NCBI RefSeq assembly: GCF_036365525.1
Contig: NC_090400.1
Location: 47,389,138-47,453,137, forward strand
Source of the DNA: Heterodontus francisci
Lineage: Eukaryota
Reading direction: 5' to 3'
DNA length: 64,000 nt
Shown here: positions 1-64,000 of the stretch, one piece after another
Layout: every line of letters starts with the position of its first letter
Numbering within the stretch: the first letter of the stretch is position 1
Position numbers and translations under genes: made by a program
Notes under the pieces: generated by a model
Database searches by the model: none
Told to the model about the DNA's origin: nothing
What the model saw: only the letters and a program-made list of their open reading frames with translations

Positions 1-13
1 ATAGCTGACCTGT

Positions 14-340
14 AATAAAAGCAAAATACTGTGGATGCTGGAAGTCTGAAATAAAAACAGAAAGTGCTGGAAATACTCAGCAGGTCTGGCAGAATCTGTG
101 GATAGAGAAACAGAGTTAACATTTCAGGTCAGTGACCTTTCATCAGAACTGACAAAGCTTAGAAATGTAATAGACTTTGAGCAAGTGAAAGGTGGGAGGG
201 GGGGGGGGGGGGGGGTGGGGGGGAGGGAAGAACAAAAGGGAAGGTTTGTGATAGGCAGGAGGGCAAGAGAGATTAAATGACAAAGATGTCATGGAATAAA
301 AGGCAAAGGGAGTAGTAGTTGTAGTAAAAGGCAAAGCATA
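14..340 (-). mobile_element. Penelope-like element 3' terminal repeat (pLTR) fragment containing a hammerhead-like core
   Basis: Same sequence (aaaagcaaaatact...tgctggaaatactcagcaggtc...gagttaac) as the end of the RT-bearing Penelope element at 31397 and the copies at 2465, 34677 and 47460. Confidence 0.75.
114..151 (-). ncRNA. Minimal type I hammerhead ribozyme-like motif with one substitution
   Basis: Minus strand CAGTT CTGATGA A AGGTCA C TGACCT GAAA TGTT AACT: conserved core, stem II hairpin, stem I AGTT/AACT; C>T change in the stem III palindrome. Confidence 0.5.
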
Positions 341-1953
341 TTATTATAGCTGATCTGTACCTTAACTCTATCCAACCACTTTGGTTCCAAATGATAGTAC
401 TCTGGTATAGTACTGAGTGAGTGCAACAATATTGCATTGGTGCAACAGCCTGGATTTATGTGCTGAAGTCTCTGGGGTAGGGCTTGGAACCCACAATCTT
501 CTGACTCCTCGGGAAGGTTGCTAGTGACTGAGCCACAGCTAACACTCAGGAAGGGAAAGAAAAATAAATACTTAAAAGAAGAAACATTATCAACCATGTA
601 AAGATGGCAAGTAAACCAGTGATCCAACTTCTTGTTATTAAATAGACGAGGGAAGTATTTATTTGGAATTCACTGCACCTTGCACTGTCCTGCTCCAATG
701 CAAAATGGTTTTAAGTAGACTTGGCTGCGGAACTAACTCCCTCTTCCAAAGAATCCCACTTAGCTTTGATCTGAAGTCAGGTCAGGCCCTGTCTTTAGAT
801 TTACACTTCAATGTTGGTGCGAAGTGAAACCGTGTTGCATGATGTAGTGAAAATGTGCTATAGAATTGGTAGCATTTTCAAGCACATCTCAAAAACTGAA
901 ATGTCAGAGGCTAATGCTAGCAGGAGCTACTTCAACCCCATCGTTCTGCATCTTCAATATTTTTCTTTAAGCTTTTAATTCCAGTTGAATTCTTGACTGA
1001 CTCAGTTTCAGTAGCCATTTGTGGTAATGCATTTCATATTTTAATAAACCATTGTGTGCAAAATAATTACTGAAAACTTATAGTTTTCCTTTCCTTTGAT
1101 ATATAAAACAATAAAACAACACAATGTTCATGTGGAGCAATGTAATTTCATTACAATACCTAAATCCCCACCCAATATGTGAGATGTGTTACCCTAATTA
1201 ATCACATAAAATAGAAATAAAACCGGGGATAAACTAGATGTTTATAATGGAGAGGGATAGTGGTTACTGTGTGTAACATCATAAACATGTTCACTTAGCA
1301 CGTGGTTATGATTTCACTCGAAATATTAAACTGAGGAGTACTTCAGAGATGTATTTATAATGTTGCTGCACAAAGTGGCCCACATGCCTTTTAATACCTG
1401 GAGTTTGAGTTCCAATCTAATGAAGACTGATGGGATGAAGTTTTCTTCCTTCTATAAAGATCCCATAGGGAATGTACCTGGTCATGAGCACTCACTGAAT
1501 CTTAGGACTAAATTGGCAATTTCACTGAGAGAAGGCACATGGAAATTTCCCACTTGTGCAGTCAGAGCTACTTTTCTGAGGTTATTGAATAAACCTTGTT
1601 ATTGGGTCAATGTCATGGGATCTTTAATCTCCATCTAATTCATTGTGACACTTAATCTGGGGGTATTTTTTGAAGCCATGGGATGCAAAAGAGGAAAATA
1701 CTCCATTTCATCGGTATTCCAACATGATGAATAATTCCTTCTTATTTCATTTTCTAAATTCTTCTTGAATCTCCTGACGGTGGTGATTTCTTTCTGGGGA
1801 ATTGAGTGATGGACATCGGCAGCCTCCTGGTACCTGCCAAATGCCTATTGGTATCGAAGGCTATTTGATCATGTAACTGAGCCTGTTGCTGTCCACCAGG
1901 GAGAATGGATAGCAATCTTTAGCAGTAATCCATGTTAATTTTGCTCCTCACTA

Positions 1954-2250
1954 TAAAGGCTTGCTTGGGTCTGCAAATGAAACCCGACAGAATCACATCT
2001 GACCCGAGCCCGACCCGGCCCAAGTCCTTTAATTTTTTCCCGCTCCCAACCCGACTACTGGAATAAGGTTGATTATATTAAAGAGATTGTGCTCTACCTT
2101 CGATGGAATCGCTCACTACAGACTAGGCGGAGTGTTTCCTGCCTTGACGTTCTGGCTGTCACTGTATCCGACCCAGCCCGACCCGACCCGACCCAAGCCC
2201 AACACATGTCGTTGGGTTCCGTCGGGTTCGGGTCAGGTAGCCATGCTCTA
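1954..2250. mobile_element. Non-autonomous hAT-type DNA transposon (MITE)
   Basis: Exact 8-bp target-site duplication CCTCACTA (1946-1953 and 2251-2258); imperfect termini TAAAGG.../...GCTCTA; subterminal CCCGA repeats in both orientations. Confidence 0.75.
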
Positions 2251-2409
2251 CCTCACTATCTTAGGGACTCTGAGGGTAGTTGTATCATTCCACTTACTGC
2301 CCAGCCACCTTATGTTCTTTGGCTTAGTATCATATCAAGGGTACATTTAACCAGTCAGCCACTGAAAGGAACTTACCTTTGTATTTCTATTGGTTTTGAC
2401 AGTTAATGT

Positions 2410-2915
2410 TACATAGAATGTACAGCACAGAAAGAGGCCATTTGACCCAACTGCTCCATATTCATAAAAGCAAAATACTGCAGATGCTGGACATCGGAAA
2501 TAAAAACAGAAAGTGCTGGAAATACTCAGCAGGTCTGGCAGCATCTGTGGAGAGGGAAACAGAGAATGGTCATATCTGACTCGAAACGTTAACTCTGTAT
2601 TTTCCTGGGAGGTATAACCTCTTAGAAATGGTATCATCCTTCTAAATCTTTTTTGCATCTTGTCCAGTGCCTCTCTAAAACCTTTTTATAATATGGAGAC
2701 CAGAACTGTGTACAGTAAGTCTAATGTAACCAAATTTCTATATAAGTTTAACATAATTACTCTTCCTTTCAATTCTGTTCCTCTAGAAATGAACTCCAGT
2801 GCTTTGTTTGCATTTTTATGGCCTTATTAACCTGTATCACAACTTTTAGTGATTTGTGTGTCTGTACCCCGCCATATCCCTTTGCTCCTCTGCCTCATTC
2901 AAACTTTTATTTTCC
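2410..2915 (-). mobile_element. Degenerate CR1 LINE 3' fragment interrupted by a Penelope pLTR piece (~2465-2600)
   Basis: CR1 tail (acatagaatgtacagcacagaaagaggccatt) and antisense RT C-terminal sequence (ggagaccagaactgtgtacagt) flank the PLE repeat. Confidence 0.6.
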
Positions 2916-3485
2916 ATGTAATTGTAGATGCAATGCAGATTTTAGTGTATGCAAATCAGGAGTTTGAATCTTATGTTTGTGATGGGAAATGTTTAACTTA
3001 ATTAAAGTGAAACAGATCAAAGGACTCTTTGAGCTGGTTATAGAGAACTAAGGGTTTTACTTGGAGATTATGAGATTGTGGACTGCATTTACAGAGTGTA
3101 GTGTAGTCTTATCCAAATCTTCTGTCGCATAGCCCAACTACAACACTGAATCTGATCTGTGGAGACCAGTTCATACTGCTCTACTGAAGTGATATATGAC
3201 TTTAACCCCTTATAAGGACTAAACCAAATCAGGAGTACATCCCTATGAATCTCCTTTAATTAAGTTCAAACCAGACAAATTCTTAAAGACACTTATTTGG
3301 GTCCAAAGAATTGAACTAGTTTTCCCTCAAAGAAAGAAAACTAACAGAGAATATTACCATCTTTCGGATAGCCTATTTTTAAATAATTATGGCCAAGTCA
3401 TAAATATCCCAGATATCATAAGGATCTGGGAAACTCTCTTCAATACGTATCTCTCCACTTAAAGAGACACAGAGAGGGGGGTTCT

Positions 3486-4527
3486 TGTAGTTGTATACAG
3501 AATGCTACGTGAGGCAATTGATTAACTTTTATATATTTATTAAAGAATTTAACATACAATACATTTTTAAGTGGATAAGTATACTACAATATCAAAGATT
3601 ACTAAGAGATGTAAAACAATCTTATTTCTAAAATAGAATTCAAAAGTTCAACCGTGACAATGTTACAGCAAAATATCTTAGAATATCCATCAAGATCCAA
3701 AGTAAACTGTTACCTTAAATTCCCCGAGTAAGCCTCCTGCTTAACAAGACAAAACACTCTCCATAAGAGCAGAATTCTCTTGTCATGCAGTCAGCCGTTC
3801 TTACCATAGGTTGAGAAGCATTGATGAGGAATTTCAATACCCCTGATTTTTTGATTCAAAACTCACACGTTTATACTGTTTCTAATCTTAATAACTCATC
3901 TTTTGGAATGTAGGTGTTACCTTTCTGTACGTGTTTTTCCTGCTTTCGTTATCCATATACGGTAATATCATTAGCTACTTATTCCCAATTATCTGCTGAG
4001 AATTCCCTTCTCATGAAGTTATGAGCTTTTATCTGGTAAAAATGTTTGTAGTGTTTTATAGTAACGTTAAGACATAACTTTCCAAATGTGTTTTATACTT
4101 CAAATATATTTAATCAAATTTGTGCAGTAACTGTTTTTTCATTTTTGGATTAAATTGCGTTTACGTGGCATCTGTTTTTTGTAGGTAACATTCCATTTTG
4201 TGATTGATCATCTGTGATGATTCTTTGATGGTACCTTGTACCATCTCCTTAAGTCAGTCTGTCTATATCATTAACATTATCAACTAATTAGGATTATAGT
4301 TATCAGTACGAACCATGTATAGCCTGTCTCATTTAACTTAAAAGGTGTTTCTGGTACACATTCCATTATAACAGGGATGTTCATGGATTTTTAACTCTGC
4401 CCTTAAAGGGAATTTCAGTGAGTCTTGAAAACTGACTATTTATTCAATCTTTAATTCTAAAAGGTATAATGTATTAATTAAATTCTACCTAATTAAGTCT
4501 ATTATTCTTATATATCATCACACTACA
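3486..4527 (+). mobile_element. Possible LTR (TG...CA) preceded by a polypurine tract
   Basis: Starts TGTAGT and ends ACTACA; AGAGAGGGGGG lies immediately upstream (3471-3481); ATTAAA about 50 nt before the end. No TSD or second copy seen. Confidence 0.3.
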
Positions 4528-4957
4528 TTAGGGTTGAGGCTGGTTTGACTGCAACCGATATAAAGTAACAGCATTATACACATATATTTAAGACTACTGT
4601 AATTTCAGGAGTAGCAAGAAATCTGACCACCAGTCAGCAAGTTAGCTTCAGGATATAACCAAGTAATTGAAAACTTTTAGAGCAGAGCAAAATCCCAGCT
4701 AATATTCTCAAGTCCCCATCTTACTGTGAAATCATAAGTTGCCTCTTGTTAAAAACGGGATGAATACTTTCAAATTGCAATTTATGATTTTGAATTTTAA
4801 ACTTGTAGGCACTGTGATATCAATTTACTTGGAGGGAATTGCATTGAAGAGGTTTGTTTTTCTCAGTGAGGTGCCAGTGTAATGTGTGGAGTGATGGTAT
4901 GCATTCATTGTTAAAAGCTTCCTTTTAAACTTCTATTTTCCTTGATTTGTTTTTAAG

Positions 4958-5137
4958 GAATGGTGCAGGCACAGATAGGACACAAGGTGCCAAACGGAAA
5001 GTTGGACTGCATGTTTCTAGAAGAGAAACAAATTGAAGGGACTGAAGTATTTGGGCCAACAACCATCAAGAGGAAGGCATTACTGCTGTTTGCGGATATT
5101 AATACAAATGAGGAAGCCATTATTTTTAAAGTTCAAG
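4958..5137 (+). CDS. TAPBPL: Tapasin-like exon: end of signal peptide and first half of N-terminal domain
   Basis: ttttaag|GAATGGTG ... GTTCAAG|gtattg; MVQAQIGHKVPNGKLDCMFLEEKQIEGTEVFGPTTIKRKALLLFADINTNEEAIIFKVQ. Confidence 0.85.
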
Positions 5138-8100
5138 GTATTGTGAAAAGATCAAGCACATCAGGAAATTAATTCTCTCTGGCGAGCACCTCCTATACTC
5201 AGGATAATCATTCAAGATGGTTTGGGAAGTTCTTTTGTGTTCCTAAAATTACTTATAATAGAAAATCCTGCCTTGTTTATTTTATTACACCAGCAGCTCT
5301 CCCATGGCACTGCTCATGGCAATTTAGACGATCCACTAATTTCTAAGTATAGGAGCAATATATGATGTAAAACACAATGGGGGTCATTTTAACCTAACCC
5401 ATGCAATGGAAAATTGATGAAATGGAGTGCAACGCTGGTTGAAGCTGGGAAAGTGACGGTGGTTTTGAATTGCTGGTGGTGACCTGGATCCAAATAGTAA
5501 TTGGTTCTTGTCTACTGAATGGCTAAGATATTGTGATTGTTGAGTAGCATATAAAAGGTGTGAAACTATGCAGATAAAAATGCATTGTCACTTCCATAGG
5601 ATACTGTATTTAATTGAATACTGCAGGAAGCTGTTTATATTTTAAAAATTGGATTACCATCAGACTTTGCCTGCCCAAGATCCTATTTGCAAGCAAGAAA
5701 AAAGCAATCTCCTCCCCCCCTCCAAATGGTAACAAACCATTATTTGCTTTTGCCAGGGAAGGAAGTGGTGGAAATTTCTGAGGATGGAGATTCCAACACC
5801 CTAATGGGTTTTAAAAAAAAACTGCATGGTTTTACAGTCCAATAGTTCTTAGTACTGCGATTTGATCAGATGTTGGTGTCTCACAAGGTAACACAAGGCT
5901 TACACTGTATTCATCAGATTCAAGTACAACGGACCGAGATTGAAAACTGCAGAATTCATCAATCAGAGGATATTGTCTCCCCAAAGACATTTCCCGCAGG
6001 AGGATAAGTGACCCATTATGGAGTTTGCTTATTAGATTTAATATTGACACTCAGTAGTATTTATCAAATTCTATTAGCGCTTCACTTTCCATTTAATTAT
6101 AACTAAACATTATTAGTTGCTTTATTTAGCCTGCTAAAACTTTGCCCCATATTTGAATATTCTGCCAATCCAAAGAGAATGATATTCTGATTAGCTCCTG
6201 CAAAAAAGGGTAGTTGTTTGTTCTCAAGTCACATGAAGGACAGATTATCACAGGCTCTGTTAGGTGTATATATGTGTCAGCTGTGGCTTAGTGGCTGCCC
6301 TCTTGTCTCTGAGTCAGTAGGTTATCAGTTCCTGTCCTACTCCAAAGACTTAAACATAAAATCCAGGCTGATAGTTCAGTTCCCTGTTCAGAGTATGCTG
6401 CACTGTTGGAAGTACTGTCTTTCCAATTGGGTGTTTAAACTCAGGTGGATGTAAAAGATGTCATGGCGCTATTTTGAAGGAGAGCCAGGGAGCTATCCCT
6501 GGGTGTTCTGGCCAATATTTAGCCCTCAATGAATCTCACAAAAACAGATGATCTGCTCATTATCCCGTTGCTGTTTGTGGGAGGTTGCTGTGCACAAATT
6601 GGCTGCTGCATTTCAACATTACAACAGTGACTACATGTCAGAAGTACTTCATTGGCTGAAAAATACTTTGGGATGTCCTGAGGTTGTGAAGTGTGCTATA
6701 ACAATACATTTCTTTCTGGATCATAGAGGACAAGGTATGGCTAAGAATTCATTTGAGAGAGAAAACAGTTCTGTACAACATCTGAAGTTGTAACATGCAC
6801 ACATTTTTGCTCAAGGCTTGTGGGGACAGGACTAATTTACTCAGAAAGGTTGACTTGTTTCAAACAAAAGTTGTGTTTAATTACCAGAAATGAGTTTGAT
6901 GAAGTCCTTTAGGAGAGACAGAGTTCATTGGTTGTTTTGCTCCCTAAGTCAGTCTTTCAAAAATAGGTGGTTAAATGGAATTGGTAATTGATTAAGAGAC
7001 ATAGATTTTCAGTTGTTTTTCTCTAAATCACAAGGTACAACAAAAAGATTTGCAGGATCCTACAACTTAGGAGGATCAGAGAGATGTGCATGTTTAGTAT
7101 TGAGAACCTTTATGTGAGTAATCAGCATCATTTTCTATTAACTTGCTGTTTAATTAGTATGTAAATCTTTCCCTTCATTTACAGAGTCTTCATTAGACAT
7201 ATTCCAGTATGTGAATGAGAAACCTGACAAATTGGATTGTGAAATTAGCAGGCATTCTACTTTTGGCATCCACGTGCCCTGGCCGCACCAGGGTAATGAC
7301 ACCAGTGAGGATATATGGTTCACAGTGACTATAAAGCACTTAAATAGGTTCACTGTAACCAGCTTCATGAGGAAGATAAAAGCACCTGATAGCCAGAAGG
7401 CTGAGAACAGTGAAGCAAAAACTGATGATGAAGATTTATCCATTGGTGATACAGACACTATGTTAGTTCAAGGTAATGTTCTAATGCTGACCAGCAATCT
7501 ATATGTTCAGAGAGAGTGCTGTGAGGTGTATTGTGGACAATATTTGCCTTTCATGGGAGTGTTAAAAATGTCTCTATTCCAATAATAATACATCTGAACA
7601 AAAAAACCCATATGGCATAAACAGCATATGACTGCATTTGTAAAATGAGCTAATGAGGAAAATACAATTTTAAATGGTTTTACCTGAGTTACTAATAGTA
7701 ATTAACTGTTGTGAAATACAAGCTAATGGCTGTTTCTTTTTACTTGTTAGTGAGCTACATTATCTACACTGGCACCCCATTGATTAGAACCAAATTGAAG
7801 CAAGACCTGATTCTGGACTGTGGCTACAAAATTGATCACAGTACAGACTTTAACATTGACTGGAGGTATCAACACAAAGGGACCAAGAAGAAATTGTTCG
7901 CCTACAATGGACGACGTCAGCAAGTTGAACACATCGAGGAAGGAGTTGAAATATTCATGGACCAGATCAAGAATGGAAATGCTTCCCTCCGCATAAGAAA
8001 TGTTCGCATTAAAGATGAGGGATCCTACACCTGTTCCGTATATGTCCCTCCGCTCTTTGGAACACACACCATCGAGTTGGAGGTTATGGGTAAGATACCG

Positions 8101-11100
8101 ATGCTGATGAATTAATCGGCTTTGAAAACAAATGGGTCAGGGGAAATGACAATTTGAATTTATTTGGGTAATGGAACAGTGTGAAAATTAGCAGAAAACT
8201 GAAAGGACAATTTTGATCTTGCTGTCTCCTGTAATCAGCCAAGGCCTCTGCTCCAGAGGTAGTGTCTGGATTAATTAGTTCAATCTACATTCAGTTGAAT
8301 ATGTGCATTTCAACATCAGAAAAAGGTGTACAGTGCAGGCGGTTAAGATTAGTGCAAACACCTGACCAAATCATCTTTAATCTTCATCCTGACTTTCAGC
8401 AATCAGTGTGATTGGAATCCAGCTCAGCTGAGGACAAGGTTGCTGCCATTTAAGTAGAGGGGCTGAATAAGTTCCAGGGTGTTTTACAGCTATAACTGAG
8501 ATGGCCCTTATGAGCAGTACAATGCCAGATCAGAGGGTAGGTGTAAAACTGAGTCCCTTAGGGATCTGGATTTGGCTCCTTGTGTTTTTTCTAATCTACA
8601 TAAATGATTTGGAAACCTGACATCAGATTTGCTGATCTCACTAAAGTAAGGAGAACAGTTGAGACAGAGGATTCATCAAAAAAGTTTGCAGAATTGGCTA
8701 TGCAGCTGGCAAATTCAATTTAGAAATTCACAGCTCATACAATACTTTCGAATTGTAGTCACTGCAAATGCGGCAGCCAATCAGCACACTGCAAGGTCCC
8801 AAATCGCTAATGATATAAGTGACCAGATCCTCAGCATTTAGTGGTGTTGGTTGATAGATAAATGTTGTCTAGGACAACAGGTAAGCTTCCCTGCTATTCC
8901 TCAAATGCTTACTTACATCTGAGAAGGCAGACAGGGTCCTCTGTTTAATGTATCATGCAAAAGACAGCACCTCTGATACTGCAGCACTCCCTAACTACTG
9001 CACAAAACGTCATCCTCAACTACAGCTGAAGTGTCCAAAGAGTGGCTTACACTGATGACTGCTTGACTCGGAGGTAGGAGTTCTACTACTGAGCCAAGGT
9101 TTGCACTTAAAATGAAATTTAGCGATGATATATTGGTTAGACATTGATCGATAACATGTCCATCATGGGGTAAGTTCTCTGAATCTGCAGCACGAGCTGG
9201 AAGCAACGCTTGAAGGGAGCACAGCTCCCCACTGGGAATACAAGATCAGTGAATTTACCCTGACAAATTTGCAATGAATGGAATGGAACAGGGGAGAGGG
9301 ACTAACTGGATAGTTCTTCCAAAGAGCTGCCAAAAGTACGATGGGCAGAATGACGACCTCCTGCCCTGCATGGTTCTATGAATTGGCAAAAGGCAACTTT
9401 GAATATGATGAGTCTATCGTTATTCTATGTTTGAACAATATAGTGAAGCAATTAACAAAGCAAGTAGAGTGCTGTGATATACACCCAGAACAGTAGAGTG
9501 CAAGGAGCTGAATTTCACAGGCAGGTCTTCTAGAGTTATATCTGGAATGGAACAGGGTGGGGTGGGGAAATTCCCATCTAGCCACTTTGGTGATTATTTT
9601 ACCTGGGATTACATCACCACTGCTAACCTGCACAAACTAATGGAGTATATGAATTTAACAGGTGTCAAACAGTGATTTTGGATGAAGGGCTGCTGAAAGG
9701 GTCTGTGTTGACATACCACGAGAGATTAAAGGTGCTTTTGGATTTGTTGAGTTCAGATCTTGGGACTACAGTGTTTGTGCTCTGCCATTAACATTGCTAA
9801 AACAGGCCCCTTTAATCCTACCTGCAAGTTTGTGGACCCATGTGGATATGGGCTTGGCCTGTTATTCTGCTGGAGGGGTAAATGAGCCAATTTTAGCAAT
9901 GTAAACCCAGGGAGGCGACACAGGGATGCTACTGTTCCATTATGCAAACTGAACAAGTGCTGAGCCTTCGCAGATGGGTGTTACAGTCAGAGTCCTGCCA
10001 CTTTGGAACATGTTCCTTGCCGATACATTAAACACTTGCTCTTCTCACCAGCTCTTTTAAGTGTACATATGTGTATGATTGTATGGGAAAAATATTACTA
10101 TCAAAAAAACTATGTAGGAAAAATTATTTAAAGGGGAATTTTTTTAGATTGGTAGTTCCCATATTGGTTCCTTGTTGCTACAGCGACATGTTCACACTGG
10201 GGCCCATATGGAAGAATATATTATTACAATTTGATTCCAGTTAAAGAGATTGAAGGCTGCAAATCCTAAGCATCAGAAGGCCTATAAAACCTGAATGTAT
10301 AACCAGTTGTCATGGCTTGTTATGACAAAGGCTTTTGTTTTCTTTGTAGAGTCACCCACTGTCTTAATGAACCCTGATTCACTTTCCCTTAAGGAAGGGG
10401 ATGAACAGAAGCTGGAATGTGAAGCAGGGCATTATTACCCACTTGATGTAGCAGTAAAGTGGATGCGGCAGGAGGGCGAGGGGCATATGCTGCCCGTCTA
10501 CATGACCAATGTCGTCTTCTCACCCCACAAGCGGAACATGGATGGCACCTACAGTGTGACCAGTTACTTCAGGTTCACAGCCTCCCTTAGAGACAATGGT
10601 ATTCTGTACACATGTCGAGTTGAGCATGCCAGCTTGGAGAAGCCAATCAAACGTTATATCCGAGTAAATGTAGAAGGTAAGCAATGAGGAAAATTCTATG
10701 ATACTGTTCATTTAAAATTGTTCCAAAGTGTGTCACAGAGTCAATATGCATTAAAATTGGATGCCTAAGGATGTGTTTAATCATACGCAGGTGGAGGGCG
10801 TTAGTTTAGGTCTTACTTGATTTATATCTAAGGAGACACAAACTGAGTGAAGGTTTGAGTGAGGAGTTGCATATTTGTAATCTTTTTTACTTTTGTAAAA
10901 TAAATGCAAGATTAAGTAAAGATTGGTTCCAGCACCATCCTTCAGAAACAAACTTTCTAGAGTAGAACATTCACGTCTTTTATTTTCGCTCTCAGGTTAA
11001 TATTGAAGCAGTGACAATTCAGTAAAAATGTCTATTAATTCACCTTATGTACCAATTTTGGAATCAATCTGGTTCCAGCAATTGCCCAAAGATCCACTTT

Positions 11101-14100
11101 TTGTCTAGGTTTTCTGTCAGTCAAAGGCTGTTGTTTTCTCATAATATGCTTCAGTCAGGAGGAAGGAGCTGAGCAAACTGAATTCTGCACAAATTTGGAA
11201 CGTTTCACTCTAACCTTAATTGAATAGAAATGACCATGCCAGTTACTCTCCTTAACTTCGAATTCAGAAAATTTGCAAAGGATGCTAAGTTCTTGTAATA
11301 CTTGGTATCCTTTTGAAAATGTCATGGAGAGTGTAAAAATTATAGTAACAAAAGTTCTTGTAATACTTTTGTTACTATCAGTTGTACATTCTCTGATATT
11401 GCCATTTCACGGTTCATTTCCCAAATTCATCAGCAGCCTCTCCTTTTTAGCCTGCTTAGGTATGGTATTCTGGGCTCTACATTCTCATGGTTATTTCCAA
11501 TGTCACTGCAAGATCTTCTGCCAGGAAAGGATAGGTCAGTCTTTCACCCTTCTCCCCACAATGGAGGACTTCAGCATTGCCAAGTGAACTAAGCTGCTGA
11601 GAACTGCCCTTGGTGTGAGCCAGTGTCAATCAGTGCCTGCTTGAGGTCATAACCGGTCAGTGGGAATCCACATCTCAAACAGTGCAACCCATCACAATGT
11701 TGATTTTTGTTCAAACTGATCTTAGTGCCCCTTATCGTCCTCAATATTATAAAGGGAGACCTTGGCACTCTCTGTCCTCCCTGGGTGCACGTTTAAAACT
11801 GCTGGACAAGTGCAACCTTGATACAGATTTTCACCCCTATTCAGTGGTTAAACTGAGCTCTGGAATAGTTTTCTGACTTGGAGCCAACCTCTCCCCACCT
11901 TCCCTGACTAGTGTGTCCCTTTCCAATTTCCTGCTCATCCCCACAAGACTCTTGAGTCTCCTCCAAACCCTGGGTCTGTTCCATGACTAGTCACTCACTC
12001 TATGTAAGAATTTCCTCCAAGTCTCAGGCCTCTCCTGCTGCCAGTCTCCCACTCCTCTTCATGGGAGTGCCCAGCCTTTTCTGACTTCCTCTTACTTGAG
12101 TATTTAAATAATGGAACTATCAACATTGATATTAACATATAACACAGATGAATGCAATTCAGTAAAGAGATAAAGAGCAAAGAAAGAATTTGCATTTATA
12201 TAGCGCCTTCCCCCACCTCCGGTCATCTCAAAGAACTTCACCAACAATGAAGTACTTTTGACCTGTAATTGCTGCTGTCATGTAGGAAACGTAGAAGCTA
12301 ATTTGTGCGTAGCAAGATCCCACTAACAGCAATGTGATAATGACCAGATTATCTGTTTTAATGGTGTTGGTTGAGGGATAAATCTTGACCAGACACTGGG
12401 GAAGCTCCCCTGTTCTTTGAATAGTGCTGTGGGATCTATTATGCCCACTTGAGAGGGCAGATGGGGCATCAGTTTACCATCTCATTTGAAAGATAACACC
12501 CCCAACAGTCCAGCACTCCCTCAGCACTGCACTGACCATCTGCCTAGGTTGTGTGCTCAGTTCTCTGAAGTGAACTGACGATCTTCAGATTCAGAGGCAA
12601 AAGAGCCAAGGCTAACACTGGTAGTAATTAAAGGAGCTGACAGGGGATATCGGAAGTGGGTTATAGTGAGAGCGTAAGAAATGGGAGCATGTGCACGTTA
12701 TAAGGTGCATCGAATCTGCTCCACAATTCACTAAGATCATGGCTGAACTTTTACATCAACTCCACTTTCCCGCCTGATCCCCATATTCCTTGATTCCCTG
12801 AGGAAAGCTGGAAAGCAATGCAGAAAGAGTATAGGAGTAAAACGGGAAATACCATTTATGAATAGGTTTCATCTGCTGGTTTACGCAAGGCATGTCACAC
12901 AGGAAAAGGGCCAAAGAATTGAGGAGAAGTCTGCGCAATTTGTTGGGTGCTGTACAAGTGAAAACCTTGGGGATCTAGGGTAAAATATGGAGACTGGACA
13001 TGACACTGAATAAATAGTAGGGAACAAAGATGAGTGGAGTATCCCAGAGTGCTTGGATCCTTGTCTTGTATCAACATAAATGACCTTGAAGAAGTTTACT
13101 GTGGATTTCTGCTTTCAATGTTCAGACAACTCTAAGATAAAGCAAAAAGGGCAGAGGATGCAGTTAACTCTGAAGAAGCATTTAAATCACCTTCGCAGCT
13201 AAGTAAACACATTAAATTTAATACTGTCAAATAAAGCATATACCATATTGGGTGAGACCACACCTAGAGTACTGTGTACAGTTTTGGTCTCCTTATTTAA
13301 GAAGGGATATACTTGCATTGGAGACAGTTCAGAGAAGGTTCACGAGGTTGATTGCTGGGATGAAGGAGTTGTCTTATGAGGAAAGGTTAAGCAGTTTGGG
13401 CCTATACTCATTGGAGTTTAGAAGAATGAGAGGGAATTTTATTGAAACATATAAGATTCTGAGGACACTTGACAGGGTAGATGCTGAGAGGATGTTTCCC
13501 TTCGTGGGGGAATATAGAACTAGGGGGCACAGTTTCCGAATAACAGGTCTACCATTTAAGATGGAAATGAGGAGAAATTTCTTCTCTCAGAGGGTCATTA
13601 ATCTTTGGAATTCTCTACCCCAGAGAGCATTGGATGCTGGGCCATTGGATATATTCAAAGTTGAATTGGACAGATTTTTGATTTACAAGGCAGTCAAGAA
13701 TTATTGGGGGCAGGCAGAAAATTGGAGTTGAGGCCACAATCAGATCAGCCATGATTTTATTGAATGGTGCAGCAGACTCTAAGGGCCAAAATGGCCTACT
13801 CCTGCTCCTATTTCTTATGTTCTTATGTGAAAAGTGAGTGATCAACCATCTGTTTTTGGTGGTGTTGGTTTGAAGGATAAAGGTTGGCCAGGACATTCTG
13901 CTCTCCCAAATTTCCTTTTTAGGGGAGTTCCGTTTTCCAATGTACACAGTGACATGTAACAGAGGTCTCACAATATTGGCACTGATGATTTTTTTTCTTT
14001 TAATTCCACAGCTGGACCTCAGATACTTCTGTTTATCTTAATTTTAATTATGATTCTACTTTTCTGTACTGTTGTGATCATCCTACTGATTTACTTGAAA

Positions 14101-17100
14101 AAAAGTGAGTATTTGCTGTTACAAGTTCTGTGCAGTTAGTCTAGCTGATGCTGTCTCTTGACCTTCACAATAATCACCTTTACTATTAAACTCTGTATAA
14201 ACACTTTTCAATAACATTTTAGTTTGGAAATTCAGACCAGAGAGGAACTTTCATAGAATTACATAGAATATGCAGCACAGGAACAGGCCATTCAGCCCAA
14301 CTAGTCTGAGCTGGTGTTTCTATTCCACGCAAGTCTCCTCCCATTCCATCTACTTCATCTCAATCTTTCAGCATATCTTTCTATTCCCTTTTCTCTCATG
14401 TACTCATCTAGTTTCCTTTTGATAGCATCTAAGCTATATTATGTCAGGGATACAGAGGTCCTACAAACTCAACCATGAGCAAAATCAATGTAGATTTATA
14501 AATGTGTCTTGGCTTGTAGTTTTGAACAAGATATTGGGAAACTTGTTATGAAGTTATGAGTTTCACAAGATTTGTAAATCTAGGGCTGCCATGTCAAGAT
14601 TAGTTTTCTAAGAAATTTTCTATTTCTTAACAAATAGCTTTATTAGGGCCAGATGGAATTTTAGTTGTTTAACTGGTAATGATGCAGATCATCTTTACAA
14701 ATGAAACACCAAAAAGAGTCAAAGACATTTTAGAATTACAAAAATGAGATGTTTTGTGTGTTTGCAAAAACACAGAGCCATCAGAACATTGAATGATCTG
14801 TTTGAAAGAGCAATATCAAGTTTTATTGGAATGCTGTGTCAGTGATTGGCTTTTATTGAGGGCACTGGTGGTTGTTGAAGATTATTTGGGTTGATTGCTT
14901 AAGAGGAGGTTGTGATGGGGTGCAACAGACTGTGTGAAAGGGGCTAGTGGTGATGTGATTATGTTAGAGCAGCTTTAGCTGGTATTTTCATTATAGAATG
15001 ATAGCAGTAACAGTTTCCTGGATGGTATGACTAGGAGGTCCTTATACCCTTGCTACCAAGTGGACTTTGGTGCAGGGAACCCAGCAGGTTAAAAACACCA
15101 GTATCATCATCAACATCCTTTACTATAGTGAAATATCTAAAGGCACTTCACAGCTAGGGATGGAAGGACATTGTGCAGCAGTTTGGGAAAACAGGGATGA
15201 TGACTGAAGATGTAGGTGAAGAGGTACATTTTCAGGGACTTTTTAAAGTGTGGAGAAATCGAGCAAGATTGAGGAGTTTAGGAAGAGGTCAGGGGTGTGA
15301 TGGTTGAATTCTCTGCCACTGATGCTGGGTTGGAAGGAGTGGGATGCATCGTAGATCAGTAGTAGATCAATATTGGAAGAGTACAGGATGTGAGATGGGA
15401 CATGGGGCTGGAGGAATTTGCAGAGGCAGAATGGGACAGAGTCAGGGAGTATTTAGCAAGCAAGGATTTTGAAATCTGGGTATGTTGGCAAGGACAGCAC
15501 CTTAGTACCAGAAAGGATCAGTGCACTGAGAAGTGAAACATAGAGGTGACAAAGATATGGATGAGAGTTTCAACACCATTGGAGGTGAGGTAGTGACAGA
15601 GGCAGGCATTGTTACAAAGGTGGAAATGGGCAGCCTTGTTGATGGATATGATTTGTGAATTGAAGCTCAGCTCAAGATGCCTACATCAGCCATCTAATAA
15701 TGTCCAATTTATTTTCAAGTCTAAATACTCAGTGGGAGTGCAGCAGTTAAACAAAAGACTCGCGGAGCCAGATTTTTAGCTTACTCACTTAAAAGAAGAA
15801 TAGAAAGGTGCTTTGACTGATATCAGCAGTGAAATTCTGTTTGCTACATGATGTGGTTGTGCTGATATGAGTTCTTAATGACTCTCTGTCCTTTCCTTTG
15901 CAGTCATGGAAAGAAGCAAGGTAAGAGAATTATAATTTGAGTTTTATTAGTGTCACAAAGTCTCACATAGAAAACCTGTAAGAAACTGATAAAGGTCATT
16001 TTAGTCAGATATAATGTGTAGAGATCACTTAATATATTGGGGAATGTAGCTGTGTTCTTTTTACCTCTGACGGTCTTGCTGTTGCATGGTTCCACGAGCA
16101 TCGGTCAACCTCCAAAATCCAACTGGTCATTCATTCCGAATTGACTAATCTGAGCTGGAGCATGAGTAGGGTTCTACAGTATTCCTGGTCTAGCAAAGGC
16201 TAAAGGGTTCAACATTCCAAGGGATCCCACAGAGTGGTAAATGGGTACCACCAGCAGTAGTGCAGTTAGGATGGACCATTAGAACATGAGTAGCCCCTTA
16301 AGCCTATTCTGTCATTCAGTGAGATCATGTGTCCTAACTTCCATCACCCACCTTGGCTCCATATCGCATCATATCCTTGGCTAACAAGAATTTATCCATT
16401 TCAGATTTTAAATTATTAATTGACTAGCATCTACTGCTTTTTGTGGGACGGATTTCCACACTTCTGCTACCCTTTTTATGTGAAGAAGTGTTTCTGAACT
16501 TCTCTCCTGAATGGCTTGGCTCTGATTTTAAGGTTATGTCCCCTTGTCATAGACTCGCCCACCAGCAGAAAAAGTTTCCCTCTATCTAACCTACCACTTC
16601 CTTTCAAAATCCTAAAAACCTCAATCAAATCACCCCTTAATCGTCTTTATTCTGGGAAATACCAGCCCAGTTTATGTAACCTCACCTCATAATTGAACGC
16701 TTGGAGCTCTGGTGTCATTCTGCTGAATCTGCACTGCACTCTTTCCTTGCAATTCTAGGATATGGTGCCCACAACATTCTGGATGTGAGATAACCAGGGC
16801 TTTGTATAGATGTACCAAACTTCCTCCCCTTTATATTCTAGCCTTCTGGATATAAAGGCTAACATTCCATTATCTTACTTGATTATTTTTTATGCCTACA
16901 TTTTAGTGATCTGTGTACATGGTGTCTAAATCTCTTTGTATCGCCACTGTTATGAGCTTTCTGCCATTTAAAAAATACTCGGTTCTGTCCTTCATCAGAG
17001 TTTTGCATAATGGGTTTTGGAAAGCATGATGCGTTTTTGGAAGGCTTTTAATGGCTAGGAAAAAGTAATAAGATAGTGAGATTTATCAAGGGCATTAAGG

Positions 17101-17722
17101 GAGTAGGACTTGGGTCACTGATGGGTCTGCCACTGTTAGTGGGGTGGAAGAAGATGCAACAGGGGGCCAGAGTCAGAGGCCTGAGGGGAACGTGCTGGGC
17201 TGCAGGAATGGAGTTAATTGCAGAGATGGGGGTTTGCTGAGTCCATGATTAGATGAGGAGCTTTTGAAAATCAATGCTTTGGGAATCAGAAAACCATTGG
17301 GCGTTAGTGAAGATGGAGATGATTGTTGCAAGGGACTTAATGCAGGCCAAACTGTGGGTAGTGAAACTTTGAGTTGTAGATGAAATGCAGGAAACCAGTG
17401 AAGAGGACTCTTGAGAGTTTGAGTCTGGAGCGGTTAAGGGTTTCCACAATGATGAGGTAGAGGAGGAGTTAGGTGTTGCTGTGGGGGTGGAAGTAGGCGA
17501 TCTTATTGATAGGTAATACTTAGAGTTTGAAATTCAGCTCAGGTTGAATCAGCAATTTAAACCACGTCATCAAAATGAATATGATTTAATAAAGTTTTTA
17601 ATTCCCTCATCGTTTAACTTTGCTTTTGTGAACAGCTCTGCATTCATTAATACCACCATGTGCTGTTATAGTATTTTCCAATGTTCTTCCTTTTATTTCT
17701 TCAACAGAAGAAGCCATACTGA
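4958..17722 (+). CDS. TAPBPL: Tapasin-family protein (tapasin-related / tapasin-like), spliced gene of ~419 aa without its first (signal peptide) exon
   Basis: Seven exons with canonical AG/GT sites and consistent phases (1,1,1,1,1,0) give N-domain + IgV + IgC1 + TM + tail ...IMERSKKKPY*. Tapasin-family motifs: LDCxFxEE..RxALLL, CEISR, WRYQHKG, GNASL, DEGSYTC, YYPLDV, HKRNMDGTYS, YTCRVEHASL. Symbol is family-level; orthology to human TAPBPL is not established. Confidence 0.9.
6273..6716 (+). mobile_element. tRNA-headed Deu-domain SINE (SacSINE1-like) with L2-type tail
   Basis: Head gtgtcagctgtggcttagtgg, core ctattttgaagg...ctggccaatatt...tgctgtgcacaaattggctgc; many copies in the window. Confidence 0.7.
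7185..7472 (+). CDS. TAPBPL: Tapasin-like exon: second half of N-terminal domain
   Basis: tttacag|AGTCTTCA ... GTTCAAG|gtaatg; LDCEISRHSTFGIHVPWP...IWFTVTIKH. Confidence 0.9.
7751..8089 (+). CDS. TAPBPL: Tapasin-like exon: IgV-set domain
   Basis: ttgttag|TGAGCTAC ... GTTATGG|gtaaga; LILDCGY..DWRYQHKG..GNASLRI..DEGSYTCSV. Confidence 0.93.
8760..9100 (-). mobile_element. Deu-domain SINE copy
   Basis: Reverse-complement match to the 6273-6716 element. Confidence 0.6.
10350..10676 (+). CDS. TAPBPL: Tapasin-like exon: IgC1-set domain
   Basis: tttgtag|AGTCACCC ... GTAGAAG|gtaagc; LECEAGHYYPLDVAVKW..DGTYSVTS..YTCRVEHASL. Confidence 0.93.
12180..12620 (-). mobile_element. Deu-domain SINE copy
   Basis: Reverse-complement match to the 6273-6716 element, including tail (ttgcatttatatagcgcctt). 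Confidence 0.7.
13240..13830 (+). mobile_element. CR1 LINE 3' fragment
   Basis: ORF 13252-13731 (RPHLEYCVQFWSP..LYSLEFRRMRG..RNFFSQRVINLWNSLP) and tail ctcctatttcttatgttcttatg. Confidence 0.9.
14012..14104 (+). CDS. TAPBPL: Tapasin-like exon: transmembrane segment
   Basis: ttccacag|CTGGACCT ... AAAAAAA|gtgagt; AGPQILLFILILIMILLFCTVVIILLIYLKK; phase 1-1. Not in the ORF track. Confidence 0.88.
15100..15680 (-). mobile_element. Old L2 LINE 3' fragment
   Basis: Degenerate reverse-complement similarity to the L2 at 55440-56108. Confidence 0.5.
15904..15920 (+). CDS. TAPBPL: Tapasin-like 17-nt cytoplasmic micro-exon (IMERSK)
   Basis: Strong polypyrimidine tract ctctctgtcctttcctttgcag|TCATGGAAAGAAGCAAG|gtaaga; converts phase 1 to phase 0. 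Confidence 0.75.
16280..16990 (-). mobile_element. Degenerate CR1 LINE 3' fragment
   Basis: Antisense CR1 C-terminal coding sequence and tail (atcaccccttaat, ttatgtccccttgt). Confidence 0.7.
17708..17722 (+). CDS. TAPBPL: Tapasin-like last coding exon (KKPY*); exon continues to donor at 17744
   Basis: tttcttcaacag|AAG AAG CCA TAC TGA ... CAGC|gtaagt; gives a C-terminal KKXX motif. Confidence 0.8.
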   Translation, partial: KKPY

Positions 17723-17764
17723 ACATTGGAAAAGAGGATTCAGCGTAAGTATAAGGACGTATTG

Positions 17765-18242
17765 GAAAGTAAGACCTTGTGTTTATATTGACCTTTAGCA
17801 TGTTCTTGGAGCATCCCAAAGTGCTTCACAACCAATAAATTACTTCGAGGTAACAAACGACATGGCTCAATGGGCTGAACGGCCTCCTTCTGTGCCCTAA
17901 ATTACTCTATGACTCTAATTGCAGGCAAATACATGAGGAAACTTGTGCACAGCAACATTCCGCAAAGAGCAAATGAACGAATGACTAATCTATTTTAATG
18001 TTGTTGGTTGAGGGAGGAGTGTTGACCAGGACACTGGACCAATTCACTGCTCTTCAAATAGATGCTTTACATCTACTTGAACCAATGGAAATGGAGGGTA
18101 GAGTCTCCATTTAATGTCTCATCTGAGAGATGACAACTCTAATAACACATCACTTCATCAGTACTCTGTTGAAGTGTCAGCCTATAAGCTACAAACCTCT
18201 GACTCAGTGACAAGAGTGCTACTGACTGAGCCAGACTGACTA
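17765..18242 (-). mobile_element. Deu-domain SINE copy with an inserted CR1 tail piece
   Basis: Match to the 12180-12620 copy; insert gggctgaacggcctccttctgtgc near 17870. Confidence 0.55.
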
Positions 18243-18867
18243 AGCATGAATATTACTTTCGTCTGTACTCGTCTTGAAACTCATGGTCACTGATGAGTGA
18301 CAGAATTTATGTCAAACCCGTGACTGGTCAGAGGATAAGGCTCATCTGGCCCTGATCCAGGTGGTTCGATCTTCTGTACTGATCCAGAGCAGGTTGTGTT
18401 GCCAACCATGTACAGATCAGTCTATTATTGGCAAGTTCATACCTGGATTGTTCTCCTCTTCCATCTCCTGCAGTTTGCTATAGTAGTGGAGAACTAGTGC
18501 CGCTATCATCTGCTGCTTACGTTAAAAGTTAGATACCATCCAGATGCCTGAGCTCTATTTTTCCCAACCAAAAAAGTAATCGGGAGCCGGCAGTATAACT
18601 CCAGTCTGCTGGCCACATGTTGTTGTAAGCAGTGGCTGGTTTTAAACCAATACTTGTCGTACACTAAATTTCTATACAGTTTCCTGCTGCTACTGCTCTG
18701 TGAAGACAACTGCCCATTAATGTCATTCATCAGACAAGGCTAATAGCAAGACCAGGCACAAGTGACAGCTCTTCAGTCAGTTTGCTTCAGAAATTTAGTC
18801 AAAGGTAGCAGTCTCTGTATTACAGATGTACAATGAACCCCACAGTGTGTGTGTGTTAGAGAAATAT

Positions 18868-19467
18868 AGGCCGGAATTTTCTGGGCCCTTTGGGAGGTGG
18901 GAAGGCATCGGGGGTTGCCATTTTGCCAGCAGTGGGAAAGTTGGTGGCTCGGATGCTTAAGTGGCCAACTAAGGGTCACTCCCAGCCTCCGCGGGCATTT
19001 TGCCCATATCGGGAGGGCAATGCTTGAAATCTAGCGGCCTCCCAGCAGGCTTCGGTGGGGGGGGCTCCTTTATGGACACTCCATGGCTCACAGAGGGGCC
19101 TCCCTCTGTGGCAAGAGCATCACTGACTCTCAGTGTCACACCGCCCCCACCTGATCACCAGAGCCTGCCTACCTCGCCCCCATGTCCCCCAGCCCCACTT
19201 ACCTGCCTTTGAGGACGATTGGCCACTGAGGCGCCCTCTGCCTGCAGCTGCAGCCTCAGCAATGGGCACCACTAGAGGTGGTACTGCTGAGGCTGCTAAC
19301 CTATCTGCCCTCTGATTGGGCTGGCAGTTCTTGGGGGCGGGCTGCTGTCCTTAATCGGCCACCACCAGCAAAACGCTGCCCCACGACCCGCCACCCAGGG
19401 AAGCAGGGTTGCCTCTCGATTTTCGCTCCAACGGCAGGATTTCAGCCATCTCTATAAAATTCAGCCC
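18868..19467. mobile_element. GC-rich MITE, PIF/Harbinger-like termini
   Basis: Terminal inverted repeat AGGCCGGAATTTT / AAAATTCAGCCC; internal motifs shared with the 51702 and 53280 elements. Confidence 0.6.
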
Positions 19468-19790
19468 ATTGTTTTAACATCTCATCTGAAAGATGTCATC
19501 CCTTACAATACAGCACTTCCCCATTACTGCACTGTCAGCCTAGATTATCTGCTCAAGTCTCTGGAGTGGGACTTCCTCGCTCAATGGTACCACTGAGTCA
19601 AGACTGACACTTCCAGGTGTTCCAAACTTGGCCATTCTTTGTTGTCAGGTTTCTGACTATATGCAAAAAGAATACAATATTGGTGATTCATTTTGTGCGA
19701 TATGTTTTCAAGTGAATGTCATTGAACGTGACGTTATTGATTGGATGTGAATGGAACCAACATGACTAATTCTTCTTTTTCTTTTACTAG

Positions 19791-20225
19791 GAGTGATAAC
19801 ATTAGCCTACTGAAGTGGGCTGAACTACCTTGACCCAGCTGACTGGACGTTACCTATTGCTTTGTTGGCCTCCCCTTAAAGATGTTAAATCCCAACTCCA
19901 TTCCCAAAAAAGTAATAGAGAGCCAAACCTGACTTTGAACGAAAGCTGGCTGATTATGTCAATGATCGCTAGTGAGAATATTCACAGGTTGGGACTGGAG
20001 GTTGAGTATGATGCAGAAGTGGCTGACTTGTGACTTCCTAGAGAAAGTAGAACTTTTCAGGCGATGTGTTTCTGCCTACAGGTTCTGTCAAGGCCTTTCT
20101 TGTGCACAGTGTGTCCAGATTGCCTTGAATGTCACTGTTAAACCAGTTTGCTAGAGCCTGGCCTGCTGGTTACATCCTCATTTCTTTCCCCCCCATTCAA
20201 TTAAAAAGAAAAATTCCATCTCTTT
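19791..20225 (+). other. Probable terminal (3'UTR) exon of the tapasin-like gene
   Basis: Branch-like gactaat, then tcttctttttcttttactag acceptor at 19789-19790; ATTAAA at 20200-20205; 3' end uncertain. Confidence 0.6.
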
Positions 20226-20509
20226 AAGGTCAAGCCCCCTTTCCAAACATGGGGACATAACCTTAAAATTAGAATTTGGCCATTCAGGGGTGATTTATGA
20301 AGCACTTCTTCACACAAACTGGGAATTTGGAACTTGCTCCCTCAAAGTTGGTGAGGCGAGGTCAGCTGAAAATGTGAAAACTGAGGCAGATAGATTTTTG
20401 TTAGGCAAAAGTATTAAGGGTTTTGGAACTAAGCGGGTAGATGGTGTTCATGATCAATATGCCAGCTCTATTTGAATGAGGAACAGGCTTGAGGGGCTGA
20501 ATGGCTTTT

Positions 20510-21500
20510 AGAACCTTAGAAAAGTTACAGAAAGAGGCCATTCAGCCCATCATGTGTGTGCTGGTTGAAAAAAACTAGCCGCCCATTCTAATCCCACCTT
20601 CCAGCAGCTGGTCCATAGCCTTGCAGATTACAGCACTTCAGGTGCATGTCCAGGTACATTTTAAATGAGTTAACGGTTTCTGCCTCCACCACTGATCCAG
20701 GCAGTGAATTCCAGACACTCACCACCCTCTGGGTGAAAAAGTTGTTCATCATGTCCCCTCTAATCCTTCTACCAATCACCTTAAATCTGTGGCCCCTGGT
20801 AATTGACCTCTCTGCTAGGGGAAACAGGTCCTTCCTGTCTCCTCTATCTAGACCCCTCATAATTTTATACACTTCAGTTAAGTGACCCCTCAGCCTCATT
20901 TGTTCCAAGGAAAACAACCCGAGCCTATCCAATCTTTCCTCATCGCTGTAATTTTCAAGCCCTGGCAACATTCTTGTAAATCTCCTCTGTACTCTCTCCA
21001 GAGCAATTATGTCCTTTCTGTAATGCGTTGACCAGAACTGTCTGCAATACTCAACTATGACCTAACCAGCTTTTTGTACAGTTCTGGCATTACATCCTTG
21101 CTTTTGTATTCTATAGCTTGGCCAATAAAGGAAAGCATTCTATATGCCTTCTTCACCACTCTATCTACCTGTCCTGCCACCTTCAGGGACCTGTAGAATT
21201 GCACTCCAAGGTTCTCACTACTTCTACCCCTCTCAATATCCTCCCATTTATCGTGTATTCACTTTCTTTGTTTGCCCTCAAATACATTACCTCACACTTC
21301 TCCGGATTGAATTGCATTTGCCACTTTTCCACCCACTCAACCAAACCATCGATATCATTCTGGAGTCTACAGCTGTTGTCCTCACTGTCAACTACATTTT
21401 TTGTATCATCTGCAAATTTCCCAATAATGCCTCCCACCTTTAAGTCCAAATCATTAATATATACCACAAACAGCAAGGGACCCAACACTGAGCCCTGTGG
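20510..21500 (-). mobile_element. CR1 LINE, 5'-truncated
   Basis: ORF pieces LGPLLFVVYINDLD..KFADDTK and LGLFSLEQ..FFTQRVVSVWNSLP. Confidence 0.9.
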
Positions 21501-21619
21501 CTTTTCCTGTTGTTATGTTCCTTTAAGTTCCCTGTGCCATGTCCTATTCTTGACAACCTGTTCCTGCGCCTTCTTTCCATTTTCCTCCCCGCTGCCCCCA
21601 TACCCCTCTCTTCAATTTT

Positions 21620-24600
21620 TAAAAATTCATTTCATGGGATGTGAACATTGCCGGCAGGGTTAGCATTTGTTGCCCATCCCTAATTGCCCTTGAGAAGGTG
21701 GTGGTGAGCTGCCTTCTTGAACCGCTGCAGTCCATGCGGGGTAGGTACACCCACAGTGCTGTTAGGAAGGGAGTTGCAGGATTTTGACCCAGCGACAGTG
21801 AACGAACGGCGATATAGTTCCAAGTCAGGATGATGTGTGGCTTGGAGGCGAACTTGCATGTGGTGGTGTTCCCATGCGTCAGCTGCCCTTGACCTTCTAA
21901 GTGGTAGAGATCGTAGGTTTGGAAGGTGTTGTTGAAGGAGCCTTGGTGAGTTGCTGCAGTGCATTTTGTATATGGTACACACTGCTGCCACTGTGCATCG
22001 ATGGTGGAGGGAGTGAATATTTGTGGATGGGGTGCCAATCAAGCGGGCTGCTTTGTCCTGGATGGTGTTGAGCTTCTTGAGTGTTGTTGGAGCTGCACCC
22101 ATCCAGGCAAGTGGAGAGTATTCCATCACACTCCTGACCTATAGTCATTTACGGTATAGTATTTATATGCCTGATCCAGTTCAGTTTCTGGTGAATGGAA
22201 ACCCCCAAGATGTTGATAGTGGGGGATTCAGTGATGATAATGCCATTGAATGTCAAGGGGAGATGATTAGATTCTCTCTTGTTGGAGATAGTCATTGCCT
22301 AGTACTTGCATGTCGTGAATGTAACTTGCCATTTATTGATCCAAGCCTGAATATTGTCCAGGTCTGCTGTATGTGGACCTGGGCTGCTTTGCTACCTGAG
22401 AAGTTGCGAATGGTATTAAGCACTGTGCAATCATCAGCGAACATTCCCACTTCTGACCTTGGAGAGAAGGTTGGTTGGACCTAGGACACCACCCTGAGGA
22501 ACTCTTGCAGTGATGTCCTGGGGCTTAGATGTATGGCTTCCAACAACCACAACCATTTTCCTTTGTACTAGGTATGACTCCAACCAGTGGAGAGTTTTCC
22601 CCCTGACCCCCATTGACTTCAATTTTGCCAGGGCTACTTGATGCCACACTTGGTCAAATGCTGCTTTGATGTCAAGGGCAGTCACTCTCACCTCCTCTGC
22701 TCTTGAATTCATGTTTAGACCAAGGCTGTAATGAGGTCTGGAGTCAAGTGGCCCTGGCGGAACCAAATCTGAGCATTAGTGAGTATGTTATTATTGTGTA
22801 AGTGCCGCTTGATAGCACTGTTGACAACACCTTCCATCACTTTTCTGATGATCGTGAGTAAACTTTTGGGACGGTAATTGGCTGGTTTGGATTTGTCCTT
22901 CTCTTTGTAGACATGACATACCTGGGCAATTTTCCACATTGTGGGGTAGCTGCTAGTGTTGTAGCTGTACAGGAACAGCTTGGCTAGGGGCGCAGCTAGT
23001 TCTGGAGCACAAGTCTTCAGTAATACTGCTGGGATGTTGTCAGAGCCCATAGCCTTTGCTGTATCCAATGCTTTCAGCCATTTCTTGAGTGAATTGAATT
23101 GGCTGAAGACTGGCATCTGTGATGCTGGGATCTCAAGAGGAGGCCGAGATGGATCATCCACTTGGCACTTCTGGCTGCAGGTGGTTGAATTGCTTCAGCC
23201 TTATCTTTTGCACTGATAGACTGGGCTCCCTATTATTGAGGATGGGGATGTTTGTGGAGCCTCCTCCTCCTGTTACTTGTTTAATTGTCCACCACCATTC
23301 ATGACTGGATGTGGCAGGACTGCAGAGCTTTGATCTGATCCATTGGTTGTGGGATCGCTTAGGTCTGTCTATTGCATGCTGCTTCCGCTGTTTGACATGC
23401 AATTAGTCCCGTGTTGTAGCTTCACCAGGCTGACACCTCATTTTTAGGTATGCCTGGTGCTGCTCCTGGCATGCTGTCCTGCACTCCTCATTGAACCAGG
23501 GTTGATCCCCTGGCTTGATGGTAATGATTGAGTAAGGGATTTGCCAGGCAATGAGGTTATAGATTGTGGTTGAATACAATTCTGCTGCTGCTGATGGTCC
23601 ACAGTGCCTCATGGATGCCAAGTTTTGAGCTGCTGGATCTGTTTTGAATCTATCCCATTTAGCACGGTGGTAGTGCCACACAACACGATGGACGGTATCC
23701 TCAGCGTGAAGTTGACTCTTAGTTTTCGCAAGGACTGTGTAGTGGTCACTCCTATCAATACTGTCATGGACAGATGCAACTGCAACAGGTAGCTTGGTGA
23801 GGGCAAGGTCAAGCAGGTTTTTACCTATTGTTGGTTTGCTCACCACCTGCTGCAGGGCCAGTCTGGCAGATCTGTCCTTTAGGACTCAGCCAGCTCGATC
23901 AGTAGTGGTGCTACAGAGCTACTCTTGGTGATGGACATTGAAGTCCCCCACCTGGAGTGTATTCTGAACCCTTGCTACCCTCAGTGCCTCCTCCAAGTGG
24001 TGTTCACCATGGACATGGAGGAGAACATTCATCAGCTGAGGAAGGGTGGTAGGTGGTAATCAGCAGGATGTTTCCTCGCCCATGTTTGACCTGATGCCAG
24101 GAGACCTCATGGTGTCCGGAGTCAATATTGTGGTCTCCCAGGGCAACTCCCTCCCGACTGTACACCACTGTGCTGCCACCGCTGGTGGGTATTCCTGTCC
24201 CACTGGCAGGGCTGGTGATAGTGATGTCTGGGTCATTGGCTGTAAGGTGTGACTTGGTGAGTATGTGTGTCAGACTGTTGTTTGACTAGTCTGTGGGACA
24301 GCTCTCCCAATTTTGGCACAAGTCCCAAGATGTTTGTGAGGAGGACTTTTCAGGGTCAGTAGGGGAGGGTGTGCTGTTTGCGGTGCCTAGGTCAATGTCG
24401 GGTGATCTGTCCAATCTTTTTTGTTCTTGGACTTTTCTGTAGCGGTTTGGTACAACTGAGTGGCTTGCTGGGCTATTTCAGAAGGCAGTTAAGAGTCAAC
24501 CACATTGCTGTGGGTCTGGAGTCACGTAGGCCAGGCCGGGTAAGGATGGCAGATTTCCTTCCCTAAAGGACATTAGTGAACCCGATGGTTTTTTTTTTTA

Positions 24601-24784
24601 AACGACAATCCGGTAGTTTCATGGTCATCATTACTGAGACTAGCTTTTAATTCTAGATTTATTAATTAGTTGAATTTAAGTTCCACCAGCTACCGTAGTG
24701 GGATTTGAGCTCATATTCCCTGGGGCATTAGTTGGGGCCTCTGAATTACTAATCCAGTAACATTGCCACTCTGCCATCGTCCCC
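21620..24784 (-). mobile_element. Degenerate near-full-length non-LTR retrotransposon (CR1/L2 group, APE+RT) with tRNA-derived SINE-like 5' head
   Basis: Frameshifted APE (GKNLLDL..SDH), RT (ANYRP, LDIKAAFD.VWH, VPQG.VLGP) and C-terminal (MEYSPLAWMG) pieces; A box TGGCAGAGTGG and B-box-like GAGCTCAAATCC on the minus strand at 24690-24784. Confidence 0.85.
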
Positions 24785-26114
24785 ATTACTGTTCCATTAC
24801 TTGTTCTGTAGTGCTTCTACATGTATGAGGAAGGTCGGGTATGGGTCATCTACTTTATTTTCCCTCTGTCCCTTGGATGAACTGCATGGATTATGCCGCC
24901 TGTCCCATTGACCACAATGCACCCAAGAACAGGAAATTGCCATGTGGGGGAATGATGAACCTCAAGCTCATTGTGATCCCAGAACATTGATGCATGTTCT
25001 TCCTCATTAGGCAGTGTAATACCGTCGTCTGCCCCCTGCCACCTCCCATTATATTGCGTCCACCCAGATGTGTTTGGGGAGGGGCCTGTGGGTTAATCTC
25101 CAAACAACCAAGTGATCGTCCATCTTGTCCTCTGCTCACCAGAAGAAATAAAACAAAGGCTGGATCCATGATCGGAACTCACAGGAAACTTATGGAAGTC
25201 CAATGGATAAGGAAAGTCTGATGTGTATGTCTGTCTCCTCCTGTCCCAAGCAAAAAATTTCAATGAATGATATTTTTGGTTAAAATAAATTTTTTTTAAA
25301 CTCTGAATTTGACAGAAATGCTGTGGGTGTTTACCTTTTCATCTGGTGACTGGGGTTTGGAGAACACTTTTCTTCCCAGCAGCTGCAATTATCTCTTGGC
25401 GAATGTCAGCAACAGTGGAAATGCTGGTGTCCTATTCTCCCGCCTGGTTAGTTAATCCCCCCAGCTTTCCCAAACCTGCTGATCTCTTTGTCTTTTTGAA
25501 ATGTTCAAATCAAGGTGCGTTACTGGCCCCTGGGAATTATGTCAGTCAGTTGTTTGCTGGAGTGCTTTGCTTCTTAAAGGGGCACCATTGGCAGGTAGAG
25601 TGGGGTACATAAACTAAAGTATTTGGTAACGCCATCCCACTACCCATTGCTAATATTTGAATACTTCTTTAGTGAAATGTAATATTACAATTGGGTGCAA
25701 CAAAAAAAAAGCCCCTCACGTTGCAGCCTTTGAAATCTGGAGGTGAAGTCTGAGAGACCTTGTAACCGCTGGAGAGGAATTGCATCCAACCAGCACATAG
25801 TGGGAAAAGTGCAGGGACGTGAACATCATAGGGCAGAAAGTGGGCCCTGTTAATTTTATATTAATTGTGTCTTAAATTGTATGGAGGTAGTGGACATTAA
25901 CTGGGGTTTCAGTTAAGCTGCTATTAATAGAAACAGACTGAAACTATTGTTGGGTTGGGAGGTGCATATTGGTAATGTGTATCTCTAAATAAAAGCTTAT
26001 AAGTATGTAAAGATAGGCTCCAGTTCTATCCTTCACTGCCTGGCTTTCTGGAATAAAAGAGGCCCCAGCAATTGCAAAAATGCATGGGTTGCATTTGAGG
26101 CCCAGTTGATCAGA

Positions 26115-28725
26115 AGATCATAAGAAATAGGAGCAGGAATAGTACATTTGGCCCTTTGAGCTGCTCTGCCACTCAATAAGATCATGGCGGATCTGATTGT
26201 GGCCTTAACTTACTTTCCTGCCGGCCCCCCCGTAACCCTTGACTCACTTGTCGATTAAAAATCTGTTTAACTCAGCCTTGAATGACCTAGCCCATGCTCT
26301 CTGGGGAAGGGAATTCCAAAGATTAATGACCCTCTGAGAGAAGAAATTCCTCTTCATCTTAAATGGGAGACCCCCTATTTTTAAATTGTACCCCCTAATT
26401 CTAGATACCCCCACAAGGGGAAGCATTCTCTCGGAATCTATCCTATCAATGCGCCTCAGAATCTTTTATGTTTCAATAGGATCATCTCATTCTTATAAAC
26501 TCCAATGAGTATAGGCCTAACCTGCTCAACCTTTCCTCATGAGGCAACCTCTTCATTTCAGGAATCAGCCTAATGAACCTTCTCTGAACGGCTTCCAATG
26601 GAAGTTTATCCCTCCTTGACTAAGGAGACCAAAACTGTACACAGTGCTCTAGGTGCAGTCTCACCAATGCCCTGTACAGTTGCAGCAAGGCTTTCCTATT
26701 TTTATACTCCATCCTTCTTGCAATAAATGCTAACATCCAATTGCCTTCCTAATTACTTGCTGTACCTGAATACTAATATTTTGTGATTCATGTATGAGGA
26801 CACCCAGATCCCTCTGTACCGCAACATTCTGCAGTCTCTCTCCATTTAAATAACCTGCTTTTTTATCCTTCCTGCCAAAGTGGACAACTTCACATTTTCC
26901 TATCTGCCAAATTTTTTTCCCACTCACTTATCCCTTTGCAGACTCTTTGTGTCCACCTTGCAATTTGATTTCCCACTTATCTTTATATCGTCAGCAAATT
27001 TGGCTACAATACACTTGACCCTTCATCCAAGTCATTAAATGGTTGAAGACCCAGCACTGATCCCTCTGGCACTCCACTAGTTACAGTTTGCCAAGCTGAA
27101 AATGCTCCATTTATCCCGACTCTCTGTTTCCTGTTAGTTAGCCAATCCTCTATCCATGCTAATATATTACACCCAACACTATGAGGTCTTGTCTTGTCAG
27201 AGTCTTACCTTTTATGTGGCAACTTATCGAATGTTTTTTGGAAATCCAAATACACTACATCTACTGGTTCCCCTTTATCCACTCTGCTTGTTACATTCTC
27301 AAAAAACTCTAATAAATTTGTCAAACATGATTTCCCTGTCATAAAACCAAGTTGACTCGGCCTGATTTTATGATGATTTTCTAAATATCCTGCTACTACT
27401 TCCTTCATAATGGATTCTAGCATTTTCCTAATGATAGATGTTAGGCTAACTGGCCTGTAGTTTCCTGCTTTCTGTCTCCCTCCTTTCTTGAATAGAGGAG
27501 TTACATTTGCAGCTATCTCTGCAGCCACTTCTTTTAAGAACCTAGGATGCAGTCCATCAGGTCCAGGGAACTTATCAGCCTTTAGTTCCCTTAGTTTTCC
27601 TAGTTCTTTTTCTCTAGTGATAGTGATTGTTTTAAGTTCCACCCTCTCTTTTGCTTCTGGATTTTCTACTATTCTTGGGATGCTTTTTGTGTCTTCTACT
27701 GTCAAGACAGATACAAAATACTTGTTCAAAGGCTCTGCCATTTCCTCGTTTCTCATTATTAGTTCCCCAGTCTCATCCTCTAAGGGACCAACACTTACTT
27801 TAGCTACTCTTTTTTTTTTAATGTACTTGTAGTAGCTTTTACTGTCTGTTTTTATATTTCTTACTAGTTTACTCTCATACTTTAATTTCTCCCTTTTTAG
27901 CCATGCTTTGCTGGTGTATAAAGTTTCCCAAACTTCTGGCCTACCACTAAACTTTGCAGCATTGTATGCCTTTTCTTTGGTTTTAATACCATCCTTAACT
28001 TCCTTAGTTAGCCATGGATGGTGCATTCTTCTCATAGCGTCTTTCTTTCTCCATGGAATATATCTTTGTTGAGAGTTATGAGATGTCTCCTTAAATGTCT
28101 GCCACTGCTTCTCTACCGTCTTACCTTTTAATCTATTTTCCAAGTCTGCTTTAGCCAACTCTGTCCTCCTATCTTTGTAATTGTCTTTATTTAAGTTTAA
28201 GACACTAGCTTCAGATACCAATTTCTCACCCTCAAACTGAATGTGAAATTTATCATGTTATGATCACTCTTGCCTAGAGGATCTTTTACTATGAGGTCAT
28301 TAATTAACCCTGTCTCATTGCACATTACCAGGTCTAAAATAGCCTGTTCCCTGGTTGGTTCCAGAATGTATTGTTCTAAAATATTGTCCCAAATAAACTC
28401 TATGAACTCAGCCTCCAGGCTATCTTTGCCAATTTGATTTGTCCATTCGATATGAAGATTAAAATTGCCCACGATTATTGCAGTACATTTCTTACAAGCC
28501 CCCATTATTTCTGTCCTACTGTTAGGGGGCCTATAAACTACTTCCATCAATGACTTCTTTCCTTTGCTATTTCTTAACTCCACCCAAACTGATTCTACAT
28601 CTTGATCTTCCGAGTCACCATCATTTTTCTCCATTGTACTGATCTCAGCCTTTATTGACAGAGTTACTCCACCTCCTTTTCCTGTCTCCCTAATCTTCTG
28701 AAATGTCAAATACCCTTGAATATTC
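26115..28725 (-). mobile_element. CR1 LINE, degenerate ORF2 (APE+RT)
   Basis: ORFs 28197-28709 (VVYRPPNS, ILDLVMCN, SDHN) and 27205-28221 (PGPDGLHPR, NYRPVSLTS, YLDFQK); same family as 58417-60825. Confidence 0.92.
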
Positions 28726-29256
28726 AGTTCCTAGCTATTTCGACACCTTTCAGAGGGCGCAGGGTGGGATTTCTGGCCAGGCATGCTGGAGGGCCCATGA
28801 TCAGGTAGGAAATTGGCATGCAACCCAGGCCCTGACTGATTTTCCTTCCATTTGTTTCAATGGAAGGATAATCTAGTGGGATCTGTTCCGGGTGTGTGAT
28901 CCTCTTTGCCTGATCTTTTTCCGGTCTGTGCGCCTCCCAGATGGGTACTTTACGCACAAGTGATACAGACATTAATCAATCCTAAGGTCTCACAAAATTT
29001 ATCCTGTGGAATCTGCTGCAGTCTGAACTTTCCCAGACAGATATGCCTCCCAACCTCGGTGCTGAAAGGGTACAATTTTGTTGGTGTTTAGGGTATTTTG
29101 GGATTTTTTGTAAAGGTGATTTTTCTGACTCAGTCTTACATGCTACTGCTGTTGCGTTTCCCAGTGCTCCTGATTACTGTTTGGATGTCCTGAAAGCTGT
29201 GCTTTCAGACTAAGTGTAGTCCTACAACCACATTTTTGGAACAGTCTGCATCTAGC

Positions 29257-29522
29257 TGTGGTTGCCAACCCTCCAGGATTGTCCTGGAGTCTCCAACAAT
29301 TAAAGATTAATCTCCTGGGCACTGCTTCAGGTGCATCGGGAGAAAAACCACAGAAGCATTAAAAATAAAAGGTGGGGTTCTTTGAACACTTTTTTTCTTT
29401 GTTAAAACATTAATGGAACTAGGGAAGAAAAAGGCAGTTTGACCAGGTGGGACAGTTGGAGGTGGGAGGCTCACGTGATTTAAAACCTCCAGGAATACGT
29501 CCAAGCGGCGTTGGCAACCCGA
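29257..29522. mobile_element. hAT-type MITE
   Basis: Terminal inverted repeat GGTTGCCAAC / GTTGGCAACC; diverged second copy at 57323-57588. Confidence 0.6.
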
Positions 29523-30629
29523 GTTCCAGGTCTGAACTGCACCCCCATAGCGAATTTAGGTCTCACGCCATTGTGAAAGCAGTGATTTGAAGAGAAAGGA
29601 CCTTCATCACCTTTTCAGGGCAACTAGAATGGGCAGTAAATGTAGCCTTGCCGGGATCACCCACATTGCGAGAAGGGAAATAAATACCAGGAAGATGCCT
29701 TGTTAAAAACATTTACTACCTCAACCCCTCAATGTTTGCTCACCACTTCCTCCGACTGTTTTGGCTATGGAGTTCCCACTTTCTATTGGCTTGTTGATTG
29801 GACATGCTGTGTTTTGAATCTGCCAAGACTCCTAAGCTCTAGTTGACTTTTATCTTTAGCTGTTTTGACACCTTTCATAGGCTAAGTGTGTTGCTTATTT
29901 TTCCTTGCTCTGTGTCATACTCTGTGCTTTTCTGCATTAAATTTCACCGCCCATTGGTCTATTTACATATTTTGTCCAACCCATTTTACCATTTCTGAGC
30001 TGCCTGCTGAGATTCCATTGGCCCTCCTAGTTTGGAATCACCTAACCACTTGGTACCAAGGCTGAGGTCACTGATGACAGCTGTTTAACTGTACAGTGGT
30101 TCTACTTTGAATCTGTCTCAGAGGTAGCAGGACAGGAATTCAGCTACAATACAGCCTGATACCACCAGGGGGTAGGCTTAGCACACATGTTGCTTTCCCC
30201 ATTCTTTTAATGCAGTTGCAATCACATTTGGAAAATATATACTGCACCTTCTTACTGTTCTGCCATCACCAATGGTAAACTTTTTATGTTCTTAATTGAG
30301 ATATTGTCCACTGCTCATTATGACACCATTGCAGCTCTTTGCAAAGGGAAGGTCCATGTAACAGAGCTGTATACATTCTCTGGAATGGATTGAATGAAAA
30401 CTTTTTTTTTATTGAGTTTGTCAGTGTCAGAGGCTGTGTGCAGCCTTATTATTCTGTACATATTGGTTTTCACTGGAATAAATGCACTGGTTTTTTGACA
30501 CCTCAGATTTAGCAATGGTACAAAGAAAATGCAAATAGCAGTCAGAACAATTGGGTTTCTAATCATTTAATTCTTAACAAACAAGTGTTGATCATTTTTT
30601 AAAGTGCTCTTGTTGCTAACCTTACACTG

Positions 30630-30985
30630 CTGCCACTGCAGTGTAGTACTGATGGAGTGCTGCACTGTTGAAGGTGCCATTTTAAATTGAGGGCCTGCCT
30701 ATCTTCCCTCTCAGGTGGAGGTGAAAGATTCTATGGCACTATTTGAAGAAGAGCAGGTGAGTTCTCCCCGGTGTCCCGGTCAACGTTTAACCCCTCAACC
30801 AACATCATGAAAACAGATTAATTGTTTTTCTCACCTTTGTGGGACCTTACTATGTGCAAATTGGCTGTCGCCAATTATAATAGTGACTACGCTTCCCCCA
30901 AAAAAGTGGATAATTGGCTGTAAAACGCTTTGGGATGCCCTGAGCTTGTGAAAGGTGCTATATAAATGCAAGTTCTTTCTTTATT
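30630..30985 (+). mobile_element. Deu-domain SINE copy
   Basis: Match to 6273-6716; tail ggtgctatataaatgcaagttctttcttt. Confidence 0.7.
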
Positions 30986-31396
30986 CAGAGGGACCACGGG
31001 AGAAGCTGATGTGGGAAATGGAAAAATGCCATGCTGGCACACTAGGGGGCCAGCTTCTGAGGTGGGAGCTGAATTTTGGGGCCAAGTAGAGGAAACGTGA
31101 CTTTGTTCCTCCCCGAATTGTGGGTTCTTGGTGCTGATACTGGTGGCCTGAAATGGAAAGTGTTCCATTCCCCAGCCCTAACATGCTGCACCCTGAGTAG
31201 CATAAAGAAATGGCTAAAAATAATCTGTTACAAAGAATTAATATTTGCTTTTATTTCTTTTTTTTTTAATGTTCACATCCTTGTACTGATGTTGCTGTTG
31301 GGTGAATCTATTCTGATGTTGAAATTGGTTCACCCCTGGGTTAATACTGACACTGAACTAGCTCCTTCACACCCTCAAGGTCCCAGTAACCCTCAT

Positions 31397-34300
31397 AATA
31401 AAGCAAGATACTGTGGATGATGGAAATCTGAAATTAAAGCAAAATGCTGTAAATACTCAGCAAGTCAGGCGGCATCTGTGAAAACAGAAGCAGAGTTAAT
31501 GTTTCAGGTCAATGATCTTTCACTAGAGGTGGGAAAGTTAGAAATGTAATGGGTCTTAAGATGATGGTTGGCGGGAAAAGAACAACAGGGGACGTCTGTG
31601 ATAGGGTGGAAGACGGGAGAAATTAAATAACAAAAGAGCTGGCGGTGCAGAGCCAAAGGGAGTGGTAATGGTACAAGTAAATAGACAAAAGATGTGTCCA
31701 GAGGAGGTGTGAATGGCAGAATAATGAACAGTTGCCCTCCAAAAGCAAAACGAAGAGAAAAACAAGATTAAGATCAACACGTGCAAAGAAAAGGAAACAA
31801 AATGGAGACAGAGATTACAGTCTGAAATTGCTGAACTCAATGTTGAGTCATGAAGCTGTAAAGTGCCTAATCGAAAGACGAAGTGCTGTTTCTTGAGCTG
31901 GATGGGAACACTGTGGTAGGCTGAGGACAGAGAAGTCAACATGAGAGCATGGTGGAGAGTTAAAATGACAGGCCACCGGAATCTCAGGGTCATGCTTGCA
32001 GATTAAACCGTGGTGTTTTAGCAAAGTATGTTTGGTCTCTCCAGTGTAGAGCAGACTGCGTTGTGAGCAGCGAACACAGTGTATTAAATTGAAAGAAGTA
32101 CACGTAAATCACTGTTTCACCTGGAAGGAGTGTTTGGGGCCTTGGACAGTGAGGAGTGAGGAGGTAAAAGGGAAGGTGTTACACCTTCTGCGATTGCATG
32201 GAAAATTGCCATGAGAAGAGGACAGGGTGTTGGGGTGATTGAGCAGTGGACTGAGATTTTGCAGCGGGAACTGTCCTTTCGGAATGCTGACAGGGGAGGG
32301 GAAGATGTATTTGGTGGTGACGTCATGTCGGAGGTGGCGGAAATGGCGGAAGATGATCATCGAATACGGAAGCAGGTGGGGTGGAAGGTGAGGACAAGGT
32401 GAACCTTATTCTGGCTCTGGGAGGAAGGGATGAGAGAAAAAATGTGGGAAGTAGGTCGGACACGGTTGAGGGCCCTGCAAACCACGGTGGTGGGGGAGTC
32501 CTCGGTTGAGGGAAAAAGAAGACATAGCAGAAACACTGTTGTGGAAGATTGCATCATCAGAACAGATGTGGGAGGAAGAATGAAATGGAGTGATTACAGG
32601 AAGCAGCCTGTGAGGAAGTGTAGTCAATGTAGCTGTGGGAGTCAGTGGGCTTCTAATGAATAATTGTTGATAGCCTAGTTCCAGAAATGGAGACAGAGAA
32701 GTCGAGGAAAGGAAGGGAAGAGTGGGAAATGGACCATGTGAAGGTGAGAGAAGGGTGGAAATTGGAAGCAAATTTGATGTTCAAGTGCAGGGCGAGATAA
32801 GGAAATGGCACCAATACAGTCATTGATGTACCAGAAAAAGTGAGGGAGGGGCCTGAGTAGGACTGGAACAAGAAATAGTTCACATATCCCACAAAAAGGC
32901 AGACATAGCTAGGTCCCATGCGGACACCTTTCATTTGGCGGAAGTGAGTGGAGCTGAAGGAGAAGTTGTTCAATGTGAGAATAAGTTCAGCCAGGCAGAG
33001 GAGGGTGGTGGTGGATGGGGACTGGTTGGGTCTTTGTTCTAGGAAGAAGCGGAGAGCCCTCAAACTGTTCTGGTGCGGGATGGAGGTGTAGAGAGATTGG
33101 ACGTTCATGGTGAAGAGGAGATGGTTAGGGCCAGGAAGTGGTTCACTGTTAAACAGAAGCATCTCAAATGTAGGTAGGGAGAGACTGGACAAGGGGAGAA
33201 AAAAAGAGTCAAGACAGGAAGAAATCAGTTGAGTGGGGCAGGAACAGGCTGAAATGATGGGTTTACCAGGGCAGTCCTGTTTGTGGATCTTGGTAAGGAG
33301 GTAGAAGCGGGCTGTCTGGGGTTGTGGGACTGAGGTTAGAAGCTGTAGAGGGAAGATCTCCAGAGGAGATGAGGTCAGTGACAGTCCTGGAGACAGTGGC
33401 TTGATGTTTGGTGGTGGGGTCATGGTCCGGGGGAGGTAGGAGGAAGTGTCAGAGACTTGGTGTGTGGCCTCGACGAGGTAAAGGTCAGTTCACCAGACCA
33501 CAACAGCATCACCATTGTCAGCAGGTTTGATTATGATGTTTGGGTTAGACCTGAGAAAACAGAGTGCAGCAAGTTCAGAGGGAGACAGGTAAGAGTGAGT
33601 GAGGGGAGCAGAGAAATTGAAACAACCAATGCCACACTGGCAGTTCTTGATGAAAAGATCAAGGGAGGGTAAGAGGCCAAAGGGAGGGGTGCATGTGGAG
33701 GGGGAATACTGGAGATGGGAGTGCAGGGGAAGGACTCCTGGCCAAAGAAGTAGGCGCAGAGGCAAAGGTGCCGGAAGAAGAGCTCGTCGTTATTCTGAGC
33801 TTGAAATTCATTGAGGTGGGGCAGTGAGGGGATAAAACTGAGGCCTTTGCGAAGGACAGATCATTCAAGGTCAGGGAGGGGAAGGTCAGAGGCTATCATG
33901 AATACATAACAAGAGGTGAGATTAGAAGAAGGGATGGGGTCAGAGGGAAGTGAAGGGGAAGAAAGATCTGGAGGGATGTTGATACCCATGAATGTTGGAG
34001 CTTGCAATCCTTAACACCTGAAAGAAAGAAATAGTTTTTTTTGTTAAGGCACCGAATGAGATGTAGGATGAAATGAAACTGTAGAGCAGGATAGCTTTGA
34101 GAGAGAGTGAGTCAGTGCTGCTAAGAGAGAGGTCGCGAGTGTGCATGTGGCGGCGCATGGTACTGAGCGTGGATCTCGGGATGCAGCAAGAGCAGCATTT
34201 TGAGGAATTCTGAATGTCTGGGAGATATCTGTAATCGTGGGTGGATTCGAAACATGAAGGGTGGCATTTTAGTTGGAATCTACGTGGAATAAGTCGGAGC

Positions 34301-34481
34301 TGGAGACAGTTGTTGGGGAAGGATTTGTAGCTGTGAAAGTGAGTTTTGATGGATACCTGATCAAGCACGAGAAGGGGAATAGAAAGCAATGAAGGTGAAC
34401 AAGGTAAAAGAGATTAACGGAAATCCTATCAGAGAGAACAGCAGAACTTCTTCAAAGTGAGCATTCCTGGAAGAGAAGTGG
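31397..34481 (-). mobile_element. Penelope-like element (RT, probable GIY-YIG region), near full length, degenerate
   Basis: Frameshifted PLE RT motifs IIIKPADNGDAVVVW, FYLLTKIHK..PGKPIIS, FTMNVQSLYTSIPH, NNFSF..QMKGVRMG; Cys-rich linker PCNRRRCNT; EQH-like LKKQHFVFRLGTLQ C-terminus. Confidence 0.85.
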
Positions 34482-34676
34482 TGTGGTGCCACCAACAAAC
34501 AGATCTCCCCTTCAACCTTTACTGACCCGAAGGAGGACAATCACAGCTCCTCCAATCTCGACCCAAAAATCAATGTCTTGCTTCTCTTTTCTGCTGTAAT
34601 GTGTGGTATGAAATACTAAAACTCGCCCTGACTCTCCCACTACCTTTTCAGGCAATTCAGTTACTCAATGCTCTTA

Positions 34677-34800
34677 AAATAAAAGCAAAATACTGCTGGA
34701 AATATGAAATAAAAAACAGAAAGTGCTGGAAATACTCAGCAGGTCTTTGGAGAGAGAATCAGAGTTAACGTTTCAGGTCTGTGACCTTTCATCAGAACTG
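34677..34800 (-). mobile_element. Penelope pLTR copy just upstream of the PLE body
   Basis: Direct repeat of 31397-31530. Confidence 0.75.
34763..34800 (-). ncRNA. Minimal type I hammerhead ribozyme-like motif, apparently intact
   Basis: Minus strand CAGTT CTGATGA A AGGTC ACA GACCT GAAA CGTT AACT: CUGAUGA and GAAA core, 5-bp stem II, palindromic AACGTT stem III, 4-bp stem I. Confidence 0.65.
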
Positions 34801-36429
34801 GAGCATTATGGCTTATTGCTTTCGTAGGGAATCTCGCACTCAAAAATACGACTGGCATTCAGATTGTGTTTTTAATGTGGTTACATGACTTCAGGCACTT
34901 CACAGAGACATTATCAAACAAAATTTGACAGTGAGCCACATAAGGAATATTCGGGCAGGTGACCAAAATCTTGGTTAAAGAGGTCGGTGTTAAGAAACAT
35001 CTTAAAGGAGGAGAGTGTGCTGGAGATTTAGGGGAGGAATTCCAGAACTTAGGACCTCGGCAGCTGAAGCCATGGCCGGTTAAAATTGGGGATGTGTAAG
35101 AGGCCAGAATTGGAGGAGCGCAGAAAAAAGTAATTCTTTGTGAAGGATTTGTACATCTATTTCTTCAGCCCTGGTTGGCTCAGTCGGCAGAACTTTCTTC
35201 TGGATTCGAAGGTCAAGAGGTCAAGTACCCCCCAACCCCGTCCCTCACTTACAGGAGTACATAGCCCAGTCTGGTACTTCAGTGAATTATTTGAAAGAGT
35301 GCGACATAGCCAAAGATGCTGGAGTAAATGTCTGTTTCCACCTTCTTGGCAGTAATCTGATGGAGTGGATGGCTTCATCCGTTGATGAATCCGCCTAGTT
35401 TATATTCCATTGATCCTACAGGTGCATGATGTGCTCCATCAGATTCCCTCCCTAGCAGCAAAGATGAATATTTATCACACTATCTTTTTGAATAAGACAT
35501 TAAACAGAGCATTAAATATCTGTTCGGATGGCTGTGGAAAGACACTATTCACAGAGGGAGCAGTATGCGCCTGGTCTCCATTCCCCTCTGTACCAGTACC
35601 ACCAAAAAAACGGACACCTTTGCAGTTCCTGTTGGTGGGATCTTGCTGTGCTGCATCAGTCCACAACATTGACCACACATCAAAAGCCACTTAGTGAACG
35701 TTAAGCCCTGAGTTGGTGATCATGTAGTACATAAATGCAAGGTCTTCGTCACATTTGGGTCCCTATTCTGTACGTTCTTGTATTTTCCACGTCTATTAAA
35801 TCGATTACATTCACTGTTGAGAGACATTTGGCGAAACACAAGTAACACTCCTCTGCTGCGCTTTTTTTGTTTCATTTTATTTTCTGCTGTGTGCACTTGA
35901 CTGTGATGCCTTTTGCAGTTGAATGCACTGTTGTCCAAGCTCAAACGAGAACAGTTGCTTCTTGGGCAAGTTACTGGAGCGCCGCTGCCGCCAGCTGCAC
36001 CAATCAGAGCACTAGAGGAGAGAAGCAGGCAGTCTACACTTGATTATTCGTTAGCATACACTTTTAATGGAGCTGGCTGCGCAGAGCTCTGCAAACTGTA
36101 CATTGGAACATAAGTCAAGGAAGTGAAAAGGGCATTCAACTCACTGGAGTTTGTCTGGTATTCTAACTCATTCAACTGTGTTCTGCCCATCCAGCAGATT
36201 ATTCCACATGTTTATCATCCCTTGCATGAAGAAGTCCCTTCTGACATCTGATCTTAATTGACTTTTCACAGGCCTATCATCTCTGGCCTCAGTATCCTGT
36301 TTTACTTTCAAAAGCCATTCAGGATTCATCTCATCTTTGTCACAGGTTTTCCAACCTGGGCTCCGTAGCACTTTAGAAGCCCGAGAGTGAATCCCAGAGA
36401 CTTAATGCGGTCCCCAGACTGTTGACTTA

Positions 36430-36575
36430 CATTAAATCAAGGTCCCATCTGCCCTCTCGGCTGCAATGATGGCAATATTTTGAAGAACAGTAGGGGAGTA
36501 CTCCCATATTCCTGGCCAATATTAATCTCTCAAAGGCTATCTAGTCATTATCACAATGCTGTTTGTGGGAACTTA
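36430..36575 (+). mobile_element. Deu-domain SINE, 5' part (continues at 39101-39226)
   Basis: ...gctgtttgtgggaact breaks at the CR1 tail and resumes as tgctgtgcacaaattagctgcc at 39101. Confidence 0.65.
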
Positions 36576-39100
36576 GAGTCATAGAGGCATAAAGTCCCTT
36601 TGGCCCATCCTGTCTGTGCTGGCCATCAAGCACCTAACTACTCTCATCCCATTTTCCGGTAGTTGGCCCGTAGCCACAAGGCCACAAATGCTAGGGCATT
36701 TCAAGTGCTCATCTAAATACTTCTTAAATGTTGTGAGGGTTCCTGTCTCCACCACCTCTTCAGGTAGTGTGTTCCAGATTCCAACCACCCTCTGAGTGAA
36801 AATTTTTTTCCTGGTTATTGATCCCTCCACTAAAGGAAAATGTTTCTTCCTACCTAACCTATCAATGCTCCTCATAATTTTATATATCTCAATCATTTCC
36901 CCCCTTACCCTTCTCTGCTCTAAACAACCCTAACCTTTTCAGTCTCTCGTCATAGCTGAAATGCTCCAGCCCAGACAACATCCTGATGAATCTCCTCTGC
37001 ATCTTCTCCAATGCAATCACATCCTTCCTATAGTGTGAGTACACAGTACTCCAGCTGTGGCCTAACTAGCATTTTATACAGCTCCATCATAACCTCCCTG
37101 CTCTGAAATTCTGTGTCTTGGCCACTAAAGGCAAGTATCCCATGTGCCTTCCTAACCACCTTATCTACCTGTGCTGCTGCTTTCAGTGATCTATGGACAA
37201 GTACACCAAGGTCCCTCTGACCCTCTGTACTTCCTAGGGTCCTACCATCCATTGTATATTCCCTTGCCTTGTTAGTCCTCCCAAAATGCATCACCTCACA
37301 GTTCTTAGGATTAAATTCCATTTGCCACAGCTCTGCCCATCTTACCAGCCCATCTATATTGTCCTGTAATCTAAGGTTTTCCTCCTCTCTATGTACGACA
37401 CCACCAATTTTTATGTCATCTGCGAACAGACCTCCTATATTCACATCTAAGTCTTTAATGTACACTACAAACAGCAAGGGCCCCAGCACCGATCCCTGTG
37501 GTATGCTTCTGCTCACAGGAATCCACTTGCAAAAACAACTCTCGACCATTACCCTCTGCCTCCTGCCACTAAGCCAATTTTGGATCCAATTTGCTAAATT
37601 GCCCTGGATCCCATGGGCTCTTACCTTCTTAACCAATCTCCCATGCGGGACCTTATCAAAAGCCTTACTGAAGTCCATGCAGACTACATCAACTGTTTTA
37701 CCCTCATTTACACATCAAGTCACCTCCTCGAAAAATTCAATCAAGTTTGTTAGACACGATCTCCTCCTGACAAAGCCATGCTGACGATCCCTGATTAATT
37801 CCTGCCTCTCCAAGTGGAGATTAATCCTGTCCCTCAGAATTTTTTCCAATAGTTTCCCAACCACTGATGTTAGACTCACTGGCCTGTAATTACCTGGTTT
37901 ATACCTGTTACCCTTCTTGAATAAGGAACCACATTTGCTGTCCTCCAATCCTCTGGTACCTCTTCTGTGGCCAGAGAGGATTTGAAAATTTGTGTCAGAG
38001 CCCCTGCTATCTCCTCCCTCGCCTCACATAGCCTGGGATACATCTCATCTGGGCCTGAGGATTTATCCACATTTAAGCCCGCTAAAACAACTAATACTTC
38101 CTCCCTTTCAATGCTATGTTCAAGTATATCACAATTCCCCTCCCTGATCTCTACACCTACATTGTCCTTCTCCATATTGAACACAGATGAAAAGTAATCA
38201 CTTAAAACCTCACCTATGTCCTCCGGCTCCACACAAAGATTGCCACATTGGTCCCTAATGGGCCCAACATTTTCCCTGGTTATCCTCTTGCCCTTAATAT
38301 ACTTATAAAATGCCTTAGGATTTTCCTTTATCTTGCCTGCCAGTGTTTTTTCATGTGCCTTCTTCGCTCCTAATTACTTTTTTAAGTACGCCCCCCTACA
38401 CTTTCTATACTCCTGTAGGGCCTCCACAGTTTTCAGCACTCTGAATCTGCCATAAGCCTCCTTTTTTTTCCTGATTCAATCCCCTATATCCCTTGACATT
38501 CAGGGTTCCCTGGTCTTGTTAGTCCTACCCTTCAACTTAACGGGTACATGTTGGCTTTGAGCTCTCACTATTTCCTCTTTGATGACTCCCACTGGTCTAA
38601 TGTAGACTTTCCTACAAGTAGCTGCTCCCAGTCCACTTTGGCCAGATCCTGTTTGATCATATTGAAATTGGCCTTCCCCCAATTCAGTAACTTTATTTCC
38701 AGTCCATCTTTGTCCTTTTCCATAACTACCTTACATCTTATAGAGTTATGGTCACTATTCCCGAAGTGCTCCCCCACTGACACTTCTACCGCTTGTCCGG
38801 CTTCATTCCCTAGGATTAGGTCCAGTACTGCCCCTTCTCTTGTGAGACTTTCTACGTACTGGCTTAAAAAGCTCTCTTGTATGCATTTTAAGAATTCCGC
38901 CCCCTTTAAGCCTTTTGCACTAAGACTATCCCAGTTGATATTGGGGAAGTTGAAATCCCCTATTATTACCCTATTATTTTTACATCTCTCTGAGGTTTGC
39001 TTACATATCTGCTCCTCTATCTCTCCCTGACTGTTTGGAGGCCTGTACTACTCTCCCAGCCAAGTGATTGCCCCCTTTTTGTTTTTAAGTTCAACCCATA
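36576..39100 (-). mobile_element. CR1 LINE (HER1-like), degenerate ORF2
   Basis: ORF pieces [58 protein letters not shown]. Confidence 0.92.
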
Positions 39101-39239
39101 TGCTGTGCACAAATTAGCTGCCAAGTTTTACTACGTTCCAAAAGTGGCTACACCTCAAATGTAATTGACCGTGAAGCACTTTGGTAGGTTTGCAGGCCAT
39201 GAAAGGCACAATAATAAATGCTTTCTTTACCGAAACCTT

Positions 39240-39811
39240 GGGCCAGACGTTCAAATCGGGGTCGGTAACCTGATGTCTGGATGAATTCCGAGTCACCAAC
39301 CCCACACTCGCCATGTTATTTTGAAATGTAAATGCCCTAATTGGGCAGGAGGTGAGCTCAGTAGTCATGTTGGGGGCTCCATTACCTTGCCGGAGAGAAC
39401 AGGCAGCTCCTAACAGGGTTAGCAATGCGACGAGGATGAAAGGGGCCATGCAGGAAAAATGAAGGTCCTGCACCAGCCCCGGCACAAGAAGGTCCACTAA
39501 AAAAAAACAATTTTAAGACTAAGTCGAATAAACTTTATTCGACCCCCGCACGAACCTGGCAGCTACCAGACTGTTTGGGTTTGCTGACATAACGTTTAAA
39601 TATTTCATTCTGCACCAGACAAGCCCTTCAATAAGCTCCTTAAGGAGCCGATAATTGGCGGAGAGTGGGTTTTCCCTTCTCTTTCCCCCCCGCCCCCGCT
39701 GGCCCTTTGGAAATTACAAACTGTTTCGGGGGTGTCGGGATCCCAAGGCAACCTCCGGGGCCGCGATTTTGCACCAGGTCCTGATCCCACCACCCTTTAA
39801 AAATCCAGCCC
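39240..39811. mobile_element. GC-rich MITE, PIF/Harbinger-like termini
   Basis: GGGCCAGACGTT ... AAAATCCAGCCC imperfect terminal inverted repeat. Confidence 0.5.
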
Positions 39812-40224
39812 ATTATTTTTGTCCCTGTATATGAAGGAAAATCAGAGGGGGTCATTTTAACTTTATATTTATTGTTGGGCAAATAAGTGTGATCGGCCGC
39901 TCTTTTTACACCGCTTATAATTTTCCACTGCGGACGGCGTGGTTTAAAGTGGGCCTGCTGATTCACTACTACAGTCATTAACTGCAGCATCAGCATCATT
40001 TCCCTTTGGGTGACTGGCGCAGTCTCTTGGCGATCAGAACCTGTTGTCTTGTGAATATGTTGATATTTAACAGGATGGTCCTCAAACGTAAGTTTGAAGG
40101 CCACTGATCTAATATTCTATATACACTTCCGCGCACTCCCTATTCCCTCTGGCCCGCATACACTGAGCTTACCCAGCACCAAGTTAATGAGCCCATTACT
40201 AAAAGTAAATAGATTATGACTCAA

Positions 40225-43200
40225 ATTATTTTGACACAAAATACATTTATTATCATGTAGCGTTACACAGAAACACGCCAACAGGGAACAAAATATACAA
40301 ACAAGGAATTTCAGATCCTCTAGTTTTTACAATCACAACAAAAGAAATTTGCCAAAGTAGCAATAAATTAATTGTACAATATTTACATCTGTGGATAGAT
40401 CAGGCAGCTTCGCAAAGCTCTGCCACATCTCAATAACAGTGCTACGCGTGTGCTTCTGTGCAGCCATCTTCACCTCATATAGGCCTCAACCATAGGCCCC
40501 ATTTCCGCTGACTCAAAATTCAAGTCTTTTGCATTCTGTGCTTGGTCACTAGTACACATTGGCAGAATTGTAGCTCCAAAAACTCTACCTATTGGGGTGT
40601 GTTTATGTGGCGCAGTGGTTAGCACCGCAGCCTCACAGCTCCAGCGACCCAGGTTCAATTCTGGGTACTGCCTGTGTGGAGTTTGCAAGTTCTCCCTGTG
40701 TCTGCGTGGGTTTTCTCCGGGTGCTCCGGTTTCCTCCCACAAGCCAAAAGACTTGCAGGTTGGTAGGTAAATTGGCCATTATAAATTGCCACTAGTATAG
40801 GTAGGTGGTAGGGAAATATAGGGACAGGTGGGGATGTGGTAGGAATATGGGATTAGTGTAGGATTAGTATAAATGGGTGGTTGATGGTCGGCACAGACTC
40901 GGTGGGCCGAAGGGCCTGTTTCAGTGCTGTATCACTAAACTAAACTAAACTAAAAACATATGTGTGAGAGTGAGACTGAAAAAAAATCATATTACAAAGG
41001 ACAAATTGCAGTCAGATTGTGCCTTTGATGTTAAATGATGCCATTGATCCACAATGTGGGCATAAGAATCACACTTCTAATTGCATCGCACTGTTTAATA
41101 CAGTAAACATCCCAAGGTGCCTCACAAGTCAAAAGAACACTACATGGTAGTCAACGAGCTGGGAGAAATGGCCACAGAGATAGGTTCTGAGGAGACATTT
41201 AACAGCAGGGACTGAAGGGACAAGGTGGAAGAGTTTAGGGAGAATGGTTCAGTGAGTAAATCTGAGGCAGCTGAAGTTTCTGGCACAATGTTGGAGTGCA
41301 GGGAAGGATGTGCCGGACACTGGAGTCTGACAATATCAGACATGCTTGTATATGAGATCTGTGCAGACAAACGTCACCCACAGAACGCTGCCTGTCGAGG
41401 CTATTTCACTTTGACCAGCAACCTAGCTCAGTTTGTGGGGAGGGAGGACAAAAGGGCTGATTGACCCTTCCTCAATCTCCAGTGATAGCTTTCTGTGCAA
41501 GAGAATGCCTGTGAGATTTTCACCACTCCACAGTGCCAACACGAATGAGTCACCTGATCAGGAACATGGTTGTCACACTACAGTCTGTGCAATCTCAACC
41601 CTGTGACCACGGGCAAAGTACCCAACGGGGCATGAACTAGGAGCCCACCAGATAGTCTTTCTCTATTCTTCGAACATTTTAAAGAAACAGAAATATCCAA
41701 TTAAACTGAGTTTTACTATTTTTCTAACAAAAATGAAACTCCTACACATACTCAAATTTATTCAAACTCGTAATATTTGCAAGTTCAAATAAATACTTAC
41801 TATAAACTTATCAGGCATTTTGTTTAATTGTTACCCTCAACAGTGAAATTCAAACTGAGAAAATAAAAGTGGCAGAACAGACACATGAGAAACAAATAAA
41901 CCTGGTTTTAGACTGTGTCAATACTTGTAATGATAAAGTGGCTAAATGTTGCTTATTTTGTAGGTAGTTTTTTTTGGTTTCTGTTTCTCTGTTCATCAGT
42001 CCCTTGCCAACAGACATGGCCTCTGTCCACGTCGTAAGGTGACTGGCTTATATGAGACATTTAAGCGCAGTCTGTAGTGAATCTCTCTTAGATTTTCCTG
42101 CAGAAAGTGTAAGTGCATGGGGGTAGGGGCAGGGAAATGGAATCTGGACCCTACCTGTCATTTCCCCATTACACCAACTGGGATGAAAATTTTTCCAAGA
42201 CGGAAGAAATCGGGAGTGCAAAATTGAATTCTGCCACACAAGGGAAGGCTGGCTGATTAAAAAACAAAGAAATTCCCACAAATTCATGACAGACTTTAGT
42301 GACTTTACAGAGCACACAAATGCAGAAGACTTGATTTTGATTTTGGGCTCAAACACAATACCATACAGGATAACGTTCATTAAACCAGTGATTAGACAGA
42401 CTCGGGGGTTAGGTAGGCTCCTAAATCTGTTGCCTCTCAGATCTTATGTGATCCATAGTCAGTTCATTCATAGGTAACATGTATTGGATCAACATGACAA
42501 AGCAATCTAGTGATGGACATGGTTTCAAAGTACTACATCAGTTCTGAAAAAAGGCCTGAGTTAAATGATACTAAACATGTATTGAAATGTTTGGAAAACT
42601 GAGTTTTACATATGAGCTCTGGTTGAATTCTTTACTTGCCTTTTCTCTCAGTGTGAGGGCTTTTTAATGATTTGGCTTATTTTTGGGAGAAACTGGAAAA
42701 TGCCTGGAAAAGCACATTTCATTTGTGACAGATTTGTGAGAGGGTGACAAAATATAGAGTTAAAAAGAGTGGAAGAGAAAGAGTTGGGAAGGAAGGAGAC
42801 AGAGAAGATGAAAGTCCACAGGAAAGAGAGAGAGAGGGAGGGAGGGAGGAAAGTCAGTACAAATGAGAAGTCAGGGAGAAAATCAAAATGAATTGGTGAG
42901 AAAGGAGCCAACACGACAAGGGATTTAGGAAGGAGAGAGCTCATGAAAATGCCAACAGGAATAGGAGAGTTAGTGAAAGGACAGAAAATAGAAAGTCAAG
43001 AGTAAAAGCGTGACCAGGAATTAGTGAGAGAGGGAGAAAGAGAGAAAAGGGGGAATGAAGAAAAGGGGAATGAGGAGGGAAAAACTAGGGAGAATGAGCT
43101 AAAGGAAGGTGAATGGGGTGAGTGAGAGAGAATTCTTTCTGTGTACACTGCTTCCAATTCAGATCTGAGATGAAACACCTTGTGCTAACCAATCCCCAAG

Positions 43201-45175
43201 AGGTTCAAATCCTAATCATGGCAGGACACCAAGGCAGCTCATTAATGCTTTGAGCATTGGGCTTTTCATATCTTCAGACCTTGATGTAAATTTTGACTTA
43301 TAATTTTTTTATATTGTCTGGATTAGCTGAGTGATACTCAGTCTCGGCAGTAGGCCAAGGTTGTGAATTACTTCAATCCTAGCAAATAAAGCCACTTCAA
43401 ATCAGCCAGGTGAGAACACATTGGCCCGCAAGCTTTGGCCCTTGATTGTGACAAAAAACAAACATATGAAGCCCTGCACATGACAATTATTGTTAAACTC
43501 TCACCTACTGGTCCTCAGCTGCAGATGGATTCTGGCAGTCATCACTGAGCTGATTCTGGGCACCAAACATAGCCTTTTTTCAAAAAAGCAGTGTCTTCAT
43601 AAAAAAACGTGTTTGAGAATTTTTCTCCCCACCACCCTTCACCCCACCTCCCCAAATTAATTATAAGTGCAACACAAAGATACGAACTGCACCAAAACTC
43701 ATCAACCCATCTCTTTCAGGTGGTGTCATTTTTACGAAAATGAAATGTCACAGATGAATACCAGTCCCCAACAAACTGGAAAGTTTACCAAACACCTTTC
43801 CATAGTACAGCATCAAATTAATGCCAAACTTCAAAGACTTTTACAAAAAAAAAATGGGGTTTTTGTTTTTCTTGCTAATTTCTAACGCTGATTAAAGTAG
43901 GATCAGGAGAACAAAGAGGACCGGGGAATGCCCGGCAGCTCTTCCAGGACTGGAGTGGAATGTGTCACGGCTACAATTTGTTTGTGTCTCAAGTAGGCTT
44001 TGAATTAAGAACTGCGCTTTGTTTCTGTACACAGCACTTCATTTTGTAACATTTGCCTTCAGAAGAGCACAGGAAAGGAACAAAGGCTGCAGTATCAAAA
44101 GTTGATGAAGTGGAGCGTGGTGGAGTATGGTTCTCCCGCACATGTTGCTGCTTGCAGCAAGTGGGAGTAGTGCTAATACATGGTAGCGCCAGGGGTGGGG
44201 CACTAGTACAGAGTGATTCTGGGGCACTCGGACATGGTGTGACAGAGATGGAATGGAAGGCGGCTCAGGACACATTCCCCTCAGTTTCTAATCATGGCAA
44301 GTGGAGGGGAGTCATTGTTACTGCCAGTGCCCAGCTGTAGGTGGCAGCCTGAGGTTCAAAAGCCAAAGGTTACGTGGACGAAGAAAAGGAGATAAAATGA
44401 TAGAAAATTGGATAAGAAGAAAAACTGATAAAACCTCTCGACACTCAAAAGGCATTTCAATCACATTGTTCTGGGAATAAACTAAAATGGATTGTAGTCT
44501 TGTTGAACATTTTGTTTTAGTCCAGGCATTTCACTTTAATCCACAAAGGATTTATTCATCCAAGACCAAAAGGCAGATTTTTATTTTGCACATCTATCAC
44601 GTTTAAATGTAACAACAGATACACGGACGAAAACCTAGCAGGGCACAATGAACATCTTTGTTAATTGGCAGTGTAATCATGGCAAATAACAGGTTACAAC
44701 ACAAAGTATAGGCTCTGGTACAAGTACTGTGCGAAGCAACATTAGCAGGGTTTCAGGTATAGCCGCATCACCCACTCAGGACAACTAGACATGGGAGGAG
44801 AATGTGTTTGAACATTGACATCCTTGGTGACTCCTGGCTTTGCTGCCTTCTGTCCTTGGGTGGCAGGCAGTTAGTTCGCAGCACCAGGCAAGGAAGCCAA
44901 GGAACACGGGGATGTTGAAGGTTACCCATACTGTTGATGTACTGCAGTTGGTAAAGTAACACATCTCTGAGGGGGCCTGAATAGGTTCATTCCGAAGGTG
45001 GAGCGGGCTACCTGAACCCCTGCAACAGCAGATACAAGACAGGACTTCCTGGTGATTTCCTCCCTCCCTGGACCGAGGCAGGTGTGTTTTAGACGCAGAA
45101 AGGACGGATGCAGCTCAAGGTACAGAAGGCATGTCTGCACCAGCTACATTTGTGGTGAATGCACGTTTCCACTAG
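40225..45175 (-). other. Probable terminal 3'UTR exon of the RAP1GAP2-like gene
   Basis: Acceptor cttcattctcccaacag at 45176-45177; repeat-poor 5 kb stretch; minus-strand AATAAA at 40246-40251 with downstream GU-rich sequence; another at 41757-41762. Confidence 0.55.
40594..40955 (+). mobile_element. Young V-domain SINE (HE1-like shark SINE)
   Basis: A box TGGCGCAGTGG, B box GGTTCAATTC, V core tgtgtggagtttgc...gggtgctccggtttcctccca, CR1-type tail gggccgaagggcctgtttc, (CTAAA)n end. Confidence 0.88.
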
Positions 45176-45974
45176 CTGTTGGGAGAATGAAGGGCGCCTT
45201 TGATGTTAGCTGAATTATCCCTGAAATGGTGTTCACTGAAAAATAATACAATCCTGATGAATTACTTCCTTTACAGTGAGTACAGAAGAAAGTTCAAGAT
45301 GAATAAAACTATTTCTTTACAAAATAAATTTTTTAAGCAGTTAAGAAACCAGGCCCGAGAAATTAGTCGGTACAATATTGTCATAGCAATTCTTAATCGA
45401 AGTAAATTAGCCAATTTAGTGTTAAATTATGGGCAGTTTTCTTTTGCTGTGGACGTGTTGCGAACGGTGTTGAGTCTGAGGGGAGGGAACTCATTGTAGT
45501 TTCCATTATCACAATGTGGCCATGTGGTAAGTTAAGTTGCTGAGTTTGGTGCCGAGTTAGTGTGGTACTGCCTGGATTTCAGGTATCAATTTCCTCTCTT
45601 CTCCCCCCAGTAAAACAGTAACAGTCGCTGCTAAACAGGTGACAGCCTGATCACATGGTATGTGTGTTAGGAACAGGAGTAGGCCATTCAGCCTTTTGAG
45701 CATGTTGAGCCAGTCAAATGGTTGGCCTCACACTTGCTCACATTAAACTCCACTTGCCACAAATTTTGTCGACTTATTTAATGTATCAATGTACCTTTGC
45801 AACATTCTGCTCCCATCTATTCTGTTTACTGTGCCATTTGGCTTAGTGCCATCAGTAAACATGAACATATGGCTTGCTATTGCTTCTTCTAAATTATTTA
45901 TAAATATAGCAACATAGGCCCCACTATAGATACCCGGGGGACACCACGTGTCACCTCCTGCCAATTTGAGCAGA

Positions 45975-46650
45975 ACACAAGAAATAGGAATAGCTGTAGG
46001 CCATAAGTCCCTGGAGCCTGATCCGCCATTCAGTAAGATCCTGGTTGATCTTCTACATCAACTCCACTTTCCTGCTCTATCCTCATATCCCTTGATTCCC
46101 TTAGTGTCCAAAAATCTATCGATCTCAGTCTTGAATATACTCAACGACAGAGTATCCATAGCCCTCTGGGGTAGAGAATTCCAAAGATGAAACCCGATGA
46201 GTGAAGAAATTTCTCATCACAGTCTTAAATGGCCGATCCCCTTATCAAGACCAATGCCTCAAGTTCTAGACTCTCCAACCAGGGGGAAACAACCACTCAG
46301 CATCGACCCTGTCAAGCCCTCTAAGAATTTTATACATTTCAATGAGATCACCTCTCATTTTTTTCAACGCGAGAGAACATAAACTCATTCTACTCAATCT
46401 CTCCTCATATGACAGCCCTCTCATCCCAGGAATCAATCTAGTGAACTTCCGTTGCATCCTCCCGAAAGCAACAATATCCTTCCTTAGGCAAGGAGACCAA
46501 AACCGTGCACAGCACTCGAGTTGTGCTCCCACTACTGCTCCAGGACTGTACACAGCCACTAAAGCCCTAGATAATTGCAACAAGACTTTCTTGAGTATAT
46601 ACCCATTATCCCTACTCTCCGTCTCCTGCCTGCTAACCAATTCCATACCC
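45975..46650 (-). mobile_element. CR1 LINE 3' fragment
   Basis: ORF 46266-46652 (FWSPCLRKD..RKFTRLIPGMRGLSYEERL). Confidence 0.8.
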
Positions 46651-46699
46651 ATGTCAATAGGAATATGTTGATTGTTCTAAAGAAAACCACACACTTTTT

Positions 46700-47020
46700 A
46701 AAAATTCTTTCATGGGATGTGAGCAGCAGTGGCAAGGCCAGCATTTGTTGCCCATCCCTAATTGCCCTTAAAAACTGAATAGCTTGCGAGGCATTTCAGA
46801 GGGCAGTTAACGTTCAACCACATTGCTGTGGGTCTGGAGTCACAAGTAGGCCAGACCAGGTAAGAATGGCAGATTGCCTTCCCTAAAGGACAGGAGTGAA
46901 ACAGATGGGTTTTGAATTTAATAAGTAATTGAATTTAAATTCCACCAGTTGCTGCGGCAGGATTTGAACCTGTATTAGTCTGAGCCTCTCGATTACTACT
47001 TCAGTGATATTACCACCCAC
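46700..47020 (-). mobile_element. SINE made of the 5' head and 3' tail of the 21620-24784 LINE
   Basis: Tail (catgggatgtg...ttgcccatccctaattgccctt) joined directly to head/core (ccacattgctgtgggtctggagtcac...ggatttgaac). Confidence 0.75.
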
Positions 47021-47103
47021 ACACATATACAAGAAATGGAGATTAAACAAATAAAAGGACTGACCTTACGAGTGCATGTTTCCAGGTGGGCCACTGATTC
47101 CTG

Positions 47104-47112
47104 CTAGTGACC
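47104..47112 (-). CDS. RAP1GAP2: RAP1GAP2-like last coding exon (GH*); exon spans 47070-47112
   Basis: ttttaagcag|GGT CAC TAG ... CACTC|gtaagg; RAP1GAP2 is recalled to end in GH. Confidence 0.8.
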   Translation of the reverse strand, partial: GH

Positions 47113-50100
47113 CTGCTTAAAAGATTAGAATAAAATCACTGTGACTGCTTTAAATTCAACAACTATAGATCACAACCATTGCTCCCAATTTCACAGACAG
47201 CAGGTGCTGGCAATAGTTCTGCTGTAACCATTTACACCTCCTGTGGACCCATCATTTGTTTCTTCACATGTCTCATTACCATCCCCCTTTTGCCTTGCAC
47301 CTCATCCCTTTTTTCCATTTAATCACTCCTGGCCATCACCTTATCACAGACTTTCCCTTTTGTTCTTTCCTTCCACACCACCCTCCCCCCACCAACCTTT
47401 AACCCTGAATCTATACTTGCTTATAATTTGTACATCTGTAATTTCTTCCTTTTCCAACAAAAGATCATCGAACTGAAACGTTAACTGTTTCTCTCCACCA
47501 AAGCTGCCTGAGCTGCTGAACGTTTCCAGCATTTTCCGTTTTTTTTTTCGTTCTGGCATTGCTGGTTAAAACTAAAAGGCAGTAGAACTGTCACAGTGTT
47601 CTATTCCTCCTTCCTTAATCTCCCTCATTAATTTCCACATTACAAATAGGTGCACGGGCCATGGAGTCAGCCATCACGTTTCCTTAACCCGAGCGACCGA
47701 GAACAAATACATTATTTTAACACTTAATTCTGCGTAATTGCAAAGGCTTGAACACAAAATCTAGGCCGACACTCCAGTGCCAGTACTGAGGGAGTGCTAC
47801 ACTGCTGGAGGTGCATCTTTTGGATGAGATGTTTAACCGAGGCACCATCTGCCCTCTTAGATATAAAAGATCCCACGGCAATATTTCAAAAAAGAGCAGG
47901 GGAGTTCTCTCCGGTATCCTGGCCAATATTAACACTCAACCAACCTTACTGAAAAAAAACAGATTATCTGGTCAGGATCTAATTGCCATTTGTGGGATCT
48001 TGCTGTGCGCAAGTTGGTTGCCACGTTTCCTACGTTACAACAGCGATCACACTTTAAAAAGGACTTCATTGGCTGCGAAGCACATCTGGAATACAAATAC
48101 AAGCCTTTCTTTCTTTGCATACTTTAAATACAAAGACTTTAACGTGCCAATATATTCCTCCTTCAAGCACTATGTAATTGCAAGGCCTAAGGGCTTTGTA
48201 AAATATATATTATGTGAATGGAAATCATTGAAAATAGACCAAAAACGTGTCCGTCTGACAGCAAAAGTCAGAGGAATGGCACGGACTACTCTCTCTGCTG
48301 CCGGAGAAGCCTGGAACACTCCAGAAGCTATGGGTATTATGACTTCTTTAAATTAGTTGTTGGCTTTGTGCTTGGATTTGCGACATCTCTAAAAATCTGC
48401 ATCACAGACATGTTTTCAGCCAGCAGCCTTGTTGATACAGGCATCCAGTAACCAGTTCCATTTTTAGTAATGTAACTTTGAACCCAACTTAGAGGAGTTT
48501 TCCGTTGCGGGAAAATGGCAAAGAAAACACTGGGCAAAATGACTTTACAGCACAGAACAAGGCCATTCGGCTTATCAGCTCTTTCCTAGGGTAATTCAAA
48601 ACTATTCCCACTGACACCACTCTCTCTCCATCTTCCTTTGCTTATCACTTCCCTTCATAGATGTAAAGGTCTCTGCCTCTGCCCATGTTCCAACAACTCT
48701 CATTACTTGCTCTCGTCCTCTTGCAATAATACGATTAAATCACTGAGAAAAGGCAGGGGATATTGCTGCTGAACTACTGCAATCTTGCCACAGGATGTCA
48801 TGAGCAGTTATTCAAATGTGATGAATCACTACAAAGCATGGGTGGACTAAGCAGCACCATACTTACTGGGTTCGAGCTGTGATGAAGTTTCTCAAATCTG
48901 AATTTCAAAGTGGTTCTTGGAGAGGTTTTACACTTTGTCATGTCTGTGGAGAAAAGGAAATGAAGTTCAAAAAAATCTACAGACAATCCAGTGCTCAGTG
49001 ATGGGAACAGTCATGACAATAGCAGTGGAACTTTGACTACCTCAGCTTTCTTTTTCAATTGGGAAACACAAGTGAAGGAGTCAAGACTGGACAAACCCTC
49101 AGAGTTGGAAAGAGCAGGAGAGAAGCCAAGATAAATCAAGATGCGGTGGTTAGCTCACTCATCACTGTGGATCCTGAATATACACTAGGTATATCTGTAC
49201 TACATCATTATCTCTTAGAGCTTCACACAATGAATTACCTTTCTGAACAGCAATGACTTTTGTTATGCAAACAAGCAATACAAGGCCGAGTTGTACTATA
49301 TTCCCATATTTAGGCTTCACTAGGGCTCCTCCTCCAGTGCTGTCCGTTATCCCTATTTAAAATACAGACACCAGGGCTGAATTTTAAAAGCAGCTTGGGA
49401 TCGGGATTGGAGAAGGGTAGGCCCGCAATGTCGTGCCACCGGCCATCGTGCTGGTTTGTCATCACAATTCTGACCCCGAGCCATTTTTGGAGAGGCACAG
49501 TCGGGGTCGGAATGGCTACTCCACCACCGCCCCCCCCACCCCCAGAAGTGGTGGATAGCCAATTGAGGGCAATTAGGGCCAAAAGGCCCCGTTCCCACAC
49601 CAACTGTGATTTCCAGTTGGCAACGCGGCCAGGAGACATCGGCCTGGACCAAGGCCAGGCAACCATGGCGGGTTCATATTGGGAAAAGTGGGGTGGGGGG
49701 GGGGGCTGCACTTCATTCCACAAGGGAACCCCCCCCCCCACCCCCGCGCCTGCACCTGTCAAGGCCGCCAGGCCATAGCTGTAGCGGCTGGCTGTCCCGT
49801 GGAGGGGTTGAACCTCCATGATCACGACTAGGCAGCTGAGGCCATTTTAAATTTTTTTTTAAACTGACACCTTCTTCAGAGTGTGCCTCCATGTTGACGC
49901 GCCCTCTCTCTCTCCATCACGAATCAGCAGCTCCCAACTAAGCTGGTGGGGCTGCCATTGGCGGGAGGCGGCCCGCTATCCTTAACTGGATGGCGAGCCC
50001 GCTGCCTGCCATTAATTGGTCTGGCATTTTAAAAATCCGGTTGGCGTGTCTGGAACATGCCATGCGGGGTTGCGACCCAGAACTGGTCCCAACTTCTGGT

Positions 50101-53100
50101 TCCCACCCCAGACTGAAAATCCAACCGCCGGTGTGTGAGTGGGGAGGCTGGAGGATTTTGGACATTCATTCATCAACTCCCTTTTTAAATCACAACTTTT
50201 GGATAGGTGAACAGATCAGGGTGAAATGTGTGGTAAATACTGAACAATAGACCACATTCCATGGTTCCACACACTTTACTCCAGAACAGTGTGCCTTAGG
50301 AGAATACATGAAGCAAGCATTCAGACTGCCGACCTCCCCATTACACCTGTACACTCTCCTTAACATTAGCTTTTCCTGTCGTATGGTTTTATTTATATAG
50401 TCCATGGTTTTATTAAGTGAACCAAAACTACAGCAATCTGATAGATGCTCTTGAGGTTCAGTGACGTTCTTGATTTGTGAAATGTTTCTTTTATTCATTA
50501 CTGGGATATGACAGTCGCTGGCAAGGGTGACATTTATTGCCCAACCCCTAATTACCCTGAGAAGGTGGTGGTGCATTCTTCTGCATTTAGTACAACTGAG
50601 TGGCTTGCAAGACCACTTCAGAGAGTATTCAGAGAATCAACTACATTGATGTGAGACTGGACTCATGTATAGGCCTGACCAGGTAAGGAAAGCAGAATTC
50701 CTTCTCCAAAAGGTCATTAGTGAAGTAACTGGGAGTTTACAATGCAACAGTGTCGTGGTCACTTTTACTGATAACCAGCTTTTATTTCCAGAGCTTTTAA
50801 ATTGAATTCAAATTCTCAAAATGTCATGGTGGGATTTTAACTCACCTTCTCTAGATTATTAGTCCAAGCCTTTGGATTTCGAGTCCAGTAACATAACCAT
50901 TGCATTAAAATTGGTGAAAGCTCTCAATTTCAGTACACACTGTCGCTGCAACAAGTTATTCAGACAGGCTGGGGCCAACACCCAGCTACAGTGTTGGCAG
51001 CTTTGAATGGGAAATATCTAGCTGGTGATTTACGATTTCAAAGCCAATCAAAAGCATAATTCCATTTCTATATTTTTTTCTCTTGTAGACAACAATGTTT
51101 CAACCATCAGGTACATAATTGGGGCAGTCAACCTAGCATCTCAACATAAATCTTAGATCATCTTAAAGTTCAATGCCATCCCACAGCTGCATTCTGCTCC
51201 CGTAACTATTTTCTTATTTGTCGTGGGATGTGGGCATCGCTGGCAAGCCCAGCATTTATTATCGATCCCTAATTGCCCTTGAGAAGGTGGTGGTGAGCCA
51301 CCTTCTTGAACCTCTGCAATCTGTGTGGTATTGCTACACCCACAATGCTGTAAGGTTGGGAGTTCCAGGTTTATGACCCAGCGATGATGAAGGAACGACG
51401 ATATAGTTCCATGTGCCAATAGTGTGTGACTTGGAGGAGAACTTGCACCTGCTGCCCTTGTTTACCGATAGAGGTTTGGGCGCCTTGTCGAGTTGCTGCA
51501 GTGCACCTTCTAGATGGTACACACTGCTGCCACAGTGGCCAGTGTTGGAGAGAGTGAATACTTAATGCAGTGGGTCATCCCTCTCACATCTAGCCGCCAA
51601 ACGCACTTTCCATTGCATCCTTTATTTTACTGGCACTGCTAAGGTCATTGTTTGCCTGAACCTATCCCCTCGGCTTGATCTTCCCAAGTCTCAAACACAA
51701 ATGGGCTGGATTTTTTGCTCTCCCCCGTGGCCAGTTTGGAGGTAGGGAAAAAATTTAATCAGGCGGGATGGTGGTGGGTGGGGACCCCGCCTCTACCCCA
51801 ATTAAGTCCGTGGTGGGAAGGCCCGTGGACAGCCTTCCTAACCCGTCAATTGAGGCCCTTAAGTGGGCAATTAATGCCTAACTAAGGGCCTCTTCCAGCC
51901 GCCGCCGGTATTCGCCCAGCGGAGGGTGGACCTTTCGCCATGCGGGGAGCACAACGAGCAAAATCAGTGTCTGATCGAGGGACCTGGCATCGAGAAGGGG
52001 GGGCCCGCTGAGAGCCAAACCCTGCCCTTGCTGCCAACCCCCCTAAAACCCCCTCACGCGCAACCCCCACCCCGAGAAGCCCCTCCTGCCATCACTCAAC
52101 TGTGGCCTGGGTCTATCGTCACTCCTGAGCCTCGGGAGGGTACATTACCAGCAGCAGCCACCCCCTCCCCAGTGGCGCTGCTGAGTAAAAGAGCTGCCAG
52201 CCTCTAATTGGCCGGCAGCTCCCAGTGGGCAGGACTTCCTTCCCCAGGGTTCCTAATCCCGGGGAAGGCCTGCTACTGCCCAGCTCCCCAATTCCTTATG
52301 TTCCCTCAATCTTCCAAATCCAACAATCTGCAGGTTTAAAAGCCAAGCTAGGCACCAGCTATTTCATACAATCTTGGATTGATACAGCACAGAAGGAGGC
52401 CTTTCAGCCCACCGTGCCCTTGCCGGCTCTTTGAAATAGCTATCTAAATAGTCCCACACCCCTGCCCTTTCCTCATCACCCTGCAAAGCTTCTCCACTTC
52501 AAGTATTTATCCAATTCCCTTTTGAATGTTACCGTTGAATCTGCTTCCCCCACTCTTTCAGGCAGTGCATTCCAGATCATAACAACCTGCTGCATAAAAA
52601 ACAATTAACCTCATTTTACTCTCCTGTTTTAACCCTCGATGGTCCTGCACAATTGGCAGGGCAATTCAGCTAGGTTTCTCAACGAAAGAAAAGCTAGACA
52701 GATGAGACTGTGCAAGACCAGAAGTGCAGACCTGTGGGGCTCTTGCACGAGCTCACTTGATTCGAGCCGCTTTGGTTTTCATTGCTGTAGAGAAAAACAT
52801 CTTGTCGGGAAGGAGATGCTGTGGATGGTTGACTAACCTGTGTGGACAGAAAGAGCTTTTACCAATTTGGAAACTAATATAAAAATGATCAATAATTTAT
52901 ACCCCATGTTACCGTACATTTACACACAGGCCCTGAAATTTGCAGTAATAATAAGTAAGCCAATCAGCGCTCTCTGTTATTACAGAGTACATTTGACAGC
53001 AACTTTAAGCGTCCACACATGCACAGTTAAATGTGGAAATCCAGCAGTTGCTGTCAGAGATTCACTGCTTCTTCACAGGTTGCTCTGTTTGCAGTCCTTG

Positions 53101-56100
53101 CAGATTCAGCACTGAAATCGCTGCAATGGCGTGAACTTAGTATTTAAAATGTTTTTTTTTGTGCTTTTCCACTTGTCTCTTTTATTGCCCCTCCCTAAAT
53201 CCCATCTGTATTTCAAAAACTTTATTTTGCTTCCTATACACGATTTGAATGTAATTTGTATTTCTGTTTTCGACTCTGAGGGCAGGATCATCCCGTGGAG
53301 TTCAGGACCCCGATATTAGGACCAAATGGGGGTCCTGAGCCCACACCTGCTGGGAGCCAGACCGCAGGTGTTATTTTCCCAGAGCCACCCTCCTAATTAG
53401 CCGCATCCGAGCTCGCTGTCCAATTAAGGACGGTGGGTTAGCTCCCAATTACAGGGCTGCCAGCTCTAAAGCCTCAGCAGCCCTGCCAAGGGAGGTGGGC
53501 GCTGCTGAGGCAGGTAGGAGAACGTGAGGGCACCTCAAAATGGAGGAACCCTTGAAGGGCTGAAAATAATTAATTTCCTTTAGAGGGGCCAAGCAGGCAG
53601 GCCCCTCCGATCGGAGGGGGAAACACCTCCGGTGGCAGCGCTTGGGGGATGGAGTCTCGGGCTCTGCCGGGCCCCCGGACTGCCGCAGGGAGGCTGCCTC
53701 TTTTGAGCTGGCGGTCTCTGCACGCGGTGGGCAAAATGCCAGTGAGTGTGAATAATGGGCGAATTGGGGCCTTAAATATACAGATTGGTTGCTCACCGCC
53801 CTTCAGCGGGTAGCTGATTGACATTCCTTCCTGCCCCAGGAAACCTTCTGGCTCCCCCACCCCAGACCTCCAGACCCAGGGCTGGGGATATTCTGCCCCG
53901 AGTGTCTCAGTGAGGATACTTCAATGCGATTGGTTGAAGAGCCTCCCTGTTGTTTGCCCTGCTCACGGATGCCACAGATCCTCTGTAGACAGTGCAGCAC
54001 TGAAACAGACACTGGATTTGTGGAAATCTCCACTGACAAGCCCATGATGAGCATGTGGGCAGTTGTACGGAGAGGAAAATACGAGTCAATATATTATTTT
54101 CCGGGCTTCCCTTCTGATCCTGGCTTCATTCCTCCTCTACATACATGCATTTTCCATTTGGGTATCCTTGGATAGAGGTCTGGAGCAAGGAACTCTGCAT
54201 CATTTTATATTTTGCTGTCTCTAATACAAAGGTACTGAGGCCAATTGTGCTGGACTGTTGCCTTGTTTAAGATTAGTTAACTCAACGCAAGCCAGGAGTA
54301 GAATCTGGGACTTATTTGGCCTGTATGACTCTTATTAACAACCTTTTACTCCATGTGTTCTGGTAAAAGTAACTTGTAGACATCTGGAGTATGCAGGTGA
54401 GCCCAAAAGCTTTGTTACACTGACACCCTGCCAAGGGTAGGTTAACCTCGCCTATCTGTTCGAGCAGCTCTCCCCCTGGCAGAACCTGCATATACTCACT
54501 GTGCTGGTCTCATATTCCTCCAATACTTCATTCTCGCCAGCCGTGCTGCTGAAGCTACTCGTACTTGACGATGAACGGGAGATGTTGCCCTTTCCATTCT
54601 CCTTGAGTTTGTGGTAGGTCCTGGTGAAGAATGATGAGTAATGAGCATGAGAAGCCAGGGCTATGCCACGAGGTACTGCCTCCGTCACTTGGTAAGATAG
54701 CAGGAGACTACCATCAACAGTGGCTACAAATAGGATTTGAGGGCAAGTGTACGATAGGACTGACCAGGTCTCAGAGAGAATGGGGACTGCAAGATGGTGT
54801 ATTAGCATGGTACGTGGCTGGAGCACGAACAGATTGGAAGGACATGGTCTAGCGCCCATGATTCTGGTGCTTGGGGAAGGTATTGAGAGGAAGCAAGCTG
54901 TAAGATTATTAGGTTACTAGAAGTTACTAAACAGAGTACTAATTGTTAAAATACAGCAATTATAAAGAAGACAAGTTCATAAGCAACTTTTGGCCACGTT
55001 TCCTAGTATGATACATGTTGCCAGAAATACAATTTGAAATAATAAGAGTTACTGAAACTGTCGAGACAGGTATGTGCTTGTGCTTCTTCTGGTGTTTAAT
55101 GCTACTGAGGTTACCTGTCTTTGTTGGGGCCCATTTCAGGAGAGCTTGGGTTGGAGGACGTTTCCCATTTGATGTCCGGTGAGATCTGGCCACTCTCAGG
55201 GGTCCTCGACAAACTCGACAGACTTTCACTGCCGAAGAAAAATGAAAGTTAACACATCAGGGTCACCTTTAGAGAATGTGCTAATTATTCTCCTTTTGCA
55301 TTTGTGCCTAAATGTTGTGCTGACTCCACTGACAAACTTCACAGTTCTCCTGTGCCTCCTGGTGCAGTGGAATCAGCCCCATTTATAGCTCAGGGGTAGG
55401 TCCAAACCAATGATATGTTTCACAGTTGCCTAGCTTCAACCACACCAGCATGAGTCCAGTTTTTGCTTTGGCCTATTTCCACCTCCGTAACATTGCTTGC
55501 CTTCACCCTGTTTCAGCTCTTCTGCTGCTGAAACCCTCATTCATGCCTTTGTTACCTCTAGACTTGACTATTCCAATGTGCTCCTGGCTGGGCTCCCACT
55601 TTTGACTCTTGCCAAACTTGAGGTCATCCAAATCTCTCACCAAGTCCCATTCCCCTATCACCCCTGTGCTCCCTGACTTCCATTGGCTCCTGGTCAAGCA
55701 ACGCCTTGATTTTAAAATTCTCATCCTTCCTTTCAAATCCCTCCATGGTCTCAACCTCTCCCTATCTCTGTATAATCTCCTCCAGCCCCACAACCCTCAA
55801 AGATATCTGCTCTCCTCTAATTCTGGCATCTGATGCATCCCTGATTTTAATTGCTCCACCATTGGTGGCCGTGCTTTCAGTTGCCCAAACTCTGGAATAC
55901 CCTACCTAAACCTCTCTGCCTCTGTACCTCACTTTCCTCCTTTCAGACACTCCTTAAAACCTACCTCTTTGACCAAGCTTTTGGTCATCTGACCTAATAT
56001 CTCCTTTTCTGGCTCACTCATACTTTGTTTTATAATGCTCCTGTGAAGCAGCTTGCGACGTTTTATAGTTTTATAAATATATAAATAAATACAAGTTGTT

Positions 56101-59100
56101 GTTGTTGATTGTGAGTTAACCTATAGAAATGCTGCTAGGGTGGGAGGAGGCTCTTGGGAAGCATAAATATCATCATCGACCAGGTGGGCTGAATGGCCAG
56201 TTTCTGTGGTTGAAAAATTCTCTGCATTTCTCTCTAACCTCAGTCTTGCACTAACCACAACCAGTGAGAATTGAACTTTACAAATGGAATTGAGGGGTTC
56301 TGAAGATCACCAGCGTCTAGGAACCCTTTACGTGCAAAGTAGGATAGCTATCACAAAGGAGGAGAGTCTAATTGTGGGAAGGGACGCTGGCTGGAGCTCA
56401 GCAATGTGATCATTCTGCATTCTCTGATCATTAAAACTAACCACACGTCTTTGACAGAGTGAAACGCATTATTTCCAGCACACTCTGAATCTTCCGTTAA
56501 ACCTGTGTATCAACAACAACTTGCATTTATATGGCACCTTTAACCTTATAAAACATCCCAAGGCGCTTTACAGGAAATGTGACACAGAATTGTTACAGCC
56601 ATTCGGCCCATCATGTTTGCACTGGTTGACCGAATGAGTAATTCACCCAATGCCATTCTCCCACCTTCTCCCCATAACCCTGCACTTTCTTCCTTTTCAG
56701 ATAACAGTCACATAAGGAGATATTAGGACGGGTGACCACAAGCTTGGTTAAAGAGGTAGGTTTGAAGGAGCGTCTTAAAGGAGGAGAGGGAGGTGGGGAG
56801 GCGGAGAGGTTTAAAGAGGGAATTCCAGAGCTTAGGGTCTTGTAACCTGAAGGCATGGCAGCTAATGGCGAGGTGAAAGAAATCGAGATGCGCAAGAGCC
56901 GGAGTTGGAGGAGTTCCGAGATCTTGGAAGATTGTTTGACGGGAGGTGGTTACAGATATAGGAATGGGCGAAACCATTAGAGGGATTTGAAAATAAGGAT
57001 GATCATTTTATAACTGGCATTACAGACCAGTACATCAACAAAAGCCCCACGAAAGTCTACTAGTATCTCTGAAACACTGCATTGTGCTGTGCTCTGGTTC
57101 TTTTGCTTATCTTGATTCAACAGCTGGCTGCCTTAATCAGTCATTTTTAGGCAGAATGATCAAACATCCAATTTAATTAAGGTAGATCTACAGCTTAATT
57201 AAACAGCCATTTAACTATAATCATCATCTGTTTTAAAAAAAAGCAGGTCTCTAATATAAATCGCTAAAAATAAATCCTTAATGTGCAGCTAGCAACTGCC
57301 TTTAAAGAGTCAGGACCACTCTTATGGGATTGCAAATTCTCCAGCATTGTCATGTGGGGTTTCCAGGAATTAAAGAGGAAGCTCCTGGACACTGTTGTGA
57401 GCATGGGAGAAAAAAATATAGTGGCATTAAATTAACTGTGTGTATTATTTTCTCATTTTCATTGCTTATTAGTTATGAAAAATACTGGAGTTGGGAAAGA
57501 AGGGCTATTTGACTGGGTGAGCCAGTTGGAGGGGACTGATCATTTGATGAAACCTCCAGGAAAATGTCCAACCAGAGTTGGCAACTTCAGTTCCGAATCA
57601 TCGATATGGTTTGGGTTTATGTACCAAGTACTTCGTCACTAGCTCCTAGTCATAGAATGATACAGTCTTAAAGTCATTATGGCACAGAAGGAGGCTATTC
57701 ATCCCATCGAGTCCCTGCCGGCTCGCTGTAAAGCAATCTGGTCAGCCCCATTCCCCTGCTCGATCCTCATAGCCCTGCAAGTTTTTTCCCTCAATTTCCC
57801 ATCCAATTTCCTTTTGAAATCATTAATCATCTCCACTTTCATCACCCTTGCAGGCAGCAAGTTCCAGGTTATTACCATTCGCTGCGTAAAAACGCTCTTC
57901 CTCACATTCCCCCTGTATCTCTTGCCCAAAATCTTAAATCAGTGTCCCCTAGTCCTTCTACGATCAGCTAATGGGTACAGCGGCACTTTGTTTCTCAACT
58001 GAGAAACCTAGTTAAACATCATAGCACAAGACACAGTAAGCATATATAATCTGTTTTAACATTACTACTGAGGTAGGGTTACCAGCTCTAGTTGGACGGT
58101 GGTGAAGCAGGCTGGGGGTGCCAGTCATTTTAACTTTGGTGTCAAATGGGCAATGTCAGATTGGCCGTCTGTTGCCCAATTTTCTGTTCCATCAACTTCA
58201 AATTTGGGCGAGTCGCATAACGGGCGACTGATCCAACAATGCCCACTTACCGCTCTTGCCAAAAGTTGAAATAACCTCCCGTGGTGGTTTTTAAAATCAG
58301 CACCAAAAAAGCATATGGGCTGCTTGGGTTTATAAATAGAGGAACAGAACATAGAGGCAAAGAGATCATTGCTCGAACTTTATAACTAGACTTAGCTACA
58401 GTGCTGTAAAAATGGTATGGTAATTATCATGGGGGATTTTAATCTACATGTAGATTGGTCGAACCAGCTCAGTCAGGGTAGCCTTGAGGAGGAGTTCGTT
58501 GAGTGTTTCCGTGATAGTTTTCTTGAACAGTATGTAATGGAACCGACGAGGGAGCAAGCTATCCTAGATCTAGTCCTGTGTAATGAGACAGGAATAATTA
58601 ATGACCTCATAGTTAGGGATCCTCTTGGAAGGAGTGATCACAGTATGGTTGAATTTAAAATACAGATGGAGAGTGTGAAGATAAAATCCAATACCAGGGT
58701 CCTGCGCTTGAACAAGGGAGACTACAATAGAATGAAGGAGCACTTGGCTAAAGTAGACTGGAAACAAAGATTTTATGGTGGGACAGTTGACGAGCAGTGG
58801 AGGACTTTCAAAGCAATTTTTCAAAGTGCTCAGCAAAAGTATATTCCAGTGAAAAGGAAGGACTGGAAGAAAAGGGGTAATCTGCCATGGGTGTCTAAGG
58901 AAATAAGGGAGGCTATCAAATTGAAAGAGAAGGCATACAAAGTGGCCAAAAACAGCATGAAACTAGAAGATTGGGAAAACTTTAAAGGTCAACAGAAAGC
59001 CACAAAAAGAGCTATAAAGAAAAGTAAGATAGAAAATGAGAAAAAACTAGCACAGAATATAAAGACTGATAGCAAAAGTTTCTATAAATATATAAAACGA

Positions 59101-61663
59101 AAAAGAGTGGCTAAAGTAAACGTTGGTCCTTTAGAGGATGAGAAGGGGAATTTAGTTATGGGATATGATGAAATGGCCGAGGCATTGAACGGGTATTTTG
59201 TATCGGTCTTCACAGTGGAGGACATTAATAACATGCCAGTAATTGACAAAGAGACGAACGTAGGTGAGGACCTGGAAACAATCATTATTACGGAAGAGGT
59301 AGTGTTGGGCAAGCTAATGGAGCTAAGGATTGATAAGTCTCCTGGCCCTGATGGAATGCATCCCAGGGTACTAAAAGAGATGGCGGGAGAAATAGTAGGT
59401 GCACTGGTGGTAATTTTCCAAAATTCGCTGGACTCTGGGGTAGTCCCAGCAGATTGGAAAACAGCAGATGTGACGCCACTGTTTAAAAAGGGAGGTAGAC
59501 AAAAGATGGGGAATTATAGACCGGTTAGCTTAACCTCTGTAGTGGGGAAGATGCTTGAGTCTATTATCAAGGAAGAAATAGCAGGGCATCTCGATAGAAA
59601 TTGTCCCGTTGGGCAGACGCAGCATGGGTTCACGAAGGGCAGGTCATGCTTGACAAATCTTTTGGAATTCTATGATGACATTACGAGCAAGGTGGACAAT
59701 GGGGACCCAGTGGATGTGGTGTACCTAGATTTCCAAAAGGCCTTCGACAAGGTGCCGCACAAGAGGCTGCTGCATAAGATAAGGATGCATGGCGTTAGGG
59801 GTAAAGTATTAGCATGGATAGAGGATTGGTTGACTAACAGGAAGCAGAGAGTGGGGATAAATGAGTGCTATTCTGGGTGGCAATCAGTCACTAGTGGTGT
59901 GCCTCAGGGATCGGTGTTGGGACCGCAATTATTTACAATTTATATAGATGATTTGGAGTTGGGGACCACATGTAGGGTGTCAAAGTTTGCAGATGACACT
60001 AAGATGAGTGGCAGAGCAAAGTGTGCAGATGACTGTGAAACTTTGCAGAGGAACATAGATACATTGAGTGAGTGGGCAAAGGTCTGGCAGATGGAATACA
60101 ATGTTAATAAATGTGAAGTCATTCATTTCGGTAGGAGTAACAGTAAAAAGGATTATTACTTGAATGGTAAAAAGTTGCAGCATGCTGCTATGCAGAGGGA
60201 CCTGGGTGTCCTTGTGCATGAATTGCAGAAGGTTGGTCTGCAGGTACAGCAAGTAATTAGGAAGGCAAATGGAATTTTGTCCTTCATTGCTAAAGGGATT
60301 GAGTTTAAAAGCAGAGAGGTTATGTTGCAGCTGTATAAGGTACTGGTGAGGCCGCACCTGGAGTACTGTGTGCAGTTTTGGTCTCCTTACTTGAGAAAGG
60401 ATGTACTGGCACTTGAGGGGGTGCAGAGGAGGTTCACTAGGTTGATTCCGGAGTTGAGGGGGTTGGCTTATGAGGAGAGACTGAGTAGATTGGGATTATA
60501 TTCATTGGAATTCAGAAGAATGAGGGGGGATCTTATAGAAACATATAAAATTATGAAGGGAATAGATAAGATACAAGTAGAGAGGATGTTTCCACTGGCA
60601 GGTGAAGCTAGGACAAGAGGGCATAGCCTCAAGATTAGAGGGAGCAGATTTAGGACTGAATTAAGAAGGAACTTCTTCACCCAGAGGGTTGTTAATCTAT
60701 GGAATTCCTTGCCCAGTGAAGTAGTTGACACTTCTTCAGTAAACGTTTTTAAAGCTGAGGTAGATATCTTTTTGAACAATAAAGGAATTAAGGGATACGG
60801 TGAGAGCGCGGGTAAGTGGATCTGAGTCCACGAAAAGATCAGCCATGATCTTATTGAATGGTGGAACAGGCTTGAGGGGCCGGACGGCCTACTCCTGCTC
60901 CTAGTTCTTATTATGACAATTCTGGGCACCACACTTCAGGAAAGACGCAAAGACATTAGAAAGGATACAGAGGAGCTTTACTAGGATGTTACCAAGGATG
61001 AGGGAGGGAGATTGAAAAATTTCAGATTGCTCTCCTTGGAACAGAGAAGGTTAAGAGGTGACCTAATAAAGATTATCAAGATGAGACATTTTGAGCAAGT
61101 AAATAGGGAATAAATAGTCCCTCTGGCAAGTGGGACAATGACTAGAGGGCATGAACTTAAAACCATCGGAGAAATATCTACAGGAGAGATGAGGTGAAAT
61201 CTTTTCACTCAGAGAGTTTTTGGAATCTGGAAGGCTGTACCAGAACAGGTGGTGGAAGCTAATTCCATAAATAATTTTCAAAGGGAGTTGGACAGGTACT
61301 TGAGGATTAGGAACTTACAGAGTTACCATCAAAAAGCAGGGATGTGGGACTATACACAACTCCTCTTTCAAAGAGCTAGTACAGACACGATGGGCCAAAT
61401 GGCCCCCTTCTATGATTCTTCTATGATTCTAACTTTTACACATATCATTACAGACGTCAACATCCTTGAAAAGGGTAAAAGGGAAGGTGAGGTAAACTGG
61501 GATGCAATGACTAAGTAATGGAAGAAAGACAAGGCAACAGGGTGTTCCAGAGGTCACACACTTACCAACGTGGCCTACTATCCAATTGACTATCTGAGCT
61601 TGTATGGGGTCGAGGGAAGAGAGCTGACCTTCTTTTCACTGGGCTCTTCAGAAGTTTTGCTTG
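47104..61663 (-). CDS. RAP1GAP2: Rap1 GTPase-activating protein 2-like, C-terminal coding exons (5' part of gene is outside the window)
   Basis: Six exons splice in frame to QAKLLKSPVKRRSALFPRPH...ETSSNPSSPEMGPNKDR...KLKENG..ISRSSSSTSSFSSTAGE...SQPSTASP...SPTD...SPRTTLKFRFEKL...GH*, matching the recalled RAP1GAP2 C-terminus. Could be a close paralogue. Confidence 0.88.
47221..47560 (+). mobile_element. Penelope-like element 3' fragment
   Basis: Reverse-complement match to 31400-31720; decayed hammerhead remnant gaaacgttaactg. Confidence 0.7.
47745..48085 (+). mobile_element. Deu-domain SINE copy
   Basis: Match to 6273-6716 and 30630-30985. Confidence 0.7.
48867..48943 (-). CDS. RAP1GAP2: RAP1GAP2-like exon DMTKCKTSPRTTLKFRFEKLHHSSNP
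   Basis: ttttctccacag|ACATG ... AACCCA|gtaagt; phase 1-0. Confidence 0.9.
49374..50127. mobile_element. GC-rich MITE, PIF/Harbinger-like
   Basis: GGGCTGAATTTT ... AAAATCCAACCG termini; flanks cca/ccg fit a 3-bp TSD with CpG decay. Confidence 0.6.
50490..50905 (-). mobile_element. SINE related to the head and tail of the 21620-24784 LINE
   Basis: Same head+tail fusion as 46700-47020, more diverged. Confidence 0.65.
51210..51570 (-). mobile_element. 3' fragment of the 21620-24784 LINE family
   Basis: Matches 21625-22020 with internal deletions. Confidence 0.75.
51702..52290. mobile_element. GC-rich MITE, PIF/Harbinger-like; right end unclear
   Basis: Starts GGGCTGGATTTT; shares cttaagtggg.caattaa and ctct.attgg.cggcagct motifs with 18868-19467. 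Confidence 0.55.
52732..52837 (-). CDS. RAP1GAP2: RAP1GAP2-like exon VSQPSTASPSRQDVFLYSNENQSGSNQVSSCKSPT
   Basis: ctgtccacacag|GTTAGT ... CCCACAG|gtctgc; phase 0-1. Confidence 0.88.
53280..53898. mobile_element. GC-rich MITE, PIF/Harbinger-like
   Basis: GGGCAGGATCATCCC ... GGGATATTCTGCCC termini; flanks tga/cga fit a 3-bp TSD with CpG decay. Confidence 0.6.
54500..54620 (-). CDS. RAP1GAP2: RAP1GAP2-like exon TYHKLKENGKGNISRSSSSTSSFSSTAGENEVLEEYETST
   Basis: ttcttcaccag|GACC ... AGCACA|gtgagt; phase 2-0. Confidence 0.92.
55115..55228 (-). CDS. RAP1GAP2: RAP1GAP2-like exon ESLSSLSRTPESGQISPDIKWETSSNPSSPEMGPNKD
   Basis: tcttcggcag|TGAAAG ... GACAG|gtaac; phase 2-2. Confidence 0.9.
55440..56108 (+). 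mobile_element. L2 LINE 3' fragment
   Basis: Encodes AAETLIHAFVTSRLDYSN-like and HWLLVKQRLDFKIL L2 motifs; (GTT)n tail. Confidence 0.85.
56510..57015 (-). mobile_element. L2 LINE 3' fragment with a small CR1-tail insert
   Basis: Reverse-complement of the 55700-56108 region; peptide PKLWNSL..LSSFKTLLQTYLF. Confidence 0.75.
57650..57975 (-). mobile_element. CR1 LINE 3' fragment
   Basis: RKSVFTQRMVITWNLLP peptide and CR1 tail. Confidence 0.75.
58405..60912 (+). mobile_element. Young 5'-truncated CR1 LINE
   Basis: Uninterrupted ORF2 remnant plus complete 3' tail (gggccggacggcctactcctgctcctagttctta); nested in an older CR1. Confidence 0.95.
58417..60825 (+). CDS. CR1 ORF2 (partial APE endonuclease + reverse transcriptase), 802 aa open frame
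   Basis: MGDFN, ILDLVL, SDH (APE); [42 protein letters not shown] (RT); N-terminal half of APE missing. Confidence 0.9.
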   Translation: MVIIMGDFNLHVDWSNQLSQGSLEEEFVECFRDSFLEQYVMEPTREQAILDLVLCNETGIINDLIVRDPLGRSDHSMVEFKIQMESVKIKSNTRVLRLNKGDYNRMKEHLAKVDWKQRFYGGTVDEQWRTFKAIFQSAQQKYIPVKRKDWKKRGNLPWVSKEIREAIKLKEKAYKVAKNSMKLEDWENFKGQQKATKRAIKKSKIENEKKLAQNIKTDSKSFYKYIKRKRVAKVNVGPLEDEKGNLVMGYDEMAEALNGYFVSVFTVEDINNMPVIDKETNVGEDLETIIITEEVVLGKLMELRIDKSPGPDGMHPRVLKEMAGEIVGALVVIFQNSLDSGVVPADWKTADVTPLFKKGGRQKMGNYRPVSLTSVVGKMLESIIKEEIAGHLDRNCPVGQTQHGFTKGRSCLTNLLEFYDDITSKVDNGDPVDVVYLDFQKAFDKVPHKRLLHKIRMHGVRGKVLAWIEDWLTNRKQRVGINECYSGWQSVTSGVPQGSVLGPQLFTIYIDDLELGTTCRVSKFADDTKMSGRAKCADDCETLQRNIDTLSEWAKVWQMEYNVNKCEVIHFGRSNSKKDYYLNGKKLQHAAMQRDLGVLVHELQKVGLQVQQVIRKANGILSFIAKGIEFKSREVMLQLYKVLVRPHLEYCVQFWSPYLRKDVLALEGVQRRFTRLIPELRGLAYEERLSRLGLYSLEFRRMRGDLIETYKIMKGIDKIQVERMFPLAGEARTRGHSLKIRGSRFRTELRRNFFTQRVVNLWNSLPSEVVDTSSVNVFKAEVDIFLNNKGIKGYGESAGKWI
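60915..61430 (+). mobile_element. Older CR1 3' fragment (its 5' part lies at ~58310-58405)
   Basis: QFWAPHFRKD..LERIQRSFTRML continues the LLGFINRG..E.LY frame interrupted at ~58405. Confidence 0.75.
61566..61663 (-). CDS. RAP1GAP2: RAP1GAP2-like exon QAKLLKSPVKRRSALFPRPHTSSDSQLDSRPR
   Basis: ttttctttggcag|CAA ... CGTTG|gtaag; alternative in-frame acceptor would start the exon at 61687. Confidence 0.85.
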
Positions 61664-62304
61664 CTGCCAAAGAAAACGAGAAGTTTGCTGCACGGAGAGA
61701 ATGCTACATCGTTGCAGAAATAACTGGGACAACAGCAATTGTGGTTCAGATGTCTACAGAAGGCCAAGAATTTTCTTGATTCGAGTAGCTTCGCTTTACC
61801 TCTGATGACAGTGTCAGGGATTGCAGATCATCCATATCATGGGTTAAACTGCCTTTTGGACATAATCACATCTCTGGTTGGATTATATCTCATGAAACAA
61901 AGCCATGAACCAAGATTAACACCATTGTGCCAAGAGCTAACCCCAAACTCCTCATCAGGTTGGATAATGCTCCAACCTTGTGGATTGACTAATTTGCAGC
62001 ATTTTCATTGAACTCTGTTTACCATAATGTCCCAACCATCAATGCAAATAGGGCAAGAAGCACAAGATTAAAACGTAGATATTTTCTACACATGAACTAC
62101 AAAGAAAACATACTTCTACTGCAGGAGAAATGTAATAGCATTTGCCCAACATCTGTTCTAAGCTTTGATGAGGGAAATGAGACAATACTGCGTTGCTTTT
62201 TTGCCCCCAGGAAAGATGGACAAGGAAGTTAGAGGATGGACAGGTGGGTGGAGGGATTTCATGATAGAATAATCATGGATGGACTGAGTGGCCTTTTCTC
62301 ACTC

Positions 62305-63515
62305 AGAATCACAGAATTGTTACAGTGCAGAAGGAGGCCATTTGGCCCATTGTGTCTGCAGCAGCTCTCCGGAAGAGCCATTCACTCAGTTCCATTCCCC
62401 TGCTTTCTCCCTGTAACCCTGCACATTCTTCCTTCTCTTATAACAGTCTAATTCCTTTCTGAATGCTTCAATTGAATCTGCCTCCACCACACTTCCAGGC
62501 AGTGCATCCAGACCTAAACCACTCGCTGCATGAAGAAGTTTTTCCTCATGTCACTTTTGCTTCTCTTACCAAATACTTTAGATCTTGATCTTTTCACAAA
62601 TGGGAACAGTTTCTCTCTATCTACTCTGCCCAGACCCCTCATGATTTTGAATACATCTATCAAATCACCTCTCAGCCTTCTCTTCTACAAGGAAAACAGT
62701 CCCAACTTCTCCAATCTAACTTCAAAACTGAAGCTCCTTATCCCTGGAACCATTCTCGTGAATCTTTTCTGTACTCTCTCCAATGCCCTCACGTCTTTCC
62801 GAAAGTGCAGCGCCCAGAACTGGACGTAATACTTCAGCTGAGGCCAAACAAGTGTCTTTTACAAGTTCAACATAACTTCCTTGCTCTTGTACTCTATGTC
62901 CCTATTAATAAAGCCCAGGATACTGGATGCTTTATTAATTGCTCTCTCAACCCATCCTGCCACCTTCAATGACTTATGCACATTTACACCCAGGTCCCTC
63001 CGCTCCTGCACCCCCTTTAGAATTGTACTCTTTATTCTATATTGTCTCCCCATGTTCTTCCTACCAAAATGAATCACTTCACATTTCTCTGCATTGAACT
63101 TCATCTGCCACCTGTCTGCCCATTCCACCGACTTGTCTATGTCCTTTTCAAGTTCTACACGATCCACCTCACAGTTCACAATGCTTCCAAGTTTCGTATC
63201 ATCTGCAAACTTTTAAATTGTGCCCTGTACACCAAGGTCTAGATCATTAATATATATCAGGAAAAGCAAGGGTCCCAAGACTGACCCCTGGGGAACTCCA
63301 CTACAAACCTTCCGCCAGCCCGAAAAACATCCATTGACCACTACTCTCTGTTTCCTGTCACTTAGCCAATTTCGTATCCATGTTGCTACTGTCCCTTTTA
63401 TTCCATGAGCTATAACTTTGTTCGTAAGTCTGTTGTGTGGCACTGTATCAAACGCCTTTTGAAAGTCCATGTACACCACATCAACAGCATTGCCCTCAAC
63501 AACACTCTGTTACTC
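62305..63515 (-). mobile_element. CR1 LINE, 5'-truncated
   Basis: ORFs [26 protein letters not shown] and WADRWQMKFNAEKCEV. Confidence 0.92.
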
Positions 63516-63633
63516 GGTCCTTTATGATCCATCCTCCTTATTCTGTTCTTGTCTTTACTCTTTTTGAGCAATGTATTGATCTATTTATTGTAACTGGCTT
63601 CCATTCTTGAATTGATGTTGTAAAGAAAAATTC

Positions 63634-64000
63634 AGGGTTGAATTCTCCCAGCTCTGTGGAAGTGGCTTTGGAGGCGTGGAAATTTCAATGGAATTATGTC
63701 GGGCCGGCTCTATCACATGTTCCTTCCTCCGTGCACTTTTCCTGGAGTCGGGCTCTCAGCGGCGACAGCTACCCACCTCCAGCAGCAGCAGGTAGCCAAT
63801 TAGGGTATTTAATAGGGCAACCAGTCCCTATGCTGGCAATGAATTGAAATTTTCCCAATGGCGCAGGGGCCCCCTGCTGTATTAGGGCCTCGGCAACGCC
63901 GCGGAGGGGGCTTCACAGAGGGAGGTCCGAGATGCAAGTACATTTCAGGCCTTTTATTCATTTGCCAGCAGTAAATCGCAATGCTCAGATCTCCCCAAGC
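63634..64000. mobile_element. GC-rich MITE-like element, cut by the window end
   Basis: Starts GGGTTGAATTCT, like the other Harbinger-type termini. Confidence 0.4.

Follow-up and report, generated by a model that had tools for sequence, protein, structure and literature searches.

A shark gene of the third tapasin-family lineage, TAPBPL, encoding a candidate ER-retrieved MHC class I chaperone

Introduction

To which tapasin-family lineage does a tapasin-like gene in the genome of the shark Heterodontus francisci belong, and what would its product do? The gene lies at one end of a stretch of 64,000 nucleotides (hereafter the window; G000:C30:47389138-47453137), and a sequence-only reading had described it as a mosaic of tapasin (TAPBP) and TAPBPR hallmarks, proposing an ER-retained, TAP- and ERp57-independent chaperone of MHC class I (MHC-I) molecules from a third tapasin-like lineage. 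That lineage, TAPBPL, was described by Grimholt 2018 from gar to opossum, in a set that, as far as the accessible part of the paper goes, is without cartilaginous fish (PMC5824609).

The nomenclature calls for caution: the lineage name TAPBPL is distinct from the human gene symbol TAPBPL, which denotes TAPBPR, and in PMC10751288 ‘tapbpl’ refers to MHCpara-12 TAPBPR. In databases, too, names cross lineage borders, an opossum TAPBPL accession having been used as TAPBPR in one TAPBPR paper. The openly accessible literature yielded no published description of a cartilaginous-fish TAPBPL or of its neighbours.

Results

A spliced gene with its signal-peptide exon upstream of the window

Shark TAPBPL is a genuine, spliced gene: inside the window lie seven exons of consistent phase and open frame, bounded by AG/GT ends, and an eighth lies before the window. 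Coordinates refer to the window unless indicated otherwise; the evidence for each exon is given in brackets and residues follow the numbering of the full-length protein, P0001.

G000:C30:47387737-47387782 (= L016:8600-8645, before the window), + strand: exon 1, coding, 46 nt, signal peptide MFLEIFLLHFWILTA
4958..5137, + strand: exon 2, end of the signal peptide and first half of the N-domain with Cys33 and the long ‘editing’ loop (splice sites, read contigs)
7185..7472, + strand: exon 3, second half of the N-domain with Cys94 (P0001 numbering; pairs with Cys33) and sequon N113 (splice sites, read contigs)
7751..8089, + strand: exon 4, IgV domain with Cys195-Cys266 and sequon N248 (Pfam V-set 186-278, read contigs)
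10350..10676, + strand: exon 5, IgC1 domain with Cys308-Cys373 (Pfam C1-set 292-380, read contigs)
14012..14104, + strand: exon 6, uncharged membrane helix (splice sites)
15904..15920, + strand: exon 7, cytoplasmic micro-exon of 17 nt (letters found at the 14104-17706 joint of run X3)
17708..17722, + strand: exon 8, coding part, KKPY-stop, a tail of the di-lysine ER-retrieval type (splice sites, read contigs)

Joined together, the in-window exons form an open frame of 419 codons plus a stop. While the sequence-only reading correctly recognised a spliced tapasin-family gene, the 419-residue product that it derived lacks exon 1: the complete protein has 434 amino acids and equals RefSeq XP_067866611.1 (‘tapasin-like’, Heterodontus francisci), the C-terminal part of which the in-window splice reproduces letter for letter. 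We found no convincing signal-peptide exon within the window; it was located instead 1.4 kb upstream, and the transcript’s 5′ end and the exon 1-2 junction are assigned by identity with the RefSeq protein.

Exons 2-5 are joined intron-free in transcript-type contigs from 4/4 sequencing runs (two samples, two studies), these runs being classed as RNA by guess, with contigs that are free of introns. In one run the end of exon 6 at 14104 is linked to the last exon via the 17-nt micro-exon. The agreement of splice model, RefSeq protein and contigs is far beyond chance. Since each of four exons used as genome queries gave one full-identity place in the 6.0-Gb genome (such counts being lower bounds), the gene appears to be single-copy.

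With its N-domain, IgV and IgC1 domains, membrane helix and tapasin fold (by structure model and Pfam), the protein has the make-up that defines the tapasin family. The four features picked out beforehand are all there: LDCGY and YTCSV in the IgV domain, only two cysteines in the N-domain, a membrane helix (21 residues) without charge, and a di-lysine tail, in full KKKPY. Exon 3 additionally carries the lineage motif IHVPWP...WFTVTIKH.

Three tapasin-family genes in one shark genome

Two other loci, on contigs C29 and C1032, ranked next in both the IgV and the IgC genome searches. The first (C29:2415-2438 kb; P0176) is the shark tapasin, its membrane motif being LYGILKLL and its tail KEKSH; it has both IgV cysteines and a Thr at the Cys95 site. 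The second (C1032:904-913 kb; P0210/P0293) is the shark TAPBPR: it has LLHADC (Cys94) and lacks a di-lysine tail. The window protein shares 31.6% identity with the former and 25.1% with the latter. Contig C29 also holds 59 of 64 MHC-I exon matches, from which tapasin lies ~30 Mb or more away; none of the 64 is on C30, the contig of TAPBPL.

For the phylogeny we used 52 near-full-length proteins out of ~280 (fragments, near-duplicates and multi-Ig proteins being left out), comprising 18 TAPBP, 13 TAPBPR and 21 TAPBPL rows, none of them a human or other placental tapasin. IQ-TREE resolved three clades, each supported at 100/100, which we named on the basis of database names, Grimholt’s alignment and MHC linkage. 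The shark protein falls in the TAPBPL clade together with sequences from sharks, rays, a chimaera, coelacanth, lungfish, sturgeon, teleosts, amphibians, turtles, a bird and a wombat; the clade includes the Xenopus laevis protein P0242, which by eye matches the frog TAPBPL sequence printed by Grimholt. Approximately unbiased (AU) tests rejected its grouping with TAPBPR (p 7e-45) and with TAPBP (p 4e-5). The same three clades were recovered, with support of 99-100, from the IgV and IgC domains (42 family rows, 10 having been left out, and eight B7-like outgroups, which separate at 100/97) and from a mixture-model version of that tree with seven outgroups.

The phylogeny, which the sequence-only reading had called for, thus places the window protein outside the TAPBP and TAPBPR clades, and the third-lineage assignment is borne out by the 52-protein tree and the AU tests. 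The contrary picture of a sole family copy nested in the TAPBP or TAPBPR clade fails on each count: the protein groups elsewhere, and this genome has a separate gene for each of the two relatives. On these trees, membership in the TAPBPL lineage is near certain and, given that a shark genome holds separate TAPBP and TAPBPR genes besides TAPBPL, all three lineages are, by this gene content, older than the split between sharks and bony fish. As to branching order, the LG tree placed TAPBPL first (92/85), a placement that we do not claim: neither alternative was rejected by the AU test (p 0.45 for both), and under the mixture model the order was indecisive.

The ‘mosaic’ consists largely of ancestral traits

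Both IgV cysteines occur in 52/52 non-placental family rows, among them 18/18 TAPBP and 13/13 TAPBPR. Consistently, in Grimholt’s alignment the pair is absent only from human tapasin and present in chicken and fish tapasin, and the accessible text describes C95 as not conserved (PMC5824609). In our set the TAPBP Cys95 column is Thr or Ser in 17/18 rows, with Cys in a skink only. Half of the four ‘hallmarks’, namely the IgV disulfide and the missing Cys95, are therefore, judged by the alignment, ancestral to the tapasin family, and the supposed mosaic of tapasin and TAPBPR traits is best read as a human-centred artefact. Nor does the lack of Cys95 point to ERp57-independence, as had been suggested: it is uninformative in this respect because 17/18 non-mammalian TAPBP rows, including the shark’s own tapasin, lack this cysteine as well.

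Other positions do separate the lineages. A Lys or Arg in the membrane helix is found in 0/21 TAPBPL as against 16/18 TAPBP rows (the shark tapasin has one); TAPBPR Cys94, in the LLHADC motif, is found in 0/21 TAPBPL as against 13/13 TAPBPR rows, including the shark gene. The column of Q261 (tapasin) and Q272 (TAPBPR) is Gln in 18/18 TAPBP and 13/13 TAPBPR but in just one of 21 TAPBPL rows, the shark TAPBPL having Thr. The C-terminus reads KPY in 20/21 TAPBPL rows, with a KKKPY end in 15/17 of the cartilaginous-fish-type proteins closest to P0001 and KKKKPY in gar. Judging by these columns, the true lineage marks are the uncharged membrane helix, the K-K/x-K-P-Y tail, the missing TAPBPR Cys94 and the loss of Q261/Q272. 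A lineage cysteine 11 residues after the Cys95 site is Val in shark TAPBPL and Cys in 5/21 clade rows. Grimholt’s alignment, in the accessible portion, lacks it in frog, turtle and opossum TAPBPL (PMC5824609), so it is no mark of membership.

The presumed MHC-binding face is partly kept in sharks

The TAPBPR mutant TN6 (E205K, R207E, Q209S, Q272S) shows no HLA-A2 binding, according to the accessible text of PMC9956121. In shark TAPBPL the corresponding columns read D, R, Q and T: exon 4 encodes a D208-W-R210-Y-Q212 surface, and T276 takes the place of Q261/Q272, so three of the four TN6-type residues are kept. Across the TAPBPL clade the acidic residue is present in 13/14 fish and 0/7 tetrapod rows, and the Arg in 12/14 fish and 0/7 tetrapod rows. 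Because the fourth residue is seldom Gln and the E/R positions are lost in 7/7 tetrapods, the canonical class I surface is, as far as these columns tell, under weaker or different constraint in the TAPBPL lineage. The S-H-[K/R] strand of the IgC domain is kept in shark TAPBPLs, a sequon of the N233 type occurs, and the N-domain has a long loop of 24 positions from Cys to Ala (vs 19-26 in TAPBP).

An AlphaFold model of shark TAPBPL (pLDDT 82.7, pTM 0.71; 13-row alignment) is of low confidence in the N-domain loop region (pLDDT 57, residues 41-50). In a Foldseek search the best 13 among the matches listed were tapasin or TAPBPR chains, aligned over ~400 columns (E 2.5e-25 to 2.9e-20) with TM-scores by target of 0.61-0.74 for the whole ectodomain. 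By sequence alone, B7-H6 and CD276 outscore TAPBPR among solved structures as matches to the Ig part. The N+IgV part was also modelled in complex with the alpha1 and alpha2 exons, kept separate, of a class I gene on C29; the score of 0.05, from a run made without alignments and with an uncertain partner fold, speaks neither for nor against binding.

Genomic neighbourhood and a candidate interferon-response element

Pfam identifies VPS53 and EXO5 upstream of TAPBPL and, downstream, a Rap-GAP gene, none of these neighbours being an MHC gene; among the 13 candidate neighbour exons submitted to Pfam, six had no match and one more had only an unrelated match below threshold. An exon at 47.367 Mb tentatively resembles LIAT1/C17orf97, the downstream Rap-GAP gene tentatively resembles RAP1GAP2, and both presumably map to human 17p13.3, which is not known as an MHC paralogon. 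On these tentative identities, a 17p13.3-type neighbourhood would fit awkwardly with a simple origin of TAPBPL in the second genome duplication.

Upstream of exon 1 lies a putative regulatory site:

L016:8530-8541 (outside the window, 70 bases before the ATG): ISRE/IRF-E-like element GAAACCGAAAGT

The site GAAACCGAAAGT is the sole match in 284 kb to an IRF-E consensus picked after the site had been seen; in shuffled sequence the pattern matched somewhere in 10 kb in 9/200 cases. In the gene for shark tapasin, a looser site of this kind lies at -129. In salmon, TAPBPL genes are reported to rise by 1.5-3 log2 with interferon-gamma (PMC7573153, accessible text).

Discussion

What might this protein do? 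The accessible texts of PMC7573153 and PMC9372762 report no function for any TAPBPL. Alongside what the analysis established directly (the gene, its splicing, its lineage membership, the tapasin fold of the predicted model and the sequence marks), we propose, with a probability of about 0.62, that shark TAPBPL is an interferon-inducible, ER-retrieved chaperone of MHC-I, or editor of its peptides, acting outside the TAP loading complex; MHC-I binding is suggested by sequence.

The signal peptide and single membrane helix would place the three-domain body in the ER lumen. Di-lysine tails direct COPI retrieval, and the KKKPY tail would return the protein to the ER by this route. The membrane Lys K428 of tapasin forms a salt bridge necessary for TAP binding, as described in the accessible part of PMC4661472; since TAPBPL has no membrane Lys or Arg, a salt bridge of the kind that recruits tapasin to TAP should not form, and the protein would be free of TAP. 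ER retrieval and TAP-independence, both proposed in the sequence-only reading, are reasonable inferences. The cradle formed by the N and IgV domains, with three of four TN6-type residues, could grip the class I alpha2-1 helix, with the long N-domain loop lying over the groove and the IgC domain contacting alpha3/beta2m; calreticulin could be drawn in by the sequon that corresponds to tapasin N233, and the upstream ISRE-like site might raise TAPBPL along with the rest of the pathway. The niche would then be TAPBPR-like editing confined to the ER, on class I molecules off the TAP complex, the client being peptide-receptive class I/beta2m.

Other readings of the same features deserve weight. The clients might be non-classical class I or W-category molecules, with the altered TN6 surface reflecting them. 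The Q261/Q272 column, invariant in TAPBP and TAPBPR but not in TAPBPL, speaks for such clients, as do the many class I loci in the genome (64 exon matches) and the predicted lack of a TAP link, which would suit TAP-independent ligands; set against this, sharks have kept three TN6 positions out of four as well as the S-H-[K/R] strand of IgC. Against W clients in particular, TAPBPL persists in birds and marsupials, whereas the accessible text of PMC9586880 lists W genes only for sharks, bony fish and salamanders. On balance we regard this reading as unlikely. Somewhat less likely still is that TAPBPL retains or disposes of empty class I in the ER, competes with tapasin or has a non-MHC function. 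The strong, conserved ER tail, the missing TAP anchor, the lack of a third N-domain Cys for ERp57 or UGT1, the decay of the surface in tetrapods and the location outside the MHC contig would all suit it; the long N-domain loop is kept all the same (24 positions vs 19-26 in TAPBP), and interferon induction in salmon parallels that of the loading machinery (PMC7573153, accessible text). 

A further reading, in which the gene is a diverged copy of TAPBPR or of tapasin, or a genuine recombinant between the two, is very improbable. The comparison with two human proteins and the RefSeq names ‘tapasin-like’ and ‘tapasin-related protein-like’ are all that favour it, set against the AU rejections, the presence of TAPBP and TAPBPR as separate genes, TAPBPR Cys94 in 13/13 TAPBPR but 0/21 TAPBPL, and the ancestral nature of the ‘mosaic’ traits; a diverged copy is refuted by the full-length and IgV+IgC trees alike.

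The proposed role as an ER-confined editor can be extended to a broader and more speculative scenario, which as a whole we think doubtful. The jawed-vertebrate ancestor would have had three class I chaperones, with TAPBPL as the interferon-induced, ER-resident, TAP-free editor with its own non-classical clients, located outside the MHC paralogons, best preserved in sharks, deprived of its MHC-gripping face in tetrapods and gone in placentals.

With three genes in one shark genome, the third tapasin lineage is pushed back from the bony-vertebrate ancestor, Grimholt’s limit, to the ancestor of jawed vertebrates. This is a modest advance, the gene having been annotated automatically in RefSeq beforehand. 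Shark TAPBPL makes a good test case because its presumed MHC-binding face is better kept than that of the tetrapod copies and the same animal provides matched tapasin, TAPBPR and class I genes.

Comparison with known systems

The IgV+IgC1 part resembles B7-H6 (NCR3LG1) and other B7-type V+C1 proteins, its best sequence matches among solved structures, although these lack the tapasin N-domain. With TAPBPR the shark protein shares the fold, the absence of a TAP-binding Lys and the long N-domain loop; unlike TAPBPR, it lacks Cys94 (the link to UGT1), has a conserved ER-retrieval tail and has Q272 replaced. With tapasin it shares the fold, the di-lysine tail, the N233-type sequon and, as in shark TAPBP, a coding sequence split into eight exons, two of them small ones for the tail; it differs in lacking a membrane Lys/Arg, in a shorter loop at the Cys95 site, in the replacement of Q261 and in lying off the MHC contig. 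The closest system is Grimholt’s TAPBPL, an ER-retention tail being noted for ‘some’ of its members in the accessible part of that paper (PMC5824609). The shark protein agrees with that lineage in its clade (100/100), six core cysteines, lack of a membrane Lys, KPY tail and N233-type sequon, and is 35-49% identical to the Xenopus, sturgeon and coelacanth proteins, but it is without the ‘unique’ WFTC Cys and retains more of the TN6 surface than the tetrapod members do.

Genomic neighbourhood of TAPBPL

The genes flanking TAPBPL, the third tapasin-family lineage, and the two further family members in the shark genome (G000) lie as follows.

G000:C30:47309574-47309678, VPS53 exon, upstream of TAPBPL
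G000:C30:47377367-47383916 (stretches L017 and L016), EXO5, multi-exon, same strand as TAPBPL
G000:C30:47466617-47486487, Rap-GAP exons, downstream of TAPBPL
G000:C29:2415434-2437693, shark tapasin (TAPBP)
G000:C1032:903639-912923, shark TAPBPR

The last candidate exon of EXO5 is located ~4 kb upstream of TAPBPL exon 1, on the same strand. Since two transcript-type contigs, from what we guess to be RNA runs, reach 500-640 bases 5' of TAPBPL exon 2, the transcript may have a long 5' UTR or arise by read-through from upstream. Separately, an ISRE/IRF-E-like site matching the consensus (L016:8530-8541; G000:C30:47387667) is found 70 bases 5' of the TAPBPL ATG, and is the single match in 284 kb to the consensus used, which was picked after the site had been seen.

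Two exon-like stretches lie on the minus strand further into the window:

54500-54721 and 55117-55227 (-)

Neither has a Pfam match; both are possibly 3' exons of the downstream Rap-GAP gene. A reverse-transcriptase frame, open for 809 codons (58396-60825) and presumably LINE-type, has decayed copies at many other places, and the window outside these features consists for the most part of repeats. We take the downstream Rap-GAP gene to be RAP1GAP2-like, and the block containing it and VPS53 presumably resembles human 17p13.3.

Tapasin and TAPBPR

Shark TAPBPR, its introns full of tandem repeats, is on a 2.15 Mb contig. The nearest class I match on C29 is ~30 Mb away from tapasin; the class I array at 57.4-62.8 Mb (G000:C29) comprises at least seven near-identical genes, with further copies on small contigs. 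Lineages are mixed under database names: the methods section of PMC9956121 gives opossum XP_007485846.1, Grimholt's TAPBPL, as a TAPBPR orthologue.

Shark tapasin has the complete IgV cysteine pair, lacks Cys95, the ERp57-linked cysteine of human tapasin, and carries an additional cysteine in a WFC motif that it shares with Chiloscyllium. Because tapasin of the skink Lerista edwardsae (P0202) has a cysteine at the human Cys95 column, the ERp57 cysteine is not restricted to mammals.

What the first reader, a model, noticed from the sequence alone, without database searches (positions are those of the whole stretch)
14012..19833. A 17-nt micro-exon could toggle the tapasin-like tail between ER retrieval (KKPY) and an acidic dileucine sorting signal
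Seen: with micro-exon 15904-15920 the tail reads ...YLKK-IMERSK-KKPY* (KKXX). If it is skipped, the phase-1 TM exon joins exon 17708-17744 in another frame. That frame stays open across the next junction into exon 19791 and gives ...YLKK-KEAILNIGKEDSASDNISLLKWAELP* (stop 19831-19833), which loses KKXX and gains DNISLL. Established: C-terminal KKXX binds COPI for ER retrieval; [DE]xxxL[LI] binds AP adaptors for endosomal/lysosomal sorting. Inference: one gene may produce an ER-resident and a post-ER MHC class I chaperone, which would also explain the intron after the KKPY stop. The motif is short and could be chance.
Basis: partly seen in the sequence, partly recalled or inferred. Interest (0 to 1): 0.8.

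Follow-up and report, generated by a model that had tools for sequence, protein, structure and literature searches.

The report
Shark tapasin-like tail micro-exon
A real 17-base exon in a horn shark MHC class I chaperone gene sets the reading frame for an ancient ER-retrieval tail (KKPY); RNA shows it included, and the proposed switch to a dileucine tail has no support.

Summary
The TM exon (14012-14104), the 17-nt micro-exon (15904-15920), exon 17708-17744 and exon 19791 onward all exist. RNA contigs from 4 runs (one sample) join them as TM > micro-exon > 17708 and 17744 > 19791.

The window is Heterodontus francisci. The gene is the RefSeq 'tapasin-like' protein (434 aa, one isoform, ends ...IMERSKKKPY). 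It belongs to the third tapasin lineage (Grimholt's TAPBP-like), which is separate from TAPBP and TAPBPR (tree). The K-x-K-P-Y end is conserved from chimaeras to marsupials. The six-residue micro-exon peptide is conserved in cartilaginous fish and coelacanth.

No contig skips the micro-exon, although contigs cannot show that a rare form is absent. Basking shark RefSeq isoform X1 is a clean skip (...KK|EETILNIGKEDSM*). A cloudy catshark isoform reaches the same frame through an extended micro-exon. Both lose KKXX, and both stop before any DNISLL equivalent.

The dileucine motif is therefore seen only in the horn shark. It occurs in 1-3% of chance controls, and some sorting motif occurs in 21% of random open tails. 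Skipping a small exon to remove the ER signal is already known for human tapasin isoform 2.

Verdict: a real gene model, mostly already annotated. The toggle is unproven and the dileucine is probably chance.

The parts
4958..5137 (+). Exon 2 (N-terminal domain, residues 16-75 of P0175). Exon 1 is not in the window.
   Evidence: tblastn of P0175 against the window gives 100% identity. AG/GT flanks. No 6-residue word from the first residues of P0175 was found upstream.
7185..7472 (+). Exon 3 (N-terminal domain)
   Evidence: tblastn. Splice flanks.
7751..8089 (+). Exon 4, IgV domain
   Evidence: Pfam V-set, E = 6.5e-15. tblastn. Matches the IgV domain of TAPBPR structures 5OPI and 5WER at about 2e-7.
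10350..10676 (+). Exon 5, IgC1 domain
   Evidence: Pfam C1-set, E = 2.6e-11. tblastn. In the RNA contigs its last letters lie directly before 14012 (loose ends).
14012..14104 (+). Exon 6, transmembrane segment (no lysine inside the membrane span) plus the stop-transfer KK. Phase 1 at both ends.
   Evidence: Covered by RNA contigs in all 4 runs.
15904..15920 (+). Exon 7, the 17-nt micro-exon (with the carried-over base it encodes IMERSK). Included in the assembled mRNA.
   Evidence: Letters TCATGGAAAGAAGCA, plus AG, lie between 14104 and 17708 in one contig of each of the 4 runs, at depths 154, 32, 66 and 78 (tables 5 and 5c). Near-consensus splice sites. A 6-residue equivalent is present in the orthologues held from cartilaginous fish and coelacanth.
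17708..17744 (+). Exon 8: KKPY plus the stop (17720-17722), then 22 nt of 3'UTR.
   Evidence: Contigs. Read in the alternative frame, its letters give a peptide identical (ILNIGKEDS) or similar (LLIIGKEDS) to those of the basking shark and cloudy catshark isoforms.
17745..19790 (+). Intron inside the 3'UTR, GT..AG, full of repeats
   Evidence: Joint 17744>19791 in 4 of 4 runs. No Rfam family lies in it.
19791..19939 (+). Exon 9 (3'UTR).
   Evidence: Contigs, table 8.
19795..19833 (+). Hypothetical only: DNISLL (19795-19812) and the stop (19831-19833) of the skipped-exon frame.
   Evidence: Translation check. No RNA supports this frame being used. It is absent from the two alternative-frame isoforms of other sharks.

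Best explanation
This is the 3' end of the horn shark (Heterodontus francisci) member of the third tapasin lineage. That lineage is the TAPBP-like gene of Grimholt 2018, not TAPBP and not TAPBPR.

The tail is built from three small exons, as in human tapasin and TAPBPR: a TM exon, a 17-nt exon and a last coding exon. The 17-nt exon is an ancient exon that is normally included. Its main role is to put the last coding exon in the frame that ends in K-K-K-P-Y-COOH, a dilysine (KKXX/KXKXX) signal. By established knowledge, such a signal is read by COPI to return type I membrane proteins to the ER.

The dominant mRNA includes the micro-exon. It also removes an intron that lies 22 nt after the stop, too close to the stop to trigger nonsense-mediated decay.

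If the micro-exon is skipped, which is annotated in the basking shark, the product loses the dilysine signal. In the sampled horn shark tissue this form is at most minor. The DNISLL that the shifted frame reads in the horn shark 3'UTR is most likely a chance by-product and not a sorting signal.

Shown: the exons, the junctions, inclusion in RNA, conservation of the tail, and lineage placement. Inferred: COPI retrieval, ER residence, and the role in MHC class I loading.
For: -: in 4 of 4 runs one contig carries TM > micro-exon > 17708 and 17744 > 19791, and no joint 14104>17708 is listed.
- RefSeq 'tapasin-like [Heterodontus francisci]' (P0175, a cluster of one sequence) equals the window's exons and ends IMERSKKKPY.
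- at least one isoform ending in ...KKKPY in 20 of the 22 chondrichthyan species with a model. The same K-x-K-P-Y type of end occurs in coelacanth, lungfish, sturgeon, arowana, caecilian, frogs and wombat.
- maximum-likelihood tree with three groups, each at 100% support. The window protein sits in the third group.
- (PMC5824609): this lineage lacks the TM lysine, and some members carry the ER retention signal.
- (PMC4008236): in both human genes the TM segment and tail are encoded by three exons.
- the micro-exon has near-consensus splice sites.
- the alternative-frame isoforms of basking shark and cloudy catshark end at ...GKEDSM* and ...GKEDSV*, without DNISLL.
- the motif frequency is within chance.
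Against: - All RNA evidence comes from contigs of one sample, and contigs drop rare variants. A minor or tissue-specific skipped form is therefore not excluded.
- Two other sharks have RefSeq isoforms that read the same alternative frame by two different splicing routes.
- The alternative-frame peptide is identical at 9 of 9 residues (basking shark) and 7 of 9 (cloudy catshark), against 78% and 72% identity over the whole protein. This hints at constraint on these 3'UTR letters.
- In the horn shark, the spliced exon 9 would extend the skipped frame to a well-placed DNISLL.
Confidence: 0.75

Rival explanations
1. A regulated switch without the dileucine. In some tissues or states, sharks skip the micro-exon or shift its frame to make a KKXX-less isoform with the short conserved tail ...E-x-[IL]-L-x-I-G-K-E-D-S. 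This would free the chaperone from ER retrieval, much as human tapasin isoform 2 lacks the retention signal.
For: - Basking shark X1 (P0221) is a clean skip.
- Cloudy catshark X1 (P0227) reaches the same frame through a longer form of the micro-exon (by my back-calculation from the peptides, an upstream acceptor about 25 nt away).
- The alternative-frame peptide is conserved at 9 of 9 and 7 of 9 residues, against 72-78% protein identity.
- Human precedents exist (PMC11959276; PMC4008236).
- Neither form would be a target of nonsense-mediated decay (inference from stop positions).
Against: - Such isoforms are modelled in only 2 of 22 chondrichthyan species with a model.
- None is seen in the horn shark contigs or in horn shark RefSeq.
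- The conserved letters are purine-rich (GGAAAAGAGGA). They may be kept as a splicing enhancer for a 37-nt exon, or as part of the donor region, and not as coding sequence.
- The RNA support behind the two RefSeq models could not be checked.
Confidence: 0.17
2. Skipping the micro-exon in horn shark yields a post-ER isoform whose DNISLL is a working acidic dileucine signal for AP adaptors, giving endosomal or lysosomal sorting.
For: - The frame arithmetic is right, and exon 9 really is spliced to 17744.
- The motif fits [DE]xxxL[LI] and lies about 17 residues from the membrane and 6 from the C-terminus, a workable position by established knowledge.
Against: - No skipped transcript is seen.
- The alternative frame in basking shark and cloudy catshark closes before this point.
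- The motif occurs in 1.3-3% of controls, and some sorting motif occurs in 21% of random open tails.
- The cloudy catshark alternative tail has a different hit (EEALLI) at another place, and the basking shark tail has none. No position is therefore conserved.
Confidence: 0.04
3. The alternative-frame isoforms in other sharks are splicing noise or gene-model artefacts, and the skipped form never makes protein.
For: - Many odd 3' models exist for this gene: Narcine P0177, Mobula X1 P0219 and Callorhinchus P0229 read into introns, and the Rhincodon model P0182 stops after the IgC exon.
- This shows that automated models of this gene's tail are unreliable.
Against: Two species converge on the same frame by different routes, and the frame's letters are well conserved.
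Confidence: 0.04

Closest known systems
Third tapasin lineage, 'TAPBPL' in the sense of Grimholt 2018 (PMC5824609). This is not the HGNC gene TAPBPL, which encodes TAPBPR.
   Same: - N-terminal domain, then IgV, IgC1, TM segment and a short tail.
- No lysine in the membrane span.
- A dilysine end.
- Groups with lungfish, sturgeon, teleost, amphibian and marsupial members at 100% support.
   Different: The species listed in that paper's tree legend and text are bony vertebrates. Here the lineage is seen in sharks, rays and chimaeras, with an almost invariant ...KKKPY end. No function has been tested in any species.
Human tapasin (TAPBP) isoform 2, which joins exon 6 to exon 8 and skips the small exon 7 (PMC11959276)
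   Same: A small exon between the TM exon and the last coding exon. Skipping it gives a membrane form without the ER retention signal.
   Different: - The human isoform is shown by RT-PCR and expression experiments. The horn shark form was not seen.
- It is a different paralogue.
- The exon is 17 nt here and about 35 bp in human, judged from the PCR product sizes in that paper.
Human TAPBPR beta isoform, with the extra exon 7a in the tail (PMC4008236)
   Same: A cassette exon in the three-exon TM/tail module changes the cytoplasmic tail and the trafficking of a tapasin-family protein.
   Different: There the exon is normally left out, and including it adds 40 residues in frame. Here the exon is normally included, and skipping it shifts the frame.
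Dilysine COPI retrieval signal of tapasin (Paulsson et al. 2006, cited in PMC5824609)
   Same: Lysines at -3 and -4 (and -5) from the C-terminus of a type I membrane protein of the MHC class I loading family.
   Different: The last two residues are P-Y and not those of mammalian tapasin. Retrieval has not been tested for this lineage.

Membership tests
Tapasin family, third lineage (TAPBP-like, Grimholt 2018) | Domain order: N-terminal domain, IgV, IgC1, one TM segment, short tail | tested here: met
   Pfam V-set 6.5e-15 and C1-set 2.6e-11 on single exons. The exon map matches P0175. The IgV exon matches TAPBPR structures at the IgV position. The N-domain exon alone finds nothing in the PDB by sequence.
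Tapasin family, third lineage (TAPBP-like, Grimholt 2018) | Groups with TAPBP-like proteins, apart from TAPBP and TAPBPR | tested here: met
   IQ-TREE on 28 proteins gives three groups, each one side of a branch with 100% support. P0175 lies in the third group. The tree is unrooted.
Tapasin family, third lineage (TAPBP-like, Grimholt 2018) | No TAP-binding lysine inside the membrane span | tested here: met
   The membrane span QILLFILILIMILLFCTVVIILLIYL holds no K. The feature is stated in PMC5824609.
Tapasin family, third lineage (TAPBP-like, Grimholt 2018) | Binds or edits MHC class I | not testable with these tools
Per PMC5824609, the function of this lineage is unknown in any species.
Dilysine (KKXX / KXKXX) COPI ER-retrieval signal | Lysines at -3 and -4 or -5 at the extreme C-terminus of a cytosolic tail | tested here: met
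   ...KKKPY-COOH in the included frame. The K-x-K-x-x end is kept across the lineage.
Dilysine (KKXX / KXKXX) COPI ER-retrieval signal | COPI binding and ER localisation | not testable with these tools
   Needs a reporter or localisation experiment.
Cassette-exon switch of the tail (as in human tapasin isoform 2) | Both the included and the skipped junction are present in RNA of the same species | tested here: inconclusive
   Inclusion in 4 of 4 runs and skip in 0 of 4. These are contigs of one sample, and contigs drop rare variants. Raw reads were not available, and read laying is limited to one call.
Cassette-exon switch of the tail (as in human tapasin isoform 2) | The skipped form occurs in related species | tested here: met
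   Basking shark RefSeq X1 P0221 ends ...QLKK|EETILNIGKEDSM. This is an automated model whose RNA support was not checked.
Acidic dileucine [DE]xxxL[LI] adaptor-binding signal | The motif lies in the tail of an isoform that is actually made | tested here: not met
   No transcript with the skipped frame was found in horn shark contigs or RefSeq.
Acidic dileucine [DE]xxxL[LI] adaptor-binding signal | The motif is conserved at the same place in relatives | tested here: not met
   The basking shark and cloudy catshark alternative tails stop after GKEDSx.
Acidic dileucine [DE]xxxL[LI] adaptor-binding signal | More than chance would give | tested here: not met
   The motif occurs in 1.3% of shuffles and 2-3% of open 26-codon windows. 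Some sorting motif occurs in 21% of such windows.

The most novel reading that the evidence does not exclude
Sharks regularly make a KKXX-less membrane isoform of the third-lineage tapasin by skipping or frame-shifting the 17-nt exon. The letters just after the KKPY stop would then be a conserved second reading frame (...ILNIGKEDS). One gene would give both an ER-retrieved and an exported MHC class I chaperone, an arrangement that parallels human tapasin isoform 2 and may predate the split of the paralogues.
Probability: 0.15. Interest if true: 0.55.

Novelty: new member of a known kind. Interest (0 to 1): 0.3.

Why it matters
The third tapasin lineage has no known function, and placental mammals have lost it. 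This report shows three things about it. Cartilaginous fish have the gene. Its dilysine end and its 17-nt frame-setting exon are ancient. Its dominant mRNA keeps the ER-retrieval tail. Together these argue that it is an ER-resident chaperone like tapasin and not an exported one like TAPBPR.

If a KKXX-less isoform proved to be regulated, it would show that switching ER retention by splicing the tail is an old feature of the family. On present evidence that part is only a lead. The dileucine motif should not be built upon.

Tried and rejected
- **Orthologous genomic DNA.** The other DNA collections hold no shark genomes. A metagenome scan for the 22 letters after the stop found nothing. The synonymous versus non-synonymous test of the second frame therefore could not be run.
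- **More proteins with the skipped tail.** A region search with the last 48 residues of basking shark X1 found none. That search sees only cluster representatives, so isoforms inside clusters stay hidden. The clusters themselves were read with the listing of cluster members.
- **An RNA gene in the 3'UTR intron as the reason for that intron.** Rfam gave only a mir-622 match at 24.9 bits against a threshold of 86. Rejected.
- **A poly(A) site right after exon 8.** An AATAAA lies near 17845, inside a repeat, and would make exon 8 the terminal exon. Rejected as the main form, because all four runs splice 17744 to 19791.
- **TAPBP or TAPBPR identity.** Rejected by the tree and by the lack of a TM lysine.
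- **Reading depth as isoform evidence.** In run X1 the exon 9 contig has depth 191 and the upstream contig 154. Contig depths cannot rank isoforms, so this was not used.
- **Joined spliced model.** Exons were searched one by one. Full-length comparisons used database proteins that the tools returned.
Full report
**Observation**

I read 13900-16100 and 17500-20100 and recomputed the frames.
- A 93-nt TM exon at 14012-14104, phase 1 at both ends.
- A 17-nt exon at 15904-15920 with near-consensus sites (CCTTTCCTTTGCAG| and AAG|GTAAGA).
- A 37-nt exon at 17708-17744 that encodes KKPY, with the stop at 17720-17722.
- An acceptor at 19791.

With the micro-exon the tail is ...YLKK-IMERSK-KKPY*. Without it, the frame stays open through 17744 into 19791 and ends at 19831-19833. 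DNISLL then lies at 19795-19812.

**RNA evidence**

The look-up of sequencing runs returned four runs from one sample and one study, kept as Logan contigs. Laid on 13950-19940, each run holds one contig (depths 154, 32, 66 and 78) with the following structure.
- It runs from the end of the IgC exon straight into 14012-14104.
- It then carries the letters TCATGGAAAGAAGCA. Together with the next two letters (AG), which the aligner placed on the acceptor AG at 17706-17707, these are the 17-nt micro-exon.
- It then covers 17708-17744 and jumps to 19791 (GT..AG).

The runs are therefore RNA. The micro-exon is included in the assembled transcript of all four, and the intron after the stop is real. 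No joint 14104>17708, 14104>19791 or 15920>19791 is listed.

Contigs drop rare variants, so this shows dominance of the included form and not absence of a skipped one. Run X1 also has a low-depth unspliced contig over 19345-19820.

**What the gene is**

Single exons carry a V-set domain and a C1-set domain. I therefore sent the IgV exon alone to the representative library.

The best single-stretch hits were tapasin-family proteins, many of which end in KKKPY. A word search with the skate orthologue returned 'tapasin-like [Heterodontus francisci]' (P0175, 434 aa, a cluster of one sequence). Its sequence equals the window's exons residue for residue, including IMERSK and KKPY.

The window is therefore horn shark, and RefSeq already models this gene with the micro-exon and a single isoform. 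The exon map is:
- e2 4958-5137
- e3 7185-7472
- e4 7751-8089
- e5 10350-10676
- e6 14012-14104
- e7 15904-15920
- e8 17708-17744
- e9 from 19791

Exon 1 is not in the window.

**Lineage**

A maximum-likelihood tree of 28 proteins gives three groups, each with 100% support: TAPBP, TAPBPR and a third group. The third group holds the window protein together with chimaera, sharks, rays, coelacanth, lungfish, sturgeon, teleosts, amphibians and wombat.

This matches the 'TAPBPL' lineage of Grimholt 2018 (PMC5824609). That lineage is present in fish, frogs, reptiles, birds and marsupials and is lost in placentals. It has no TM lysine, and some members carry an ER retention signal. Cartilaginous fish have all three lineages.

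**Conservation of the included frame**

A ...KKKPY end is present in at least one isoform of 20 of the 22 chondrichthyan species with a model. The two exceptions, Narcine and Rhincodon, have only an aberrant model. The end is KKKPY, KRKPY, KPKPY or KSKHY in bony vertebrates. A dilysine of the KKXX or KXKXX type is kept in these.

The micro-exon peptide is six residues long in the chondrichthyan orthologues held and in coelacanth ([VIAS]-x-[EDV]-[KR]-x-K). The 17-nt exon is therefore an old, normally included exon whose length is fixed by the need to reach KKPY in frame.

Human tapasin and TAPBPR also encode the TM segment and tail in three exons (PMC4008236).

**The skipped frame in other sharks**

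Reading the members of the 90% clusters showed two relevant RefSeq isoforms.
- Basking shark X1 (P0221, 437 aa) ends ...QLKK|EETILNIGKEDSM*. Its X2 ends ...QLKK|ATERNK|KKPY.
- Cloudy catshark X1 (P0227, 452 aa) ends ...IKK|VTSYLFLCSHRKKQ|EEALLIIGKEDSV*. The peptides fit an upstream acceptor that lengthens the micro-exon by about 25 nt and shifts into the same frame. This is my back-calculation and was not checked on DNA.

Both lose KKXX, and both stop straight after GKEDSx. The horn shark tail KEAILNIGKEDSA continues into SDNISLLKWAELP only because exon 9 begins GAGTGATAAC.

In the other two species the stop could be G|TGA of a slightly different exon 9, or G|TAA of an unspliced donor. In horn shark the unspliced reading is GCG TAA. 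I could not tell which applies without their DNA.

Either way, DNISLL is not shared. [DE]xxxL[LI] is absent from the basking shark alternative tail, and it sits at another place (EEALLI) in the catshark tail.

**Chance**

The alternative frame stays open for at least 26 codons in 24% of shuffles. The acidic dileucine occurs in 1.3% of shuffles and in 2-3% of open 26-codon windows of this window. At least one common sorting motif occurs in 21% of such windows.

**What remains open**

The alternative-frame peptide ILNIGKEDS is identical between horn shark and basking shark, and 7 of 9 residues match in the catshark. Whole-protein identity is 78% and 72%. The in-frame micro-exon peptide differs at 3 of 6 residues.

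The 22 nt after the stop therefore look constrained. This could reflect a second coding frame. It could equally reflect a purine-rich splicing enhancer (GGAAAAGAGGA) needed to define a 37-nt exon, or the donor region. Only nucleotide alignments can separate these.

**The intron after the stop**

It holds no Rfam family. The stop lies 22 nt upstream of the last junction, so by the usual 50-55 nt rule the mRNA is not a target of nonsense-mediated decay. No second isoform is needed to explain the intron.

**Comparison with what is known**

Skipping a small exon between the TM exon and the last coding exon to give a tapasin without the ER retention signal is described for human tapasin isoform 2. 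Its specific primer spans exons 6 and 8 (PMC11959276). A cassette exon that changes the tail and trafficking is described for human TAPBPR beta (PMC4008236).

**Verdict**

The gene model is right, but it is already in RefSeq. The included KKPY form is the dominant and deeply conserved product. A KKXX-less isoform is plausible in sharks but was not seen in horn shark. The dileucine signal is most likely chance.

Probabilities: best explanation 0.75; regulated KKXX-less isoform 0.17; full dileucine model 0.04. Interest 0.3.

Noticed in passing
window 10677-10690; protein P0182: The Rhincodon typus RefSeq model XP_020386056.2 ends ...VEGKQ. That is what one gets by reading through the donor of the IgC exon; the same letters follow 10676 in this window. 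The model therefore looks truncated, not like a real soluble form.
   Followed up: partly
protein P0231 (Callorhinchus milii, UniRef V9KWE2): A protein filed under the UniRef entry V9KWE2 skips the TM exon in frame and keeps ...RWERNKKKPY. It would be a soluble form that still carries the dilysine end, which would be useless in the ER lumen. I take it from memory, not from a tool, to be cDNA-derived.
   Followed up: no
protein P0227 (Scyliorhinus torazame X1): The peptide LCSH|RKKQ fits reading the polypyrimidine/CAG acceptor region of the micro-exon as coding. That implies an alternative upstream acceptor about 25 nt away, which shifts the frame into the same alternative tail as exon skipping does.
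   Followed up: partly
window 19789-19793: The acceptor of exon 9 is a tandem TAGGAG (a NAGNAG-type site). Using the second AG would drop one codon (S) from the hypothetical alternative frame and change nothing in the real protein.
   Followed up: no
window 14150-14349, 16350-16750, 17750-17950, 19350-19750: Intronic repeat pieces are covered by RNA contigs at depths up to about 1,600, with 95-99% identity and loose ends. These are transcribed copies of dispersed repeats from elsewhere in the genome.
   Followed up: no
window 13222-13728 (+) and 58396-60822 (+): Open frames with the look of LINE reverse-transcriptase tails. One is a 169-aa fragment in the intron before the TM exon. The other is an 809-aa open frame near the window's end.
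   Followed up: no
proteins P0032, P0195 (Callorhinchus and Pristis TAPBP): True tapasin of cartilaginous fish ends in ...EKEKRN or ...EKEKSH. This is a KXKXX-type dilysine, unlike the KKKPY of the third lineage.
   Followed up: no
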